A stretch of DNA of 64,000 bases from Candidatus Bathyarchaeota archaeon (GTDB lineage: Archaea > Thermoproteota > Bathyarchaeia > TCS64). Shown one piece after another: positions 1-64,000 of the stretch. The notes beneath the pieces were generated by a model, which saw only the letters and a list, made by a program, of their open reading frames with translations, was not told the DNA's origin and did no database searches. The stretch spans positions 96,001 through 160,000 of the forward strand of contig CAVYVF010000002.1 in the NCBI GenBank assembly GCA_963771885.1, read 5' to 3'. Each line of letters begins with the position of its first letter. Within the stretch, counting starts at the first letter, position 1. The position numbers were made by a program, and so were the translations under genes.

Positions 1-1066
1 TCCAGATTATTACCCTGAAGAGTGTCGCGATGGATATCGTGAGCCAGAGGGGATTATAGACTATGAAGAAGAAGGCGAACTCTGGTAGCGAGAAAGCGTA
101 GCCGAGGCGCCGCGCGAAGTAGTAGAATACGACCGCGAATACTGAGAATACGGTGAGAAACGCCGCGAAGGCCTTGAATGTGGCGACCCCTGTGAGCATG
201 GCGACGATTGGAGGTATGAAGAGCAGCTCCTTGCCCGCGACTAAGAGGAATACAAAACTCACAGCATTCACATAGAGGGTATCAGGGAATGCCAGCGTCG
301 CGGCGAACATGGGCAAGCTAGGGAAGATGATGAGCAGCGCCGCGAATAGAATCTTCGGGTGGCTGACGATGCTGTCGAGAAGCATCATATACCGGCTTGT
401 TAGCCAGTGCGCCTGCCCCGCTGCCCAACGCCTCCTCTGCCTGACCCAGACGCGCCAACTCGGAGAGACCTTGTTATAGACCTCAATCGCCTCTGCGTAC
501 CCGAAGCGTAGCCCCCCGATGTAGGCGCGAGTCGCCATGTCGAGGTCCTCGCAAATCTCCTTCCCGAAGCCGTTTAGGCTCCCCCACGCCTCCCTCCTTA
601 TGGCGAAGGCGGAGCCGTTGAAACCAAGGCATCTCCCCAGGTACTTAGAGAAGACGAGGTTCGTAAAGTTGGCGCTCAGATAGTCATAGTTCACTATCCG
701 CGCCACGAAGGAGTCCCTGATGATCTTCTTCTTTATCTCGATGAGGTCGAAGTCATCCATCTCCTCGACGACGCGTCCAATGAAGCCCTCCTGGCGGACC
801 TCGATGTCGCTGTCGAGGAATACGATGACGTCGCAGGGGTGCTCAGCGACCGCGGCGTTCAACGCGTTTACTTTACCGAGTCTTTCCTCGCTAACCCTCC
901 AAACGACACCCCCCGTCTCGGCGATAAGCGTCCTCGTCATTTCCGTGGGCTCGTCTGCACAGACAACTATCTCCTTATCTTGATAAGGGTCGGCTATGAG
1001 AGCCCTGAGCAGGGGCTTAAGCTGCTCCGACTCTTTATAGACGGGAACGAAAACGCCGACCTTCAT
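1..1066 (-). CDS. GT2 family glycosyltransferase with C-terminal TM region (runs off window start)
   Basis: Manual translation from ATG 1066: MKVGVFVPVYKE...GKVNALN...FLDSD (DxD)...CEDLD...RQRRRW (QxxRW). Absent from the ORF track because no stop lies in the window. Confidence 0.9.
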   Translation of the reverse strand, partial: MKVGVFVPVYKESEQLKPLLRALIADPYQDKEIVVCADEPTEMTRTLIAETGGVVWRVSEERLGKVNALNAAVAEHPCDVIVFLDSDIEVRQEGFIGRVVEEMDDFDLIEIKKKIIRDSFVARIVNYDYLSANFTNLVFSKYLGRCLGFNGSAFAIRREAWGSLNGFGKEICEDLDMATRAYIGGLRFGYAEAIEVYNKVSPSWRVWVRQRRRWAAGQAHWLTSRYMMLLDSIVSHPKILFAALLIIFPSLPMFAATLAFPDTLYVNAVSFVFLLVAGKELLFIPPIVAMLTGVATFKAFAAFLTVFSVFAVVFYYFARRLGYAFSLPEFAFFFIVYNPLWLTISIATLFRVIIW

Positions 1067-1200
1067 TATGACCCTCTTGTGGTAGATGATAGGGATACGT
1101 GTCGCCAATATATTGCATTCGCAACGCACACGCGTTAACCCCGGCACACAAATGCCCCTCAACCGCCGCCCCTTTTTAACGCCCAACTACATATACATCC

Positions 1201-2283
1201 ATGGCTCCTAGAAGCTACCAATCACTAACAAAGGACGAGACGGCGCACGCCGAAGCGCTGCACCGGGAGAGCATAGTAATAGACGCCAGCATCGTCGCCT
1301 TCATCGAGGGTGTCGGCGAGGACATGATGCTCGAGGACCTACTGAAGGGCGGCGTCACCGCGAGTAACGCGACGGTCTGCATGCAGAGGAACCTCAGCGA
1401 GGCTATGAGGGAGGTAGCCGACGTCCACGAGTGGGCTGAGAAGAAGAAGTCGAAGACACTCGTTGTCCGCAAGGCGGAAGACATAGAGAAGGCGAAGAAG
1501 GAGGGGAAAACCGCCCTCATCCTCGGCCCCCAGGACAGCATGTTCCTCGAGGCGAAGACAGCCTTTCTAGAGATCGCCTGGGAGATGGGCATTCGCATCA
1601 TACAGCTCAGCTACCTCCGCAGCGATGCCGCCGACGGGTGCTGGGACCGCGTAGATGGCGGGCTCACTAACTTCGGAGTCGCCCTCGTCGAGGCCATGAA
1701 CAAGCGTGGTATGCTCATCGACCTCAGTCACGTCGGCGACAAGAGCACCATGGAGACGATAGAACTCTCGAAGCAGCCCGTTAGCTTCACACATGTCATC
1801 CCCCGCGCCACAACGCCTCGCGACCTCAGCCCATACGCGAAGTGGGCTGGGAGTGAAAAGTTCGTGAAGCTAGCAATCGGGCGCGGGCGCACCGACGAGG
1901 CTCTGAAAGCCTGCACCGAGAAGGGCGGTATGGTCGGAGTCACACCATTCTTCGCCAAGACTGGTAAACCCACAACCCTCACCGACGACCTCATGGACCA
2001 AGTCGACTACGTCGTCAACCTAGTCGGCGCCGAGCATGTCGGCTTCGGAAGCGACCTCGACTATCGCAACTCCGTAACCCGCGGCTGCTACATCTGGAAA
2101 TACCCCGAGCGGGTTGACGTCACCTACCACACGGCGATGGACAAGACATGGGGATACGGTTGGCTTGAAAATATGCCCAACTTCACAAAGGGTTTAGTCG
2201 CCCGTGGCTACTCCGATAAGGAGATCAAGGGCATACTTGGCGCTAACTGGGTTAGCCTCTTCAAAAAGGTCTGGGGTGCATAA
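1201..2283 (+). CDS. Membrane dipeptidase (peptidase M19)-like protein, paralog 1
   Basis: DLSHVG, FTH and GFGSD motifs, GYSDKEIKGILGANW C-terminus. The N-terminal HxD is absent. Confidence 0.85.
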   Translation: MAPRSYQSLTKDETAHAEALHRESIVIDASIVAFIEGVGEDMMLEDLLKGGVTASNATVCMQRNLSEAMREVADVHEWAEKKKSKTLVVRKAEDIEKAKKEGKTALILGPQDSMFLEAKTAFLEIAWEMGIRIIQLSYLRSDAADGCWDRVDGGLTNFGVALVEAMNKRGMLIDLSHVGDKSTMETIELSKQPVSFTHVIPRATTPRDLSPYAKWAGSEKFVKLAIGRGRTDEALKACTEKGGMVGVTPFFAKTGKPTTLTDDLMDQVDYVVNLVGAEHVGFGSDLDYRNSVTRGCYIWKYPERVDVTYHTAMDKTWGYGWLENMPNFTKGLVARGYSDKEIKGILGANWVSLFKKVWGA

Positions 2284-2288
2284 CCGAG

Positions 2289-2831
2289 TTGGACAAGCCC
2301 CTCCGCTTCACCGACGCCGGCGAGTGGAGGCTATGGCTTGAAGCCAACCCGAAGGCGAAGGCGGTGTGGCTCACCATTAGGAAGAAAGGGTCAATGCGCC
2401 TCGGCATCGGTTACGAGGAAGCCGTCGAGGAGGCACTCGCCCATGGCTGGATCGACAGTAAGATGAAGTCAGTCGACGCCGACGAGTTCATCCAGCGATT
2501 CACACCCCGCAGAGACGACAGTCCATGGTCCCTTAGGAACAAGGAAATCGCCGAGAGACTCATCGCTGAGGGGCGGATGACCCAACCAGGGCTCGTCTGT
2601 ATCGAAACTGCGAAGAAGAACGGCTGGTGGGACTCCGCCTACACCTCGAAGATCCCCCCAAAGGTGCCCGATTACATAGAGGCAGAGCTGATGAAGTGGA
2701 ACGCATGGGAAAAGTTCAGCGCTTTGTCAAACTCCGCTCGTCTACAGTATGTCTACTGGATAGAGGAGGCGAAGAGGCCGGAGACGAGGATGAGGCGAAT
2801 CATTAAGACTGTAGAGAGAATAACTAAGTGA
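2289..2831 (+). CDS. YdeI/OmpD-associated family protein
   Basis: EEAVEEALAHGWIDS...RFTPRR..S.WS..NK signature; YVYWIEEAKRPETR. Confidence 0.85.
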   Translation: MDKPLRFTDAGEWRLWLEANPKAKAVWLTIRKKGSMRLGIGYEEAVEEALAHGWIDSKMKSVDADEFIQRFTPRRDDSPWSLRNKEIAERLIAEGRMTQPGLVCIETAKKNGWWDSAYTSKIPPKVPDYIEAELMKWNAWEKFSALSNSARLQYVYWIEEAKRPETRMRRIIKTVERITK

Positions 2832-2878
2832 CTGGTCTCTATTTTTTATACCGATTCGCCCCCGTTTCCCTGATTATC

Positions 2879-3970
2879 ATGAGCAGTTACATGAAGCTCA
2901 GCAAGGATCAGAAGGAGCACGCTCTCAACCTCCACAGGGAGAGTGTTGTAATCGACAGTAGCATAGTCGCCGTCATCGATTATGTCGCTGAGAATATGTG
3001 GCTCACCGACGTACTCAAAGGTGGTCTGACAGCCTCAAACCTAACAGTCTGCATGCAGAGGAGCTTCTCCGAGGCGCTGGCGCAGCTCATCGAACATAAC
3101 CACTGGGCGGCGAAGAACAAAGACCGTGTACTCGTCGTGAAGAAGGCAGCGGACATTGAGAAGGCGAAGAAGGAGGGCAAACACGGCGTCATCTATGGGC
3201 CTCAGGACTCGATGTTCCTTGAGCGAAACGTCGACTTCTTAGACGTCGCTTACGACCAGGGACTGCGCGCCATGCAGCTCACGTACAACTGGCTAAACGA
3301 GGTAGGCGCCGGCTGCAGAGAGAAGAAGGACCCCGGCCTCAGCGTCTTCGGGCAACGCGTCGTCGAGAGGATGAACAAACTAGGCATACTCATTGACCTC
3401 AGTCATACAGGCGACCAGACGTGCTGGGACGCTATAGAGCAGTCGAAGGACCCAGTCAGTTTCACACACATCATCCCACGTAAGTCCGCTCCTGAGAAGC
3501 CAGGCGGCTACGCGGAATGGGCTAACAGGAGCACCAGCCTCTGGGGTGATTTCGTCGCCTACTCGAAGCAAAGAGGAAAGCCCGACGACATGATGAAGGC
3601 TTGTGCCGAGAAGGGCGGAGTTATCGGCGTGACTCCCTTCTTCGTCAAGAAAGCGGGGAAGAGCACCCTCACAGACGACCTGATGGATCAACTCGACGTC
3701 CTCGTCGATGTCGTGGGCGTGGACAACGTGGGCTTCGGCAGCGACCTGGAGTTCCCCAACTCAGTCACCCGCGCCGCGTTCATCTGGAAGAACCCACAGC
3801 GCATCGACGTCGACTACTTCACCCCAATGGATAAGTCGTGGGGCTACGGATGGATGGAGAACATGCCCAATTTCACCATGGGCCTAGTGGCGCGCGGCTA
3901 CTCGGACCAGGAGATAAAGAAGATATTGGGCCTGAACTTCGTCAGGCTCTTCAAGAGCGTATGGGGCTAG
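2879..3970 (+). CDS. Membrane dipeptidase (M19)-like protein, paralog 2
   Basis: Clear paralog of 1201..2283. The ATG at 2879 aligns with the paralog starts and lies about 30 nt after a TTTTATA box. Confidence 0.85.
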   Translation: MSSYMKLSKDQKEHALNLHRESVVIDSSIVAVIDYVAENMWLTDVLKGGLTASNLTVCMQRSFSEALAQLIEHNHWAAKNKDRVLVVKKAADIEKAKKEGKHGVIYGPQDSMFLERNVDFLDVAYDQGLRAMQLTYNWLNEVGAGCREKKDPGLSVFGQRVVERMNKLGILIDLSHTGDQTCWDAIEQSKDPVSFTHIIPRKSAPEKPGGYAEWANRSTSLWGDFVAYSKQRGKPDDMMKACAEKGGVIGVTPFFVKKAGKSTLTDDLMDQLDVLVDVVGVDNVGFGSDLEFPNSVTRAAFIWKNPQRIDVDYFTPMDKSWGYGWMENMPNFTMGLVARGYSDQEIKKILGLNFVRLFKSVWG

Positions 3971-4025
3971 CCCTTTCATTCTCGAATCTTATTTACTAGT
4001 CGCGGCATTTTATCAGGGATTAGGC

Positions 4026-4502
4026 ATGGATAGACGGTCCCTTGTCGCTGTGTTCTTCGGGTTGGTTGCGGCACTCTCCCTGTGGGTAGTTTTTTCTTTT
4101 CAATATCCCTTCGTCGCAGGCGGGTTTGAGATAGTCTCAACCCAAGACGACACAATCGTCGTGCAGGACGGCGACATCGCGGGCTACAACGTGGCACGTC
4201 ATGAATTTATTTTATCCGTCGAGGGCGTTGAGAGGATAATGAAGGTAAAAGGGTATCTTGAAGGGCCGTTCACTATTATCGTGGGCGGGGAAGAGGTCCT
4301 TAAAGGAATATTCGTGCCACCGACAATCTCACGATCATACCCCTCGAGCCAGATTGTAATTACGTACCCAACCTTCGACTCGAATTACGGGGTAATGAAG
4401 ATACAGATGGGTTACCCGTGGGACGAGCCCGTGAACCCTGATCCCCGAGACGACCCGAGGATCGCCCAGTACTTCGAATCTACGGGCAGACTGATTGAAT
4501 AA
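4026..4502 (+). CDS. Hypothetical membrane-anchored protein
   Basis: N-terminal hydrophobic helix followed by a soluble domain; fills the intergenic space. Confidence 0.6.
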   Translation: MDRRSLVAVFFGLVAALSLWVVFSFQYPFVAGGFEIVSTQDDTIVVQDGDIAGYNVARHEFILSVEGVERIMKVKGYLEGPFTIIVGGEEVLKGIFVPPTISRSYPSSQIVITYPTFDSNYGVMKIQMGYPWDEPVNPDPRDDPRIAQYFESTGRLIE

Positions 4503-4507
4503 ATAGG

Positions 4508-5299
4508 TTACAGGAAGTACTCTGGCTCCCTGCGCTTGCTGTACTCGGTGTGCAGCCACGTCGCCGCCTTTTTTATACCCTCATTGGTCCAGACGCGGGC
4601 GCCGGTCGGGCACGCCTTAACGCAAGCCGAGCATGCCGTGCACTTCTCCTTCGCCGTCTCGACCTTGTCGTCGACCGTGATCGCCCCCGTAGGGCAGACC
4701 TCGGCGCAGGCGCCACATAGTGTGCAGGTCTCGACGTTCGTTTCAGGGAACCGTGGGCCTGATGGGTTCCTCTCCTTGTAGGGTTTGTTGCCGGGGACTG
4801 TGATCTCGACAATCTTGGTTATGTCTTCGAGTTTATTTTTGACCTGTTCGCCGAATTTTTTCGCCTTCTCGATATCCTCCGAGTCGGGACGACCAGGGGC
4901 GATGGGGGTGGCATCGTTTGAGAAGCTGTGCTCCCCGATGAAGGAGGCGGCTGCGACCGTCTTGAACCCCTGCTCGGTTGTGATGTCCTTGAGCTCGATG
5001 AGGGCGTCCTCGATCGCCCTGTTGCCGTAGACTGCGACGAGGACGGCGGGTGTGCCGTTTCCCTTCACCGTCTTGAACCTCTGCGCGGCTACGATTGGTA
5101 CGCGTCCGCCGTAGACGGGTGTTGCGATAATCGCCAGCTCTCCAGCGGGGATCGAGTGGCTCTTCGAAGCCTCCTCGGCGGGAGTCAGGTCGATTTGCCC
5201 GACGTTCTTGATGCCCAGACCCTTCGCGATGCCCTCGAGCACCTTCTTCGATGTGCCTGTTGGTGAGTAGTAGATCAGGTTGACCTTGCTTGCTTTCAT
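4508..5299 (-). CDS. Flavodoxin-ferredoxin fusion (EFR1-type 4Fe-4S protein)
   Basis: YYSPTGTS flavodoxin loop, PVYGGR, two CxxCxxCxxxCP motifs. Confidence 0.85.
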   Translation of the reverse strand: MKASKVNLIYYSPTGTSKKVLEGIAKGLGIKNVGQIDLTPAEEASKSHSIPAGELAIIATPVYGGRVPIVAAQRFKTVKGNGTPAVLVAVYGNRAIEDALIELKDITTEQGFKTVAAASFIGEHSFSNDATPIAPGRPDSEDIEKAKKFGEQVKNKLEDITKIVEITVPGNKPYKERNPSGPRFPETNVETCTLCGACAEVCPTGAITVDDKVETAKEKCTACSACVKACPTGARVWTNEGIKKAATWLHTEYSKRREPEYFL

Positions 5300-5404
5300 G
5301 TCGTAGCTACTGTGGCGACACCGTTCTATTATACTACCGGGTAACTGGGTTAACCCAACGGTTACCAATTTTTATACTGGATACCTGAGTGTTGTTCGAT
5401 ATTC

Positions 5405-6496
5405 ATGAGAAGCTATCTTGACCTAACCAAGGATGAAATCGCACACGCGATGGCGCTTCACAAGGAGAGCTACGTCATAGACGCGAGCCTCGTCGCGTAC
5501 CTTGACTATGTGGGCGAGGACATCTGGGTCGACGACATGCTCAGAGGAGGCTTGACCGCCTCCAACGTGACAGTCGGTATGCAGACTAGCCTGACCGAGG
5601 CACTGAACGAGATGAGCCAGTACCACTCCTGGGCCGAGAAGACGAAGGAGAAGGCACTCCTAGTCAGGAAGGCGGAGGACATCAAGAAGGCGAAGAGGGA
5701 GGGCAAGCACGGCGTCATTTTTGGTCCACAGGACAGCAGCTTCCTCGAGGGGAATACGGGCTTCCTCAAGATCGCCTACGACTACGGTATACGCGTCATC
5801 CAGATCACCTACAATAACCGAGGTTTGGCTGGAGACGGGTGCAAGGAGAGGTGCAACGCGGGGCTGAGCAACTTCGGTGTCGCCCTCGTTGAGGAGATGA
5901 ACCGCCTCGGCGTCCTCGTAGACCTCAGCCACAGTGGTGACCAGACAAGCATGGACGCCATTGAGATGTCGAAGGATCCCGTTGCCTTCACACACATCTG
6001 CCCAAGGGTATCGACGCCCCGTGAGCTCAGCGATTGGGCTAAGTGGAACAACCGCCACACCTTCTATGGCGAGTTCACAAGCTACTCTCTGCAGAGGGCT
6101 AAGACTGACGAGGCGATAAAAGCTTGCGCCGAGAAGGGTGGAATCATAGGTATCACCCCATACTTCGCTAAGAAGCCGGGCAAGTCGACACTCACAGACG
6201 ACATCGTCGACCAGATCGAGTACACCGCCGACCTCGTCGGCGCCGACCACGTCGGCTTCGGCAGCGACGTCGACTACAACAGCACCCTCGACCGCATGGC
6301 ATACATACAGAGGTACCCGGAAACCGTCGACGTCTCATACTTCTCCGCCCTCGACAAGGACTGGGGTTATGGGTGGCTCGGCTACATGCCGAATCTCACT
6401 AAGGGGCTCGTCGCCCGCGGCTACTCCGACGGCGATATCAGGGGCATCCTCGGCGGGAACTGGCTGCGCCTCTTCGAGCGCGTCTGGCGTGGATAG
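5405..6496 (+). CDS. Membrane dipeptidase (M19)-like protein, paralog 3
   Basis: Same motifs as paralogs 1 and 2 (IDAS, GPQDS, DLSHSG, FTH, GFGSD). Confidence 0.85.
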   Translation: MRSYLDLTKDEIAHAMALHKESYVIDASLVAYLDYVGEDIWVDDMLRGGLTASNVTVGMQTSLTEALNEMSQYHSWAEKTKEKALLVRKAEDIKKAKREGKHGVIFGPQDSSFLEGNTGFLKIAYDYGIRVIQITYNNRGLAGDGCKERCNAGLSNFGVALVEEMNRLGVLVDLSHSGDQTSMDAIEMSKDPVAFTHICPRVSTPRELSDWAKWNNRHTFYGEFTSYSLQRAKTDEAIKACAEKGGIIGITPYFAKKPGKSTLTDDIVDQIEYTADLVGADHVGFGSDVDYNSTLDRMAYIQRYPETVDVSYFSALDKDWGYGWLGYMPNLTKGLVARGYSDGDIRGILGGNWLRLFERVWRG

Positions 6497-6656
6497 GCAA
6501 ATTTTTCATCGTGTCTCTTCGAAGAAAGCGGTAGTGAATTGAGGCTTGTATTCAAGATAGGCATAGAGACCTATATGGTCCTCTTCGCCGCTGTGCATAT
6601 GCGTTTTTTGCCTAAAACCCATTTTTTTAAACGGTGTCACTAACCAATTTAATTGT

Positions 6657-7010
6657 ATGGTCGAGGTAGTGACTATTGGTTACGGCGGGAAGAAGCCCGA
6701 CGCATTCTTCGCCGAGTTGGAGGCGCTCGGCGCGGATCTAGTTGTGGATGTCAGGGTTGATCCATTCCACGCCTTCCTCGGCGTCTACACCAAGAATGGG
6801 CTCGAAGCGAGGCTCGGCGACAGATACGTCTGGGTCAGGGAGCTTGGAAACAGCACTCGTGAACTCCCGCCGACGCTCGTGGACGAGGAGGTGGGACTGG
6901 CGAAGCTCAGGGCTCTAATGGTGGGGCGCCGCCGTATTGCTTTGCTCTGCGCCGAGAAGGACGAAACCCAGTGCCACCGCAGCTATGTCAAAGCCAAGAT
7001 CACTGCTTAG
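6657..7010 (+). CDS. DUF488 family protein
   Basis: TIGYGG, VVDVR, ELGN and LLCAE...CHR motifs. Confidence 0.75.
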   Translation: MVEVVTIGYGGKKPDAFFAELEALGADLVVDVRVDPFHAFLGVYTKNGLEARLGDRYVWVRELGNSTRELPPTLVDEEVGLAKLRALMVGRRRIALLCAEKDETQCHRSYVKAKITA

Positions 7011-7097
7011 ACGATGTAATGAGCATCGACTGGCGTCGAAGCCGCGTCCCCCGAGTGTAGGAAACCGTTAAAGAGGGACGGGGTGTAGCCCTCCGCA

Positions 7098-8084
7098 ATG
7101 AAGCCTATCGGCATAGCAGGCACCGGGAGCCACGTCGCCCCCAATGTTATGACAAACAAGGACTGGCTCAAGTATGTCGAGACCAGTGATGAGTGGATTT
7201 ACACGAAGACGGGGATAAGGGAGCGCCGCATTGCGGATCCAGGCGTGGCTACTAGCGACCTCGCCGTCGAGGCGGCGAAGAAGGCTCTCACCGATGCACA
7301 AATCGAGGCGAAGGACCTCGGGCTCATTATCCTTGCCACGAGCAGCCCCGACGTGCCCCTAAGCGCCACTGCCTGCATAGTCCAGCACAAGCTCGGCGCA
7401 GCCAACGCCGCCGCTCTCGACATAAACAACGTCTGTAGCGGTTTCGTCTACGGCCTCGACATAGGCTGGAAGATGGCGGCCGCCGACACTTACAAGAACG
7501 TTCTCGTCGTCGGTGCTGAAACATACAGCAGGATTCTCAACTGGAAGGACAGAGCCACCTGCGTCTTCTTCGGGGACGGCGCGGGCGCCGTGGTGCTGAA
7601 TGAGTGCAAACCCGGCGTGGGTCTTCTCGCCTCGACACTCTACGCCGATGGCTCAGGGCACAAGGTCATCGAGATACCCGCCGGAGGCTCGCGCATGCCT
7701 ACGACGAAGGAGACTATGGAGAAGGGGCTCAACTACTTCTTCATGGACGGGAAGGCGGTCTGGGACTTCGCAACCGTCAAGTTCCCCGAGTCCGTCCGCG
7801 ATGTAGTCGCCAAGTCCGGGCACAGTCTGGAGGACGTCGATGTCATCATCCCCCACCAATCAAACGTCAACATTATCAAGAAGAGCATGGAGGTCCTCGG
7901 GCTGCCGATGGAGAAGGCATTCTGTCACATTCACAAGTACGGTAACATGGCGGGGGCTAGCGTCCCCGTCGCCCTCGACGAGGCGGTTAAGGAGGGCAAG
8001 GTCAAGAAGGGGGACCTCGTCGTAACCTGCGGCTACGGTGGCGGTCTCGCCTGGGGCGCCAACGCCTTTATCTGGGGCAAGTGA
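7098..8084 (+). CDS. fabH: Beta-ketoacyl synthase III (bacterial-type FabH homologue)
   Basis: TGIRERRIA, catalytic Cys (VCSGF), FGDGAGA, His (PHQSN), Asn (YGN). Confidence 0.85.
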   Translation: MKPIGIAGTGSHVAPNVMTNKDWLKYVETSDEWIYTKTGIRERRIADPGVATSDLAVEAAKKALTDAQIEAKDLGLIILATSSPDVPLSATACIVQHKLGAANAAALDINNVCSGFVYGLDIGWKMAAADTYKNVLVVGAETYSRILNWKDRATCVFFGDGAGAVVLNECKPGVGLLASTLYADGSGHKVIEIPAGGSRMPTTKETMEKGLNYFFMDGKAVWDFATVKFPESVRDVVAKSGHSLEDVDVIIPHQSNVNIIKKSMEVLGLPMEKAFCHIHKYGNMAGASVPVALDEAVKEGKVKKGDLVVTCGYGGGLAWGANAFIWGK

Positions 8085-8123
8085 CCCGCCAACCCTAAAT
8101 TTTCGGCGAGCACCATCTCCCCC

Positions 8124-9319
8124 ATGACGAGTCCGCCGCCCCTTAGGGGGATAAGAGTACTTGACCTGAGCCGCGTCCTCGCCGGCCCATTCTGCAGTAT
8201 GAACCTCGCCGACCTTGGCGCCGAGGTGATTAAGGTGGAGATGCCCGGATCGGGCGACGACACCCGCGCCTACCCCCCCTACATCGGTAGTCAGAGCAGC
8301 TACTTCATGAGCGCCAACAGGAACAAGAAGAGCATAACACTCGACCTCAAGGCAAAGGAGGGACAGGAGGTGCTGCATCGCCTAGCGGTGAAGAGCGACA
8401 TCATCCTCGAGAACTTTCGCCCCGGTGTCACGGCGCGCCTCGCCGCCGACTACGAGACCCTCAGTAAACTCAACCCAAGCCTCATCTACTGCAGCATAAG
8501 CAGCTTCGGCCAGACGGGGCCATACGCGGAGAAGCCAGGGTACGACCTCATAATACAGGGTATGGGTGGCCTCATGGGAATAACCGGCGAGCCCGGTGGG
8601 GCCCCGGTGCGTATAGGCGTCGCCATCACAGACCTTGGCGCCGGCATGTGGGCGACCATCGCCATCCTCGCGGCGCTCCAGGCGCGCGCACGCGACGGCA
8701 AGGGACAGTACCTCGACGTGTCCATGATGGATGGAAGCGTCGCCTGGATGACCTATGTGGCGGGGAATTACTTCGCCACGGGTAAGGTGCCGCCGAAGAT
8801 GGGGAGCGCCCACCCCAGCATCGTCCCCTACCAGGGCTTCGTGACCTTGGACGGCAAGAGCCTGCTTCTCGGCGGTGGGAACGACCGCCTCTTCGTCGCC
8901 CTCTGCGAGGGACTCGGCATGCCCGAGCTGGCGAAGGACTCGAAGTATACGGGCAACGAGAACAGGGTAAAGAACAGGGGTGAGTTAATACCCATCCTCG
9001 AGAAGAGGTTCGGGGAGAAGCCCCGCGACGAGTGGATTGGGATTCTCGAGGGGCTCGGCGTCCCCGTCGCCCCCGTCTACTCGATCGACGAGATATTTGC
9101 CGACCCGCAGGTCCAGCACAGGGGGCTGATGATGGAGGTGCCTCACCCGGAACTTGGCAAGGTTAAGCAGATCGCCCCCGCGATAAGGCTCAGCGAGACG
9201 CCCTGCGTCGTCGAGTCCCCGCCACCCCTCCTCGGTGAGCATACGGACGAGGTGCTGCGCGCCGTCGCAGGCTACACGGATGAGGAGATTAAGGTCTTCG
9301 CGAGAGGAAAGCGGTCTAA
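8124..9319 (+). CDS. CaiB/BaiF family III CoA-transferase (apparent 1-nt deletion near 9293 extends the ORF to 9488)
   Basis: LAGPFC, GAEVIKVE, NRNKKSITLDLK and ENFRPG motifs. Restoring one G gives the natural end ...IKGLRERKAV* at 9319. Confidence 0.85.
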
Positions 9320-10474
9320 GCGTCCACTCTTTTTCTCCCCAGCATGTACGCGAGGGGGAGCATCGTCAGTGCTAGCGCGGCTAGGAGCCTGTAGAGTGTC
9401 GGGGGTCCCCAAACCTCCGCGATGGTCCCGCCGATCATGGGGCCTAGGCACATACCGACGCCGTAGACACCTTCATGAAGGCCCATAGCCGCCCCGAGGT
9501 TCTCCTTATCGCAGTTCTTGGCTATGTAGTCGAGCATGACTGGCGTCATGATGCCCGCGGCTATCCCGTAGAGGACGAGCGGAATAGCATATTCAATCAG
9601 CGACGTGGCGTAGGAGAAGACAATCATGCCGACGAAGAGGAGGACTGCGGCGAGGCTCACGGACCTGCGGATCCCGAGGGCGATGGACCTCTCCGAGTTG
9701 AAGAATCCGATGCCGCGGACGCCGTTCGTCATAGTCAGCAGGAGCCCCACGAGGGCGGGGGCGAGCCCGACGAGCTTGAGGTACCCGGGCATTATCGCCA
9801 TGTAGATGCCGAGGACGCATGTGAAGGGGATTAAGTGTCAGGTAGGCGAGGCCGAGCCGGCGTAGCGGAGCGAGGCTAAGCCCCTTCGTCTCGCTCCTGT
9901 TCAGGAGTGTGATGGCGGGCCTGATCCTCCACATGATGACGCCGATGCTGACGACGATTAGGGCGGCGAGGCAGAGGTAGAGCGCTTGGTAACCAAGAAC
10001 CTCCGAGATGTAGCCGCCCGCCGTGGGGCCGACGACGAAGCCGAGTATCCAGCTGAGGTTGTATCTGCCCATCGACTGGCTGAGCCGGTCGGGGGGCGAG
10101 ATGTTCGCGGTGAGTGTGCTGGCGGTGACCCAGAAGGCGGCGGAGACGAGGCCGAGTAGGCTGCTCCACGCGATGAGTAGTGCGACCTGCGTCACTGCCC
10201 CGAAAAGCGCCACGACGACTACCCCAAGCACCATACCCGCGATGTAGATGCGTATCCTCTCGAAGCGGTCGAGGAGGTAGCCGACTGTGAGTGTCATCAC
10301 GGTGTAGACGACGTTCCTTATGGCGCCCATGAGGCCGAGGTCGACGTAGCCGGCGCCGAGGCTCGTTGCATAGACGGGGAGCATGAAGGATGCGGTGCCG
10401 AGCCCCGTCGCGGTGAGGAAGATGGTGACATAAAGGATTTTGAGGAGCCCTGTCCTGTCACCGGTTGCCGCCAT
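9316..10474 (-). CDS. MFS transporter, split by a +1 frameshift near 9832
   Basis: N-terminal half (GYLLDRFERIR) and C-terminal half (9316..9801) join as ...YLTLIPFTCVLGIYMAIMP... if one A is removed. Confidence 0.8.
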
Positions 10475-10550
10475 GGAGTTTATGCCCGTCGACCCCTCTA
10501 TAAGGTCTAGGTAGAGCTTATCTAGGAGAAACAGGGTCTTTCAGGGTGCT

Positions 10551-10628
10551 GGGTCCGTGGTCTAGCCAGGATATGACATCAGCCTGCGGAGTTGATAGTC
10601 GTGGGTTCGAATCCCACCGGGCCCGCCA
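10551..10628 (+). tRNA. tRNA-Arg(GCG), intronless, CCA encoded
   Basis: Acceptor stem GGGTCCG/CGGGCCC, anticodon arm TCAGC-CTGCGGA-GTTGA, T-loop GTTCGAATC, 3' GCCA. Confidence 0.95.
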
Positions 10629-10630
10629 AA

Positions 10631-10806
10631 TTATTGAACCGGGCCCTCTCTGTCACTGTTCTCTTCCTGTACAGGTGGATTCCATGGATCTCGTTGACGT
10701 ACTCGAAGCCTACTTCGATTAACTGCCTCGCCTTCTGAGCCGTTGGGCTGTCTTGCATGCGTAGTCGTCCTGGAAGAGGGACTCCTCGAGCTCCTGAACA
10801 TAAGGC
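10631..10806 (-). pseudogene. Decayed C-terminal fragment of a tyrosine recombinase/integrase
   Basis: Translation with one frameshift: YVQELEESLFQDDYACKTAQ/TAQKARQLIEVGFEYVNEIHGIHLYRKR. This resembles the C-terminal tail of Bathyarchaeia integrases as I recall it, and it abuts the tRNA 3' end. Confidence 0.6.
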
Positions 10807-11170
10807 TAAGTACGCCTCCCCCTGTCAACGGGGGCACGAACCTTGCCACGCTTCGGAAACGACCTCAAACGCGTTGTCTAGCCGAGCATATATCTGTTAC
10901 CCGGGCGACCGAACCGGGGTAGTGAATGTGTAAAGTGCACCCGCGAATCCATGCGCCACGCGAAGCGAACCCCGTTAACCCACATCGGCATTGTAACACA
11001 TCCAAACCGCTGTTAACCAGCGATGGATGCGTCACCCCGATCACTGCAGCCCATGGTCTGTAAAGAAAAGTAGCGCCTATTCAGTGCGTAATGCTATCAG
11101 AATAGGCTCTAGTCGCATCTTCCAGTACACTGCCGTACCACGCTAGGAGGGTTTTCCAGGAAAATTCGAC

Positions 11171-11278
11171 TTGACACTTTTTACAGATTGAAGGACTACA
11201 ACTAACATCTTAACACGTTCATTTACACCATTTACACGCTAACAGCGCTTAACAGAGGACATAACACTGGCTTAACAC
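11171..11278. repeat. Phased array of about 10 degenerate YTWACAS heptamers
   Basis: ttgacac, tttacag, ctaacat, ttaacac, tttacac x2, ctaacag, ttaacag, ataacac, ttaacac, mostly at 8-12 nt spacing. Confidence 0.6.
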
Positions 11279-11487
11279 CTGAGACCACGCGCATGATCAA
11301 GCGGATCAAATCATCGTGTTCTCGGCGCGCGTATGCGAATAAAATATGGAATTTCTATACCCCCAGTACTGGGGAGCAAACCCGTAGAACGGATGGCGTC
11401 GGGGAAGATAATCGTTCGAATCGGGGGAATCGGCGCACATCGGGGTCGATGGAAAAACATTTTGTGCTATGCGTCCCTTAACAGGGG

Positions 11488-12738
11488 ATGGTAGACCCTG
11501 ACTCCACTAGAGCGAGGAGGCTTGAGTATCTCTCTCTCGCCGCGCTCGCCCTGGTGGCTCTCGCCGTAAGGGTGCTTCTCTATCCCATCCCCGGTTACAA
11601 AGCTGACATGAACATTTTCGTCGTGTGGCTGGGACAGGCAGCGGATGGTATATCTGGGTTCTACGCTAGGGGCTTTTGCGACTACCCGCCGCTCAACGTC
11701 TACCTCTTCTGGCTCTTCGGCTCAGCGGCGGATCGCCTCAGTCTATTCGGCACCGACGCGGTAACCTACGCCGTCAAGCTCATTCCGAGTATATTCGACG
11801 TCGCGACGGCACTACTCATTTTCGGCTACCTCAGGTCCCGAACAGGCTTCAAGGTATCCATACTCTCCGCAGCGGTCTACGCACTCAACCCCGCTGTCAT
11901 TTTCAATTCCTCAATCTGGGGGCAATTCGACTCAATTTACACATTCCTCCTACTCGCCTCATTCATGCTAATCCTCCGTGGACAGCCCATGACCGCGTGT
12001 TCCGTCTTCACGCTAGCGGTGCTCACCAAGCCTCAGAGCGTCGCACTCGCCCCCCTGATGGCGTACCTGGTATACAGCAGGCACGGGATCCGACGAACCC
12101 TTGAGTCGACCCTCGTCATCGCTGCCACGACCCTCATCGTCGTCCTCCCCATAAACTGGGGTGACCCCCTCTCCTTCCTCTTCAACATCTATTTCGGCGG
12201 CTACAGCGCCTACCGCTACACGTCGGTGAACGCCTTCAACCTCTGGGGGCTATTCGGCATGTGGAAACCGGATACAGTCGGCTTCCTCTTCCTCACCCCA
12301 TTCACGGCGGGGTGGATCATGTTTGTCATCGCTACCTTTGTGGCGATATACATGCTCGACAAGCACCGGGATAAACCTGGAGACGCCATAGTGCTTTTTA
12401 CTGCATTTCTCCTCCTCTTCAGCTTCTTTATGCTGCCAACACGCATACACGAGCGGTACATCTACCCGTCCCTCGCCTTCCTCGCCCTGCTCTCCCCGTT
12501 CTGGCGTAAGCTGAAACCAATATACGGCATCCTTTCAGTCACCCTGTTCATCAACCTAGTCTATGCGCTAGTCACGCTCAACGCCTTGACCCCCATCCGG
12601 GACGGCGACCCTATAGTGCTAGCGGTTAGCGCCATCAACACGCTTGTCTTCGCGTACTCACTAAGCCTGCTGAGAAAATATGAAGTGCCGGAGATCAGTC
12701 CGCCTTCGACTCTTCCTTTGAAGGCTTCTTCTCCTTGA
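11488..12738 (+). CDS. GT-C fold integral membrane glycosyltransferase (polyprenyl-phosphate-sugar dependent)
   Basis: Multi-TM protein with CDYPP, NSSIWGQFDS, TKPQ and PTRIHERY motifs. Confidence 0.8.
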   Translation: MVDPDSTRARRLEYLSLAALALVALAVRVLLYPIPGYKADMNIFVVWLGQAADGISGFYARGFCDYPPLNVYLFWLFGSAADRLSLFGTDAVTYAVKLIPSIFDVATALLIFGYLRSRTGFKVSILSAAVYALNPAVIFNSSIWGQFDSIYTFLLLASFMLILRGQPMTACSVFTLAVLTKPQSVALAPLMAYLVYSRHGIRRTLESTLVIAATTLIVVLPINWGDPLSFLFNIYFGGYSAYRYTSVNAFNLWGLFGMWKPDTVGFLFLTPFTAGWIMFVIATFVAIYMLDKHRDKPGDAIVLFTAFLLLFSFFMLPTRIHERYIYPSLAFLALLSPFWRKLKPIYGILSVTLFINLVYALVTLNALTPIRDGDPIVLAVSAINTLVFAYSLSLLRKYEVPEISPPSTLPLKASSP

Positions 12739-13873
12739 GCAGGTAGGTCAGCGGAAGCGCGAGGGCGTAGATGACCGCCGAGGCAAGGAAGGGGATCGAC
12801 GACCCAGGCACCATGTAGAGGGCTCCCATGATCATAGGGCCGAGGGTAAAGCCGAGGCGCGACCCAGTCATATTCAACCCAAAGCCGGTTCCCCTGAGGC
12901 GCGGGGGCAGCAAATCACTCAATATGGCGAGGATCGGCGGCCACGTCAGGCTCCAGAGGCCAAACGCGACACAGTAGACCGCGAGCAACGCCACCCAGCT
13001 GTCGAAGAGTACCCACGACGCGATGGCAACAGGGGCGAGGGCGCCGCAGATGAGGAGAAGCCTCCTCCGCCCGTGTCTGTCCGCTAGGTAACCGCCACCA
13101 AGCTGCGTGAAGACGAGGAGAATATTCGACCCCGTGAAGAAAGCGCCTATCACAGCGTAGCTGAGGCCGAACCTGTCCCTCAGGTAGAGGGGGAGTATCA
13201 TGTTTACCCCCGCCATGCTCGTGGTGACGAGGGTCTGGAGGACGAAGAGCGTCGAGATGGGACCCATGTACTTCCTCTCGCGTATCGACTCACCCTTCTC
13301 GGCCTCCTGCTGCTCAACCTTGTCCTCCACCTTCACCTTGAGGGATGGATAGATTGCGAGGAGGCTCATTACGGCGGCGATTATGAAGACACTGTTCCAG
13401 CCGACGCTCTCAGCAAGGTAACCGCCAAGCAACGGCCCGATGATTCCGCCGATGGGCCAGGCGAGGTTCATTAACCCGAAGAGGTAAGCACGATTCGTCG
13501 GCGTTGCGTTCTCTGCGATAATTGCGAGTCGAGAGGGAACGAAGAAGCACGTCGAGGCATTCAGAAGCATGTTGAGGGGGACGACTATCGTCCAGCTGTT
13601 CGTGAAAGCCATGAGGAGGACTGAGACTCCCGAGGTAACCGAGGCGAGGACTAGGAATGCCCTCTTACCGAACCTGTTCATCAGGACACCACTCGGCAGC
13701 ATAAGCAGCGTCGACGTCAGGTTCCCCACGCTTATCACGAGGGCGTTCTCGATGCCAGTCGCCCCGATGTCCTTCAGGTACAAGGGGAAGAGCGGCTGAA
13801 CTAGCTGCGCCGTCATCCCGATGGCGACGTTCACCAGAAACAGGATCGTGAGCTCCCTGTTAAGGACCTTCAA
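12695..13873 (-). CDS. MFS transporter
   Basis: 12-TM pattern; GYLADRHGRR motif A. Confidence 0.9.
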   Translation of the reverse strand: MKVLNRELTILFLVNVAIGMTAQLVQPLFPLYLKDIGATGIENALVISVGNLTSTLLMLPSGVLMNRFGKRAFLVLASVTSGVSVLLMAFTNSWTIVVPLNMLLNASTCFFVPSRLAIIAENATPTNRAYLFGLMNLAWPIGGIIGPLLGGYLAESVGWNSVFIIAAVMSLLAIYPSLKVKVEDKVEQQEAEKGESIRERKYMGPISTLFVLQTLVTTSMAGVNMILPLYLRDRFGLSYAVIGAFFTGSNILLVFTQLGGGYLADRHGRRRLLLICGALAPVAIASWVLFDSWVALLAVYCVAFGLWSLTWPPILAILSDLLPPRLRGTGFGLNMTGSRLGFTLGPMIMGALYMVPGSSIPFLASAVIYALALPLTYLLKEKKPSKEESKAD

Positions 13874-13915
13874 TGCTCTTGTTTACGGCAGTTCGGCGAG
13901 ATAAATGTAGGGCAT

Positions 13916-15172
13916 CTACCAGGCTTCCTTTAGGAGCCTGAGGGCGTTGCCCCCGATCACTTTGTCGACCTCAGAGTCTGAGTAGCCGTGCTTAACCATC
14001 CACCGTGCCACATTCTGTATACTGTCCGTCGGGTTCTCCATACCCCGGACATATCGTAGGTTCTTTAGCGCCTCGACATCCATGTCGATGCCGAGGTGCT
14101 GGGGCTTCTTGGTCACCCGGTCGGGGCGCTGGTGGTGGCCAAGCCCCTTCTTCATCCCCGTCTCCAGGCTCCAGAGGTAATTGCCGACGTGGTCGTAGTA
14201 GCCCGTGTCTGGGCCGCAGCCCACGTAGTCTATCCCAACTTGGTCGATGATGTGCTCGATGTGCTCCATATAGGAGTCGATGCCGTGGACGGGGTGATTC
14301 GCCGTGACGGTGAGGTTGGGCGCAGCCTCGACGCCAATGACTCCCCTCTTCTCGGCGAGTGCCTTGATGACCTCGTCTGGGATCATCCTCGTCGTGGGAG
14401 TGAGCGTGCGGGAGCCGCTGTGGCTGAGAGTGATGGGTCTCTTGCTCAGGTTGATGGTGTCGAGGGCTGTCTGTGGGCTAACGTGCGCCGTATCGATGAG
14501 CATTCCCAGCTTGTTCATACGGACGACGCAGTCATAGCCGAAGTCTGTGAGGCCCCCATCACGTAGCTCCTTGAGCCCCGATCCGAGCATGTTCGACTCG
14601 CTGTAGTTGATGCCCATACAGCGGACGCCGAGGCCATAGAGGACGTCGAGGCGATCCACCTCATTCTCAATGCAGCTACACGACTCTACGCTTGCAACCC
14701 AGGCGAGGCGCCCCGTCTCGTGGGCGTAGAGAATGTCGGCGACGCTCTTCGCATGTATCACAAAGTCCTGCTTAACTATGTCGCAGAGCTTCATGCCGAG
14801 GTCGTGGATTGTGCTCAACCAGTCCCAGCCGTGCTTCGTGTTGACGAAGTTGCTGCCATTCATCATGTTGTCGAGTACGCAGTCGAGCCCAGACGCGGCG
14901 AGGCTCTCGTAGGCGAGGAACTCGCGTCCTTCGCGGCTGTACTCCTCCCGCTCAGAGATGTTCTCCGGCCTCCTGCTCGGGTGGTCGTGGAGGCTGATCA
15001 CTACGCTCTTCTCCATGATCGATTCGAAGCGTTCCTCCTCCGCCTTCGTGAGTGGTACCCACTCGATCATGTCTTCAGGCATCTCCTCCCTGAGCCTGAA
15101 CTCTTTGTAATCGACACCGGGCTCGAGGAACTGGAACGCCCTATATCCGCTGTACCGCTTGTTTCTCCCCAT
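13916..15172 (-). CDS. Membrane dipeptidase (M19) family protein, divergent type
   Basis: SLHDH, bridging Glu (SVES), DTAH, SHS and GPD motifs; GGNALRL C-terminus. Confidence 0.85.
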   Translation of the reverse strand: MGRNKRYSGYRAFQFLEPGVDYKEFRLREEMPEDMIEWVPLTKAEEERFESIMEKSVVISLHDHPSRRPENISEREEYSREGREFLAYESLAASGLDCVLDNMMNGSNFVNTKHGWDWLSTIHDLGMKLCDIVKQDFVIHAKSVADILYAHETGRLAWVASVESCSCIENEVDRLDVLYGLGVRCMGINYSESNMLGSGLKELRDGGLTDFGYDCVVRMNKLGMLIDTAHVSPQTALDTINLSKRPITLSHSGSRTLTPTTRMIPDEVIKALAEKRGVIGVEAAPNLTVTANHPVHGIDSYMEHIEHIIDQVGIDYVGCGPDTGYYDHVGNYLWSLETGMKKGLGHHQRPDRVTKKPQHLGIDMDVEALKNLRYVRGMENPTDSIQNVARWMVKHGYSDSEVDKVIGGNALRLLKEAW

Positions 15173-15287
15173 CTAGATCACTGTATTGTTGCCCCGGGTG
15201 TATTAGATTCACTCGCTCTCGTACCATTGCCCTGCATTTTTGGGAACATCCAAATAAAACGGCGTCAGGAAGCCTTACGAGGCTACG

Positions 15288-15683
15288 ATGAGGCGAAACG
15301 TCCTGTTGCGCGCGGTCTTTTTCCTCGCGGGTACTGTCTGCCTCTTTCTCGCGGCCGTAGGTGTTTTCCTCCCAATCCTGCCGACGATTCCATTCCTGCT
15401 GCTCAGCGCCGCCTTCTACCTTAGGAGCTCGGAGCGCATGCATACGTGGCTATACGAGAACAAATACTTCGGCGAGTACCTGAGGAACTACCGTGACGGC
15501 AGAGGCATACCACTCGCCACAAAGCTCGTCGTAGCCGCGATGCTCTGGACCGCAATATCCTACTCGATACTCTTCATATCGACACACTGGGCAGTGAGTG
15601 TCCTCCTCGCCATGATCGCAGTGGCTGTCAGCATGCACATTCTCCAAATCCCAACCCTAGAGAACGAGCTGAACGCAGGGTAG
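15288..15683 (+). CDS. YbaN/DUF454 membrane protein
   Basis: GVFLPILPT.PFLLL...RSS.R signature. Confidence 0.85.
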   Translation: MRRNVLLRAVFFLAGTVCLFLAAVGVFLPILPTIPFLLLSAAFYLRSSERMHTWLYENKYFGEYLRNYRDGRGIPLATKLVVAAMLWTAISYSILFISTHWAVSVLLAMIAVAVSMHILQIPTLENELNAG

Positions 15684-15723
15684 AGCAAAACCATTTTACA
15701 GCCGGACCAACACCCGAAATACA

Positions 15724-16230
15724 ATGCTCAACTCCAAGGCGATCAAACAACTCATAGAGGCCCATCAACTCGTCACAGGCTACGTCGACCTCGAAAAGCA
15801 GCTTCAACCCGCAGGCTTCGACCTCAGCCTCAAGGAGGTTCACTCCTACTGGGGCGCCGGCGCGATAGACTTCGACAACAAGGAGCGCAAGCTAGCGCCG
15901 ACGAGGCAGCTGAAGCCCAACGCTGAGGGGTGGTACGTCCTCCCCGAAGGTTGCTACATGATCGTCTACAACGAGGCGGTCAAGATGCCACTAAACGTCG
16001 TCGCCCTGGCGCGGAGCAGGAGCACAATCCTCAGGAATGCGGCAGCAGTCGGGACAGCCGTCTGGGACCCTGGCTACGAGGGGAGGAGCAGCAGCCTGCT
16101 CACCGTCCACAATCCAAGCGGTATCAAGCTGAAGCAGGACGCCCGCGTCGCCCAACTCGTCTTCTTCACGACGGACGAGGTGGAGAAGGGGTACAGCGGC
16201 GTCTACCAGAACGAGCGGATGAAATCCTAA
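15724..16230 (+). CDS. dut: Archaeal dUTPase (dCTP deaminase/dUTPase family)
   Basis: QLQPAGFDL, RSRST, VWDPGYEG, VAQL and YSGVYQ motifs. Confidence 0.85.
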   Translation: MLNSKAIKQLIEAHQLVTGYVDLEKQLQPAGFDLSLKEVHSYWGAGAIDFDNKERKLAPTRQLKPNAEGWYVLPEGCYMIVYNEAVKMPLNVVALARSRSTILRNAAAVGTAVWDPGYEGRSSSLLTVHNPSGIKLKQDARVAQLVFFTTDEVEKGYSGVYQNERMKS

Positions 16231-16880
16231 GGGATACCTGCAAAGCAGTCTATCTGCCTGTGCCACTCGACAGTATCGGTGACCTGCGGCTCCGTCTCCT
16301 CCCCGAATAGAAGATCGACCAAGTATCGCGGCTTCCTGCCGCCGATCGCCATAGATTTTATGCATGAGACGCAGTAAACGGCGACGTCTTCCTCGGGCAT
16401 CGAGGCGGCGCGGCTCCTCATCATGGCATGGACATCGGCGAGTGGACGCGCGGGGAATAGGGCGTCGCCGCAGCAGATGGTGATTGTTTTAGTCCTCTCA
16501 GGCTCGACGACCTCGACGTTCATCTTTTTCAGTAATGTTCGGATCGCCTCGTGGACGCGCGGCTGGCTGCGCGTGGGGCAGGCGTCCTGTACGCTAATTC
16601 GAGCGCCGTGATAATCTGGATACTTGAACCAGTCGGCCTCAGCTATTACCTCCTAGAGGGAGACCGTCGTCGAGTCCTCATAGTAGGTCCTATAGCGTCT
16701 GTCGCAGCCGGGGCAAGTGTTTATGACGCATGTGCCTGAGGGTAGCGGCGGTATTTTGCGGCAGCAGGTATCGAGGCGGGGCATCTCGCCGAGGTGTTCA
16801 CTGAGTGTGGCGTGCAACCTCTCTGCGAGGTGTGGCTTGTAGATTATTAGGGCGCAGCCGGGAGCGTAGACGTACTTCAA
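16227..16880 (-). pseudogene. Cys-rich (CCG-like) Fe-S protein interrupted by one in-frame TAG at 16653-16655
   Basis: ORFs 16653..16880 and 16227..16523 are in the same frame and read continuously across the stop: TVSL*EVIAEADWFKYPDYHG...QDACP...CCG...YCVSC. Confidence 0.75.
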
Positions 16881-16992
16881 GTTGGTTCACAATGACGCCC
16901 TGCGCCTCGGTTTATAGGGGTTTCATCGGTTTCTTGCGGTCGAAGCCCGGTAGTCGTTTATACGCATGTGGTGAAAAATACTGCGATAGGGC

Positions 16993-18126
16993 ATGATGGG
17001 CAAGATTCTACTGATCGGCTCGGCGGGCAGCGTCGCCCACGACATGATGTACCAGATAGCTAGCATGACGGACAAGATACGCGTCGTCGGCGCTGACTAT
17101 AACGAGGTCAAGGGAAAGTATGAAGTGGACGAGTGCCTCCACGTGGCGCATAACTTCGGTCTTTACCCAGATCTCGGTTTCCGCAAGATCAACCTCTTTG
17201 ACGTCGACGGGACTGCAGAGCTCCTCAAGGAGGAGCAGCCGACGGTAATCTGCAGCCTCGCCAGCCTCGGCGCGTGGTGGGTAACCCGCCTGCTCCCCAG
17301 CGAGGTTTACAAGAAGATAAGCCCTATCGGGCCTTGGATACCCTTTCACTTCACCCTCACCCACAAGCTGATGCAGGCAGTGAAGAAGAGCGGCATAGAG
17401 ACGCGGGTCGTGAACGGCGCTTACCCGGACTTAACGAACGTGATCCTTGGCAAGATGGACATGGCCCCAGTCTGCGGCGGCGGTAACATGGACCTCGGCG
17501 CTAGTAGGCTCAGGAAGATCGTGGCGGCGGAGAGGAAGATCCCCGTCCGTGACGTCCAGGTTCTCGCTGTCGGTCACCACGGCACATTCTATACGGCGAA
17601 GATGGACGGCCCAAGCTGGTACAGGATAATCGCCGCAGGCGAGGACGTCAGCAAGGACTACCCAATCAAGACGGTCGCCAAACTCTACGACAAGTACGGC
17701 TACGCAAACATGCCCAGCTTCCCCGGGCCACTCGTCGACCAGATGAAAACGGCGAGTAGCTTCCTAAAGATCACACTCGCCGCCTACTACAACACGGGCG
17801 AGGTGATACAGTGTCTCCCCGCTCCGAATGGGTTACCCGGCGGCTACCCCTGCATCCTCGACTACGAAGGAGCGAAGCCTATCCACCCCGGCATCACGCT
17901 GAAGGAGGCGGTCAAGATCAATGAAGACGGCGCCAAGATCGACGGCATCGAGAAGGTCAAGGCGGATGGCACTGTCGTCTTCTGCGAGGAGAACGCTAAG
18001 CTGATGCGCGAGGTCGTCGGATACGAATGCCCTGAGATCAAGCCCTCAGAGCACGAGGAGCGCGCCAAGGAGCTAGATGAGAAGCTTAAGAAACTCTATG
18101 CGAAGCACAACGTCGGGAAGAACTGA
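16993..18126 (+). CDS. NAD(P)-binding Rossmann-fold protein, LDH/MDH-like, function unknown
   Basis: LIGSAGSVA dinucleotide-binding motif; VNGAYPD and GLPGGYP motifs. Confidence 0.6.
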   Translation: MMGKILLIGSAGSVAHDMMYQIASMTDKIRVVGADYNEVKGKYEVDECLHVAHNFGLYPDLGFRKINLFDVDGTAELLKEEQPTVICSLASLGAWWVTRLLPSEVYKKISPIGPWIPFHFTLTHKLMQAVKKSGIETRVVNGAYPDLTNVILGKMDMAPVCGGGNMDLGASRLRKIVAAERKIPVRDVQVLAVGHHGTFYTAKMDGPSWYRIIAAGEDVSKDYPIKTVAKLYDKYGYANMPSFPGPLVDQMKTASSFLKITLAAYYNTGEVIQCLPAPNGLPGGYPCILDYEGAKPIHPGITLKEAVKINEDGAKIDGIEKVKADGTVVFCEENAKLMREVVGYECPEIKPSEHEERAKELDEKLKKLYAKHNVGKN

Positions 18127-18277
18127 CTTTATCTTTTTCCTAGTTGCCCTTTTTCACCACGATCTGACGATAAGGTTACAAACATAACTATCATAGTTCC
18201 TTTTGCGACAATGATGCCGCGAAATGCTACACGCGAGTCGCAATGGATATTAACGAATTACAGGAAAGGGGTAGCCA

Positions 18278-19786
18278 ATGTCCAAACCCGTCACACAGGG
18301 AAGCCTATTCCGGTCACGCATCGCCAAGGAGTTCGACAAGAAGACTGCCGAGTTCCACACCAGTGCAAACGAGGACCTACGCATATTCGAGGACGACCTC
18401 AACTGCACCACCGCTCACGATATTATGCTCCACGAGCAGGGCATCATCCCTGCCAAGGAGCTCAAGCTTATACTCACAGCCCTTGACGGGATCCGCCAGA
18501 GGTGGCGCGCCGGAGAAGTCACAGTAGGGGCAGAGTATGAGGACGTGCACGAGTACATTGAGACAACAGTCATCAAGCAGATAGGCATCGAAGCCGGCGG
18601 CATGATCCATACCGGTAGGAGCCGTAACGATCAGGTCGTAACCGACATAAAACTCCGCCTCCGCGAGGACATCCTCGCCCTCGGCGAGGCGACCCTTGAC
18701 GCCGTCGACGCACTCCAGAAGCGCGCTGCTGAGCACGCGGATACCCCCATGATCCTCTACACACACGGCCAACACGCCCAGGTCGGCACTATGGGCGCTT
18801 ACCTCAGCAGCCACGCAGACATTCTCTTTCGCGACGCCCAGAGGCTCGTCGAGCTCTACACGCGTGTCAACACGAATCCCCTCGGCGCGGGACCCGTTGG
18901 CGGGACGAGCATTAATATCAACCGTAAGCGAACCACAGAGCTCCTCGGCTTCGATGGGATCCATGAGAATGCGATCGATGCAACGAGCGCCCGCGACTGG
19001 GCAGTCGAGACCGCATCGGTTTGTGCAATAATCCTCTGCGACCTCAGCAGGCTAAGCGCCGACATACTTGAGTGGAGTACCGTCGAGTTCGGCTACATCG
19101 AGCTCAGCGATGAGTTCTCCTCGAGCAGCAGCATTATGCCCCAGAAGAAGAACCCGAGCACCATCGAGCTCCTAAGGGGAAAGTCAGGGGAAGCCACAGG
19201 AGCACTAATGGAGCTCCTCACTATGACGAAGGGGCTCGGCTCAGGCTACGTCCAGGACCTACAGGAAACCAAGCTCACCCTCTGGCGTACCGTCTACAAC
19301 ACCCAAATATGCCTCGAGATCATGGCCGGTGCCGTCGCCACGATGAAGATTAAGAATGAGAAACTCGCCAAGCCCCTCGTCGGCAACTTCGCTCTCGCGA
19401 CCGAGCTCGCTGAGACACTCGTCAACGAGACTCCTCTCAGTTTCCGCGAGGCATACAAGATCACCGCCGACCTCGTAAACACTACCATAAGCCGCGGTTC
19501 AACACTCGACAAACTCACCCCTAAGGACGTCGAGGAGAGCGCTGAGAAGCTCTACAAGAAGAAAATCAAGATCACGCCTGCCCTAGTCGAGAAAGCGACA
19601 GATCCCATACAGAGCCTCAAACGCAGAAAGAGCCTCGGTGCCCCAAGCCCAGCGGAGGTAAAGAGGATGGTCAAGGAGCACGGTGCAGCAGTAAAGGAAC
19701 AACGCATGGAGCTCGAAGCAAGGAAGAAGGCAGTCGAATTGGCGCTGAAGAACCTCTACGATACCGCCGCTAGGCTCTCGAAGTAA
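18278..19786 (+). CDS. argH: Argininosuccinate lyase
   Basis: HTGRSRNDQ, SSIMPQKKNP signature, FREAY. Confidence 0.95.
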   Translation: MSKPVTQGSLFRSRIAKEFDKKTAEFHTSANEDLRIFEDDLNCTTAHDIMLHEQGIIPAKELKLILTALDGIRQRWRAGEVTVGAEYEDVHEYIETTVIKQIGIEAGGMIHTGRSRNDQVVTDIKLRLREDILALGEATLDAVDALQKRAAEHADTPMILYTHGQHAQVGTMGAYLSSHADILFRDAQRLVELYTRVNTNPLGAGPVGGTSININRKRTTELLGFDGIHENAIDATSARDWAVETASVCAIILCDLSRLSADILEWSTVEFGYIELSDEFSSSSSIMPQKKNPSTIELLRGKSGEATGALMELLTMTKGLGSGYVQDLQETKLTLWRTVYNTQICLEIMAGAVATMKIKNEKLAKPLVGNFALATELAETLVNETPLSFREAYKITADLVNTTISRGSTLDKLTPKDVEESAEKLYKKKIKITPALVEKATDPIQSLKRRKSLGAPSPAEVKRMVKEHGAAVKEQRMELEARKKAVELALKNLYDTAARLSK

Positions 19787-19824
19787 CCCTTTAAGCCCCA
19801 AACCCCCCATCTACCTGGACCCTG

Positions 19825-20571
19825 TTGAACAGCCGCGACATACTAATCATCGGCGCACTCATCCTCGGAGGCGCCATCGCACTGGAGCTCTATACAAACT
19901 ACGCCGACCCATTCATAGACTACACCCCAAAATCATTCACAAACCTGCTCACCGACGCCCCCCAGCGCTTCTCCTTCTACAAGGACGGCGAGCGCATCGG
20001 TAACTACTCGTACACGCTCACAGCCCTGAACAGCGGCGGGCAGACGTTGTATACGTTATCGACCTCCGTCGACGCCGTGTATCAGGGCTCGGTACTCCTC
20101 CTGAACACGACGCACAGGTTCCTCGCCGCTACCAGCCACCTCGGGTACACGGTGGACACCGACCTAGCTGGGCAAGAGTCGCACGTCGAGTGCGTATTCC
20201 TCGGTGACACCGCCGGGATAAGCACGTCATCGCAGGGGAAAAGCCAGAACACGACCCTGACCCTGAAGCCGAACACCGTTATTGTGGACAACAACGACCC
20301 TGCCCACTGGGAGCTGCTTACGAAGAGCTTCTCCCCTGAGCCGGGGAAGAAGTACAAGGTGAACGCCCTCGTCCCCCAGGGTGCGATTATACAGACCCTC
20401 GAATTTGGTGTAGATACCGCTCACCAGTTCGTTAACATCGGCTCGAAGAGCTATGAGTGCGTCGTCGCTCGGGAGCCAAACTATGAGATAACCCTCTTCT
20501 TCTACGAGGGTCACATGATACAATACAAGAATGAACCTGATGGCATCGTTATAGTTAAGCAGATGCCCTAG
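19825..20571 (+). CDS. Hypothetical membrane-anchored extracellular beta-rich protein
   Basis: N-terminal TM helix followed by a beta-strand-rich body. Confidence 0.6.
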   Translation: MNSRDILIIGALILGGAIALELYTNYADPFIDYTPKSFTNLLTDAPQRFSFYKDGERIGNYSYTLTALNSGGQTLYTLSTSVDAVYQGSVLLLNTTHRFLAATSHLGYTVDTDLAGQESHVECVFLGDTAGISTSSQGKSQNTTLTLKPNTVIVDNNDPAHWELLTKSFSPEPGKKYKVNALVPQGAIIQTLEFGVDTAHQFVNIGSKSYECVVAREPNYEITLFFYEGHMIQYKNEPDGIVIVKQMP

Positions 20572-21499
20572 TGAGCTTTCCTGCGACCGCCAGCCCACCG
20601 TAGAGGACGATGTCCGCCCCAAGGGGTGTTAACTTGATCTCGGGCTTCCTGTTGATCAGATGCTTGTCTATGCCCTTCTTGATCGGCTCCAAAATCAGCT
20701 CCGGATTGTTAAGAGCCACCGAGCCGCCGATTGTAATAAGCTCGGGGTCGAACGCGTTCACTATATCGGCGAAACCCACCGCGTTCACATTCCCTATCTC
20801 TTCGACAACGTGGAGGGCGTCTTTATCCCACTTCCTAGCCGCGTCGAACACCATCTCCGATGTTAGCCTCTCGAGGTCGCCACCGACCATTTTGAGCAGT
20901 TGACCCCCATCAAGATCACTGTTCCTAAGCAATACACGTGCAAATTTTGGTATGTTTGCGCCGCTGCAGTGCGCCTCCCAGTGCCCCTTGCAACCGCAGC
21001 CGCAGACAAGCTCCGAGTCCGGGTCTACCGTGAGGTGCCCTATCTCGGGAGCATTACCGTCCTTCCCGTTCAGCGGTTTACCATCTACTATCGCTCCACC
21101 CCCAAGCCCCGTGCTCATGGTGACATAGAAGATGTTATCGAGCCCCCTCCCCGCCCCGTAGAGGTGCTCTCCGACGACGGCGGCGTTACAGTCATTCACT
21201 ATCCTGACGGGAACGCCGAACTCTTCCTCAAGTGGCGCGACGATCGGTATGTGTTTGAATGCAAAGTTCGGAGTAGCGCCTATGGACCCCCTCTTGACAT
21301 CGAGTGGTCCGATCGAGCCGATCCCGACCGCCCTCGGCTCAGCGCCTAGGCTTCTTATCATCCTCGCGATCTGCCGCGGAACCCCCTCAGGCCCGTTAAG
21401 CCGGTCAGTAGCCTCGGACCTCTTCGCCTTTAGGCTTTTCTCGTCACCAACGGCGACGCGAATGTTCGTGGCGCCGATATCCACCGCTACGAGGGACAA
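20555..21499 (-). CDS. ROK family sugar kinase (glucokinase-like)
   Basis: VDIGATN, NDCNAA, STGLGGG and EIGH...CGCGCKGHWE motifs. Start trimmed to TTG 21499. Confidence 0.9.
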   Translation of the reverse strand: MSLVAVDIGATNIRVAVGDEKSLKAKRSEATDRLNGPEGVPRQIARMIRSLGAEPRAVGIGSIGPLDVKRGSIGATPNFAFKHIPIVAPLEEEFGVPVRIVNDCNAAVVGEHLYGAGRGLDNIFYVTMSTGLGGGAIVDGKPLNGKDGNAPEIGHLTVDPDSELVCGCGCKGHWEAHCSGANIPKFARVLLRNSDLDGGQLLKMVGGDLERLTSEMVFDAARKWDKDALHVVEEIGNVNAVGFADIVNAFDPELITIGGSVALNNPELILEPIKKGIDKHLINRKPEIKLTPLGADIVLYGGLAVAGKLTRASA

Positions 21500-21533
21500 C
21501 TCATGCAAAAAGACGCTGGGTAAATAAAAGAGG

Positions 21534-22547
21534 TTACTTCGCGACGATCGTCGTGCGGAGCTTGCCGATGCCAGGAACTTCCGCCTCCAGTACGTCACCC
21601 ACCTTAAGGAAGTTGTCAGGCTTCGTCTTCCCATCAACAACGGGACTAGTATCGAGTGCGGTGCCCGAGCAGGTGCCGCCGCAGACGATATCACCAGCAT
21701 AGAGGCACATGTCCCTGCTCAGCCAAGCGATCCACCACGGGTACTTCCTGATCATGCTCTCCATCGAACCGTTCTGGCGGACTTTGCCGCTGATGGTCTG
21801 CTTGAGCTTGAGCTTGTAAACGTCCTCGATCTCATCCTTAGTGACTATGCAGGGGCCCATTGGGGCGCAGCCGTCGAAGTTCTTTGCGAAGAAGAACCCG
21901 TCGGGTCCGCCGAAGCGTCCGCCGTCACGTATACTCAGGTCATTGACGATCGTGAACCCGTAGATGTAGGACTCGCCGTCCCCTTCCTTAATGTCCTTTC
22001 CACCCTTGCAAAGGACGGCGCCGACCTCTACCTCATAGTCGAGGCGCTGCGTCCTCGCGGGGTAAGGAGTGCAGCCGTCGGGGTCGACAACGTTGCGAGC
22101 CTGCTTCCAGAAGCCCCACGCGTGGTAGGTCCCCTCCTTGACCTGCTTCTTTATCTCCTCAACTGTTGTGGGGCGCCCCATCATCTTGGAGACGTCCGCG
22201 CTGTGGTCGTAGAAGTTGGCGCCGGCCATCGCGATCCTGCTCGCCGGGCTTGGGAGAGGCGCGTGCAGTTTCGCCTCATCGGCTTTGTAGACGAGTTTTT
22301 CGCCGCACGAGTCGACCTTCGCCTTCTTCGCGTAGGTGACAGCCTTCGCGGCTGCCTTGAGTCCTGCGTCTCCTTCCTCGATGAAGCTTAGCAGGTTGGA
22401 AGGCACCTCCGCGTCTGCCTTGGCGCAGGCGCGTGCCTCGCCATTGCTCTCGAGCAGTGCAGCGTAGGCGTGGTTGAGGTCGACGACCGAGCCGTCTTCG
22501 AGCCATGCGCCGAGCCTCTTCTTTGGACCGAATACAACGAGCTTCAT
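21534..22547 (-). CDS. Fumarylacetoacetate hydrolase family protein
   Basis: GANFYDH, LDYEVE, NDLSIRD, KNFD..PMGP and GT motifs. Confidence 0.9.
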   Translation of the reverse strand: MKLVVFGPKKRLGAWLEDGSVVDLNHAYAALLESNGEARACAKADAEVPSNLLSFIEEGDAGLKAAAKAVTYAKKAKVDSCGEKLVYKADEAKLHAPLPSPASRIAMAGANFYDHSADVSKMMGRPTTVEEIKKQVKEGTYHAWGFWKQARNVVDPDGCTPYPARTQRLDYEVEVGAVLCKGGKDIKEGDGESYIYGFTIVNDLSIRDGGRFGGPDGFFFAKNFDGCAPMGPCIVTKDEIEDVYKLKLKQTISGKVRQNGSMESMIRKYPWWIAWLSRDMCLYAGDIVCGGTCSGTALDTSPVVDGKTKPDNFLKVGDVLEAEVPGIGKLRTTIVAK

Positions 22548-22581
22548 AAAGGGTCGCTGAATAATCGCCCCGACCCACGAT

Positions 22582-23331
22582 TTAAGTGTGAGCAGGCTTT
22601 CTGCCGACGGGGCAGGCGTCGAGGCATCTTGTGCACTCGATGAAGCTCCCCGGAGTCGGCCTGATTATCAATTTCTCGGTCAGCTCCCTCACGTCTCCGT
22701 CAACGTCCTTCGATTCGGGACTCTCCAGCGCGTATACCATGCACCTCTTTATCGTGATGTTGTGTGGCTTCAGCGCCTTCGTCGGGCATGCCCCGATGCA
22801 TCGAGTGCAGTCTCCACAGAGGTCACCGGAGAAGGGTGAGTCTGGTTCCAGCTCTGCCGATGTGAGGACAGCACCTAGCCTAATCTTTGACCCGAATTCC
22901 CTCGTTACGACGACGGTGTTCTTCCCCTGCATCCCCAGCCCGGCGAGAGCAGCTGCAGGTTTCAGAGGCAGCCCCTCAGCTGGAACGGCGTCGAAGCCCT
23001 TCTCCCTGAGCCACTCGGCGAGCTGCCAAGTCTTCTTACCCACGACCTCCGAGTATAGTTGATGAAACTCGAACTTATTACCCGATTCGTGTAGACCGAT
23101 CCCCTTCCAGCGTGGGTCGAGGGTATGGACGTTGAAGATTGGGTCCCAGATATGGTAGCCAAGCACGATAGCCGATTTTACTGTGGGCAACTCCTCCTCT
23201 GCCGCTACGAGCGTATGCACGCCTTCGACATCCCCCTTGGGCAGGCGTTTTAACCTCTCAAGCGGCACGATACCGACAAGCTGGAATCCTATTTCACATG
23301 CCTTATCCTTGACCTCGCGGCTCGTAACCAT
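22582..23331 (-). CDS. Epoxyqueuosine reductase (QueG)-like 4Fe-4S protein
   Basis: KPAAALAGLG.QGKN, FGSKIRLGAVLT, two Cys cluster motifs. Confidence 0.75.
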   Translation of the reverse strand: MVTSREVKDKACEIGFQLVGIVPLERLKRLPKGDVEGVHTLVAAEEELPTVKSAIVLGYHIWDPIFNVHTLDPRWKGIGLHESGNKFEFHQLYSEVVGKKTWQLAEWLREKGFDAVPAEGLPLKPAAALAGLGMQGKNTVVVTREFGSKIRLGAVLTSAELEPDSPFSGDLCGDCTRCIGACPTKALKPHNITIKRCMVYALESPESKDVDGDVRELTEKLIIRPTPGSFIECTRCLDACPVGRKPAHT

Positions 23332-23388
23332 GAAATAAACAACTCCCCCCAGGGAAAATACTTAGCGACGTCACATGACTGTGATGGT

Positions 23389-23853
23389 TTATGCCGGCTT
23401 CGGTTTCTTGATCAACCCTCTTGCGAAGTCCTTCGCCGCTTCGATATCACGTTCGTTTGGTCTGCCCTTGTTTATACCCCCGAGCAACTTGTAGAACCCA
23501 TAGGTGTCGAAGCCGAGACAATACCATTCGCCCACAACCATGAATCCCTTGTCCCCGAGGTACTTCTTGAGCTCATCATGCGCCGCCTTTTGGCCAAATC
23601 CACCATATGTGCTGAACACGAAGGCGTTCTTCCCATCATACCTCGGAAGCTCCTCAATGAACTTGATGAGCCTCTTGTCGAATCTGCCGAAGTAGTTGCC
23701 CGAGGCGAAGCCGACGAGATCGTAGTCGGTTAGCTGCCCCGGCTTGACGGCGGCGGGGCTCCTCAGCTCCGCGTCTAGGACCGTTCCCATAGCTCTCGCG
23801 ACAGCCTCGGTGTTACCGTGATGGTACGAAATGTAGACGATAAGCGTCTTCAC
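23389..23853 (-). CDS. Flavodoxin family protein
   Basis: YISYHHGNT, GFASG.YFG and GINKGRP motifs. Start trimmed to GTG 23853. Confidence 0.85.
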   Translation of the reverse strand: MKTLIVYISYHHGNTEAVARAMGTVLDAELRSPAAVKPGQLTDYDLVGFASGNYFGRFDKRLIKFIEELPRYDGKNAFVFSTYGGFGQKAAHDELKKYLGDKGFMVVGEWYCLGFDTYGFYKLLGGINKGRPNERDIEAAKDFARGLIKKPKPA

Positions 23854-23993
23854 AGGCAACCCGAAGCGATGCCCGCATATCAATCTCCCCGTAATTACTG
23901 CAATTATCGGCAATTTTCAAGCATTTACTTCGTGGGAACGGTTATATCCCGCGAGAGGAGATGTAAACGGATTCATCAAGGGAGATTACCACG

Positions 23994-24809
23994 ATGATGG
24001 AGATCAGGTTCCACGGAAGGGGCGGCCAAGGCGCCGTCACCGGAGTTAGGCTCCTCTCAACCGCCATGTACTACGAGGGAAAGTACACCCTCGGCATACC
24101 CATGTACGGCACCGAGAGGCGCGGAGCACCGGTCCAATCGTTCCTCAGGGTCAGCGATGACAAGATTTGGGAGCGCGACCTCGTCCACGAGCCAGACATG
24201 GTCGTCGTCCTAGACCCACTCCTCGCGAAGACCGTCCCCGTCACACAGGGACTCAAGAAGGGCGGACTCGTTCTCGTCAATCACCCACATGGCGGTCTCG
24301 AGACGGGCATCGGCGGCCCATACAAGGTCGCCACCGTCGACGCGACGAAGGTCGCCATGGAGACAATCGGCAGGCCCATCACCAACACCGCCATCCTCGG
24401 CGCATTCGCCAAGGTGACTGGTATGGTCAAGCTTGAGAGCCTCGAAAAAGCTGCGCACCACCAGTGGAGCGGGCGCATCGGCGAGATGAACATAAAGGCT
24501 ATGCAGAAGGCATACGAGGTCGCCACCCCCGTCGTCGACGTCTCAAAGGTCAAGATGGAGGAGGTCAAGCTCGAGGGTCGCGCACGCAAGGCAGGCGAGA
24601 GAGACGTCTCCAGCTGGAGGCTCTACCGTCCAGTCTTCAACGACGCCAAGTGCGTCGGCTGCAAGCGCTGCTTCATACTCTGCCCCGAGGTCGCAATCGG
24701 CATGCAGAACAACAAGGCCGTCGTCAACTATAAGCACTGCAAGGGCTGCGGAATCTGCTTCGAGGAGTGCCCAACAAAGGCGATCAGCTGGGTCCAGGAG
24801 ACCATCTAA
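23994..24809 (+). CDS. 2-oxoacid:ferredoxin oxidoreductase gamma-delta fusion subunit
   Basis: HGRGGQG and YGTERRGAP (gamma) plus WR..RP and 2x CxxCxxCxxxCP (delta). Confidence 0.9.
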   Translation: MMEIRFHGRGGQGAVTGVRLLSTAMYYEGKYTLGIPMYGTERRGAPVQSFLRVSDDKIWERDLVHEPDMVVVLDPLLAKTVPVTQGLKKGGLVLVNHPHGGLETGIGGPYKVATVDATKVAMETIGRPITNTAILGAFAKVTGMVKLESLEKAAHHQWSGRIGEMNIKAMQKAYEVATPVVDVSKVKMEEVKLEGRARKAGERDVSSWRLYRPVFNDAKCVGCKRCFILCPEVAIGMQNNKAVVNYKHCKGCGICFEECPTKAISWVQETI

Positions 24810-24824
24810 GGAGGAGAATGATAC

Positions 24825-26004
24825 ATGCCAGAAAAGTTCGAGGTTATGGTCGGTAACAAGGCGGTCGCCCACGCCGTAAGGCTCTCGAGGGCGAAGTTCA
24901 TCTCCGCCTTCCCAATCACCCCCCAGACAACCATCGTCCAATACATCGCAGACATGGTCGCAAGTGGGGAGATCGACGCTGACTACGTCACGACTGAAGG
25001 CGAACTTACCGCTCAGGCATCCGCGTTCACCGCGGGCGCCGCAGGCGTACGCGCCTTCACAGCAACCGCGGGACCAGGACTACTCTACATGCACCACCCG
25101 ATGCTCGCCACCCGTAACAACAGGGTCCCAGTCGTCATGGCGCTCATGCACAGAGGCATCAAGGGTATGGACCCCGACCAGACCGACATGATGGCGCAGC
25201 GCGAGACCGGCTGGATGATGCTCGAGTGCGAGAGCGGCCAGGAGATACTCGACACCGGCCTCATGGCGTACAAGATCGCCGAGGACGAGCGCGTCCGCCT
25301 CCCAATCATCTTCGCAGGCGACGGCTACATACTCAGCTACACTGACGAGCCCATCAACATCCCTGACGAGGCAAAGGTCGACGCCTTCCTGCCCCCATAC
25401 AAGACGACGATCCCCCTCCTCCCAGACCAGGGACCAGAGAGCAAGGTATACCAGATGAAGGCTTGGAGCGTCGGACGCGACCCACAGGCAACCTTCCAGG
25501 ACGACCAGCAGGCGATGGAGAACGCCAAGAAGGTCATCAAGGAAGTCAACGCCGAGTACAAGAAGATGTTCGGCCGCGGCTACGGAAACGGCCTCGTCGA
25601 GGAGTACAAGACGAAGGACGTCGACGCAGTCATCGTCGCCATGGGAACGATAGCGAGCACAGCGCGCGTCGCAGTCGACAAGCTCCAGGCAGATGGCAAG
25701 AAAGTCGGCCTCGTGAAGCTCAAGACCATCAAGCCCTTCCCCGCCGAAGAGTTCGAGAAGCTCGGCCCTAGGTTCAAGGCGATGGGCATCGTCGACCGCA
25801 ACATAAGCATCGGCTCCGGAGGCTGGACCTTCGGCGAGATAAGGAACGCCATGTACGAGCTCGACGAGAGGCCCAAGACACTCCAGTTCCACGCGGGACT
25901 AAACGGCAAGGAAGTCCGAGTACAAGACATCATGAAGATAGGCGAGAAGACCCTCAAAGGCCGCGAGTGGCTCCAAGGTCTCTCCCCTAGTGGAGTGGGT
26001 CTAA
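24825..26004 (+). CDS. 2-oxoacid:ferredoxin oxidoreductase alpha subunit (extra A near 25958)
   Basis: FPITPQT and TATAGPG motifs. Removing one A gives ...KAASGSKVSPLVEWV* ending at 26004, just before the AGGAGG RBS of the beta gene. Confidence 0.9.
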
Positions 26005-26017
26005 GGAGGATAATGAA

Positions 26018-26914
26018 ATGAGCAAACCAGTTCCACTCGTGAAGCTAGACGAGAAAGAGTACATCTCAGCTGCGAACCAGTCCTGCCAGGGATGCACCGG
26101 CGCATCCGTCGCAAGGATCGTCGCAAAGGTCCTGAAGGACAAGATGGTCCGCCAGGAGGTCGCCTGCTGTGGACCAGCGTTCGGCAACCTAGAGCAGCCA
26201 AGCATCTACGGAGAAGTCTTCGAAGGCGCAGGCGCAATGTCCACGGGACTCGCCCACGCCTTCAAGAGGATGAACCGCGAGGACGCCATCGTCACCACCA
26301 TCGTCGGTGACGGAGGCACGACCGACATCGGCTTCCAGGGACTCTCAGGCGCAGCTGAGCGCAACGAGAACGTCCTCTGGGTCTGCTACGACAACGAGGC
26401 ATACATGAACACCGGCGGCCAGCGTAGTAGCGCCACCAGCAAGTACGCAGAGACGACCACCACTCCGGTCGGCGAGTTCAGCCGAGGCAAGAAGGAGAGG
26501 AAGAAGAACGTCGCCGCCATGGTCGCCCTCCACAGGGTGCCCTACATGGCGACGGCAAGCATCGCCTACCCCGAGGACTTCATCGGTAAGCTCGAGTACG
26601 CTAAGAACATCAAGGGCTTCCGCTTCATCCAGATCTCCGCGCCATGCCCGACAGGCTGGAGGTTCGACCCCCAGTACGCGGTCAAAATAGCGAAGGAGAT
26701 GGTCCTCAGTGGCATGTGGCCACTCTACGAGGTCATCAACGGCGAGAGCTTCCGCCTCACCTACAAGCCGAAGGAGATCAAGCCGATAAAGGACGTCCTC
26801 AAGATGCAGGGCAGGTTCCGCCATATCACCGAGGATGAGATAAAGGACATGCAGGACGATGTGACCGCTTACTGGGGCCGCCTCGTCTCAAAGGATGGTA
26901 AGGAGTTCTTCTAA
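26018..26914 (+). CDS. 2-oxoacid:ferredoxin oxidoreductase beta (TPP-binding) subunit
   Basis: CQGC, GDGG...DNEAYMNTGGQRS and PCPTGW motifs. Confidence 0.92.
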   Translation: MSKPVPLVKLDEKEYISAANQSCQGCTGASVARIVAKVLKDKMVRQEVACCGPAFGNLEQPSIYGEVFEGAGAMSTGLAHAFKRMNREDAIVTTIVGDGGTTDIGFQGLSGAAERNENVLWVCYDNEAYMNTGGQRSSATSKYAETTTTPVGEFSRGKKERKKNVAAMVALHRVPYMATASIAYPEDFIGKLEYAKNIKGFRFIQISAPCPTGWRFDPQYAVKIAKEMVLSGMWPLYEVINGESFRLTYKPKEIKPIKDVLKMQGRFRHITEDEIKDMQDDVTAYWGRLVSKDGKEFF

Positions 26915-27124
26915 ACTTCTTTATCATTTCCACTTTATTCTTCTAGTCAGGTTTTTCCGGTTACAATCAGTAAATAGTTTCCATACGCCGTTTTTTCAGG
27001 GGAATTTTTACTCACCAGATATTATTCTCTATACCAACATAAACAATATAAACAGTCATTAGAATAAATACTGATTCCTATTGCCGCACTCCGGATTCAG
27101 GGCAAAGGTTAGGCTGATGTAAAC

Positions 27125-27994
27125 ATGGCGAAGATACTGCTTCTAGGTCTCTCGGGAGACACTGGGTGCCAGGTAGCGACTGTTGGGCTACATGAAGCCC
27201 TACTCGGCATTCTCAAGGCGAACGAGCTAGTCTACGCGCCGACGCTGATGGACGCGAAGACGATCCCAGACAAGATCGACGTCGCTATAATCGAGGGCGG
27301 GTTACGTACCGAGCACGAGGTCGAGATCGCGAAGACGATCCGGGAGCGTTCCGGCGTCCTGATAACGCTCGGCTCCTGCGCCTGCTTCGGCGGAGTCCCC
27401 GGACTCGCCAACCTCAAACAGGGCGAGGAACTTCTCAAGAAGATCTACTCTCAGAAAGGGACAGTCGCCGCTGAGATGCCTACTCTTGATCGCCTTCTCG
27501 AAAAGCAGCAGGCGATCGGGGACTACGTCAAGGTTGACTTCAAGATACCAGGATGCCCACCGGAGACCGGAGAAATCGCCACCATACTGACGTCACTGTT
27601 GAGCGGAAAGATCCCTGAGCTTAGTAAGACTGATGTCTGTGAGCTATGCCCACGGGAGCGGATTGGCGAGTACAGTAAAAAGCTGAAGAGGATTTACGAG
27701 GAGGTCGACGACCCTGGCAGGTGCCTGCTTGAGCAAGGTTTCCTCTGTATGGGTCCTGCGACCATGGGCGGATGCGGCGCGCCATGCCCACAGGCAGGGA
27801 TGCCCTGCGACGGCTGCCGCGGGCCTACGGCGGGCAACAGCGATCAGGGACTCACCATGCTCGACGCCCTAACGAGCTTAACTCGCGAGGCGAATGAGAA
27901 TTTCAGTCTCCCCCAGTACGCGGGAACGCTCTACAGGTACACGTATCCAAGTAGTAAACTCGCGAAGGTTCTGAACGGAGGCGGCAAGAAGTGA
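27125..27994 (+). CDS. mvhG: Group 3c-type [NiFe]-hydrogenase small subunit
   Basis: IEGG, GSCACFGG, PGCPP, CELC, CLLEQGFLCMGPAT..GC...CP....PC.GC motifs. Confidence 0.85.
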   Translation: MAKILLLGLSGDTGCQVATVGLHEALLGILKANELVYAPTLMDAKTIPDKIDVAIIEGGLRTEHEVEIAKTIRERSGVLITLGSCACFGGVPGLANLKQGEELLKKIYSQKGTVAAEMPTLDRLLEKQQAIGDYVKVDFKIPGCPPETGEIATILTSLLSGKIPELSKTDVCELCPRERIGEYSKKLKRIYEEVDDPGRCLLEQGFLCMGPATMGGCGAPCPQAGMPCDGCRGPTAGNSDQGLTMLDALTSLTREANENFSLPQYAGTLYRYTYPSSKLAKVLNGGGKK

Positions 27995-29391
27995 CGGAAA
28001 CCATAACGATCAACCCCCTGACCCGGCTCGAGGGAACCGGTAAGGTCAAGATAGAGGTCGAGAACGGCGCGATTAAAGACCTCCAGCTCAACGTCGCCGT
28101 CGGGCCTAGGTTCTTCGAGTACCTGCTCACGAACAAGCAAGCGGAGGACGCTCCGAGGATAAGTGAGCGGATCTGCGGTATCTGCTACGTTAACCATCAC
28201 CTGGTCTCGGTGAAAGCTGTAGAGGACGCGTGGGGTGTACAAGTGCCAGAGGTCGCCACACTACTAAGGCGCACGCTGAACGCGGCGAGTTTCGTGACGA
28301 GCCACGCGCTCCACCTCGCCTTCTTGGCGCTCCCTGACCTCTTGCCCATACAGAGCCGCAACGTAATAGGCGTCGCCGACGCCAACCCGGAGCTCGCAAA
28401 CGCGGCGCTCCAACTCCACGAGTACGGAAACAGGGTCGTAACCGAGATAGGCGGGAGACTCGTCCACGTCGTCACGAGCGTTCCTGGAGGGCAGACGAAG
28501 GGTCTCACCGGCGAGGCACGGTACAAGCTCCTCAGGGAGGGTCGCATTGCGCTCACGAACGTGAGGAAGATCGCGGACGCCTTCTTCTCCCTCTACGAGA
28601 AGCGCGCGAACGACCCGACGGAGTACATGCACCTCAAAGCACCCTACATGGCGATGGTCAACAAGAGCGGCGGATATGAGCTCTATGACGGCGACATAAG
28701 AGTCAAGAATGGAGATGGGACCCAGCTCTTCCAGTTCCCAGCGCAGGAGTATTACAAACGTCTCGAGGAGACTACGAGTGCACACAGCTTCACCAAGATA
28801 CAGTACCTCAAGGACTTGGGTCCTAAGGACGGCTTGATGCGCGTCGGGCCCCTCGCTAGGATGAACGTCATCGACAGTATGCAGTGGGACACAACCGCCG
28901 AGTACATGAGGCGATACGAGAAATTATTCAAGCGTCCCACGGACGACACGGCAGCATACAACCTAGCCCGAACCGTCGAACTCGTAGCGTCGGTCGATGA
29001 GGTCCTCGATGGGCTGGGCAACGACGTCATCATGACGGAGCGGACACGCGAGCCAGTCAAGGCTCGAGCAGGCACAGGCTACGCCTTCGTCGAGGCACCC
29101 CGCGGGCTTCTCTTCCATAGCTACGAGATAGACGATAAGGGCATCATCAAGGAAGCGAACATCGTCGCGCCGACTACCTTCAACCACAAGAGCATCGAGA
29201 ACAATCTGAGATGCTGGGCCGATGCCCACGCCTCGGCGTTCACAAGGAAGGAGACGAGGCAGGATGCGATGTGGGGCATCGAAAAAATCGTCCGCGCCTA
29301 CGACCCCTGCCTGAGCTGCAGCGTCCACATGGTCGAGGTTGACGTGACAGTGGATGGAGAGGAGTACACGAACAGGAGGCAGGCACAATGA
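27991..29391 (+). CDS. mvhA: Group 3c-type [NiFe]-hydrogenase large subunit
   Basis: RICGIC (L1), EAPRG, and RAYDPCLSCSVH (L2) followed by a cleavable extension. Confidence 0.9.
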   Translation: MTETITINPLTRLEGTGKVKIEVENGAIKDLQLNVAVGPRFFEYLLTNKQAEDAPRISERICGICYVNHHLVSVKAVEDAWGVQVPEVATLLRRTLNAASFVTSHALHLAFLALPDLLPIQSRNVIGVADANPELANAALQLHEYGNRVVTEIGGRLVHVVTSVPGGQTKGLTGEARYKLLREGRIALTNVRKIADAFFSLYEKRANDPTEYMHLKAPYMAMVNKSGGYELYDGDIRVKNGDGTQLFQFPAQEYYKRLEETTSAHSFTKIQYLKDLGPKDGLMRVGPLARMNVIDSMQWDTTAEYMRRYEKLFKRPTDDTAAYNLARTVELVASVDEVLDGLGNDVIMTERTREPVKARAGTGYAFVEAPRGLLFHSYEIDDKGIIKEANIVAPTTFNHKSIENNLRCWADAHASAFTRKETRQDAMWGIEKIVRAYDPCLSCSVHMVEVDVTVDGEEYTNRRQAQ

Positions 29392-31712
29392 GTGCACTCG
29401 TATTCTTCGAGACATTCGGCGAGACCCTGAAGGAGAAGCTCGACGTCGACGCCCTGGAGAGGTACGCGAAGAAGATCGAGGGCGTCTACGACACCTACCA
29501 GATGCCTCTGCTCAACCAGAAGCTGATGCTCGAGAAGCTCATCGAGGTGAAGCAGAACGGCGGAAAGGATGTTTCAAGCGTCGTCGCAGTCACCGGATCA
29601 AGAGTAAGGCTCGAAAAACCCCTGCAGAGGGCGATGGAAGGCGCCGGTCTTGACCCGAACCAACTCGTCATCACGAACGTCCGCGAGCAGTGCGCCCTCG
29701 TCCATGATAGGGTGGAAGCAACTGAGAAGGCAAAGAGCCTCCTCCGCGTAGCCGTCAAGAAGGCGAGGCTCAGCACGCCCCTCGAGAGGAAGGTCGTGCA
29801 GCGCTTCAACGAGGTCCTGGTCATCGGTGGAGGCGTCGCGGGTATCCAGGCGTCACTCGACCTAGCAAAGCTCGGTGTCATGGTGCACCTAGTCGAGCGC
29901 GAGCCGACCATCGGGGGAATGATGCCACTGCTCGGTAAGACGTTTCCAGAGGATAGCTGCGCCATCTGCATCGGCGGTCCCAAGATGATGGACGTCGGCA
30001 ACGAGCCGAGCATAGAGGTGCTCGACAACAGCGAGGTCGAGGCAGTCATCAGGATGCCTGTGGGCTACCGCGTACACGTGAAGCGGAAGCCACGATACGT
30101 CGACGCGGAGAAGTGCGTAGCCTGTGGGCAGTGCACGGAGAGGTGTCCGGTTAGTGTTCCCGACCAGATAAACGGGGGCATCAACATGCGTAAGGCGGTG
30201 TACCTCCCCAACCCAAACGCCGTGCCGAGGAAGCATATCATCGACCCCGAAGCCTGCCTATACCTTACAAAGGGCAGCTGCCGCCTCTGCGAGCGCGTCT
30301 GCCCCAATCAGGCCATAAACTTCAAGGACGAGGAAAAGTACCGGGATTTTTATGTCGGCTCGATAATCGTCGCTACCGGCGTTGACAACTGGGATGCACG
30401 AAAGCACCCCAAGTATGGGGCGCAGTACCCGAATGTTATTGACCAGTTCCAGCTGGCACGTTACCTGGACGGTGAAGGGCCGACGGCAGGCATACTAACC
30501 AAGCCGAGCGATGGACAAAAGCCGAAGAAGATCGTAATGATCCAATGCGCAGGAAGCCGCGACCCTGAGATCAACCCTTGGTGCAGCCGATACTGCTGCA
30601 TGGCAGCGATGAAGCACGCCGAGGAGATCAAACTCCACCACGGTTCCGATATCGACATCACGATACTCTATAAGGACATACGCGCCGGCGGCAAGTACTA
30701 CGAGGAGTTCTATAACCGCGTAAAAACAGTGGGCATCAACTTCGTCCACGGCAACCTCGACGTCGTTAAAGAGGTCGAGGGCGGGGAGCTCATCGTCGAG
30801 TACACCGATGGGAAAGGACAGAGGACATCGACGCCTAGCGACCTAGTCGTCCTCAGCACCGGCATGGTGCCAAGCAAAGGGACGCTCGACCTCGCAGAGA
30901 GGCTCGGTATCGAGATCGGTGCCGACGGCTTCTTCAAGGAGGTGGACACGAAGGTCGCGAGCACAGTAACGAAGAGGCCGGGCATCTACCTCGCCGGGGC
31001 ATGTCACTCCCCGAAGGACATACCCGAGTCCGTCTCCCAGGCAAGCGCCGCGGCAGCGATGGCCGGACTTCACCTAATGAAGGAGGTCGATGCAAACAGG
31101 CCGATCCTGACACCGAAGGTCGACGAGGCGAGGTGCGGGCGCTGTGGTGTCTGCCCAACAGTCTGCCCATACCAGGCGATCACCATGCCCGCGGAAGGCC
31201 CCGTTCGCATAGACGAGACGCTATGTCAGAGCTGCGGTCTATGCATATCCAGCTGTCCGACGCGCGCCTTAGACAACCCGAACTTCGGCTTCGACCTCGT
31301 CGACGCCCAAGTAAAGGCGGCACTCGAAGGGCGAAAAGGGACAACTGTTGTAGGCTTCGCCTGCGCCGACTGCGGCTACAGACTGCTCGACATCGCGGGT
31401 GTCACAGGGGCCAAGTATAGTTCCTCATTTATCCCCATTTACGTCCCCTGCATGAGCACGATCAGCCTACGCCACATAGTTGGGGCCCTCGACCACGGGG
31501 CAGACGGTGTGATGCTCATCGGGTGTGTGAAGGATCGCTGTCACTTTGAGAAGGGCGTGGATCACGCCGAGGGGCAGCTTAGGTTCATGGAGAACCTCTA
31601 CGGAGAGGCGGGTATGCCAATCAGAGTGCTGAAGAGCTGCGGCTCGATGCTTGAACAGTTCCTCACCGAATTGGATGGGTTGGTCAAGCAGATTGAGGAG
31701 GCTAAGAAATGA
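29388..31712 (+). CDS. hdrA: HdrA-like flavo-Fe-S protein fused to an MvhD-like domain (copy 1, degenerate N-terminus)
   Basis: GGGVAG, QCAGSRD..CSRYCC, PKDI, four ferredoxin motifs, C-terminal FAC..C/PC/GC...C domain. Confidence 0.85.
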   Translation: MSALVFFETFGETLKEKLDVDALERYAKKIEGVYDTYQMPLLNQKLMLEKLIEVKQNGGKDVSSVVAVTGSRVRLEKPLQRAMEGAGLDPNQLVITNVREQCALVHDRVEATEKAKSLLRVAVKKARLSTPLERKVVQRFNEVLVIGGGVAGIQASLDLAKLGVMVHLVEREPTIGGMMPLLGKTFPEDSCAICIGGPKMMDVGNEPSIEVLDNSEVEAVIRMPVGYRVHVKRKPRYVDAEKCVACGQCTERCPVSVPDQINGGINMRKAVYLPNPNAVPRKHIIDPEACLYLTKGSCRLCERVCPNQAINFKDEEKYRDFYVGSIIVATGVDNWDARKHPKYGAQYPNVIDQFQLARYLDGEGPTAGILTKPSDGQKPKKIVMIQCAGSRDPEINPWCSRYCCMAAMKHAEEIKLHHGSDIDITILYKDIRAGGKYYEEFYNRVKTVGINFVHGNLDVVKEVEGGELIVEYTDGKGQRTSTPSDLVVLSTGMVPSKGTLDLAERLGIEIGADGFFKEVDTKVASTVTKRPGIYLAGACHSPKDIPESVSQASAAAAMAGLHLMKEVDANRPILTPKVDEARCGRCGVCPTVCPYQAITMPAEGPVRIDETLCQSCGLCISSCPTRALDNPNFGFDLVDAQVKAALEGRKGTTVVGFACADCGYRLLDIAGVTGAKYSSSFIPIYVPCMSTISLRHIVGALDHGADGVMLIGCVKDRCHFEKGVDHAEGQLRFMENLYGEAGMPIRVLKSCGSMLEQFLTELDGLVKQIEEAKK

Positions 31713-34123
31713 GCAACAACAAGGAAGAGCCACGCGTAGGAGTCTTCGTCTGCAGATGCGGCCTTAACGTGGCAAAGTCGGTTGATACGACGAGCCTAAA
31801 GGAGTTCGCCTCTAAGCTGCCAGGCGTTGTCTACACGGAGGAGAGCGACTTCGCCTGCAGTGACGCCGGTGTCAAGTCGATAAGTGAGGCGATTAAAGCG
31901 AACGGTGTGAACCGCGTCGTCGTCGCAGGTTGCTCCCCGTGGCTTCACGAGCCCACATTCCAGCGCATGATGGAGCGCGTCAGGCTCAATAAGTACCTTC
32001 TAGAGATCGCGAACATAAGAGAGCATTGTGCCCTCCTCTACCCCGGCCAGATACTCAAGGCGACCGAGAAGGCTAAGTTCATAGTCAAAGCCGCCGTCGA
32101 GAGGGCTAAGACACTCGAACCAGTCGAGAAGAAGAAGTTCCCCGTTAAGAAGTCCGTCCTCATTCTAGGTGGCGGAGTCGCCGGTGTCGAAGCCGCCAAG
32201 AGGATTGGGGACCTCGGAATGGAGGTGTTCCTCGTCGAGAAGACTCCCTTCCTGGGTGGGAAGGTGCTACAGCTCGGCTCTGTTTTCCCGAGTGACGACT
32301 GTGGTACGTGCGTCTCGCCGTGCGGAGATGACCTGCATCGCAGATGCTTCTATAGGAACACGATCTCCCACCACGAGCACGTCAACATCCTCACGTCAGC
32401 CGAACTCAGGAAGCTTACGGGGCACATCGGCAACTACAAGGCGACCATCGGCGTCAACCCGCGCCTCGTCAACGAGGAGCTCTGCATGGGCTGCGGGAAA
32501 TGCGCAGAGGTCTGCCCCGTCGAGGCGCCGAATGAGTTCAACTTCGGCTGGGACAAGAGGAAAGCAGTCTACATCCTGAGCGACCAGGCTCTGCCGAGGG
32601 TTTACGCGATAGACCCCGGCACATGCACGAGATGCGGCAAGTGCGCGGAGGCGTGCCCGGTAAAGGCGATTGACCTGAGCGAGCAGCCACGTGAGTTGAC
32701 TGTCGACATCGGCGCCGTTGTCGTGGCGACTGGCTTCCAGACCTTCGACCCCAAGGGCATGTACAGCTTCGGGGAGAACCCCAACATCGTCACCCAGATG
32801 CAGTTGGCGAGGATGCTCGATCAGTCCGGCCCGACTAAGGGGAAGGTAATACGCCCTGGCGATGGGCAGGAGCCCAAGCGCATCGCGATGATACAGTGCG
32901 TCGGCTCACGCGACCCCAAGGGGCATGAGTACTGCAGTAAGATATGCTGCAGCATCGCGGTGAAGCATGCGGTCGAGGTCATGGAGAAGAATCCTGAATC
33001 CGGCCTCGCAATTATCCATAAGGACATACGGTTGACCGGGAAGCACTACGAAGACTACTATTACAGGGCACAGAACTTAGGCGTCCGCCTTCTACGAGGC
33101 GAGGTCGAGGGTGTCACATCAATGCCCGATGGGTCGATACACATCGACGTGAAAGACGAGTACGGCGAGATTGTACCTCTCTACGTAGATCTTCTAGTAC
33201 TCTCGACCGGCCTTGAGCCATCCCTAGGAACCCCCGAACTGGCACAGAAGCTGGGCGTACCTCTATCCGTAGACGGCTTCTTTGCTGAGCGCGGACCGAA
33301 GATCGAGCCGCTTGATACCGCCGTCGAGGGCATCTTCATAGCGGGTACCGCACACGGACCAAAGGATATTCAGGAGAGCGTGACACAGGCACTCGGCGCG
33401 ACCGGGCGCGTAGCCTCGATGCTGATGCGTGGCGAGATGGAGATAGACCTCGCGAAGGCATGGGTGGACAAGGAGAAGTGCGTCGGCTGCGGCGCCTGCG
33501 CGAGTATTTGCCCATTCGCTGCCATCGAGTGGAGCGCCTTCGGCGAGCCTAAGGTCATTGAGGCGGCGTGCGAGGGCTGCGGTATCTGCAGCGCAGTCTG
33601 CCCAGTCTCTGCGATGCAGCTGCGCCACTACAAGGACGACCAAATCATCCCAAAGATCAAGGCGATACTGACGCCGAAATGGCTCAGCGAGGAGAAGAAG
33701 GACGAGCCCGTCATCGTCGCCTTCGCCTGCCAGTGGTGCAGCTACGCCGCCGCGGACACTGCGGGCAACATGGGGATGGAATACCCGGACAACATACGCA
33801 TAATCAGGGTTCCCTGTAGCGGGCGCATAGACGCCACGCACATCATCTCAGCCTTCAAGAACGGCGCAGATGGGGTGATTATCAGCGGCTGCCTCCCTAC
33901 TCAGTGTAACTACCTCACAGGAAACCTCGAAGCCATCGACCGCGTCGACGCAATGAAGAAGACACTAGACGTATTAGGCATCGGCGGCGAGCGCATCGAG
34001 ACAATCTTCACAAGCGCATGCATGCCGACGTGGCTAGTAATGATGTTTAAGGACTTCACGGAACGAGTGCAGATGCTAAACGAGGCCGCAAAACCGAAGC
34101 CTGAAACCGTCTCCCACGACTAG
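31709..34123 (+). CDS. hdrA: HdrA-like flavo-Fe-S protein fused to MvhD (copy 2)
   Basis: GVFVCRCG, AGCSP, QCVGSRD..CSKICC, GPKDI; MvhD motifs FACQWCSY, VPCSGR, SGC...C. Confidence 0.9.
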   Translation: MSNNKEEPRVGVFVCRCGLNVAKSVDTTSLKEFASKLPGVVYTEESDFACSDAGVKSISEAIKANGVNRVVVAGCSPWLHEPTFQRMMERVRLNKYLLEIANIREHCALLYPGQILKATEKAKFIVKAAVERAKTLEPVEKKKFPVKKSVLILGGGVAGVEAAKRIGDLGMEVFLVEKTPFLGGKVLQLGSVFPSDDCGTCVSPCGDDLHRRCFYRNTISHHEHVNILTSAELRKLTGHIGNYKATIGVNPRLVNEELCMGCGKCAEVCPVEAPNEFNFGWDKRKAVYILSDQALPRVYAIDPGTCTRCGKCAEACPVKAIDLSEQPRELTVDIGAVVVATGFQTFDPKGMYSFGENPNIVTQMQLARMLDQSGPTKGKVIRPGDGQEPKRIAMIQCVGSRDPKGHEYCSKICCSIAVKHAVEVMEKNPESGLAIIHKDIRLTGKHYEDYYYRAQNLGVRLLRGEVEGVTSMPDGSIHIDVKDEYGEIVPLYVDLLVLSTGLEPSLGTPELAQKLGVPLSVDGFFAERGPKIEPLDTAVEGIFIAGTAHGPKDIQESVTQALGATGRVASMLMRGEMEIDLAKAWVDKEKCVGCGACASICPFAAIEWSAFGEPKVIEAACEGCGICSAVCPVSAMQLRHYKDDQIIPKIKAILTPKWLSEEKKDEPVIVAFACQWCSYAAADTAGNMGMEYPDNIRIIRVPCSGRIDATHIISAFKNGADGVIISGCLPTQCNYLTGNLEAIDRVDAMKKTLDVLGIGGERIETIFTSACMPTWLVMMFKDFTERVQMLNEAAKPKPETVSHD

Positions 34124-34133
34124 TTAGTAAAAA

Positions 34134-34361
34134 TCACGCGGATATCAGACAGGTCATCGTCGAGACGACGCCCGGCATATTTCTGATGTCCATGACCATC
34201 TTCTTTATCCCCATCGTCGAAGGGTCCTGACAGAGTGTGTATATGTCATATGGACCGTAGATCATGTTTGCCTCTACCACGCCGGGGAACATCTTGATCT
34301 TGTTGTACAAGTTGGTGTCCACCTGCGACTTCGACTTCACCAGGACCAAGGCCTTCTGCAT
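34134..34361 (-). CDS. Stand-alone Lrp/AsnC ligand-binding domain protein
   Basis: About 75 aa; ALVLV, YGPYDI and GVVSTMT; no HTH. Confidence 0.85.
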   Translation of the reverse strand: MQKALVLVKSKSQVDTNLYNKIKMFPGVVEANMIYGPYDIYTLCQDPSTMGIKKMVMDIRNMPGVVSTMTCLISA

Positions 34362-34561
34362 ATAGATCAATAAAGTAATTACAATAATTAATATAAATGC
34401 TTACATCAGCCCTGGGTTTGAACGTATCCGCTAATAATATCTTAAATATCTTATAATGCCTAAGAAAAAATAATGTTATCGGATATATGCCGAGAGTATT
34501 AGCTTTTAGAGTTATCTGGATAAATTTAAATCGCATGTTGACGAGTTTATCTACGATTGTC

Positions 34562-34795
34562 ATGGAACAGGCTCTCATCCTCGTTGTACTGGCGCCCACG
34601 TTCAAGTCAGAGACGCTTGAGAAGATACGCACGATACCCGGCGTAGCCATGGCTCATCTCCTCTATGGGCCATACGATCTCTTCGCGACGATTAAGGTTG
34701 AGACTCTCAACGAGATGAGGGCTGCCGTTTTAAAGATCCGCGAGACCGAAGGCATAAGGTCTACGATAACCTGCAACGTCATCAAGCAACCTTAA
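34562..34795 (+). CDS. Stand-alone Lrp/AsnC ligand-binding domain protein
   Basis: ALILV, YGPYDL and GIRSTIT; ATG at 34562. Confidence 0.85.
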   Translation: MEQALILVVLAPTFKSETLEKIRTIPGVAMAHLLYGPYDLFATIKVETLNEMRAAVLKIRETEGIRSTITCNVIKQP

Positions 34796-34843
34796 TTTTT
34801 TTACGTTTCTAATACCAATTCGCGTTTCGGGCATGATCTCAGC

Positions 34844-35191
34844 ATGACAGAGACTATCTTCTACGAGCGGAGGGAGGCAAGGTTCGAGTCTTTCCCCGCG
34901 GAAAACTACGTCGACTATATGACTAACGTTATGCCCATTCCTGAAAAACACTTTTTCTATCTTCCAAATAGGGGAAAGGTGATCACATGTGAAGTTAGAG
35001 CAGACGAAAGAGGGGGAAAAAATCTTGTGTGGGCGGTTGAAGAATTTGATGAAGTCGCCGTAGCCTCATTGATAAACGTGGACACTCGTAAGATCGACGA
35101 GATTTTGGCGGTTCTAATTGAGGGTGAGGCGTCTCGTCCCTGTGACTTGTGCGAAGAAGTCTTGGGTAGCCATCTGAATTTTTATCAATAA
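34844..35191 (+). CDS. Hypothetical protein with C-terminal CxxC
   Basis: Open frame filling the gap between Lrp genes; PCDLC. Confidence 0.55.
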   Translation: MTETIFYERREARFESFPAENYVDYMTNVMPIPEKHFFYLPNRGKVITCEVRADERGGKNLVWAVEEFDEVAVASLINVDTRKIDEILAVLIEGEASRPCDLCEEVLGSHLNFYQ

Positions 35192-35231
35192 TCGCATCAG
35201 AAAAGGAAGGGTGATAAGAAACAGCTGGTTT

Positions 35232-35468
35232 CTAGCCTACAATCAACAGAGTCGTTGTTGAGACCACGGAGGGGTATCCTCTCAGCTCCATAACCAGCTT
35301 GGTCATCTCAAGGGACTTGGAGACCTCGGCGATGAGGTAGACGTCGAACTCTCCGAACGTCATACCCGCCTCTTTGACCTCCGCCCTCTGCTTGACCCTG
35401 TTGAGCACTTCCTCTATGCAGTCCTCGCCTAGGCACTCGACTTTGAGTAGAATCAGGGCTTTTTCCAA
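35232..35468 (-). CDS. Stand-alone Lrp/AsnC ligand-binding domain protein
   Basis: ALILL, FGEFDV and SVVSTTT. Confidence 0.85.
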   Translation of the reverse strand: MEKALILLKVECLGEDCIEEVLNRVKQRAEVKEAGMTFGEFDVYLIAEVSKSLEMTKLVMELRGYPSVVSTTTLLIVG

Positions 35469-35516
35469 TGATGATCAATACTAGTAAGGATACTAAATAT
35501 TTAAGGCTGTTTTTGG

Positions 35517-36920
35517 TTAGGCGTGGTTTTGTTTCTTCGCTATGATCAACTCATGTATCGCCTTCGCCGCCTTCTTCCCCGCGCCCATAGCGCTGATTAC
35601 TGTTGCGGCGCCGCTGACAACGTCGCCTCCCGCGTACACGCCTGGTATCGCTGTCTGCATGGTTTCCTCGTTGACGACGATTGTTCCGTGACGCGTCGTT
35701 TGTAGCCCTTCGGTGGTCTGCTGGATGATGGGGTTCGGAGACTGCCCTATCGCTATCACTGCGGTGTCGATCTCTAGCATGAAGTTGCTTCCCTCGATTG
35801 GTTCGGGTCTACGCCTTCCAGACTGGTCAGGCTCGCTTAGGCGCTGCTTTACGCACTCAACTTTTTCTAGGAACCCGCGCTCGTTTCCGATGAACCGGAT
35901 TGGGTTGGTAAGGAGCATGAACTCTATGCCCTCCTCTTCGGCGTTCTCGACCTCCTCGGCTCTGGCAGGCATCTCGTCTTTGCTTCTGCGGTAGATTATG
36001 TAGACCTTTTCGGCGCCGAGGCGCAGTGCGCATCGGGCGGAGTCCATCGCGACGTTGCCAGCGCCGACGACTCCCACCTTCTTACCCACCCTGATCGGTG
36101 TGTCGTACTCAGGGAACCTGTAGGCCTTCATTAGGTTCGTGCGGATGAGGAACTCGTTTGCCGAGTATATCCCCTTCAGGTTCTCCCCGGGTACTCGGAG
36201 GAAGTTTGGTAACCCTGCCCCGGAGCCTACGAATACTGCGTCGTAACCGCCGTCCTTTAGTTCCTGGATGGTTGTGAGGAGGCCGACCGTGGAGTCTAAG
36301 CGCAACTCCACGCCGAGGCTCTTCACATACTCCACCTCGTTTTGCACTATCTCCTTTGGGAGCCTGAACTGTGGGATGCCGTACATGAGTACTCCGCCGG
36401 CTGTGTGCAGCGACTCGAACATCGTGACGCTGTGGCCGAGCTTGGCGAGGTCAGCCGCGACGGTCAAGCCTGCGGGGCCAGAACCAACGACCGCCACCTT
36501 TCCCCCGTTAACAGCAATATTTGATCTCTCCAGCTTAGTGTTTAGCCTCTCCCAGTCCGATGCGTATCTCTCGATGCGCCCTATTCCGACGGGGTCTCCT
36601 CTGACTCCAAGCACACAGAACTTTTGGCACTGCTCCTCCTGCGGGCAGACCCTGCCACATACTGCGGGAAGGGCGTTCTTCTCCTTGATCTTCCTCGCTG
36701 CGTCGCCGAACTTTCGTTCCTTTACTAGTTGAATGAACTCGGGGATTGGCACCTCGACGGGGCACCCCTTCTTGCACTGTGGCTTGGGGCAGTTGAGGCA
36801 CCTCGCCGCTTCATCGAGGGCGAGCTGCTCATCGAACCCGAGCGCGACCTCGTCGAAGTTATGGATCCTCTTCTCGACGCCCTGCTTCGGCATCTCGCTC
36901 TGTGGCTTCTTGTGCGCCAT
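35517..36920 (-). CDS. nfnB: NfnB/SudA (NADPH-dependent glutamate synthase beta-like) large subunit
   Basis: RCLNC....C...CP, GRVCPQEEQC, IER, GSGPAG, GIPQFRLP, GAGNVAMD and YRR motifs. Confidence 0.9.
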   Translation of the reverse strand: MAHKKPQSEMPKQGVEKRIHNFDEVALGFDEQLALDEAARCLNCPKPQCKKGCPVEVPIPEFIQLVKERKFGDAARKIKEKNALPAVCGRVCPQEEQCQKFCVLGVRGDPVGIGRIERYASDWERLNTKLERSNIAVNGGKVAVVGSGPAGLTVAADLAKLGHSVTMFESLHTAGGVLMYGIPQFRLPKEIVQNEVEYVKSLGVELRLDSTVGLLTTIQELKDGGYDAVFVGSGAGLPNFLRVPGENLKGIYSANEFLIRTNLMKAYRFPEYDTPIRVGKKVGVVGAGNVAMDSARCALRLGAEKVYIIYRRSKDEMPARAEEVENAEEEGIEFMLLTNPIRFIGNERGFLEKVECVKQRLSEPDQSGRRRPEPIEGSNFMLEIDTAVIAIGQSPNPIIQQTTEGLQTTRHGTIVVNEETMQTAIPGVYAGGDVVSGAATVISAMGAGKKAAKAIHELIIAKKQNHA

Positions 36921-36921
36921 C

Positions 36922-37741
36922 TCAGTCTCCTCCGTCAAACAACACCATCGCGATCTTCTCGCTTGGGTTGTAGAATCTCATTCTGTTGATCAGCTCCTCG
37001 TAGTTGACCTTGTGTCCGTCGAAGTCGGGTCCGTGCACGCAGGCGAACTTGGTCTCGTTTCCCACGCTGACCCTGCAAGCGCCGCACATGCCCGTTCCAT
37101 CGACCATAATGGGGAAGAGGTTCACCGTCGTGGGGATGCCATACGGTTTGGTCATCTCGGAGACGACCATCTGCATGCTAGTCGGTCCAATTGTCATCGC
37201 CTGAGCGAACTTTTTCTCGGCGAGTATCTTGCCGAGGAAGTTTAGGCCCTCCTCGCCCTCGGATCCGTCGTCCGTTGCGACGTGGAGCTCATCGCTGTAC
37301 TTTCTCAGTTCGTCGACAAGTATTAGGTGTTCCTTGCTTCTCGCACCAATGACAGTTGTTATTCTATTCCCAGCGTTTCTTCAACGCCTTCATTTGGTAT
37401 AGTAAAGCCCCCGCCATCACGCCTCCGCCGACGCACAGCACGTCGCCGTATTGTCGGATCTTCGTGGCGTTTCCTAGTGGGCCCGAGAAGTTCAGGATTG
37501 AGTCGCCTTCGTTCAGATTCCCTAGTTGAGTCGAGGATTTACCCACCTCGGCGAAGATGATGGTTACTAAGCCCTTTTCTGGGTTCGCGTCCGCGATTGT
37601 TATCGGGAACCTCTCCCCTTTCTCGTGGACGCGCACTATGACGAACTGCCCGGGCTTGGACTTTGCCGCAACAGCTGGTGCATGGACGTCGAATAGCTTG
37701 ATGTTCGATGCCAGTTTATCCTTCCGCACTATACCGTACAT
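36922..37741 (-). CDS. nfnA: NfnA/SudB small subunit, split by a +1 frameshift near 37377
   Basis: KPGQF..VR...GERFPITI, GPLG, VGGG, then MVDGTGMCGACRV...CVHGP. Removing one A joins the halves (KNAGNRITTVIGAR). Confidence 0.88.
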
Positions 37742-37882
37742 GAAGGGATCACAGTACATAGGGTCAATACTATAAAAACTTGTACATGTTGTATTTATTA
37801 TCCGTTAGTGTTCATTGAATGGAAAAACATGTGCAGGTAAAATGATTGTTTAGTTAAATGAAAAAAGATGAAATACGGGGGT

Positions 37883-39233
37883 TTAAGCGTAGACGCCTTG
37901 GGCGATCATCGCGTCGGCTACCTTGAGGAAGCCTGCGATGTTTGCGCCCATGACGTAGTCGCCGGGTTTGCCGAAGAGCTTTGCAGTGTCGTATGCGTTC
38001 TTGTGGATGTTGATCATGATGCCGTGTAGCTTCTGATCAACTTCCTCGAAGCTCCAGAAGTAGCGCTGGCTGTTCTGGACCATCTCGAGGCCACTTGTGG
38101 CTACGCCGCCTGCGTTGCTGGCCTTGCCGGGTGCGTATAGCACGCCACCTTCCTGGAGGACCTTGATTGCCTCTAAGCGTGCATGGCATGTTTGCGCCCT
38201 CGGTGACTGCCTTGCAGCCGTTATCGATGAGCTTCTTGGCGTCCTTATCGTTCAGCTCGTTCTGAGTCGCGCAGGGGTACGCGAGGTCACATTTGACGCC
38301 CCATGGGGTCTTCTTAGCCTCGTATGTAGCGCCCTTGAACTTCTCGGCATACTCGCTGATGCGGCCCCTCTTGACGTTCTTGAGCTCGAGTACGAAGGCG
38401 AGCTTTTTCTCGTCGATGCCGGCTGGGTCGTAGATGTAGCCGTCGGAGTCGCTTAGAGTGACTGGCTTAGCGCCGAGCTGGATGAGTTTCTGTACCGCGT
38501 ACTGTGCGACGTTTCCGGAGCCGGAGACGACCGCGACCTTACCCTTTAGGGATTCCTTCTTGGTCTTCATCATCTCCTCGCTGAAGTAGACTGCACCATA
38601 GCCGGTCGCCTCAGTCCTCGCAAGGCTGCCACCGAAGGTTAGGCCCTTGCCGGTGAGTACGCATGTGCCGTGGTTGTTCGTGATCTTGCGGTATGCGCCG
38701 TACATGTAGCCGATCTCTCGTCCGCCAACACCAATGTCGCCGGCGGGAACGTCGACGAACTGGCCGACGTGCCTGTAGATCTCTGCCATGAAGCTTGTAC
38801 AGAAAGACTCTACTTCTGCGTCAGTCTTGCCCTTGGGGTCAAAGTCAGAACCGCCCTTCGCACCACCCATTGGTAGGGTGGTGAGGCTGTTCTTGAAGGT
38901 CTGCTCGAATCCGAGGAACTTCATAACGCCTAGGTTGACTGTGGGGTGGAACCTGAAGCCGCCCTTGTATGGGCCGATCGCTGAGTTGTACTGCACACGG
39001 TAGCCGCGGTTGACCTGGATCTTCCCATCCTTGTCCTTCCAAGGAACACGGAACTGGATGATCCTCTCTGGCTCAACCATGCGCTCAAGAATGGCGTTCT
39101 CCTGGTACTTAGGGAACTTCTTGATCGCGGGCTCGATGGTCGCCAGAACCTCATAGGCTGCCTGGTGGAACTCCTTCTGCAGGGGATCCTTCTCAACGAG
39201 GCTCTTGTAGATGCTCTCAATATACTTATCCAA
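37883..39233 (-). CDS. gdhA: NADP-specific-type glutamate dehydrogenase, split by a +1 frameshift near 38175
   Basis: GPYKGG.RFH, GGAKGG, DVPAGD, SGSGNVA and EGANMP motifs, then APGKASNAGGVATS in the next frame. Confidence 0.92.
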
Positions 39234-39656
39234 TTTTCGCGCCTCTCATAAACTCACGGTATCCCGTATATATTGCTATCCATCTTTCTCCATTATTAAT
39301 TTGATATTTATTTCCACTAAAATAAATACTGAATGTTATGATATTTTAAGAAAATTGTGTTCAATTTTATCGGATATGTAGATATTATTCGTTTATGTTA
39401 TTTGATGAAAGTTGACGTTTGTCATTACACTATTCTTATAATTTAGTCAAATTCAATTTTCCTTTTCGAAGCTTGTTTTATTTGTTCGACGATAGCTTTA
39501 AATCCATTCCTTAGAAAGCCTAGGAGATGGTATGTACAGGTAAGGTAGGTGTATTTACATACCCTTACTCCCCATCTGCGCGAATGGGATATAAACTTAG
39601 CTTTACCTGTTGGAAGATATCATCTTCAGACTCAATCAGGTTCGTGAGTGGATAGC
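39234..39656. promoter_or_regulatory. AT-rich divergent promoter region between gdh-nfn and the ech operon
   Basis: Very AT-rich; TTTAAAT box at about 39497-39503 on the + strand; TATATA-like box near 39267-39272 for gdh. Confidence 0.6.
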
Positions 39657-41597
39657 ATGGATAGCGAGTTACTTGTTGCGTTACTGGTCGGTCTCCCCGC
39701 GGTAGCGGGGCTGTTGTGTTATTTCCTCAAGAACAAGACCGCCATCAAGGCGATTGTTGGGATCAGCGCAGTTGCCTTGATCGGTTCGACGATTCTGCTT
39801 TATCAGAACGACGGCTTCGTGCTCAAGACGAGCACGTTAATCGATGACCTAGTCCTCATCGCGGACTTTGCCTTACTATTGTACTTCCTCTACATTGGGT
39901 GGCAGAAGGCAAACCTGCCAATCATCGGTTTGACTCTGACCTACATTGTTCCCCTTGCATACTTCGAGTACTGGCACTACAACGAGGAGATCACTCCTAC
40001 GATGTTTGCGGACCAGCTCTCAATCACTATGTCCCTCATTGTCGGCGTGATAGGCTCCATCGTGTGTATCTATGCGCTCAGATACATGGATGACCACTCA
40101 AAGCACATGGAGTCGCTGACTGGGCGCGACAGGTTCGTCCAGAAGGCGAACCAGCCCAAGTTCTTCCTCTTCATGCTTCTCCTCCTCGGCGCGATGAATG
40201 GGCTTGTCTATAGCAACGACTTGACGTGGCTCGCGTTCTTCTGGGAGATCACTACGCTCTGTTGCTATGAGCTCATCAGGTATGATGGGACAGAGGTAGC
40301 TGAGGCAAACGCCCAGCGCGCCCTCTGGATGGGCATAGTCGGAGGAGCCGCCTTCATGGGTGCACTCTGGCTGAGCTACCAATATCTTGGGATCCCGTCC
40401 CTAACGGCGCTCCTAGCCTCCCCCACCACGACCCCTGTCCTGCTGATATTCGCGCTGCTAGCCGTGGCGGCGTTTAGCAAGTCGGCTCAGCTACCATTCC
40501 AAAACTGGCTCCTCGGGGCCATGGTTGCACCTACACCCGTGTCGGCTCTCCTTCACTCAAGCACGATGGTCAATGCTGGTGTATACCTGATCCTCAGGAT
40601 CGCCCCCAAGCTAGTCGGGACGAATCTGAGCTACGGAATTGCTGCCGTCGGAATATTCACGTTCATGTTCACTTCCATCATGGCGCTGAACCAGCGTGTC
40701 TCCAAGTCTATACTCGCCTACTCCACGATCGGTAACCTAGGCCTAATGATCTTCTGCGCCAGCATGGCGACCCCACTTTCCTACTCCGCCGCTATTATTC
40801 TGCTCATCTTCCACTCGATGTCCAAGGGCCTGCTCTTCATGACGGCCGGGATAATTGAGAACAAGCTCCATAGCAGGAACATCGCCGACTGGCAGGGTTT
40901 GCTCGCGAGGCTGCCGTTCACGACGACCGTCATGATTATCGGCATTGTGAGCATGTTCCTCCCTATCTTCGGCGTGTTGCTTGGCAAGTGGGCGGCCGTA
41001 GGCGTCGTCTCCAACGCGCCTCTGCTCCCCGCACTTGCGATGATAATAATGCTTCTCATAGGAAGCTCGGCGAGCATGCTGTTCTGGGCGAAGTGGCTCG
41101 GTAACTTCATCATGGCACCCGCCGGTAAAGCCAAAGCCTCAGAGGAGGATTTACCCCTCATCTACAAGTTCACGCTACTCATCGTCCTCGCGTTGGACAT
41201 CGCAGCGAGCATAGGTTCAGGCTTCGTCATCGGGAACTTTGTCGTTCCAACGATGATCCGTCAGTTCACATGGGTCACCCCACCCGATCCATCGATATTC
41301 GTCGCGCAGCTGGGCGGTTTCCTAATCTGGCAGCTCTGGATCGCGATCGGCGCTGTCATCGCCTTTGGACTGATAATCAGCAGGACGAAGAAGGGACAGC
41401 TACAGCCTGCTTACCTATCAGGCGAAAACGTCGAAGACAACCCCATCGCCTTCAGAACGACGGGTGACACGGTTGTCGACACGACAGTGGCTGGCATGTT
41501 CTTCGACCCTACAATCTCTACCTCCCGCTGGGAGCGATGGGCCATCATTCTAAGCATCGGCCTAATCGCACTTACGTTCGCTCTGGTGGTGTTGTAA
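39657..41597 (+). CDS. echA: EchA/NuoL-like antiporter subunit
   Basis: FFWE, KSAQLPF, AMVAPTPVSALLHSSTMV, HSMSKGLLF motifs. Confidence 0.9.
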   Translation: MDSELLVALLVGLPAVAGLLCYFLKNKTAIKAIVGISAVALIGSTILLYQNDGFVLKTSTLIDDLVLIADFALLLYFLYIGWQKANLPIIGLTLTYIVPLAYFEYWHYNEEITPTMFADQLSITMSLIVGVIGSIVCIYALRYMDDHSKHMESLTGRDRFVQKANQPKFFLFMLLLLGAMNGLVYSNDLTWLAFFWEITTLCCYELIRYDGTEVAEANAQRALWMGIVGGAAFMGALWLSYQYLGIPSLTALLASPTTTPVLLIFALLAVAAFSKSAQLPFQNWLLGAMVAPTPVSALLHSSTMVNAGVYLILRIAPKLVGTNLSYGIAAVGIFTFMFTSIMALNQRVSKSILAYSTIGNLGLMIFCASMATPLSYSAAIILLIFHSMSKGLLFMTAGIIENKLHSRNIADWQGLLARLPFTTTVMIIGIVSMFLPIFGVLLGKWAAVGVVSNAPLLPALAMIIMLLIGSSASMLFWAKWLGNFIMAPAGKAKASEEDLPLIYKFTLLIVLALDIAASIGSGFVIGNFVVPTMIRQFTWVTPPDPSIFVAQLGGFLIWQLWIAIGAVIAFGLIISRTKKGQLQPAYLSGENVEDNPIAFRTTGDTVVDTTVAGMFFDPTISTSRWERWAIILSIGLIALTFALVVL

Positions 41598-41598
41598 A

Positions 41599-42465
41599 AT
41601 GGCACAAGAACTCGACATGGCTTTACGCATCATATACGTACTATCCGCACCCATCATTGCGGGGCTACTAACAGGAATCGATAGGATTCTCACTGCAAGG
41701 ATGCAGAGCAGGATGGGTCCACCACTCCTTCAGCCATTTTATGATTTAATCAAGCTCTGGGGCAAGGAGCCGTTCATCTCAAACATGATCCAGCCAACGC
41801 TTGCATTCGGCTACCTCGCATTCACCGTGACGGGTATCTCCCTCATCGCATTGCAGGAGGATCTACTGTTCATACTCTACACCGTATTGATCGCAGACGT
41901 GTGCCTTGCTGTGGCCGCATACAGCACAACCTCCCCCTACAGTAACCTGGGTGGAAAACGTGAGCTTCTGGCGATGCTCTCAATCGAGCCCATCATGGTG
42001 CTCACCGCGATAGGCGTTCACCTGATCACAGGGAGCTTCCAGATATCCAGCATATTCGCATACCCCACCCCTCTCCTGCTCATCCTTCCCGGCGCCCTCG
42101 CAGTGCATGTCATCGTTCTAGTCATCGACATGAAGAAGTCCCCCTTCGACATATCCGGCTCAAGCCACGCCCACCAGTCGCTCGTCCGTGGCGTCTATAC
42201 CGAGTTCAGTGGTTACACGCAGGCGCTTGTCGAGATGGGTCACTGGCTAAAGGTCTACTTCACAATGAGCCTCATCGCCCTCTTCTGGGCTCAGAACTTC
42301 ATTATAGGCGCAGCGATCGCCTTCGCTCTCTTCTTTATAGCGATAGTGATCGATAACATCTATCCTCGCTTAGACTGGAAGGACATGCTCAAAACGTCCT
42401 GGACCTTCGGGTTCCTCCTGATACTTGTGAACCTGATCGTCATCGTCGTCTTCAAGGTGATTTAA
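41599..42465 (+). CDS. echB: EchB/NuoH-like membrane subunit
   Basis: ARMQSRMGPPLLQPFYDLIKL and PFD....HAHQ motifs. Confidence 0.9.
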   Translation: MAQELDMALRIIYVLSAPIIAGLLTGIDRILTARMQSRMGPPLLQPFYDLIKLWGKEPFISNMIQPTLAFGYLAFTVTGISLIALQEDLLFILYTVLIADVCLAVAAYSTTSPYSNLGGKRELLAMLSIEPIMVLTAIGVHLITGSFQISSIFAYPTPLLLILPGALAVHVIVLVIDMKKSPFDISGSSHAHQSLVRGVYTEFSGYTQALVEMGHWLKVYFTMSLIALFWAQNFIIGAAIAFALFFIAIVIDNIYPRLDWKDMLKTSWTFGFLLILVNLIVIVVFKVI

Positions 42466-42466
42466 A

Positions 42467-42925
42467 ATGAAGTTGATGACTAAAGCCCGGCTCAAGTCTC
42501 CATGGGTCCTCCACTACGACACCGGTAGCTGTAACGGCTGCGATATCGAGATACTCGCCGCCCTCACACCAAAGTTCGATGCTGAGAGGTTCGGCATAGT
42601 CAACATTGGTGACCCTAAGCAGGCGGACATACTACTCATCACCGGGCCGGCGAACCATCGTAACAAGACCGTCCTCAAGAACCTTTACGATCAGATGCCT
42701 GAGCCAAAGCTAGTCATGGCGATCGGCGAATGCGCGTGTTCGGGCGCGATATTCCACAACTGCCCCAACACTCTCGGAGGCGTCGACAAAGTCGTACCCG
42801 TTGACGTCTACGTCCCCGGCTGCGCAGTACGACCTGAGCAGATAGTCGATGGCGTAATCCTAGCGCTAGGGAAACTCGCTGAGAAGAGCGAGCAAATGGA
42901 GCAGAAGGAGAAGAAGGGTGAGTAA
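42467..42925 (+). CDS. echC: Group 4 hydrogenase small subunit
   Basis: GSCNGCDIE, GECA and PGC..RP motifs. Confidence 0.92.
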   Translation: MKLMTKARLKSPWVLHYDTGSCNGCDIEILAALTPKFDAERFGIVNIGDPKQADILLITGPANHRNKTVLKNLYDQMPEPKLVMAIGECACSGAIFHNCPNTLGGVDKVVPVDVYVPGCAVRPEQIVDGVILALGKLAEKSEQMEQKEKKGE

Positions 42926-44723
42926 GATGACTGCACCAGCACAAACAAGCCTTAGCAACACGATCGATGATACAGTCGATAAGAACAATCTATTCTTCAA
43001 CCTAAATGAGCTGAAGGGATCGGGAGCCCGCTTCCTAACCATCACGGCACTCGACCTCGAAAAGGACTTTGAGCTAGTATACCATTTCGAAAAAGGCTCA
43101 AATATCATCAACCTTCGCCTAAAGTCTCCGAAGAAGGAGACCTTGCAGAGCATCACGACAGTCTATCCGATGGCTTTCCTCGCCGAGAACGAGTTACAGG
43201 ATCACTTCGGCATCAAGGTATCCGGACTCAACGTCGATTTCGGCGGCAAGCTACTACGTGTTGAGACCGCTGAGCAGGATACTTTACTCAAGCCGGCGGT
43301 TGGTCCGGTTCCATTCATAAAGAGGTTCTGGGGGAAGTGCCGCGAGGAATGCCCAGCGAACGTGAACGCGCCAAAGTACATCCGCCAGATAGTCGAGGGA
43401 AATCCAAAGGGAAGTTATAGCACTATTATCGAGCAGGCACCGTTGCCAGCAATACTCGGCAGGGTTTGCTTCGCCCCCTGCCAAGAGGGATGTAGACAGG
43501 AGAAGAACGACCACCCCATACAGATACGCCTCCTCAAGAGGTACGCCGCTGATTCGATCGGCAGGCTCAAGAGGGATGTATCCAGAGCTAAGCCGACCGG
43601 TAAGAAGATCGCCGTCATCGGCGGCGGCCCATCCGGAGTCTCCTGCGCATTCTACTTGGGGATGCTGGGCCACGACGTGACCGTCTTCGAGAAGAATGAC
43701 AGGTGCGGCGGCGCCATGCTTTGGGGCATACCCAAGTACAGACTCCCCAAGACCGTTATGGAGGAGGAGATCATTGCCCGCTTCGAGGAGGCTGGCGTGG
43801 TGTTCGAGAAGGGTAAGGAGATCAATAGCCTCAAGCCCATCTTGGACAAATTCGACGCCGTCTACATCTCTATAGGCGCCACCGACAGCTACAAGCTAGG
43901 CGTCGAAGGCGAGGACGCTAAGGGCGTCATCGACTTCCGTGACCTCCTCACTGAGGTCAACATGAGAAACAAGCACCTTAACGTTGGCCAGCGTGTAGCC
44001 ATCGTCGGTGGAGGGAATAGCAGCATCGATGCCGCACGCGTCGCCAAGAGACTCGGCGCTGCAAACGTTACACTGTACTATAGGCGCACTGAGAAGGAGA
44101 TGCCCGCGTCACCGCTAGAAATCCACGGCGCACTACAGGAGGGCATCAACTTCGAATACCTCACCGCGCCGGTCAAGATCATACCTGGCGAGCCCCTCAA
44201 GATGGTCCTACAGCACATGGAGCTCGGCGAACCCGACGAGTCCGGGCGTCGCCGTCCCGTCCCAGTAATCGGCAGCGACTTCACAATTGTTGTTGACACA
44301 ATCATCAAGGGCATCGGCCAGTCAGTCGTTATCCCGAAGGACTTCAACGTTGAGGTATCGCGCAGAGGCACGATAGTTGTCAACGACAACTACGAGACGA
44401 GCGTCAAGAACGTATACGCGGGCGGAGACTGCGTCTTTGGTCCCAAGTCCGTCATCGAGGCACTGCGCGATGGGCGTCTAGCAGCGTCCGTAATAGACAA
44501 GAGCTTCGGCGGCAACGGCTGGCTCGTTCCCGGCGTCGACATCAACGAGTACGTCGGCAGGGCACCGAACATCGACGAGATTAGGTTCCAGGAAGTAACA
44601 CAGGTGAGAGAGCTAGAGCCCGAGGAACGGGTTAAAAACCTCGATGAGGTTGAGCTAGGATACAACTCCGCAGAGGCGCTTCGCGAAGCGCAGAGATGCT
44701 GGAGGTGCGACTGGAATGAGTAG
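42918..44723 (+). CDS. EchD/NuoC domain fused to a GltD/NfnB-like FAD/NADPH oxidoreductase
   Basis: First about 120 aa: LVYHF...SIT.VYP.AFLAENELQDHFG. Then CREECP, GRVC...C...C, GGGPSG, GIPKYRLP, GGGN, YYRR, GGD and C-terminal RCWRC. Confidence 0.88.
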   Translation: MSKMTAPAQTSLSNTIDDTVDKNNLFFNLNELKGSGARFLTITALDLEKDFELVYHFEKGSNIINLRLKSPKKETLQSITTVYPMAFLAENELQDHFGIKVSGLNVDFGGKLLRVETAEQDTLLKPAVGPVPFIKRFWGKCREECPANVNAPKYIRQIVEGNPKGSYSTIIEQAPLPAILGRVCFAPCQEGCRQEKNDHPIQIRLLKRYAADSIGRLKRDVSRAKPTGKKIAVIGGGPSGVSCAFYLGMLGHDVTVFEKNDRCGGAMLWGIPKYRLPKTVMEEEIIARFEEAGVVFEKGKEINSLKPILDKFDAVYISIGATDSYKLGVEGEDAKGVIDFRDLLTEVNMRNKHLNVGQRVAIVGGGNSSIDAARVAKRLGAANVTLYYRRTEKEMPASPLEIHGALQEGINFEYLTAPVKIIPGEPLKMVLQHMELGEPDESGRRRPVPVIGSDFTIVVDTIIKGIGQSVVIPKDFNVEVSRRGTIVVNDNYETSVKNVYAGGDCVFGPKSVIEALRDGRLAASVIDKSFGGNGWLVPGVDINEYVGRAPNIDEIRFQEVTQVRELEPEERVKNLDEVELGYNSAEALREAQRCWRCDWNE

Positions 44724-45855
44724 CCAACACAACCACGGTGCCTCGCTGGCACGAAAGGAATACACAGTCTTCCCATTCGGGCCGCAGCACCCCGTGCTGC
44801 CCGAGCCCATACAGCTGAGGTTCACACTCGATGAGGAAAAGATAGTCGACGTTGTACCTCAGCTCGGTTACGTTCACAGGGGCATCGAGCGCGCCGCTGA
44901 GTTGAACGACTACAAGCGCAACGTCTTCCTTTGTGAACGCGTCTGTGGCATCTGCAACTACATCCACGGAATGACCTACAGCATGGCGATAGAAAAGCTG
45001 ACGGACACCGAGGTGCCCGAGAGGGCAAAGTACCTTAGGGTGATCTGGACGGAACTCGGCCGTCTGCAGAGTCACCTACTCTGGCTCGGCCTCTTCGCTG
45101 ACGCGATAGGGTTCGAGAGTCTCTTCATGCAGATCTGGCGCGACAGGGAGGTTATACTTACCCTGAATGAGAAAACTAATGGCCACAGAATACACCTCTC
45201 TACAAACGCCATCGGAGGGGCGAGGAAGGACATCGACGACTCCCTTGCTAAGGAGTATCGGAAGGACCTTGAGATTGTACGCTCAAAGATTAGAGTTCTC
45301 GAGCCAGTCTTTTACAAGGACAAGTCCTTCAGACAGCTCACTGAGGGCAAGGGCATACTCCCAAAGAGTCAAGCCAACCTCATGGGTGCTGTCGGTCCCG
45401 TGATAAGGGGTAGCGGCGTCGCCCAAGATATGAGATCCCTCGACCCGACATTCAAAGCGCTCGACTTTAAACCCGTCGTCTACGAGAGCTGCGACAGCTA
45501 CGCGAGGACTCTAGTCCGTTTCGACGAGGTCTTCGCGAGCATCGACCTGATAATCAGGGCGCTTGACCAGATGCCCGAGGGTCCTATCCTTAACAAGAAT
45601 GAAAAGTTCCCCGAGGGTACAGCCATAGTGAGGACGGAACAGCCTCGTGGAGAACTATTCTACTACCTCGAAGGGAACGGCACGAACAAGCTTAGTCGAG
45701 TCAAGATCAGGACACCGACGGGCGCAAACATTCCCCCTCTAGTGTCGATGCTCATCGGCCACGAGCTGCCTGATATCCCCGTCATCGTGCATAGCATAGA
45801 CCCCTGCATAAGCTGCACTGAGCGCTACGTGCAAGTTAGGAAGGAGGCGGACTAG
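44716..45855 (+). CDS. echE: Group 4 [NiFe]-hydrogenase large subunit
   Basis: GPQHP, GYVHRGIE, ERVCGIC and DPCISCTER, so all four Ni-Fe cysteines are present. Confidence 0.92.
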   Translation: MSSQHNHGASLARKEYTVFPFGPQHPVLPEPIQLRFTLDEEKIVDVVPQLGYVHRGIERAAELNDYKRNVFLCERVCGICNYIHGMTYSMAIEKLTDTEVPERAKYLRVIWTELGRLQSHLLWLGLFADAIGFESLFMQIWRDREVILTLNEKTNGHRIHLSTNAIGGARKDIDDSLAKEYRKDLEIVRSKIRVLEPVFYKDKSFRQLTEGKGILPKSQANLMGAVGPVIRGSGVAQDMRSLDPTFKALDFKPVVYESCDSYARTLVRFDEVFASIDLIIRALDQMPEGPILNKNEKFPEGTAIVRTEQPRGELFYYLEGNGTNKLSRVKIRTPTGANIPPLVSMLIGHELPDIPVIVHSIDPCISCTERYVQVRKEAD

Positions 45856-45856
45856 G

Positions 45857-46195
45857 ATGCCGGAGATGTGGAAGGAAGTCCTCAAGAACCTAGTAAGTAA
45901 GCCTGCGACCGTCAACTACCCGTTTGAGAAGCCTACGCCGATGCCGGGGACGCGTGGCGCCCTCACCTGGGATATGAGCAGGTGCGACCAGTGCCAGGAC
46001 TGTGAGCGTGTCTGCCCCAGTATGGCAATCAAGGTTTTCCCCGAGGAGAAGAAGATAGAGTACCACCCATTCAAGTGCCTCTTCTGCTACATCTGCATCG
46101 ACAACTGCATGCAGCAGGCCATCATCGGGACCGAAGTCGTGCGTGCGCCTGAGACCTCGAAGGTCGTCGAGACCTACGAAGTCTCAAAAGCGTAA
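45857..46195 (+). CDS. echF: EchF/NuoI-like 2x[4Fe-4S] subunit
   Basis: KPATVNYPF...RG, CDQCQDCERVCP and CLFCYICIDNC. Confidence 0.88.
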   Translation: MPEMWKEVLKNLVSKPATVNYPFEKPTPMPGTRGALTWDMSRCDQCQDCERVCPSMAIKVFPEEKKIEYHPFKCLFCYICIDNCMQQAIIGTEVVRAPETSKVVETYEVSKA

Positions 46196-46280
46196 GTTTT
46201 CTTCTCTCGAATTAGTCGATCGTTTTTATTTTAAGTTGATTTTCCGTAAAGCCATAATTGGGGATGTTGAACCCTGAGAA

Positions 46281-46682
46281 TTATACAGAGGCTTTGCCCG
46301 TGAGGAACTCTATGATCATCTGAGGCGACCCCTCGATCTCGACCTCTATCGGCCCAAGCGGGGACTTGCTTGCGTGGTAGATGCTGACGTGGTTCGCGTA
46401 TGCTGCCTGCCTGTTTAAGTGGAATGTGACCTTCTCGTTCTTCGCCGCCCAGCGGCTGAGCATTGCGCGGGCGGCGTCCCTTATCTTATCGCTGGCTATC
46501 CTTTGCTTTAACTGGCGGAGTGCGTCGATGCCCTCAGCCTCGAGGACGATGTAGGTGACGCCGTGCTCCTTGCTGCGTCTGAGGGGAAAGTTTCCAAACA
46601 GGTTTGTAATTGCCCTCTCTAGCTTCTCCTCGCTCTCGGTGGGGTTTATGTGCGCCTTGGCGGTTACCCTGACCTCAGCCAT
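46281..46682 (-). CDS. UPF0201/DUF54 archaeal putative RNA-binding protein
   Basis: INPTESEEK...AI.NLF, IRDAAR and LNRQAA motifs. Confidence 0.85.
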   Translation of the reverse strand: MAEVRVTAKAHINPTESEEKLERAITNLFGNFPLRRSKEHGVTYIVLEAEGIDALRQLKQRIASDKIRDAARAMLSRWAAKNEKVTFHLNRQAAYANHVSIYHASKSPLGPIEVEIEGSPQMIIEFLTGKASV

Positions 46683-47223
46683 TCCTTATCGTCACCATGA
46701 TCTCGTCGAAGGCGGGTTTTAGGCTGCCGATGCCGTCGTCATTCTTGATCATGTAGTCGCTTGAGGCGATGGCGTCCCCGATGCCGAATCCGAGCTCGCG
46801 GCGCTCTCGCTCCTTGAACTCCTCCCACGTCTTCGGGTCGTCGCTGCGGCCCCGGCGTGTGAGCCTCTTGTAGCGGCTGAGCGGGCTAGCCCAGAGGGCG
46901 ATGAGGACGACGTCGAACTCCGCCTTGAAGGCGTCGACCTCGGCGATGCTTCTAATGCCGTCGACGACTATGAGGCCGTCTGGCCCTTTCTTCAGCATCT
47001 CCACGCATCGGCGGGCAACAGCGTCTGGGCCCTCCTTCCTAATCTCCTCTGCGAGGTGCCCTATGTTCTCCCGCGTGGGCTCTAGCCCTTTGCTCTTGGC
47101 GAGTTCGCGGATGACATCTCCCATGGTGATGACACGTAGACCCGACTCACGGATCAGAGTAGAAAGCGTAGTCTTTCCGGAGCCGGCCATCCCTGTCAGG
47201 AGGATGAGTCGTCTCCGGGTCAT
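46675..47223 (-). CDS. UPF0200 archaeal dephospho-CoA kinase-like P-loop protein
   Basis: GMAGSGKT, MGDVIRE, VDGIRS and RGRSDD motifs. Confidence 0.85.
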   Translation of the reverse strand: MTRRRLILLTGMAGSGKTTLSTLIRESGLRVITMGDVIRELAKSKGLEPTRENIGHLAEEIRKEGPDAVARRCVEMLKKGPDGLIVVDGIRSIAEVDAFKAEFDVVLIALWASPLSRYKRLTRRGRSDDPKTWEEFKERERRELGFGIGDAIASSDYMIKNDDGIGSLKPAFDEIMVTIRNG

Positions 47224-47225
47224 CC

Positions 47226-47993
47226 TCAGCCCATCCTCTCAAGCCCGTCTCTACGCGTCTTAATGAAGACGTTTGTGAGACCCGTCTTTAGAGCTTCCTG
47301 GGCGAGGCTCATCATTGTCTCCCTGCTAGGCGGTTGCTTCTCTTTAAGGGTTTGGCTGAGGACCTCGCCAAGGTTATCGAACTGCTGAAGGTAGTAGACG
47401 GCGCAGCGGCCCTTTATTGACTGGGCTATGCTGGCGATGTAAGCTGGCTCGTCGCTTAATCCCGGGGCGACAGTTGTACGCACCTCCATCTGAATGCCCA
47501 GCTCCTTTGCAAGGTCGAGGCAGTATTCCACGGCTTCGACTGATGCCTCGCCGAGGTCGTTTCGTCCTGTGACCCTGCCGTAGTCCCCAGGATTTAACGG
47601 CGCTTTGACATCGAGGGCGACGCGGTCTATGTAACTGCTTCGGAGAATTCTGTCGAGGTTCTCCTTGACGCTGCCGTTCGTATCGAGCATAACCTTCAGG
47701 CCGCGGCTCTTTACCAGCTTCGCCGCCTCGATTATAGCGTCTGGCTGTAGGACGGGTTCACCTCCGGTGAAGACGACCGCATCGTTAATGACCTTGTTCG
47801 CCTCGAGGCGCTCTTTGAGCAATTCGAGATCGATCTCCCTGCCCGCGTCGAGTGAGATGAGAGCTGAGTTCTGACAGTATGGGCACCTATAATTGCAGCC
47901 GGCACAAAAGACGATTAGGCTGACGTTGCCATACCAGTCGACGGTAGACATGTCAGTTATACCGCCGACCCGGAGCCTAACCTCTGGGTTCAT
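47226..47993 (-). CDS. Radical SAM anaerobic ribonucleotide reductase activating-type protein
   Basis: STVDW.G, GCNYRCPYCQN, TGGEP, DTNGS and RTT motifs. Confidence 0.85.
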   Translation of the reverse strand: MNPEVRLRVGGITDMSTVDWYGNVSLIVFCAGCNYRCPYCQNSALISLDAGREIDLELLKERLEANKVINDAVVFTGGEPVLQPDAIIEAAKLVKSRGLKVMLDTNGSVKENLDRILRSSYIDRVALDVKAPLNPGDYGRVTGRNDLGEASVEAVEYCLDLAKELGIQMEVRTTVAPGLSDEPAYIASIAQSIKGRCAVYYLQQFDNLGEVLSQTLKEKQPPSRETMMSLAQEALKTGLTNVFIKTRRDGLERMG

Positions 47994-47996
47994 TTG

Positions 47997-48401
47997 CTAA
48001 CTGATTGATCTTGGTTCCCCTTTAAAGGGGTTGGGCTCGTCCGCGCGTACAGGTGCGGTGCCGCCAATGATGCTAATGTGGGCAAAATCCTCGCCGATAG
48101 AGCCGTGCCAATGGCTCTCCCCGGCAGGTATGAAGAAGACCAGCCCCGGCTCGGCGGTGTACTCTCGCTCCCTGCTTGCGACCTTTCCCCTGCCGGTTAG
48201 TATCCAGAGGCACTGGTCGTGTTCGTGAGTGTGCCACGTGTTCCTGACCCCTGCGGGGAATGAGACGAGGCTCACGTTGAGGCTCGTCGCCCCTGTCTCC
48301 CTACCGAACACCCTCTTTATAGAGACCTCACCCGTGAATATGCCGCCAGAGGTAGGCTCCTCTTTTACTTCGTCGAGCTTCCTGACCCTCATGCCGATCA
48401 T
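47997..48401 (-). CDS. Cupin domain protein
   Basis: WHTHEHDQ and IPAGESHWHG motifs. Confidence 0.85.
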   Translation of the reverse strand: MIGMRVRKLDEVKEEPTSGGIFTGEVSIKRVFGRETGATSLNVSLVSFPAGVRNTWHTHEHDQCLWILTGRGKVASREREYTAEPGLVFFIPAGESHWHGSIGEDFAHISIIGGTAPVRADEPNPFKGEPRSIS

Positions 48402-48503
48402 GAATATATGGGCTGGTTGGATAGTTCAAACTAACGCTCGGGGGAAGGCTTAAACTACGCCTTGTGGGGGTGAGATAGTGGTATCACTCCGGCGGGTGAC
48501 TTT

Positions 48504-48761
48504 GTGGGCGCTAAGAAGCTCCAGCTGACTGAAGACGAACTCCTCTTCCTCGACACCCTTCAGGGGTGCGGCTTTGGACATGTCTCCGAGGGGAAGCTCA
48601 GGGAGAAGCTGCAGGACCATGGTATGGCTGAGTCGACGTACAATACAGTGAGAAGGAAGCTGCTCTTCGCCCGTTTCATAGGTTCGGTCTACGGGAACCT
48701 AACGCTGGAGAAGCCGGATTATAAGCCGTTAGAAGCCGAGGCTGATGAGCAGACCGGTTAG
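48504..48761 (+). CDS. Small hypothetical protein
   Basis: Protein-like composition, fills the gap, TTAAA box upstream. Confidence 0.5.
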   Translation: MGAKKLQLTEDELLFLDTLQGCGFGHVSEGKLREKLQDHGMAESTYNTVRRKLLFARFIGSVYGNLTLEKPDYKPLEAEADEQTG

Positions 48762-50351
48762 TAGGCACGTTACTAGCGTGAGAAGTAGCGCTACGATCAG
48801 GTGTTTCCTCATTATTGTCGATTCGACCTCCTTACCGGCGGCGACGCAGGCGACGGCGTTGTTGATTTTGGAGGGGGTCACGGCGCTTGCGACTCCGCCG
48901 GCGACTGCGTGGCTGCCGTATATAGTCATGAACTGGTTCGGCGCTAGCCCGAGGCCGTCGGCGGCTGTCTTCTGGATTCTGTAAAAGAGGACGTTCGACG
49001 TTGTCTCGGATCCACCTACTATTGCGCCGAGGAAGCCTAGGCTGGCGGAGACATAGATGTACGCCCCGCCAAAGACGAGCGCGAGGGTCTCCCCGAGGAC
49101 CTGGTTCATTGTGGAGCCCGACATGACGAAGCTGACGCCAAAGTAGACCATGATTGTGAGTATAGGCGCAGGCGTACGCTTTAGCCAGAGGTTGAAGCCC
49201 TTGGTTAGTTGCTCCTTCGTTGGTTTGAGTGTTGTGAGGCTTATTGCAGTGGCGATGAATATCCAGGTGTATATCTGAGAGAGGATGTCGAGGTCGACTG
49301 TCTGAGTACCTATCTTGAAGACCTCGATGGTTCCGGGCGCATTTGAGAGGTAAACTCCAATCGCGGGGAGGCTTACGACGGCTGCGAGGAGGGTCAGGAT
49401 GACTAGGGGTGAGAAGCTTCGCCATATCTCGCCGCGCTTGATGTCTTCACCGGTTACGGCGACGGCGTCCTTTCCCTGTGTTGCTCTGTCGTAGATCGTC
49501 AGTGCGACCATGGTGAAGAGCCCTGCTATGACGCCGACTATTCGGAGTGGGATCAGCTCGTAGCCGAGGACATAGTCTACGCCCGCGCTGCCCAGACAGG
49601 CTCCTGCGAGGGCGAGTCCGCAGATAAGGCCGGGAACGAGCCCTTTCCTCATTGACTTGGTTCCGCCGATGAGCCAGAGGATGGCGAATGCGAAGCCTGT
49701 TGAGATTACTGGGAGGAAAACAGCTATTTTAAAGGCGAACTCGATGGGGTTTAGGCCGAAGAGCTGGCTGGGCAACGTGATGGGTATGCTGAGGAGGCTG
49801 AAGCTTGTGGTGGGGTCGTAGCCTAGGACGGCGATGCTGATGGCGGCGAGCTGGCTGAAGCCCATCGCGGCGAGGAGTGGTGGGAAGAGTGCTGGTGTGA
49901 CGACGCCGAGGGCGGAGAGGAAGGAGCCGAAGCCGACTCCTATGTAGAGCGCCTGCAGTTCACTCCCCGCGACCTGCTTCTTAATGACCGCTGAGATGGT
50001 TCTGAGGGCGCCTGCCTCCTGCATTATGTAGATGAGGAGCATCGTGGCAGCTACTGTGAAGGCTATTCCGAAGCTCTTCAGAAAGCCGACGATGGTTGAC
50101 ATGCCCGCGTCGAGGGGCGAGTTACCGAAGTTTGTGACGGCTAGTACAACAGCGAGGATGTAGCCGACGAACGCCATGTTGAGGCTGCCCTGTCTAAGGA
50201 ATGCGACGCCGATGAGAACGACGATCAGTGGGAAGAAGGCGAGTAGGAACTTCGCCGTTGGACCAGTTGTCATATATGCTGTTGCGATGGCGAGTACGCC
50301 GACTACGGCGATGACCGCTAACGATATCTCCCTGACTCTTTTCTCCTCCAC
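48729..50351 (-). CDS. L-lactate permease family transporter
   Basis: Multi-TM protein; LGFLGAIVGGSETTSNVLF..IQ and TPSKI motifs. Confidence 0.8.
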   Translation of the reverse strand: MEEKRVREISLAVIAVVGVLAIATAYMTTGPTAKFLLAFFPLIVVLIGVAFLRQGSLNMAFVGYILAVVLAVTNFGNSPLDAGMSTIVGFLKSFGIAFTVAATMLLIYIMQEAGALRTISAVIKKQVAGSELQALYIGVGFGSFLSALGVVTPALFPPLLAAMGFSQLAAISIAVLGYDPTTSFSLLSIPITLPSQLFGLNPIEFAFKIAVFLPVISTGFAFAILWLIGGTKSMRKGLVPGLICGLALAGACLGSAGVDYVLGYELIPLRIVGVIAGLFTMVALTIYDRATQGKDAVAVTGEDIKRGEIWRSFSPLVILTLLAAVVSLPAIGVYLSNAPGTIEVFKIGTQTVDLDILSQIYTWIFIATAISLTTLKPTKEQLTKGFNLWLKRTPAPILTIMVYFGVSFVMSGSTMNQVLGETLALVFGGAYIYVSASLGFLGAIVGGSETTSNVLFYRIQKTAADGLGLAPNQFMTIYGSHAVAGGVASAVTPSKINNAVACVAAGKEVESTIMRKHLIVALLLTLVTCLLTGLLISLGF

Positions 50352-50405
50352 GGAAAATCCCCTGAAATACCCAAGAATGGGGGCTAGCTAGATAAGACTT
50401 GGCGC

Positions 50406-50804
50406 CTACATCTTCTTCACTGCTTCTCGCTCAAGCTTCCTGATTAGGTGCTTGAGGTGGTCCTTGTCCTCGCGCGTAGTCTTGAACTCTGCACTATGAG
50501 GGCAGACTGAGTCGAAGACGAACTTGTGTAAGTCCATGTCGTAGATGAGTGGGTACATCCTGCAGCCCTGGGGACGGCATTCGTAGATGCGACACCTGCC
50601 CTCCTCGAGGAAGACGCACTGTCTCCCCTTGTTCTTCAGTCGGGTCTCGCCCTCGGCCTTGACGGTGAAGTCCGCTCTCTTGAAGCCGAGCTTCTCGATG
50701 TCCTTCAGGTCGTCATCTGTTAGTGGCATCTCGGTTTCGATACAGCAGGCGACGCAGTGGTGGCGCAGACAGGGTGAACCGTCTGATAATTTGCCATCCG
50801 CCAT
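50406..50804 (-). CDS. YkgJ-family cysteine cluster protein
   Basis: C...C..CC, CVFL...C.IY..RP..C..YP. Confidence 0.85.
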   Translation of the reverse strand: MADGKLSDGSPCLRHHCVACCIETEMPLTDDDLKDIEKLGFKRADFTVKAEGETRLKNKGRQCVFLEEGRCRIYECRPQGCRMYPLIYDMDLHKFVFDSVCPHSAEFKTTREDKDHLKHLIRKLEREAVKKM

Positions 50805-50893
50805 CCGAAATCACTTAGCAGACATGGCGTCTGCTCGGTTATCAACCTGCGTATGGAGACTCGGGGTTAATAAGAGGGGTTGAGCGACGTCTT

Positions 50894-50992
50894 CTAGGTG
50901 TGCTTCGCCGCTTCCTTATCCTTCTTCTTCTTTCTCTTCTCTTCTCGCTCCTTCTTCGTCAACGGCTTGTTCTTGGCGCTGTGCATTCCCAT
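50894..50992 (-). CDS. 32-aa Lys/Glu-rich small protein
   Basis: MGMHSAKNKPLTKKEREEKRKKKKDKEAAKHT*; GAGG upstream of the ATG and a TTTTAT box further upstream. Confidence 0.55.
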   Translation of the reverse strand: MGMHSAKNKPLTKKEREEKRKKKKDKEAAKHT

Positions 50993-51099
50993 GTTTGTTG
51001 CCTCAGAGATTACTTGTATCTGATAATACATAAAACTATCAACGGATCTCGGGGATCCCCCGCAGAACGCTTATACCGGTTTCACTCGATTTTGGTGCC

Positions 51100-52278
51100 A
51101 TGGCTCATCCCTACTGGCTCAGTCAGCCACAGCCCTCCGAGATCAGTCGAAGGATGGAGGGCTACGGCTCTTGGCTAGAGATCGACCTCGATGCCATCAC
51201 CAATAACCTCGCAGAGGTCAGGAAGCATACAAGGGCTGAGGTCATGCCCTGCATCAAGAACAACGCCTATGGGCATGGGCTGCTGCCCATCGCCACGCAT
51301 CTTGAGGAAAATGGCGTGAAGCGGGTGCTCGTGGCGAAGACTCGGGAGGCTATCCTGATCAGGGAGAACACGGGCCTCAGCGCGTTGAACATGGACCCGT
51401 TATGGTCGTCGGAGCAGTACGAGGCGTCCGTTGCAAGGGGGGTGACGCAAGTCATCTACACTCTCGACGCAGCGAAAGCGTTGAGCGTGGCGGCGAAGAA
51501 GCTTGGGAAGGAGGCGGGCGTATTCGTAAAGGTCGACACCGGTCTGCGCCGCGTGGGCGTCTGGCACGAGGAGGCACCCGCACTCATTGAGCAGATCGCG
51601 AAGCTCCCCGGGATTCAGATTGAGGGCATCATGAGCACCCTAATGCAGAACCCCGAACAAGACTGTCAGCAGATCGCCCGAGTCAAGGCGGTCGCCGAGG
51701 AATGCAGGAAGCGTGGAGTCGAACCGGGAGTATTGAGCCTCGCGAGTACTGACGCGACTCTCAATAATCCTGAGGCGCACCTCGACCTCGTCCGTCCCGG
51801 TATGAGCCTCTATGGCGTCTACCCGGAGCCCAAGGACGTGGGGTCGGGCACTAAGCTAAAGCAGGCGCTCTGCTGGAAGGCTCGGATTGAGTACGCGAAG
51901 ACAATCAGGAGGGGTGATTCCGTCACTTACTGGGGTAAATTCGTCGCCCCCGAAGAAATGAGGATAGGTACGGTGCACGTCGGCTTTTATGACGGCGTCC
52001 CACGCGAGATGGCGAATAAGGCTCGCATACTCGTCGGAGGCGAGTACCGCAACAGCCTCGGCTCAATAAGCCTCAACCACATCCTCCTCGATCTACGCGG
52101 TGTCAAGGCCGAGCAGGGGGATGTCGTAGAGATAATAAGTCGAACTGGTGAGAATGACCTGAGTCGCTTCGCCGCGATGGCGGGGTGGATGACCTACAGT
52201 GTCCTCAACCACCTCAACCCATACACCCCACGAATCTATACAAAAAAGGGCGAACCAATCGCGTTACTCGAACCATAG
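51100..52278 (+). CDS. alr: Alanine racemase (PLP fold III)
   Basis: EIDLDAI..N, CIKNNAYGHG (PLP Lys), KVDTGL.R.G, VRPG..LYG, and a second catalytic Tyr (VTYWG). Confidence 0.88.
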   Translation: MAHPYWLSQPQPSEISRRMEGYGSWLEIDLDAITNNLAEVRKHTRAEVMPCIKNNAYGHGLLPIATHLEENGVKRVLVAKTREAILIRENTGLSALNMDPLWSSEQYEASVARGVTQVIYTLDAAKALSVAAKKLGKEAGVFVKVDTGLRRVGVWHEEAPALIEQIAKLPGIQIEGIMSTLMQNPEQDCQQIARVKAVAEECRKRGVEPGVLSLASTDATLNNPEAHLDLVRPGMSLYGVYPEPKDVGSGTKLKQALCWKARIEYAKTIRRGDSVTYWGKFVAPEEMRIGTVHVGFYDGVPREMANKARILVGGEYRNSLGSISLNHILLDLRGVKAEQGDVVEIISRTGENDLSRFAAMAGWMTYSVLNHLNPYTPRIYTKKGEPIALLEP

Positions 52279-52396
52279 TCCGCGAGCATCCGCCGCGTCT
52301 CCACCGCAAATTAGCACAGAGATGCATTTAACTGGAAAATAGCTGAAAACGTAAGGGTGGCGGAGGAGGATACTGAAAATATGACACACGCGCGGG

Positions 52397-53752
52397 CTAG
52401 AAGTTGTCGGTGGGACGGAGCCATTTTCCCTGCCCCGGCTTCCCCACAACCTGGCCATCCTCGTAGATGACCGAGCCGCGGAGTAGAGTCATCACGGGGG
52501 CGCCTACCCCCTCGATTCCTTCGTAGGGTGTAATCTTCTGTATTGTCTTCAGGTCATCCCCTCTGATCTTGAACTTCTTGTCCAAATCAACGACGACCAC
52601 ATCTGCGTCAGCGCCGATGTTAAGCGCTCCTTTCTTCGGGTAGACTCCATTTATCATCGCGGGGTTAGTGCTGAACACCTCGACGAGGCGCTCCAGCCCG
52701 ATTTTGCCGTCGTTGACAGCGTTAAGCATCAGGGGGAGCGTGGTTTCGATGACAACGCCGCCACTCGGCGCGTCGAAGATGTTTTTCCAGCCTCTCTCCT
52801 TCTCCTCCTTCGTGTAAGGGGCGTGGTCGCTCGCCAACACGTCGATGATGCCGTCATTCAGTGCGTCCCAGAGCCGGGCTTGATCCGCCTCGGTCCTGAG
52901 CGGTGGGTCGACCTTTGCATATGGACCCCTCTCCTTCATTGTCTCTTCGCTCATCAGGAGGTAGTTTGTTGATGTTTCGCCCGTCGCGTCGACTCCTCTA
53001 ATCTGCGCCTCTTCAAGCACATCGACGACACCACTCGCGGTGATGTGGCAGACGTGGAGATGGACCCCCGTCTCCTCGGCGAAGAGGAGCGCTCTGCTCG
53101 CCGCCTCTATCTCCGCGATCGGTGGACGGAACTCGCCGTGAGCCATAGGGTCGGTGCGCCCCAGCCTCTTAGCCTCGGCGACGCCCCTGTCGACGATAAC
53201 CCCGTTCTCTGCGTGAATTAGGCAGGGGAGCCCCTCATCGGCGATGATCTCGAAGTTCTTCCGTAGCTGCCAGTCGTCTGCGGCCAGCTCCTTAAAGCGG
53301 GCTATCATGAAGCTCTTGAAGGCTGTGGCGCCTGCCTTTGCGAGGCCCCTAAGCTCCTCCTCTGGGACCTCCCCGGCTCCGCCGACGAGTCCGAAGTCGA
53401 CTAGCGACTTCATCCCAGCGATCGCCTTCTTCTCCTCAAACGCCTTGACGGTCACTGTAGCGGGGACCGTGTTCGGCATGTCCATGACGCTCGTTACACC
53501 GCCCGCCGCTGCTGCGCGTGTCCCTGACTCGAAGTTCTCCCTGTCAGGGTTACCTGGGTCCCTGAGATGGACGTGCATGTCAACCATCCCAGGGAGAATA
53601 TACTTCCCCGAGGCGTCGATTACCCGGTCCGCCATGGGCTCGCCGCTCTTCATTATGCCTATTATAGTGCCCTCGTCTATGACGAGGCTCCCCTCCCAGA
53701 GACCCGAGGGGAGAACTAGCGTGCCGTTCTTGACAACTACGTCGACTGGCAT
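52397..53752 (-). CDS. Cyclic amidohydrolase (allantoinase/hydantoinase/dihydroorotase family)
   Basis: DMHVH, AAAAGGVT, DMPNT, HAEN, HVCH and SDHAP motifs. Confidence 0.88.
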   Translation of the reverse strand: MPVDVVVKNGTLVLPSGLWEGSLVIDEGTIIGIMKSGEPMADRVIDASGKYILPGMVDMHVHLRDPGNPDRENFESGTRAAAAGGVTSVMDMPNTVPATVTVKAFEEKKAIAGMKSLVDFGLVGGAGEVPEEELRGLAKAGATAFKSFMIARFKELAADDWQLRKNFEIIADEGLPCLIHAENGVIVDRGVAEAKRLGRTDPMAHGEFRPPIAEIEAASRALLFAEETGVHLHVCHITASGVVDVLEEAQIRGVDATGETSTNYLLMSEETMKERGPYAKVDPPLRTEADQARLWDALNDGIIDVLASDHAPYTKEEKERGWKNIFDAPSGGVVIETTLPLMLNAVNDGKIGLERLVEVFSTNPAMINGVYPKKGALNIGADADVVVVDLDKKFKIRGDDLKTIQKITPYEGIEGVGAPVMTLLRGSVIYEDGQVVGKPGQGKWLRPTDNF

Positions 53753-53803
53753 TTCCTACACCTGCAATAAGGCGGTGCGGTGAGGCTGATAACCGTTGCC
53801 TGG

Positions 53804-54940
53804 CTAGAAGGCGACGTCCCAGGGCATCTGATTGAGGACAATTGGGTCCCCTTTTGTCACGAGTACTATATCCTCCAGGTGGCTCCTCATACCAAGCTTC
53901 GCGTCGACCCGCATGGGCTCGTAGGTGAGCGTCATCCCAGCCTTGAGGGGAAGCGCATCCGTCTCGATGGAACCGAAGTTGGGTGCGTAGGGCATCGTGT
54001 AGTCGTGGACGTCCAGACCTATCTGGTGTCCGCTGCGGGGCGTTGGCTCAAATCCGAGTTCCTCGTGTAGGGAGTTCGCGTAGCGGAGTACATCGTTCCC
54101 CGAGACGCCCTCGCGGATGTGTTTAATGCCTTCTCTCTGCACCTTGACGATGCGGTCGAGGAAGTCCTTTGCCTGCGCGTCCAGTGTCACAGGCCAGGTC
54201 CTGCCCATGTCGCTGCAGTATCCAGAGTCTACACGGACGCCCACATCTACGCTGAGGATGTCCCCATGCTTGATGGTCCCATAGGGTCTGCGTGGCCCCC
54301 TGCAGAAGCTAATGGAGGAGTCGAAGCTATGGTCGAGGGCGCCAAGCTCAATGAGGCGGGCGTCTAGGCGCTTCTTGATCTTCCAAGTGTCAGCTCCGGG
54401 GACGCCCCACTGTATGAGCTCATAGACGACGTTCTCCGTGATGTTTATGGCGCGCCTCATCTCGGAGACCTCGTAATCGTCCTTAATACTCCGCATGGTG
54501 AAGATGTGATCGCTGACATCCTTCTTAGGGTCGATCTTGATGTGGAGAGTGTCTGCTAGGGCGTAGGCGAACTGGCTACTCATCGTGCTGAGATCGAAGC
54601 AGATCCTGTCGGGGTTGTAACCGGTTAGCGCGACCTGCGTTCCCCTCATGTGGTGCCCTTTCTCCTGGCGGACTGCAATGACTTTGCTATACTTGCCGCT
54701 CTCCTCAGCCGCCTTCGCACCCCAGTGGGGCGTGACAAGGGAGACATCTCCGTTGACGCTTAGGATGAGGCTCTGATGCTCATCCCCGATGCCGTTTGGG
54801 CAGAGGTAGGTGAAGTTGCCCGGGTTCTGATTTACTACTTCGTTAAGTAACACGACGGTCTCGAAGCCGCGTCGCTCAATCTCTTTTAGGAGCTCCCTTT
54901 TTCGCCTAGCTAGAGACTCATCCTGTTTCATCTGGGTCAC
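53804..54940 (-). CDS. M24 family (Xaa-Pro) peptidase
   Basis: Metal ligands D (VDVG), D (SDMGRT), H (HQIG), E (YEP), E (LEDI). Confidence 0.85.
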   Translation of the reverse strand: MTQMKQDESLARRKRELLKEIERRGFETVVLLNEVVNQNPGNFTYLCPNGIGDEHQSLILSVNGDVSLVTPHWGAKAAEESGKYSKVIAVRQEKGHHMRGTQVALTGYNPDRICFDLSTMSSQFAYALADTLHIKIDPKKDVSDHIFTMRSIKDDYEVSEMRRAINITENVVYELIQWGVPGADTWKIKKRLDARLIELGALDHSFDSSISFCRGPRRPYGTIKHGDILSVDVGVRVDSGYCSDMGRTWPVTLDAQAKDFLDRIVKVQREGIKHIREGVSGNDVLRYANSLHEELGFEPTPRSGHQIGLDVHDYTMPYAPNFGSIETDALPLKAGMTLTYEPMRVDAKLGMRSHLEDIVLVTKGDPIVLNQMPWDVAF

Positions 54941-55073
54941 TTCTGGGAGTAGAAGCGCTTGTAGTGGATATGGCTTTTCCCCTTACATATAACGAGGTTA
55001 AAGTTACGAATTAATTGTGTGCTCATATGCATAACTTTTTAAAAGATTTCTGATAAAAGAAGGGAGATATTGT

Positions 55074-55835
55074 ATGAATAGGAAACCTCTGATAGGCTTA
55101 ACTTCCAATTATTCGACAAATGGTGAAGTTGGTACGTTAACCAAACTCGGAGCTTCTAGCCAGAAGTGGCAGCTGCTTGCAGAGGATTATATCTGTGCCG
55201 TGGAAGAGGCTGGCGGTATACCTGTTATAATCCCTATTACCGACAATCCAGAGGTTGCGGTGCAGAGTCTTTCTGCAATTCATGGCCTCATACTCACCGG
55301 CGGAAACGATGTTGATCCACGGCGGTACGGTCAGGCTCCGGATCCTTCACTCGGCGAAGTCTCAATCAAGCGTGATCTTGTTGAAATGAATGTTCTGAAG
55401 AAGGGATTAGGGGAATATAATATGCCGATTTTGGCAATTTGTAGAGGCTGTCAGCTTATGAACATAGTTTTGGGTGGTACTTTGTATCAAGATGTTAATA
55501 GATCAGGTCTGACTACTCAACCACATTTTCTTCTTTCCTATCCTATTGAAGAGGTGAGTCATGATATTTCGGTGGTCGAAGGTAGCAAGTTGCATTCGAT
55601 ATTAAAGCAGAAGAGAGTTGGAGTTAACAGCTTCCACCATCAGGCGATAGACAGGCTTGCGAATGGGCTGAGAATTACAGCTGAATCGGATGATAAAGTG
55701 ATTGAGGCTGTTGAGCTCGAAGGCGACAGATTTGTTGTCGGGGTACAGTGGCATCCTGAAATGATGATTAATGGCACAACAAGCTATCTTAACCTATTCA
55801 AGGCATTTGTAGACGAATGCGCGAAGAACTGCTGA
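55074..55835 (+). CDS. Gamma-glutamyl-gamma-aminobutyrate hydrolase family (peptidase C26, PuuD-like)
   Basis: LTGG.DV.P, AICRG.Q, VNSFHHQA and VQWHPE motifs. Confidence 0.9.
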   Translation: MNRKPLIGLTSNYSTNGEVGTLTKLGASSQKWQLLAEDYICAVEEAGGIPVIIPITDNPEVAVQSLSAIHGLILTGGNDVDPRRYGQAPDPSLGEVSIKRDLVEMNVLKKGLGEYNMPILAICRGCQLMNIVLGGTLYQDVNRSGLTTQPHFLLSYPIEEVSHDISVVEGSKLHSILKQKRVGVNSFHHQAIDRLANGLRITAESDDKVIEAVELEGDRFVVGVQWHPEMMINGTTSYLNLFKAFVDECAKNC

Positions 55836-55878
55836 TTAGTGTCATGTGTATTTCGCGGGAAGTCACGCGCGCTTGTAT

Positions 55879-56784
55879 TCAGCGATCTTTTACCCCTTTA
55901 ACAACGCCTTCTACCATCTTGTAGACTGCTTTTAAAGCCGTTCCCTCGGGATCGCCTTTAGTTGGTAGGCTAGCGACACCGAAAGAAGCGACTTTTGGGT
56001 ATCTGAACATGATTTCGAGGGTCTTCATTAGTTGGTCGCTGTTACAGCCATTAGGCACCGGTGTGGTGTGGCCTGGGACTTCATCGGAACTCAACACGTC
56101 GGTATCTACATGTACGTATATTCTATCAGTCAGTGAGCTCAAGCGGTCCATCTGTTTTATCACGTTTTGACTTTGTTTTCTTATATCGTCAACTGTGATT
56201 AACTCGATTTCACTTGTGTCAATTATCTCCTGCTCTAGAGGGTCTGTATCTCGAAGGCCTGCCAGAACTACGTAACGTGTGGGCAGTGGGACCTCGAGGC
56301 CAGTTTGATGTCTTAAGCGTTGTAGGCATAACCCACAGCTTACAGCCACTGGCATGCCCCCCATCATCATACTAAGACTCGTTTCCGGGGTGTTAATGTC
56401 TCCGTGGGCGTCGAAGTAAACCAAACCTACTCGCAGAGGTTTCCAATCTGGGCCTGACTGTTGTACCCCTGCTAGCATCCCCATTAATCCGACGCAGTTT
56501 GAGAGTAATGAGATGTTTTGCTCGCCTTTCTTTATCTGGGTGGAGACGATTTCTGCGAGGTGGTGACTGGCTAATCCGAGTCTGTTGACTGTGCCGTATT
56601 GTTTCTCTTCCTCGGGGGTCAGGGCTGCGGTCTTTGTTTCTGTTACGTTTACATTGAGGCTCTTGAGGAGAGCATAGAGCCCCCCACTCTCCATGATGTT
56701 TGGTCCTTCGTCGAATTCTTTTCTCCCAAAGTTACCATCGTGAAGAAATTTTGCTATTCCTACTTGAATTTGCCCTTCATTCAA
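55879..56784 (-). CDS. Arginase/ureohydrolase family protein
   Basis: FDAHGD.N.P and HVDTDV motifs; the GGDH motif is replaced by SNC. Confidence 0.8.
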   Translation of the reverse strand: MNEGQIQVGIAKFLHDGNFGRKEFDEGPNIMESGGLYALLKSLNVNVTETKTAALTPEEEKQYGTVNRLGLASHHLAEIVSTQIKKGEQNISLLSNCVGLMGMLAGVQQSGPDWKPLRVGLVYFDAHGDINTPETSLSMMMGGMPVAVSCGLCLQRLRHQTGLEVPLPTRYVVLAGLRDTDPLEQEIIDTSEIELITVDDIRKQSQNVIKQMDRLSSLTDRIYVHVDTDVLSSDEVPGHTTPVPNGCNSDQLMKTLEIMFRYPKVASFGVASLPTKGDPEGTALKAVYKMVEGVVKGVKDR

Positions 56785-56851
56785 TCTCTGTCAGAGAGTA
56801 TGATGTTATTCTGTATGATATATTCTCACATGCACGCGCGTTAATCTTGGA

Positions 56852-57853
56852 TTAAATTTTAGGAAACCAGTGAGGAGAACAAGTGGAGGCTTTTGTGACA
56901 GCCTTCACATCATATGCTCCGAACACGGCTTCGGACTCTCTCAAGTAACCTACCTTTAAAGGATCTACCTTAATCAAACCACATAACACCGAGTCAAGCT
57001 CAGCGAGGTTATCTCCACATGCTGCAAACCCGTCGCCATCTTCAACTCTGTAGGCCCCCCATGGAGCCTTTACCTCCCCATATTGATCGGAAACCGTGTA
57101 ACAGTTGAAGCTCTCACAGACTCCGACGAGTGAAAAGTACGAAGCATATATCTTCGCGATATCTACAATGCTTCGGTTAATGCGGGTTTCCCCCGGGCCA
57201 TGCCACCAACTTCTCCATGGATCAGGGATGAGCCCGAACAGGTTCTTGATGGAGAGACTCGGAAAAGTGCCCCCGGCGCCTTTCACGTGTCCGAAGCTTA
57301 TCAGGGGAGCACCGACGTATGCAGCCAATCTCTCCGGCATATACCCGTAGAGCTTAGGATACTCGACAGGGGGATAATTTGCTTCAACCCGCCTCTTGAC
57401 CGCATCGACTTCTACTACTCTGCCAGATAAAGTCTCCTCGGTCACGCTGAGGTACTCGCAGCCATATCGCTCCATGACGTCTGTAAGACCATAGTTATCT
57501 CTGAACCACTTATCCTGAGTCCTCATAGTATCCAGGTTATCCTCTTCTTGAACCCAGCTAAGGTCTGGGTTTCTGAGAAGCCACCTCCAGTCCACTTTTT
57601 CGCCCTTAACTCGATAGACGGCTTGCCCGTTCTGTCTATCTATGGAGTAGCCTTCTATGATGATTGGTTTTCCTGGAAGGATTGCTAGCAATGTTTCGAG
57701 TGTAGCGGCGTCTGTGAATCCACCTTTAAGGGGGCTATACCAGTTTGGTTTAACCATATAGACCTTTGATTCGGGGAGGATGCCTTTTAGCAGGCGCTTT
57801 AAGCCACGGGGAGATCTGATTCGCCCAATTTTTACCGAACCAAAACGGGTCAA
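56852..57853 (-). CDS. DUF362-like protein
   Basis: VKPNW, SLSIKNLFGLIP and WWH motifs. Confidence 0.65.
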   Translation of the reverse strand: MTRFGSVKIGRIRSPRGLKRLLKGILPESKVYMVKPNWYSPLKGGFTDAATLETLLAILPGKPIIIEGYSIDRQNGQAVYRVKGEKVDWRWLLRNPDLSWVQEEDNLDTMRTQDKWFRDNYGLTDVMERYGCEYLSVTEETLSGRVVEVDAVKRRVEANYPPVEYPKLYGYMPERLAAYVGAPLISFGHVKGAGGTFPSLSIKNLFGLIPDPWRSWWHGPGETRINRSIVDIAKIYASYFSLVGVCESFNCYTVSDQYGEVKAPWGAYRVEDGDGFAACGDNLAELDSVLCGLIKVDPLKVGYLRESEAVFGAYDVKAVTKASTCSPHWFPKI

Positions 57854-58051
57854 GGAGAATCAATTTGGTTTCTGTTCGAGGTACTAATTAAGGCGACGTG
57901 CGCGTACTTAACTACCTGAATTTTTGACATGCATATGCGCCACTTTACTGTAGTACAAGTTACGCAATAAGTATAGGATTTAGCTGTCGAATAGTAACTC
58001 TCACTTACACCTGACTCTAATCCAGTGATGCACGCGCCTCGAATGGAGAAG

Positions 58052-59842
58052 CTAATTGACTCGCCTGATCGCAACGCCTGGAGTAGCGCCGGTGTGCTTA
58101 CCATTCGAAAGGACTGGGACGCCGTTCACGAGGACGTAGACTATCCCTTTCGGGTATCTCCTAGGCTCCACAGCGTCGCCTGTTACCTCGAGTTTGTCGT
58201 AGTCGAAGATAGTGATGTCGGCTATGCTCCCAGGGGTTATCCTGCCCCTACCCTTGAGGAAGTGATTGTCGGCAGCTTGTGTACTAATGACGCGTATCGC
58301 CTGCTCGAGTGTGAAGAGCTTGTGCTTCTTGACGAACTCGTTAATGAAGCCGGGGAAGGCGGCGAACGTGTTGTTCCCAGGGATGTTGTAGGGGGGTGTC
58401 TTCTGCTCCCGTGTTGTGTCGACTACGGTCTGGTCGAGGCTGAGGGCGCAGACCGGGTGTTGGAAAAATAATGCGCGGAAGGGCTTCTGTGGGAAGCTGC
58501 CCGTCTCTGCTACACCCACGGCGACTCCTCTGCTGTCTGGGTCTTCGCAGATGAGATCGAAGTAGGTCTCAAGCGGGTTCTTGCTCCTCTCCTTAGCGAT
58601 CTGGGCGACGTGCTTCCCTGCGAGCCCCTTGTCCTTGTGTTTTGTGACCCAGATGTTCTCCGCCCACTGGGGGTTGCTGTTCGGGTTGTAGGCGAGGCGT
58701 ATGAACCACTTGCCCGTCTGGATGTCGTCTATTACCTCCTTCCGATAGTCGGGTACTCTGAGCCACTCTGCGAGCTTCTTGCGGCTACCCTGTTCCTTGA
58801 GCCAGGGCGTGAGAAGGCTGCATAGGTAAGGCATGACACTGAAGCCCCCGAGAATGAACCAGGGCATATGGTCGAATGTTAATTGTAGTCCCTCGGCGCG
58901 TGCGTCGTCTATGTACTTGAGAGTACGTCGGTAGTTCGCCTCCTCCATGTCGTCATCCCCCTCGGGGACCAGACGCCACGCGGGGGTGAGGTGAGCGAGG
59001 TTCGTTGGTACGCCCGTCTTCCTGCAAGTGTCGATTGATTCGAGGATGCCATCGAGCTTGTTGGGTCGGTAGTCCCCCGCTTTCACGTCCCTGCGGCGCC
59101 CCGTCCTTCTCCAGTGGGGGCAGTAGACGCTGTTTGGGTACTCTTTGAGGATGGAGACACATGCGTTGATCTCTTCCATGCTCGCCCAGACGCCGGGGTC
59201 GTAGTCGAGTCCCGTGCTCAGTCCGATGCAGCCCTCGTCCATGGCGGATTTGATGTAGCCCTTGATGCCCTCGATCTCCTCCGGCTTGGCGTGGCGCTTG
59301 TAGTCCTCGCCCATGACCATGTATCGGGCATTTCCCTGACCTACGAGTGGCGCCGCGTTGACTGAGACCTTTCCGTCCACCCTCTTGAACCACTCAGCCA
59401 TAGTGTGCCAGTTTACGGTCCACCCGAACCTCTCCTTCATCAGCTTGTTTACCGTCTCGCGGGGAAGGAGGTCCTTCTCCGGGTAGAACTTGTGGGGCAT
59501 CAACTCGTCGAGGTAGTCACCGGCTATCCCGGGGAGCTTCATTAAGTCGCCAACTGGGGCGGGTGAGCCACCGCACTCTCCGCCGACGAAGGTAGTGACC
59601 CCCTGATAGACGTAGCTCTCCGCCTTTGGGTAGAAGAGTATGGTTGTGTCGCTGTGGCTATGGGCGTCTATCCAGCCTGGGCTGGCGTAAAGTCCCTTCG
59701 CGTCTATGGTTTTCTTCGCGTCTCCCTTGACCTCGCCGAGGGCGGCGATCTTTCCTTTGGATACACCTATCGAGCCAGAGTAGGCGGGCTTGCCCGAGCC
59801 GTCGATGACCCGGGCGTTCTTAACCAGAACGTCGTACTCCAT
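58052..59842 (-). CDS. N-acyl-D-amino-acid deacylase (D-aminoacylase) family
   Basis: PGWIDAHSHSD, QGVTT...G.CG.S, GLSTGL.Y, ADITIFD and VLVNG motifs. Confidence 0.88.
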   Translation of the reverse strand: MEYDVLVKNARVIDGSGKPAYSGSIGVSKGKIAALGEVKGDAKKTIDAKGLYASPGWIDAHSHSDTTILFYPKAESYVYQGVTTFVGGECGGSPAPVGDLMKLPGIAGDYLDELMPHKFYPEKDLLPRETVNKLMKERFGWTVNWHTMAEWFKRVDGKVSVNAAPLVGQGNARYMVMGEDYKRHAKPEEIEGIKGYIKSAMDEGCIGLSTGLDYDPGVWASMEEINACVSILKEYPNSVYCPHWRRTGRRRDVKAGDYRPNKLDGILESIDTCRKTGVPTNLAHLTPAWRLVPEGDDDMEEANYRRTLKYIDDARAEGLQLTFDHMPWFILGGFSVMPYLCSLLTPWLKEQGSRKKLAEWLRVPDYRKEVIDDIQTGKWFIRLAYNPNSNPQWAENIWVTKHKDKGLAGKHVAQIAKERSKNPLETYFDLICEDPDSRGVAVGVAETGSFPQKPFRALFFQHPVCALSLDQTVVDTTREQKTPPYNIPGNNTFAAFPGFINEFVKKHKLFTLEQAIRVISTQAADNHFLKGRGRITPGSIADITIFDYDKLEVTGDAVEPRRYPKGIVYVLVNGVPVLSNGKHTGATPGVAIRRVN

Positions 59843-59921
59843 GGAGTGTGAGCGTGGCTCGGATTTATAGGGTCTCGGGTCCCCGGAAGGGATTTAACCG
59901 GTCTCGACGGCTCTGCTCAGT

Positions 59922-61076
59922 ATGAATAGGGACATCGTGACCTTCGGCGTCCTCGGTGCGGCGCACTCCCTCAACCATAGCCTATTCCTCGTGCTCCCGC
60001 CGTTGCTCAGCAACATCGCCACCAGCCTTAATGTGAGCTTCCAGACGCTTGGGCTCGTCGCGACGGTCACATTCCTCATCTACGGAACGGGCGCACTCGC
60101 GGGTGGCCCACTCTCGGATATGATTGGAAGCGTCAAGGTCGCACGGATCAGCGTCGGTTTAGCCGGTGTCTCGAGCCTCCTGTTCCTCGTCTGCACGGAG
60201 ATCTACGTGTTCTCTGCAGCTATGTTCCTGATGGCTCTCTGGGCGAGTTTCTACCACCCGACGGCGAACAAGCTTATCGCTCAAGCTTTCCCGAAGGCGC
60301 CTGGGAACGCGATGGGCATACACAATGCAGCGGGAAACGCTGGGCAGGTGCTGACGCCGACAGTTGCCTTCCTGCTAGGCGTAACAGTCGACTGGAGATT
60401 CAGCTTCGTCTTCTTCGGCGTCCTAAGTATCGTTACCGCACTCGTAATGAACAAGATAGTGATAGCCGAGGATGCCCCGACGGGGATGAAGAAGCTGGAG
60501 ATCAGGGAGTTCCTTAAAATACCCAATCTCTGGATGCTGCTCCTTTTCAACGCCTTCGTCGGCTTCATCTTCAGGGGCGTCGAGGTCTACTTTCCTACTT
60601 ATCTCCGCCTCGGTGAGGGGTATACTGGCGAGTTCGCTGCCGTCAGTAGCTCCCTAATACTCTTCTTTGGGATCGCTGGACAGCTCATCGGCGGGAGGGG
60701 ATCGGATAAACTGGGGCCTACGAAGCTGGTCCTAGGTTCAGTTGCCTTCGTGTTCGCTTCCCTGCTTCTCCTACTCCTTCTCCCGACCAGCTATGTGTCC
60801 GTGGTCGCTTTCACCTTTATCTATGGCGTGGCGGTCTTCGCCCACCAGCCCTCGATGACGAATCTGATTAGCAGGGTTACTCCCCGCAGCCTTATGGGGC
60901 TGAGTTTTGGGGTGATGTTCTTCTTCAGCTTTGGAGTCGGTTCGATTGCCGCTGCAGTGCTGGGCTGGTTGACCGACGGATACGGGGTCGTGATAGCGTT
61001 CTGGTCGAACGCCGTCGTCTCTGCGGCGCTACTCCTCCTCACGCTACTAATCTACAGGACGTTCAGGAACGCGTGA
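59922..61076 (+). CDS. MFS transporter
   Basis: 12-TM pattern; GPLSD..G and SFYHP motifs. Confidence 0.88.
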   Translation: MNRDIVTFGVLGAAHSLNHSLFLVLPPLLSNIATSLNVSFQTLGLVATVTFLIYGTGALAGGPLSDMIGSVKVARISVGLAGVSSLLFLVCTEIYVFSAAMFLMALWASFYHPTANKLIAQAFPKAPGNAMGIHNAAGNAGQVLTPTVAFLLGVTVDWRFSFVFFGVLSIVTALVMNKIVIAEDAPTGMKKLEIREFLKIPNLWMLLLFNAFVGFIFRGVEVYFPTYLRLGEGYTGEFAAVSSSLILFFGIAGQLIGGRGSDKLGPTKLVLGSVAFVFASLLLLLLLPTSYVSVVAFTFIYGVAVFAHQPSMTNLISRVTPRSLMGLSFGVMFFFSFGVGSIAAAVLGWLTDGYGVVIAFWSNAVVSAALLLLTLLIYRTFRNA

Positions 61077-61584
61077 GGTAGCTGAGGACGCCGGCGACGG
61101 TTTTCGCGTCTTCTATCATGTTCTTCTCAATCATGTCGAGGAGCTCGTCGCAGCCGTAGGCCTCGGTGGTTATATCCTCGTCCTCCTCGGTACTCTTCTC
61201 GCCCTGCTTGAGGGTTGTTGCGAAGAAGATGTGTATTAGCTCATTGCTGTAGCCGGGGGCGACGTAGAGGCTGATTACCTTCTTCATGTAGCCGGCGGTG
61301 TAGCCCGTTTCCTCGCGTAGTTCCCTGCGTGCGCAGGTATCGGGGGCCTCGCCCTCCTCAAGTGTTCCCGCGGGTATCTCAAGGAGCTCTTTGCCCGTCG
61401 CGTACCTGAACTGCTTGACTAGTAGGATGCGTCCATCGTCGAGGATTGGTACTATCGCTACGGCGCCGGGGTGGTCGACGATGTCCCGCGTCACGGTTTT
61501 CCCAGTCGGGAGCTGGACTTCGTCGGTCTTGAAGCTGAAGTGCTTGCCCTTTTGGAGGAGCTTGGAGTTTATTGTCTTCTCCAT
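61063..61584 (-). CDS. NUDIX hydrolase (ADP-ribose pyrophosphatase-like)
   Basis: PAG.....E.....ARRELREETG Nudix box; DAKT. Confidence 0.92.
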   Translation of the reverse strand: MEKTINSKLLQKGKHFSFKTDEVQLPTGKTVTRDIVDHPGAVAIVPILDDGRILLVKQFRYATGKELLEIPAGTLEEGEAPDTCARRELREETGYTAGYMKKVISLYVAPGYSNELIHIFFATTLKQGEKSTEEDEDITTEAYGCDELLDMIEKNMIEDAKTVAGVLSYLTRS

Positions 61585-61590
61585 GTTGGG

Positions 61591-62205
61591 CTATGTGGAC
61601 GCTTCTGTGGTTATGAACCTGTCTAGGCGCTGCAGAGCGCCCTGGTGGGTCTGCTGTAGAGTCCTCTGGGCGAGCTGAGAGACGGCGCCGTCGACTTGAA
61701 AGCGGGGGAGCTCACGGTAGATGGGGTGCTTAAGGACTCGCAGCCCGGTTATCTTGTATGGTCTGTCGGGGTGGTCGTCTGCGTGCTCGCAGCTCCACTT
61801 GTGCTTATTGTACTCGATGAGGCCGACACCTCTCGGGACCTCTGATGGGGCGAGGAGGCGCAGGGGTGTGAGGATGTAGTGGTAGTTGCAGCCGCTACAG
61901 GCGAAGCCGGCGCGGAAGTCGCCGCGTGTTACCTTGACCTCGATGCCGCGGAGGACGCACTCCCCTGCTTCTGATCCGGCGAGGGATGCTGGGTCGAAGT
62001 CGTCTGAGCCCTCTGACTTCCCGTTCTCAGCCCTGAAGCGCAGCCCCACGCCAACGGCGTCGACGACGGTCTTGTTGTCGAACTCCGTGTAACGGCGGAG
62101 CCCGACCTGGCTGAGGGCAACCTCGGTGTCTGCGAGGAAGCAGCCCTGGTTTAGGAGCCAGAGGACGGCGATGTTCTTCAGGTGTTTGTGCTCGGGGGAC
62201 TCCAT
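61591..62205 (-). CDS. PD-(D/E)XK-like (MmcB-type) hypothetical nuclease
   Basis: H..LK...WL, EV...DAVG...IEVKVTR.DF, Y...P and GLI motifs. Confidence 0.6.
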   Translation of the reverse strand: MESPEHKHLKNIAVLWLLNQGCFLADTEVALSQVGLRRYTEFDNKTVVDAVGVGLRFRAENGKSEGSDDFDPASLAGSEAGECVLRGIEVKVTRGDFRAGFACSGCNYHYILTPLRLLAPSEVPRGVGLIEYNKHKWSCEHADDHPDRPYKITGLRVLKHPIYRELPRFQVDGAVSQLAQRTLQQTHQGALQRLDRFITTEAST

Positions 62206-62314
62206 GAGGGTCTTCAGCTTCCCCGCTGAGATATTTAAGCGGATTAGGACTCAAGTTGTGTGAGACGCATGAAAGTGGCGGAGGTTTCTTCACTTACTGA
62301 GGCGTTCAACCATT

Positions 62315-64000
62315 ATGGGCTCCTTACGCTTTGTTAAGGATGAGGTGACCGCCGAGCACGGTATGGTCACAGCGTCAACTCCCCCCTCTGCCGAAGCAGG
62401 ACTCGCTATACTCAAGGCTGGTGGAAACGCCTTCGACGCCGGCGTCGCCATGGGCTTCTGCAACACTGTCCTAGAGCCCTACCTCGCTGGGCTCGGCGGA
62501 CTAGGCTTCATGGTAGCTTTCTCTGTCGAAGAGGGCAAAGCTATCTCAATCGACTTCAACACGCGTGCACCGAGAGCGGCGCGCCCAGACATGTTCAAGG
62601 TCATTAGCGAAGCAGCGGCGGGTGGCACAAAGATATTCGAAGTCGAAGGGAACGCGAATAGCGTCGGAGGATTGGCCCTTACGATTCCAGCGACATGCGC
62701 CGGCTTCCTCAAGGCTCACGAGCTATACGGCCGTCTTCCCCTCTCCGACGTGGTCGAGCCAGCACGAAGGCTTGCGGAGGAAGGATTCATTCTCGGCTGG
62801 GACCAAATGATCGTGCTCGCCACGCTCGCGAGGGAGAGCCACCGATGCCCCGCGATAGACGACGTGTGGCTTCCCGGCGGCTTCCCCGCGGCTCCTGGCA
62901 CCCGGATAATTCAGAGCGATCTCGCCCGCCTTCTGGGAAAGATCGCCGCCGAGGGGCGGGACGCCCTATACTCGGGGGAGGTGGCTGAGAAGGTCGAGGA
63001 AGCCGTTCAAGCAGCGGGCGGCATAATGACTGCCGAGGACCTGGAAGGCTATGAGCCAGTCGTCGGGCAGCCGATTCGCATCGGGTACCGGGAATTGGAG
63101 TTCGCCACGACATCCACCCCAAGCGGTGGCGTCACCATACTTGAAGCGCTGAAGATACTGGAGGGCTACGACCTAACGGCGATGGGACACAACTCTAGTG
63201 AGTACCTCCACATGCTTGTCGAGGCGAGCCGGCATGCCTTCGCGGATAGATACAGCATGCTCGGCGACTGGGAGCACACCGACGTCCCGCTGCAGGGAAT
63301 GCTGAGCGACGCATACTCCGGGGAGATACGTAGCCTCATCGATGACAAGGCGAAGTTTAGCACATCGGGATCGGAGCCCTGGGTAGGCTACCTCGCCAAC
63401 CCGATCCACGACCCTTGGGTGCACGAGGGAAGGCGCAGACCGAAAGGCGCAGGCGTCGCCTCCTCAAGCCCCCGATTAGGGGAGACGAGCCACTTCAACG
63501 CAGTCGACTCCGAGGGCAACGCAGTCGCCTGCACTCACACACCCGGCTTTCAGGCAGGCGTAGTTCCCGAGGGCACCGGCCTCTACCTCACCGCCGCCAT
63601 GGGCTGGTTTATACCCGCCCTTGGTTACCCAAACAGCGTCGCGCCGTGGAAGCGCCCCGTAATGAACATGGGGCCACTGCTCGTCCTCAGGGATGGGGTA
63701 CCCCTGCTCGTCGAGGGTGCACCGGGGAGTAGGAGGATAATCGAGAGGAACCTGCAGGTCGCCCTAAACATGGTCGAGTTCGGTATGGGGCCGCAGGAGG
63801 CGATCGCCTCCCCCACGGTCGACGCGAGCGGACTAGACACGCTCGTCGATGGCAGGATAAGCCACGGCGCCATAACCGACCTCATAAAGAGGGGGCACAG
63901 GGTCAAGGTGGTCGAAGAAGGCCCCGGGCTTAGCCACTTCGCACGCCCATCCGCCATACTAATCGAAGAGGAGCATCTCCGCGGTGGCGTCGACCTATAC
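62315..64000 (+). CDS. ggt: Gamma-glutamyltransferase (runs off window end)
   Basis: Manual translation from ATG 62315: GGNAFDA, GLGG.GF, IDFN..AP, autocatalytic ETSHF, and N...P.KRP. No stop in the window. Confidence 0.9.
   Translation, partial: MGSLRFVKDEVTAEHGMVTASTPPSAEAGLAILKAGGNAFDAGVAMGFCNTVLEPYLAGLGGLGFMVAFSVEEGKAISIDFNTRAPRAARPDMFKVISEAAAGGTKIFEVEGNANSVGGLALTIPATCAGFLKAHELYGRLPLSDVVEPARRLAEEGFILGWDQMIVLATLARESHRCPAIDDVWLPGGFPAAPGTRIIQSDLARLLGKIAAEGRDALYSGEVAEKVEEAVQAAGGIMTAEDLEGYEPVVGQPIRIGYRELEFATTSTPSGGVTILEALKILEGYDLTAMGHNSSEYLHMLVEASRHAFADRYSMLGDWEHTDVPLQGMLSDAYSGEIRSLIDDKAKFSTSGSEPWVGYLANPIHDPWVHEGRRRPKGAGVASSSPRLGETSHFNAVDSEGNAVACTHTPGFQAGVVPEGTGLYLTAAMGWFIPALGYPNSVAPWKRPVMNMGPLLVLRDGVPLLVEGAPGSRRIIERNLQVALNMVEFGMGPQEAIASPTVDASGLDTLVDGRISHGAITDLIKRGHRVKVVEEGPGLSHFARPSAILIEEEHLRGGVDLY

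What the first reader, a model, noticed from the sequence alone, without database searches (positions are those of the whole stretch)
27125..34123. MvhGA with two non-identical HdrA-MvhD fusions and no HdrBC: candidate heterodimeric HdrA complex
Seen: a translationally coupled four-gene operon, mvhG-mvhA-hdrA'mvhD'-hdrA''mvhD'', with no hdrB/C in the window. Copy 1 has lost the N-terminal cluster cysteines (no CxCG or CSP) but keeps the FPxxxC cysteine, while copy 2 keeps the full set. Established: methanogen HdrA is a homodimer in which one N-terminal cluster ligand comes from the partner subunit. Inference: an asymmetric HdrA heterodimer linking H2 to ferredoxin and an acceptor other than CoM-S-S-CoB, placed directly after a ferredoxin-reducing 2-oxoacid oxidoreductase.
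Basis: partly seen in the sequence, partly recalled or inferred. Interest (0 to 1): 0.7.

Follow-up and report, generated by a model that had tools for sequence, protein, structure and literature searches.

The report
Asymmetric double-HdrA hydrogenase lacking HdrBC
An uncultured archaeon (Bathyarchaeia) encodes a hydrogen-converting enzyme whose flavoprotein core appears to be built from two unlike halves that have both lost the patch thought to bind the usual sulfur-reducing partner, so it probably balances electrons in a non-methanogenic way that nobody has yet tested.

Summary
The operon mvhG-mvhA-hdrA1-hdrA2 is real, intact and conserved. The genome does encode several hdrBC sets elsewhere, so their absence from the window proves nothing. 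However, both copies lack a surface motif found in 42 of 46 hdrBC-adjacent HdrAs (0 of 31 A1 and 0 of 37 A2 orthologs). A1 and A2 are old, non-sister, co-inherited lineages. The N-terminal shuttle-cluster cysteines are lost from A1 in this genus, from A2 in a related genus, and from both in 0 of 25 scorable loci, which favours a heterodimer. Orthologs in other Bathyarchaeia, Thermoprotei and Asgard archaea lie beside metVF; this scan noted that form before on other DNA (e1-5503427). This genome shows no MetV, acetyl-CoA synthase or Mcr, so the module looks repurposed, probably for fermentative H2/ferredoxin balancing. New here: the reciprocal cluster loss, a four-cysteine loop in A2 that appears only where A1 lost its cluster, and the double loss of the presumed HdrBC dock. 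HdrA heterodimers as such are published. The link to the pyruvate oxidoreductase genes is lineage-specific. No structure could be predicted and the second electron carrier is unknown. New variant of a known kind.

The parts
27125..27994 (+). mvhG, small subunit of a group 3c [NiFe] hydrogenase; first proximal-cluster Cys replaced by Asp (SGDTGC), a change kept across the family except L019
   Evidence: (5odc_E, E 3e-73)
27991..29391 (+). mvhA, large subunit; both Ni-binding motifs intact (C62/C65, C440/C443)
   Evidence: (5odc_F, E 4e-89)
29388..31712 (+). hdrA1 fused to a divergent MvhD'. Keeps the CxxC pair (C191/C194), HA4 ligands (C387, C399, C403, C404), Lys409, both ferredoxin domains and the MvhD Cys; Glu356 is Ala
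29388..29792 (+). N-terminal domain of A1 without shuttle-cluster (HA3) cysteines, still under purifying selection (dN/dS 0.06-0.16 in the 4 unsaturated of 6 pairs)
30747..30809 (+). A1 hairpin (HGN...EYTD) in place of the RGRP...EDT motif of hdrBC-adjacent HdrAs; presumed HdrBC dock lost
   Evidence: contact with HdrC is inferred, not measured
31709..34123 (+). hdrA2 fused to a canonical MvhD (a separate gene in orthologs outside this family). Keeps the N-terminal cluster Cys, HA4 ligands and the Lys409 equivalent (K419); Glu356 is Ala
32300..32347 (+). A2 flavin-side insert C198-x2-C201-x3-C205-x4-H-x2-C213; candidate extra metal or Fe-S site. The last Cys is family-wide; C205 occurs only in the clade whose A1 lost its cluster
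33095..33157 (+). A2 hairpin (RGEV...DVKD) in place of RGRP...EDT; presumed HdrBC dock lost
26915..27124 (+). 210-bp AT-rich spacer (35% GC) with T-rich tracts after porB; probably separates the por and mvh transcripts (inference)
   Evidence: the bacterial promoter scan was uninformative
23994..26914 (+). context: porG/D-porA-porB, 2-oxoacid:ferredoxin oxidoreductase; neighbour in part of this genus only
35517..39233 (-). context: nfnB, nfnA (frameshifted) and gdh (frameshifted); neighbours in both main genera (convergent here, co-directional in g8)

Best explanation
The operon encodes an asymmetric MvhAG-(HdrA1·HdrA2) complex that does not use HdrBC. SHOWN: gene content, motif states, co-inheritance, selection. 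INFERRED from solved Mvh-Hdr structures, in which the mobile arm of one HdrA serves the flavin of the other: A2's arm (canonical MvhD, intact HA3 shuttle) links the hydrogenase to A1's FAD, which is the one bifurcating site; the low-potential branch runs HA3(A2) - inserted ferredoxin domain(A1) - soluble ferredoxin. A1's arm has no shuttle, so A2's flavin, with its extra Cys/His loop, has another job. The high-potential branch at HA4 no longer goes to HdrBC. In the ancestral form it most likely went to MetVF (methylene-pterin reductase of the Wood-Ljungdahl pathway). In this genome, where no MetV, ACS/CODH or Mcr was found, it goes to another carrier, most plausibly F420 or NAD(P), perhaps through A2's flavin. 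The likely direction here is fermentative: reduced ferredoxin from 2-oxoacid oxidation plus a two-electron carrier drive H2 release (confurcation). Architecture about 0.75; this chemistry on top of it about 0.45 in all.
For: A1 and A2 clades 100/100 and 99/99 with Asgard rows added, not sisters, similar branching. A1 lies directly upstream of A2 in all 39 of 41 family loci with upstream DNA; hdrB/C in 1 of 41, divergent. Shuttle Cys lost from A1 only in 7, from A2 only in 16, from neither in 2, from both in 0 of 25 scorable loci. [RK]P motif in 42 of 46 hdrBC-adjacent HdrAs, 0 of 31 A1, 0 of 37 A2; also absent from 8 of 8 HdrAs of the hdrBC-free metVF clusters of Ca. Syntrophoarchaeum. metVF beside the operon in L036, L037, L072, L076, L081, L145, L150, L217, L239 and metV in L153. 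G403 has the operon and no CCG match; G024 (96% complete) has only an hdrB inside its own hdrA cluster and one HdrD-like gene. 11 of 14 operon-bearing genomes of the genus show neither ACS nor MetV. cofE and an frhB-like gene are present. Arm mechanism: PMC13580544. One bifurcating and one non-bifurcating flavin in BamE (bioRxiv 10.64898/2026.04.10.717634). MetV pulled down HdrA but not HdrB in Sporomusa (PMC9430772). Type Ia HdrA uses F420H2 without a recognised site (PMC12054007).
Against: Both copies lack Glu356, a proposed marker of bifurcating HdrA; only the Thermoprotei A1 keeps it. No second carrier or acceptor gene is linked to the operon in this genus. The genome has at least six hdrB genes. 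The dock motif was found post hoc, among related sequences, and its contact with HdrC was not checked on coordinates; 4 of 46 hdrBC-adjacent HdrAs lack the Pro, and some HdrAs with no hdrBC in view keep the motif. The cluster losses are two evolutionary events, not 23 independent ones. The assembly is 92% complete with 6.7% contamination and indel errors.
Confidence: 0.45

Rival explanations
1. Same heterodimer without HdrBC, but not bifurcating: a soluble H2:ferredoxin oxidoreductase whose flavins are relays or structural.
For: Glu356 is Ala in both copies. The same change marks methanogen HdrAs that NCBIfam names ferredoxin:CoB-CoM reductase (L210, L204). No acceptor gene travels with the operon in the family.
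Against: Both HA4 sites, both Lys409, both CxxC pairs and one shuttle are kept in every scorable pair. A 1,578-residue flavoprotein pair under strong selection seems excessive for a plain wire. 21.7% of 401 HdrAs lack E356 (PMC12054007), so the rule is loose.
Confidence: 0.22
2. The pair docks an HdrBC encoded elsewhere and reduces a non-methanogenic disulfide.
For: hdrC-hdrB pairs at C23:970932, 983153 and 991709 and at C20:171, further hdrB at C7:78787 and C23:765425. hdrA and hdrBC are unlinked in methanogens. The closest relatives of A2 with the same insert sit in mvhG-mvhA-hdrA-hdrC-hdrB operons.
Against: Those relatives keep the RGRP..ED motif; A1 and A2 do not. Neither of two candidate hdrB genes tracks the operon. 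G403 has no CCG match, and G024 no spare hdrBC.
Confidence: 0.12
3. The complex still serves MetVF, encoded in trans and simply missing from this assembly.
For: metVF beside orthologs in three lineages; metV found in 20 of 32 genomes of g8 and 6 of 17 of g1.
Against: No MetV, ACS, CODH or Mer found in G000. 11 of 14 operon-bearing g1 genomes (82-94% complete) show neither MetV nor ACS. G024 (96%) shows neither.
Confidence: 0.12
4. A1 and A2 form two separate homodimers that share the hydrogenase.
For: Both keep Cys197 and all domains, unlike the published complementary pairs. A single HdrA without HA3 cysteines exists in the sister operon.
Against: Never seen apart. The losses are reciprocal and never double. 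An A1 homodimer would have neither shuttle nor insert.
Confidence: 0.07
5. Copy 1 is a recent, decaying duplicate.
For: Loss of four N-terminal cysteines; this domain evolves somewhat faster than the rest of A1.
Against: 34% identity to copy 2; non-sister clades that span Thermoproteota and Asgard; dN/dS 0.03-0.16 in unsaturated comparisons.
Confidence: 0.02

Closest known systems
MvhAGD-HdrABC of hydrogenotrophic methanogens (PDB 5ODC, 8RVU, 9SFI; PMC13580544)
   Same: Group 3c hydrogenase, MvhD adaptor, five-domain HdrA, Cys194/197 pair, HA4 ligands, Lys409.
   Different: Two unlike HdrAs, each fused to MvhD; one shuttle cluster only; Glu356 is Ala; presumed HdrBC dock lost; no Mcr found in the genome.
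Tandem and fused heterodimeric HdrA (ANME HdrA5/6 and 12/13; type II HdrA3/4; BamE) (PMC9012536, PMC12054007, bioRxiv 10.64898/2026.04.10.717634)
   Same: Broken two-fold symmetry; one partner lacks the N-terminal cluster; probably one bifurcating flavin.
   Different: There one copy lacks whole domains and the other lacks Cys197, and BamE binds an HdrBC-like subunit (BamD). Here both copies keep all domains, Cys197 and an MvhD, the loss is by point changes and reciprocal between genera, and neither keeps the dock motif.
Hdr-type methylene-tetrahydrofolate reductase HdrCBA-MvhD-MetVF (Moorella, Sporomusa; PMC9430772) and the MetFV-HdrA-MvhD cluster of Ca. Syntrophoarchaeum (PMC9012536)
   Same: HdrA linked to MetVF; the Syntrophoarchaeum HdrAs also lack hdrBC and the dock motif.
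   Different: Input is a [NiFe] hydrogenase; the window's own lineage has lost the link to metVF.
Type Ia HdrA-MvhD fusions, such as Methanosarcina HdrA2B2C2 (PMC6019823, PMC12054007)
   Same: MvhD fused to HdrA; best NCBIfam hit NF040770 for both copies.
   Different: Scores 659 and 868, under the cut-off of 1100; a pair, with MvhAG and without HdrBC.

Membership tests
Group 3c Mvh hydrogenase | MvhA with both Ni-binding CxxC motifs and MvhG with three cluster sites, closest to solved Mvh | tested here: met
   one MvhG ligand is Asp
MvhAGD-HdrABC | HdrB and HdrC in the complex | tested here: inconclusive
   not in the operon; present in trans; dock motif absent from both copies; binding itself not testable
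MvhAGD-HdrABC | One HdrA type as a homodimer, each copy with the HA3 ligands | tested here: not met
   two 34%-identical HdrAs; A1 lacks the HA3 Cys
MvhAGD-HdrABC | CoM-S-S-CoB formed by Mcr as acceptor | tested here: not met
   no PF02249 match in a 92% complete genome
Bifurcating HdrA (sequence rule) | Lys409 | tested here: met
   K409 in A1, K419 in A2
Bifurcating HdrA (sequence rule) | Glu356 | tested here: not met
   Ala in both; Glu only in Thermoprotei A1
Bifurcating HdrA (sequence rule) | Coupled reduction of ferredoxin and a high-potential acceptor | not testable with these tools
   needs enzyme assays
Complementary HdrA heterodimers (PMC9012536) | One partner lacks the N-terminal cluster | tested here: met
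   (Cys lost, domain kept)
Complementary HdrA heterodimers (PMC9012536) | The partner with the N-terminal domain lacks Cys197, and C-terminal ferredoxin domains are complementary | tested here: not met
Complementary HdrA heterodimers (PMC9012536) | Physical A1-A2 dimer | not testable with these tools
Hdr-type MetVF reductase | metV and metF linked or present | tested here: not met
   no MetV in G000; met for orthologs elsewhere
HdrA2 (NCBIfam NF040770) | Score over the curated cut-off of 1100 | tested here: not met
   659 and 867.5 bits

The most novel reading that the evidence does not exclude
A self-contained electron-confurcating [NiFe] hydrogenase built on an HdrA heterodimer. A2's four-cysteine loop holds a new fixed Fe-S cluster at the site where methanogen HdrA carries the unexplained Cys-pair ligand, and it replaces the shuttle cluster lost from A1. 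A2's flavin takes over the role of HdrBC as the high-potential port for F420H2 or NAD(P)H. The enzyme would then make H2 from reduced ferredoxin plus a hydride carrier with no thiol chemistry, having descended from an H2-driven bifurcating methylene-pterin reductase.
Probability: 0.2. Interest if true: 0.85.

Novelty: new variant of a known kind. Interest (0 to 1): 0.6.

Why it matters
The role of Mvh-type hydrogenases in non-methanogenic Bathyarchaeia is stated as unclear in print (PMC9534799, passage). This family gives a defined, testable case. It also offers natural variants for two open points of HdrA chemistry: how electrons cross the gap between the MvhD cluster and the flavin at the conserved Cys pair (PMC13580544, PMC13518236), and whether HdrA can bifurcate without HdrBC. 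The three states of one orthologous complex (two shuttles, shuttle on A2 only, shuttle on A1 only) form a ready comparative series. The dock motif, if confirmed on coordinates, would be a simple sequence test for which HdrAs use HdrBC.

Tried and rejected
Glu356-to-Ala as a sign of HdrBC loss: rejected, since 33 of 46 hdrBC-adjacent HdrAs in my set carry Ala. The A2 insert as unique to this family: rejected, related CxxC...R[KR]C inserts occur in HdrAs with hdrBC. A1/A2 as a duplication within the family: rejected (both are quick trees with SH-aLRT support only and no rooted clade test; 7 of 103 rows dropped as too short). por as obligate partner: rejected. A dedicated hdrB in trans: two candidates tested, neither tracks the operon; the C7 hdrB was not profiled on its own. 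The ~780-aa HdrA 18 kb away in relatives is not a second pair but a single hdrA behind hdrC-hdrB. The sigma-70 promoter scan gave chance-level counts. RNA: two metatranscriptomes hold small shares (0.07, 0.05); contigs about 93-98% identical bridge the mvhA/A1 and A1/A2 junctions and none of the 16 listed bridges the por-mvhG spacer (228 pieces not shown); contigs cannot show levels or a single transcript. No paper on the HdrA-HdrC contact residues was found, nor a measured HA4-HA4' distance. A Qmo-like origin of the insert lineage was a lead only (one search gave no informative names).
Full report
OBSERVATION. The four genes are present as described, intact, and joined by 4-nt start/stop overlaps. 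MvhG and MvhA are closest to the solved Mvh subunits of 5ODC, with both nickel motifs intact. The two HdrA-MvhD fusions are 34% identical. A1 lacks the four N-terminal cysteines that A2 has at 15, 17, 50 and 75; both keep the Cys194/Cys197 pair, the four HA4 ligands, Lys409, both ferredoxin domains and the MvhD cysteines (5ODC numbering; positions). That C13, C42, C67 and C72 are the MvhD cluster ligands is recalled, not from a call. Three features were not in the finding: both copies have Ala at Glu356; A2 carries an insert C198-x2-C201-x3-C205-x4-H-x2-C213; MvhG has Asp in place of its first cluster cysteine in the whole family but L019.

ORGANISM AND GENOME. Near relatives are titled Bathyarchaeia. 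The assembly is 2.46 Mb, 92% complete, 6.7% contaminated, with many frameshifts outside this operon. It holds at least six hdrB genes: three in two Hdr clusters on C23 that have their own hdrA (one also with a second mvhGA), and three on C7, C20 and C23 beside other partners or a contig end. No McrA, MetV, ACS, CODH or Mer was found; cofE and an frhB-like gene were.

DISTRIBUTION. A profile of the A2 insert region finds 40 of 401 genomes of the class at E below 1e-31, then nothing until 1e-19. A scan of genome contigs gave 43 loci, 41 of this family. A1 lies directly upstream of A2 in all 39 with upstream DNA; hdrB/C appear in one, divergently. por is upstream in 6 of 41 and gdh and/or nfnAB downstream in 25 of 41; many loci are cut short. 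A 210-bp spacer of 35% GC separates porB from mvhG.

AN OLD PAIR. On trees of the flavin core, A1 and A2 each form a clade (100/100; 99/99 with Asgard rows), are not sisters, and branch in a similar order. These are quick trees without a rooted test. Copy 1 is not decaying: dN/dS is 0.06-0.16 in its cysteine-free N-terminal domain and 0.03-0.05 in the rest, in the comparisons that were not saturated.

RECIPROCAL LOSS. Of 25 loci with both N-termini in view, 7 have lost the cluster cysteines in A1 only (the window's type), 16 in A2 only (genus g8), 2 in neither, 0 in both; L035-L037 and four Asgard loci also keep both. These are two events, not many. The fourth loop cysteine of A2 is present in all 7 loci whose A1 lost the cluster and in 0 of the other 18; this is one event. 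In solved complexes the arm of one HdrA, which carries MvhD and the HA3 shuttle, serves the flavin of the other, and the Cys pair binds an unidentified ligand between them (PMC13580544, passages). One shuttle per pair, on either partner, is what an obligate heterodimer with one working bifurcation site predicts. The gain of a cysteine on the flavin that lost its shuttle suggests a replacement site. Both points are inference.

NO HDRBC DOCK. I compared 46 non-redundant HdrAs that abut hdrB/C with 31 A1 and 37 A2 orthologs, all drawn from loci L016-L211. A motif G[RK]PxE...[E]D stood out: [RK]P in 42 of 46, the Glu in 46 of 46; in A1 0 and 1 of 31; in A2 0 and 6 of 37, one A2 row being empty there. 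Methanogen HdrAs whose hdrBC lie elsewhere keep it (alignments), and so do the closest relatives of A2, which sit in mvhG-mvhA-hdrA-hdrC-hdrB operons. As a later check, 8 of 8 HdrAs in two hdrBC-free metVF clusters of Ca. Syntrophoarchaeum lack it; in fused dimers the second flavin domain lacks it in all rows printed, while the first keeps it in some (P0040, P0043, P0047) and not clearly in others (P0059, P0062, P0077). Against: some HdrAs with no hdrBC in view keep it, the motif was found post hoc among kin, and I could not confirm on coordinates or in print that it touches HdrC. Genome content agrees: G403 has the operon and no CCG match, three related genomes have one hdrB inside a membrane hydrogenase cluster, G024 (96% complete) has no spare hdrBC, and two candidate hdrB genes do not track the operon. 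Glu356-to-Ala does not bear on this: 33 of the 46 hdrBC-adjacent proteins have it, among them methanogen ferredoxin:CoB-CoM reductases.

THE ANCESTRAL ACCEPTOR. Outside this family the order is usually hdrA1-hdrA2-mvhD-mvhG-mvhA, with metV-metF next to it in L036, L037, L072, L076, L081, L145, L150, L217 and L239, metV in L153, and CODH/ACS genes next to L035, L076 and L109 (L217 and L239 by gene order only, not placed on a tree). I saw this link; scan note e1-5503427 reports the same gene set in a Hermod-type Asgard archaeon, and one search puts Hermod loci in the same two clades. MetV pulled down HdrA but not HdrB in Sporomusa (PMC9430772, passages). An H2-driven methylene-pterin reductase is thus the best reading of the ancestor. 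It cannot be the whole story here: of 14 operon-bearing genomes of the genus, 3 have MetV and ACS and 11 show neither.

MECHANISM. I commit to an HdrBC-free A1·A2 heterodimer with the hydrogenase on A2's canonical MvhD, bifurcation at A1's flavin, ferredoxin at A1's inserted domain, and a non-thiol carrier on the high-potential side; in this genome most likely running toward H2 release during fermentation of amino acids or 2-oxoacids, in line with the neighbours por, gdh and nfnAB. F420 is a candidate because the genome has cofE and because type Ia HdrA uses F420H2 without a recognised site (PMC12054007; PMC6019823). That A2's flavin is this port needs the two HA4 clusters to be close, which I recall but could not confirm. 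Odds: architecture about 0.75, full statement 0.45; plain H2:ferredoxin relay 0.22; HdrBC in trans 0.12; MetVF in trans 0.12; homodimers 0.07; decay 0.02.

WHAT IS KNOWN. Heterodimeric HdrA by N-terminal-domain/Cys197 complementarity was proposed for ANME (PMC9012536, passages), type II fusions are catalogued (PMC12054007, abstract, parts 1-2 of 7 and passages), and BamE shows one bifurcating and one non-bifurcating flavin (bioRxiv 10.64898/2026.04.10.717634, passages). I also read passages of PMC13518236, PMC12350162, PMC3087415, PMC10667645, PMC5947623, PMC9534799 and PMC11631310. Wagner 2017, Appel 2021 and Yan 2017 were not seen and are cited through these. Searches listed no paper that describes this operon by title or abstract, and the passages I read do not; most listed papers were not opened, the library lacks most subscription journals, and I did not open the supplements of PMC12054007 (gene-cluster tables) or PMC9012536 (S8 Fig), which may hold related clusters.

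VERDICT. Real, conserved, and a new variant of a known kind. The principle is published and the metVF-linked form was noted earlier by this scan. What this locus adds is the derived state without MetVF, the reciprocal shuttle loss, the four-cysteine loop and the double loss of the presumed HdrBC dock. Interest 0.6.

Noticed in passing
window 39648-46195 (+): Ech-like membrane-bound group 4 [NiFe] hydrogenase cluster whose NuoC-like subunit (42918-44723, 601 aa) is fused to a GltD/NfnB-like NAD(P)H flavoprotein; the large subunit keeps both Ni motifs. In four relatives a matching nuoL-nuoH-gltD run is followed by hdrC-hdrB-hdrA (L051-L053, L070), which the window lacks.
   Followed up: partly
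L114-L130, L187, L193-L195: A widespread Bathyarchaeia operon mvhG-mvhA-hdrA(mvhD')-hdrC-hdrB whose single HdrA lacks all N-terminal shuttle cysteines and mostly carries a CxxC...RKC insert: a shuttle-less HdrA with HdrBC.
   Followed up: partly
G000 C23:970932-976958: hdrC-hdrB-(Fe-S subunit)-(SdhA/FrdA-like)-hdrA-mvhD' next to fumarate hydratase-like genes: looks like a thiol:fumarate reductase joined to an Hdr module (gene names by inspection); the same order in L136.
   Followed up: no
G000 C7:75591-79674 and C23:764946-768327: hdrB without hdrA behind nuoE/F/G-like genes, and hdrB in front of a molybdopterin oxidoreductase.
   Followed up: partly
L133:5611-11941, L134:6303-12602, L135: An hdrB-like gene inside a membrane hydrogenase/complex I-like cluster in three Thermoprotei-type genomes, their only CCG gene.
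   Followed up: no
L110:5766-15871, L112:2653-12844: Asgard clusters with two hdrC-hdrB pairs and three unlike hdrA genes plus mvhD.
   Followed up: partly
window 36922-39233 (-): nfnA and gdh are each split by a frameshift but intact in most relatives: probably assembly indels.
   Followed up: partly
L029/L074 and L105: Record titles name bacteria (Patescibacteria, Krumholzibacteriaceae), yet the operon genes are of the Bathyarchaeia types: likely mislabelled or misbinned contigs.
   Followed up: no

Follow-up and report, generated by a model that had tools for sequence, protein, structure and literature searches.

The ech operon of a Candidatus Bathyarchaeota archaeon raises the question of which electron carrier its membrane [NiFe] hydrogenase uses. 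Ferredoxin is the defined partner of group 4e enzymes in passages of the HydDB paper (PMC5037454), and the fourth gene of this operon encodes an EchD that continues into a flavoprotein. The locus was analyzed in a window of 64,000 nucleotides, the whole stretch of DNA under study.

The hydrogenase core

The six genes are contiguous on one strand; in the list of open reading frames, neighbors are either 1 nt apart or overlap by 8 nt. Their products belong to the fitting Pfam families and are all homologous to subunits of the Butyrivibrio enzyme, confirming the intact echA-B-C-D-E-F order read earlier from the DNA (Table 1).

Table 1. Location of the ech genes, the parts of the fusion and the divergent neighbors in the window.
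Feature	Coordinates	Strand	Basis
nfnA (split by an extra base at 37375) and nfnB	35517..37759	-	divergent from the ech operon
gdh, NADP-specific glutamate dehydrogenase (split by an extra base at 38178)	37883..39233	-	NF006929 above cut-off
ech operon, echA-B-C-D-E-F, intact	39648-46195	+	six same-strand ORFs
echA, single antiporter-like (NuoL/MrpA-type) membrane subunit, 649 aa	39648..41597	+	Pfam Proton_antipo_N/M
echB, NuoH-like membrane subunit, 288 aa	41599..42465	+	Pfam NADHdh
echC, hydrogenase small subunit, one [4Fe-4S] site, 152 aa	42467..42925	+	Pfam Oxidored_q6
echD-fusion ORF, 601 aa	42918-44723	+	Pfam Complex1_30kDa, Fer4_20, Pyr_redox_2
EchD/NuoC-like domain of fusion, ~aa 1-119	42918..43274	+	Pfam Complex1_30kDa at 22-103
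conserved linker of fusion, ~aa 120-140	43275..43337	+	invariant G129, P132, R136
StnC/NfnA-type GltD-like module of fusion	43338..44723	+	best PDB matches 9bov_A, 9n5u_A, 8oh5_C
echE, [NiFe] large subunit, 379 aa, 9 residues beyond final Arg	44716..45855	+	L1 and L2 Cys
echF, NuoI-like subunit, two [4Fe-4S] sites, 112 aa	45857..46195	+	8 Cys

EchE contains the motifs RVCGIC and DPCISC, and all four Ni-Fe cysteines of L1 and L2, motifs defined in passages of PMC7886697, were found in 53 of 53 EchE sequences. Four cysteines corresponding to one cluster were present in each of 89 EchC sequences and eight, corresponding to two clusters, in each of 51 EchF sequences. In EchA, residues E200, K278, H389, K393 and K447 were conserved in 47/47 sequences and H303 in 46/47, residues which we take to be equivalent to charged residues of NuoL; charged residues of EchB were conserved among 76 sequences. 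The conservation of all cofactor and pump residues holds down to proteins of approximately 50% identity and counts in favor of the function proposed below. EchE is 55-59% identical to relatives of 358-360 aa, several of which are named 'ech hydrogenase subunit E'. In a quick tree of 35 rows it grouped in the Ech clade (SH-aLRT 100) with EchE of Butyrivibrio, the single named Ech reference and one on a long branch, and separate from 10 other group 4 subunits of Thermoproteota. As judged from the cysteines and the tree that the original prediction had proposed as a check, the enzyme is a true Ech-clade hydrogenase as predicted and not an Ehr complex, the large subunit of which is without Ni-Fe cysteines. 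A separate Ehr-like cluster devoid of these cysteines is located on contig C7.

The nearest known system is the group 4e Ech of Butyrivibrio fibrisolvens (echABCDEF, NZ_CP146964.1), with the same gene order, shared Ni-Fe and Fe-S ligands, EchE in the same clade, and subunit identities of 29-59%, from the EchD domain (29%, to an unfused EchD) to EchC (59%). Common to Ech are also the single antiporter-like subunit among six genes and the one cluster in EchC and two in EchF. The archaeal enzyme differs in that EchE has nine additional C-terminal residues and in that the small cofactor-free EchD, mostly 110-160 aa in unfused representatives and 190 aa in Butyrivibrio, is replaced by a 601-aa protein with a fused 460-aa flavin module. 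Among 98 loci, echA was present in 61 of 65 with room for it, echB in 67 of 73, and echE and echF in 66 of 66; where echAB is missing, C-[D-GltD]-E-F still forms one block. A promoter and terminator scan was at chance level (8 found versus 4.9 and 5.0 expected) with a bacterial consensus. Contigs from three RNA runs of two studies overlie parts of the ech genes, contigs being uninformative as to transcription or its level.

The EchD fusion and its flavin module

Pfam identified Complex1_30kDa (residues 22-103, E 5e-10), Fer4_20 (140-213) and Pyr_redox_2 (230-519) in the 601-aa protein. Of the homologs listed for residues 1-200, 115 of 120 carry all three domains and most are approximately 600 aa. 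Of 401 Bathyarchaeia genomes, 47 encode the fusion, which is also present as named copies in Verstraetearchaeota, Planctomycetota and Dehalococcoidia. In a phylum sample of 401 genomes the same six have both a matching EchE and the fusion (the genome itself and five at 62-66%, the next best at 49%); a single-protein scan of genome contigs located 3 loci only. No internal stop was present in any of 50 genome matches. Compared with a relative 93% identical in DNA, every indel lies outside the ech operon, while gdh and nfnA have one extra base each; gdh is intact in 5/5 relatives checked. A contig from an independent run covers 43144-43409, including the junction, with 0 gaps and 17 substitutions, and at most 0.19 of the words matched in the sequencing runs. 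The fusion is real, with EchD continuing in frame as originally read. The single-base insertions in neighboring genes would favor an origin of the fusion in misassembly or in an accident without function. This vanishingly improbable explanation is ruled out by the number of independent full-length fusions, several hundred, in which the ligands are conserved, and by the sharing of one frame by both parts at 109 of 112 loci.

The flavin module is comprised of two predicted [4Fe-4S] sites, a FAD Rossmann fold and a NADPH-type Rossmann fold with a YRR motif. The protein has the glycine motif of a Rossmann fold twice, as well as YYRR and, at its C-terminal end, CWRC. The predicted ligands are C145, C184, C188 and K207 for one cluster, and C141, C192, C594 and C597 for the other. 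Both C594 and C597 were found in 84 of 85 fusion sequences and K207, aligned with K170 of NfnA/StnC, in 85 of 85, whereas the NfnB encoded in the window has Glu at the equivalent position. The C-terminal CxxC aligns with an N-terminal segment of Thermotoga NfnB, indicating a circular permutation. The closest PDB relatives by sequence and by fold are 9bov_A, 9n5u_A and 8oh5_C, the matches spanning only residues ~103-570 of the 963-1178-aa chains. The sequence comparison indicates that the module is of the StnC/NfnA type, with a Lys-ligated FAD-proximal cluster, and not NfnB, which would require a Glu ligand and an N-terminal CxxC. Accordingly, of the ~480-aa GltD/NfnB-like flavoprotein first proposed, the GltD-like character, two Rossmann folds and Fe-S cysteines are retained and NfnB is not; that the module is an intact flavin module of the NADPH type is borne out. 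Specificity for NADPH is probable from homology. Passages of PMC10482914 and PMC11829005 describe StnC/NfnA-type domains as non-bifurcating, oxidizing NADPH and transferring single electrons into an Fe-S chain.

In a single-chain AF2 model (pLDDT 84, pTM 0.74) the relative orientation of the two parts was left unfixed, with pLDDT below 50 at linker residues 118-133.

Proposed function and its alternatives

The reading we favor, with a probability of roughly 0.55, is that the six-subunit Ech with its fused NADPH module works reversibly as an ion-translocating NADPH:H+ oxidoreductase, with H2 evolution as its probable direction. Hydride would pass from NADPH to the FAD of the module, and single electrons would then travel within the module from the Lys-ligated to the distal [4Fe-4S] cluster, on through both clusters of EchF and that of EchC, and finally to the Ni-Fe site, where H2 would form, with approximately one H+ or Na+ moved per H2 by EchA and EchB. 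The favored direction here would be H2 evolution from amino-acid-derived NADPH with H2 kept at or below ~10 Pa; in reverse, the gradient would drive NADP+ reduction through the same wire. Ion pumping and direction are presumptive, as is docking of the module on EchF. Prediction of a complex between residues 120-601 and EchF scored 0.40 compared with 0.00 for the best control, the runs sharing at least 65% of contacts with partner pLDDT at least 67. Of 157 solved pairs, 116 attained this mark, as did 2 of 215 mismatched ones, but just 18 of the 157 solved pairs, and both mismatches, did so at values up to 0.60, so the model is weakly suggestive of docking. At E' of -380 mV the oxidation of NADPH with H2 formation yields -16 kJ/mol at 10 Pa H2 and -10.6 kJ/mol at 100 Pa, and at -320 mV only -10 kJ/mol at 1 Pa. 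The margin for NADPH-driven pumping is thin, because -10 to -16 kJ/mol is available, whereas moving one ion would cost ~14.5-17 kJ if the gradient is taken as 150-180 mV.

Retention of both EchF clusters counts against an exclusive role for NADPH, and ferredoxin could dock on EchF. A three-way hub is the strongest alternative, although rather unlikely: ferredoxin on EchF would drive H2 evolution and pumping, with the module serving biosynthesis as a ferredoxin:NADP+ or H2:NADP+ reductase. Consistent with such a hub, EchF, EchC and EchE are preserved as complete Ech subunits, H2 formation from ferredoxin releases much more energy (-28 to -51 kJ/mol), and the genome has 9 matches to 2-oxoacid:ferredoxin oxidoreductases of the POR family. 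These jobs are, however, already coverable by Nfn and by a second, unfused group 4 hydrogenase encoded in the genome, which could be the ferredoxin enzyme. A hint in the same direction is given by acids D44 and D48 at the first cluster motif of EchF, invariant in 44 rows and absent from EchF of Butyrivibrio and MbhN of P. furiosus, the two controls; the entry cluster of EchF is presumed by reference to complex I.

Dehalococcoidia also have a form with the FAD fold and clusters and no NADPH fold (40 of 41 without the second Rossmann motif), from which it follows that the module can have a role without NADPH. A reading in which the module chiefly relays electrons to, or serves as docking adaptor for, some other partner, or else acts on a substrate other than NADPH, draws on these 41 homologs of ~460 aa, which retain the EchD, Fe-S and FAD parts, and is likely for the Dehalococcoides subunit. 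For the full-length protein it is improbable, given that the NADPH fold and a YRR-type motif are retained in 199 of 199 full-length fusions and that no partner gene lies within the operon.

Still less probable is a membrane hydrogenase that bifurcates or confurcates electrons, as might occur if NfnA docked on the fused module. It would fit with nfnA adjoining in close relatives and with an Arg, aligned by motif with R239 of StnC, in 82 of 85 fusions; against it, the proximal ligand is Lys as in non-bifurcating StnC, which excludes bifurcation of the NfnB type, NfnA has its own NfnB in this genome, and the nfn linkage is not general. The NADP-type gdh and the nfn genes are divergent from ech here as first described, but this arrangement, confined to close relatives, was found in 16 of 45 loci with room and was absent from 29, and is therefore weak evidence of ech function. 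The 92%-complete assembly encodes HypD and contained no CdhC, Rnf or GltB, a gene content which, together with the second group 4 hydrogenase and the POR-family matches, counts in favor of the NADPH:H+ reading; the only hits to GltB were two weak partial PF01645 matches in ORFs of 486 and 363 aa, presumably IMP dehydrogenase and type 2 IPP isomerase. The module was thus rejected as a glutamate synthase small subunit. Overall, the NADPH:H+ oxidoreductase reading implies an enzyme that likely ties cellular NADPH directly to H2 and the membrane ion gradient, beyond ferredoxin alone.

Related complexes and significance

Sequence comparison identifies a relative of the EchD-flavoprotein fusion in a cultured bacterium, Dehalococcoides mccartyi. 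The 461-aa protein AAW39860.1 (P0534), of the Ech described as Mbh-Bfu in passages of PMC9304861, has the EchD domain, Fer4_20, FAD fold and CWRCD end of the fusion with 39% identity over the first 310 aligned residues, and lacks the NADPH-binding domain, which is intact here. UniRef names one member of its cluster EchD. The same passages report an extra flavin site in one subunit of the D. mccartyi enzyme, probably P0534, and describe Mbh-Bfu as nine genes including BfuABC with NADH and ferredoxin predicted. The operon here has six genes, no bfuABC and the NADPH domain, and hence is not Mbh-Bfu. StnC and NfnA of NfnABC (PDB 8oh5, 9bov, 9n5u; passages of PMC10482914, PMC11829005) have the same GltD-like NADPH-FAD domain, Lys-ligated cluster and C-terminal CxxC; in those enzymes it is joined to a NuoG-like domain and supplies a BfuBC core that is soluble and bifurcating, whereas its fusion partner here is the EchD of a membrane hydrogenase. 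The operon is also not a Stn/NfnABC (Bfu) enzyme, with the NuoG-like domain and BfuBC partners missing. In a complex-I-like Mrp-type membrane complex a GltD-related flavoprotein is likewise the proposed NAD(P) site; there it replaces NuoI and the NuoD homolog has only vestigial cysteines, in contrast to the retained EchF and complete Ni-Fe site here.

Group 4 cores are already known to carry input modules (formate, CO, Bfu). The formate- and CO-linked enzymes (FHL, Fdh-Ech, Fdh-Mrp-Mbh) also operate near the thermodynamic limit in either direction, and differ in that the input here is NADP(H) attached via EchD. No description of the full-length fusion was found in the literature searched, most subscription papers being outside its scope. 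It is absent from passages of PMC9534799, PMC10321748, PMC7886697, PMC11631310, PMC5736913, PMC8165549, PMC13040438 and PMC12542780, of which figures and most supplements could show it, and passages of the HydDB paper give glutamate synthase linkage only for [FeFe] A2 (PMC5037454). The impression that a fusion into EchD was unrecognized therefore applies to the full-length form, given the D. mccartyi relative without the NADPH domain. Tentatively, and at slightly less than even odds, we propose an 'NADPH hydrogenlyase', an undescribed class of energy-conserving respiratory complex in which a minimal Ech would pump ions as electrons pass from NADPH to protons. Such complexes would be widespread among sediment Bathyarchaeia and in Verstraetearchaeota, Dehalococcoidia and Planctomycetota. 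The C-terminus of EchD would then provide the complex I superfamily with a second plug-in port, and the Dehalococcoides flavin subunit would be a truncated descendant.

The fusion is a possible origin of the unexplained flavin site in the Dehalococcoides Ech, an enzyme accessible to study in culture. If the proposal is true, it would be an independent case of a nucleotide-oxidizing module joining a complex-I-like core, with a protein and attachment different from NuoEFG, and amino-acid fermenters with H2 consumers as partners would gain a means of energy conservation from NADPH close to the thermodynamic limit. Group 4e is annotated as ferredoxin-coupled; if this form uses NADP(H), the electron carrier is wrongly assigned in metabolic models of a sediment lineage that is abundant.

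The ech operon and its fused subunit

Six open reading frames lie on one strand of the window, neighbours being 1 nt apart or sharing 8 nt (see table). Butyrivibrio fibrisolvens has an annotated ech cluster of the same gene order, all six products of which are homologous to those of the window (29-59% identity); its EchD is unfused, that of the window being fused to a GltD-like module. The ORF layout, the Pfam domains and this homology bear out the original prediction of an ech gene order with an in-frame EchD-GltD fusion.

Features of the window, its genome (G000) and related loci (L numbers)
Feature	Location	Length (aa)	Assignment
ech operon	39648-46195		six ORFs
ORF 1		649	antiporter-like subunit, echA (Pfam)
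ORF 2			NuoH-like subunit, echB (Pfam)
ORF 3			NuoB-like small subunit, echC (Pfam)
ORF 4		601	Complex1_30kDa 22-103, Fer4_20 140-213, Pyr_redox_2 230-519 (Pfam)
ORF 5			NuoD-like large subunit, echE (Pfam)
ORF 6			2x[4Fe-4S] protein, echF (Pfam)
mvh/hdrA-mvhD cluster	27125-34123	774, 804 (fusions)	mvhG-mvhA-type hydrogenase, then two distinct HdrA-MvhD fusion genes, just past nfnB
echAB-less paralog	L073-L076, L142:5934-9551, L147:6012-9632		C-[D-GltD]-E-F
Flavoprotein gene of one subgroup	L148:3440-4375; also L081, L085, L090, L099	311	thioredoxin-reductase-like, immediately 3' of echF
Second group 4 hydrogenase cluster	G000:C22:313784-324293		includes HycI-like protease gene (by eye)
Ehr-like cluster	G000:C7:67399-79674		Cys-less large subunit; NuoE/NuoF/NuoG-like and HdrB-like genes come next (by eye)

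The fusion is real. Residues 1-200 matched 133 proteins of 330-1052 aa; among the 120 matches listed, Complex1_30kDa, Fer4_20 and Pyr_redox_2 occur together in 115 (49-98% identity over these residues), the predicted architecture, and the named proteins are from Bathyarchaeota except one labelled Patescibacteria. The fusion was matched in 47 of 401 genomes sampled across the class (the own genome, 39 of 70 of its family and 7 of 14 of family f9), with zero matches among the rest searched and no internal stop in any of 50 matches. Both parts were in one frame at 109 of 112 loci; of the other three, a contig end truncates two and L102 is broken within EchD. Since the fusion served as query in gathering these loci, which include duplicates, the count is evidence of conservation and not of frequency. 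In a relative 93% identical in DNA, every indel is outside the ech operon. A stop or frameshift at the junction was not encountered in these sets, and the reading of the fusion as an assembly artefact can practically be dismissed. Across the phylum, 17 of 401 genomes matched at 1e-12, six over both parts (three from another class) and 11 over one part only. Window-type EchE was limited to the same six genomes (the own and five at 62-66%; next best 49%), indicating that this Ech has no unfused form in the phylum sample.

The flavin module and the hydrogenase core

By sequence and fold, the module has its best solved relatives in the N-terminal domains of NfnA (9bov, 9n5u) and StnC (8oh5), with NfnB and GltD ranking behind. 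K207, the predicted cluster ligand, aligned with K170 of NfnA and StnC and was conserved in 85 of 85 sequences. PMC10482914 and PMC11829005 describe K170 as the lysine ligand of the FAD-adjacent cluster, replaced by Glu in NfnB, and the FAD of NfnA and StnC as non-bifurcating, NADPH electrons passing singly into the Fe-S chain. Glu is also the residue found here in NfnB of the window. The earlier label of a GltD/NfnB-like flavoprotein holds for the GltD type, the two Rossmann motifs and the YRR, but the nearest relatives are NfnA and StnC with the lysine ligand and not NfnB. The second Rossmann motif and YRR were kept in 85 of 85 sequences, and the module is probably specific for NADPH. The C-terminal CWRC aligned with an N-terminal segment of Thermotoga NfnB, suggesting that it completes the distal cluster.

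All four Ni-Fe cysteines were conserved in 53 of 53 EchE sequences, four cysteines in 89 of 89 EchC and eight in 51 of 51 EchF. Five of six charged positions of EchA, labelled by what we take to be their NuoL equivalents, were conserved in 47 of 47 sequences and the sixth in 46 of 47. Judged by these residues, the hydrogenase and ion pump look intact. A quick tree put EchE in a group (SH-aLRT 100) that includes relatives of 358-360 aa and Butyrivibrio EchE and excludes ten other Thermoproteota group 4 subunits; archaeal EchE formed a subclade (support 99) that takes in proteins named Odinarchaeia, Korarchaeum and Methanomethylicota. The core belongs to the Ech clade, and with its Ni-Fe cysteines this agrees with the prediction of a real Ech hydrogenase. 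The complex is a putative Ech by function that does not share the cofactor-free EchD of Ech. EchE stops at the final Arg in L148 and L149 (another class), with a 6-13-residue extension in most other fused operons; P0340, annotated as ech hydrogenase subunit E, joins EchD and EchE in 493 aa.

Gene neighbourhood, spread and short forms

Among 98 loci, those with room contained echA in 61 of 65, echB in 67 of 73, and echE with echF in 66 of 66. All six echB exceptions are a paralog with an 88-aa EchF, intact Ni-Fe cysteines and no membrane genes upstream, where two small genes without Pfam family, a Usp gene and an AbrB-PhoU-type regulator gene are found. Two genomes have it in addition to a complete copy, and a third probably has such a copy too, cut by its contig end. 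In a quick tree it is nested within Bathyarchaeia sequences; this paralog may be a soluble NADP-linked hydrogenase of group 4 descent. In L129, L130, L131, L136, L137 and L138, a gene for a NuoC-like protein of ~220 aa with another conserved C-terminal extension precedes that of a group 4 large subunit; the one in L129 itself follows a DmsB-like Fe-S gene.

The divergent gdh and nfn genes of the original prediction are present in the window but are not a general linkage: divergent gdh or nfnA occurred at only 16 of 45 loci with room, each at least 66% identical in the module, and never at the 29 loci with 59% or less. Window gdh and nfnA are each split by one extra base (38178 and 37375) and are intact in relatives. 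RNA-run contigs have one base fewer at 38176-38178, so that the gdh split is likely an assembly error. Frameshifts seem to occur in clusters C22 and C23 of the genome as well, pointing to errors of assembly.

Four further full-length fusions turned up among 50% cluster representatives, together with a 460-aa form and a 287-aa piece; the named members are from Verstraetearchaeota and Planctomycetota. The 460-aa form matched 161 proteins; the 120 listed were mostly 592-611 or 459-462 aa, with the names Dehalococcoidia and Dehalogenimonas. Forms without the NADPH-binding domain include P0245, P0419, P0461 and P0534, named Dehalococcoides and Dehalogenimonas; P0524 and P0527 are 723-aa fusions with an added response-regulator receiver domain (PF00072). 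Dehalococcoides mccartyi contributes one 461-aa cluster, including AAW39860.1, one member of which UniRef calls EchD. In this truncated relative from a cultured bacterium, EchD, the Fe-S and FAD parts and the CWRCD end match the window fusion but the NADPH domain is missing. The relative is probably the subunit to which PMC9304861 assigns an extra flavin site in the Ech of this organism. In a set of 245 fused proteins, 199 of 199 full-length forms but 1 of 41 short ones carry the second Rossmann motif; the lysine ligand is in 197 and 40, respectively. Short forms clustered together (99) within a clade containing full-length Dehalococcoidia-type proteins (99) in a quick tree, which suggests secondary loss of the NADPH domain. 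Thermotoga mbx-like operons have a GltD-related flavoprotein in place of NuoI (PMC4758237); the literature search found no description of the full-length EchD-GltD fusion.

Probable electron path and host

The most likely reading, at a probability of roughly 55%, is that NADPH would reduce the FAD, from which electrons would pass through the two module clusters, EchF and EchC to Ni-Fe, with EchA and EchB coupling about one ion to the flow. The predicted module-EchF complex scored 0.40 versus 0.00 for the best control, with at least 65% of contacts shared between runs and partner pLDDT of at least 67. Of 157 solved pairs 116 attained this mark, as did 2 of 215 mismatched ones, yet at 0.60 or below just 18 of the solved pairs and both mismatches did so; the result hints that the module may dock on EchF. 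The EchD-module linker was poorly modelled. A hub at which ferredoxin still docks is a lesser possibility, a module that is a relay or acts on another substrate is unlikely, and electron bifurcation, given the non-bifurcating FAD reported for NfnA and StnC, is more doubtful again.

With potentials from Table 1 of PMC9304861, computed yields for NADPH (-380 mV) to H2 were -27.7, -22.0, -16.3, -10.6 and -4.9 kJ/mol at 0.1, 1, 10, 100 and 1000 Pa, each 11.6 kJ less favourable at -320 mV. Against an ion cost of 14.5-17 kJ (from an assumed 150-180 mV), NADPH-driven pumping would require H2 to stay low and the NADP pool to be reduced. The reverse reaction could form NADPH from H2 at the expense of the gradient.

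In the genome assembly, 92% complete with 6.7% contamination, an Fpo-like cluster similar to Hfo (PMC7886697) contains another group 4 hydrogenase, one that is not fused. Two Mvh-type hydrogenases adjoining hdr genes, nine POR-family matches, HypD and an ATP synthase c subunit are also encoded; no CdhC, Rnf or GltB turned up in it. The mvh/hdrA-mvhD cluster of the window adjoins nfn-gdh-ech in several close relatives too. The gene content fits a host that would be a fermenter shedding electrons as H2.
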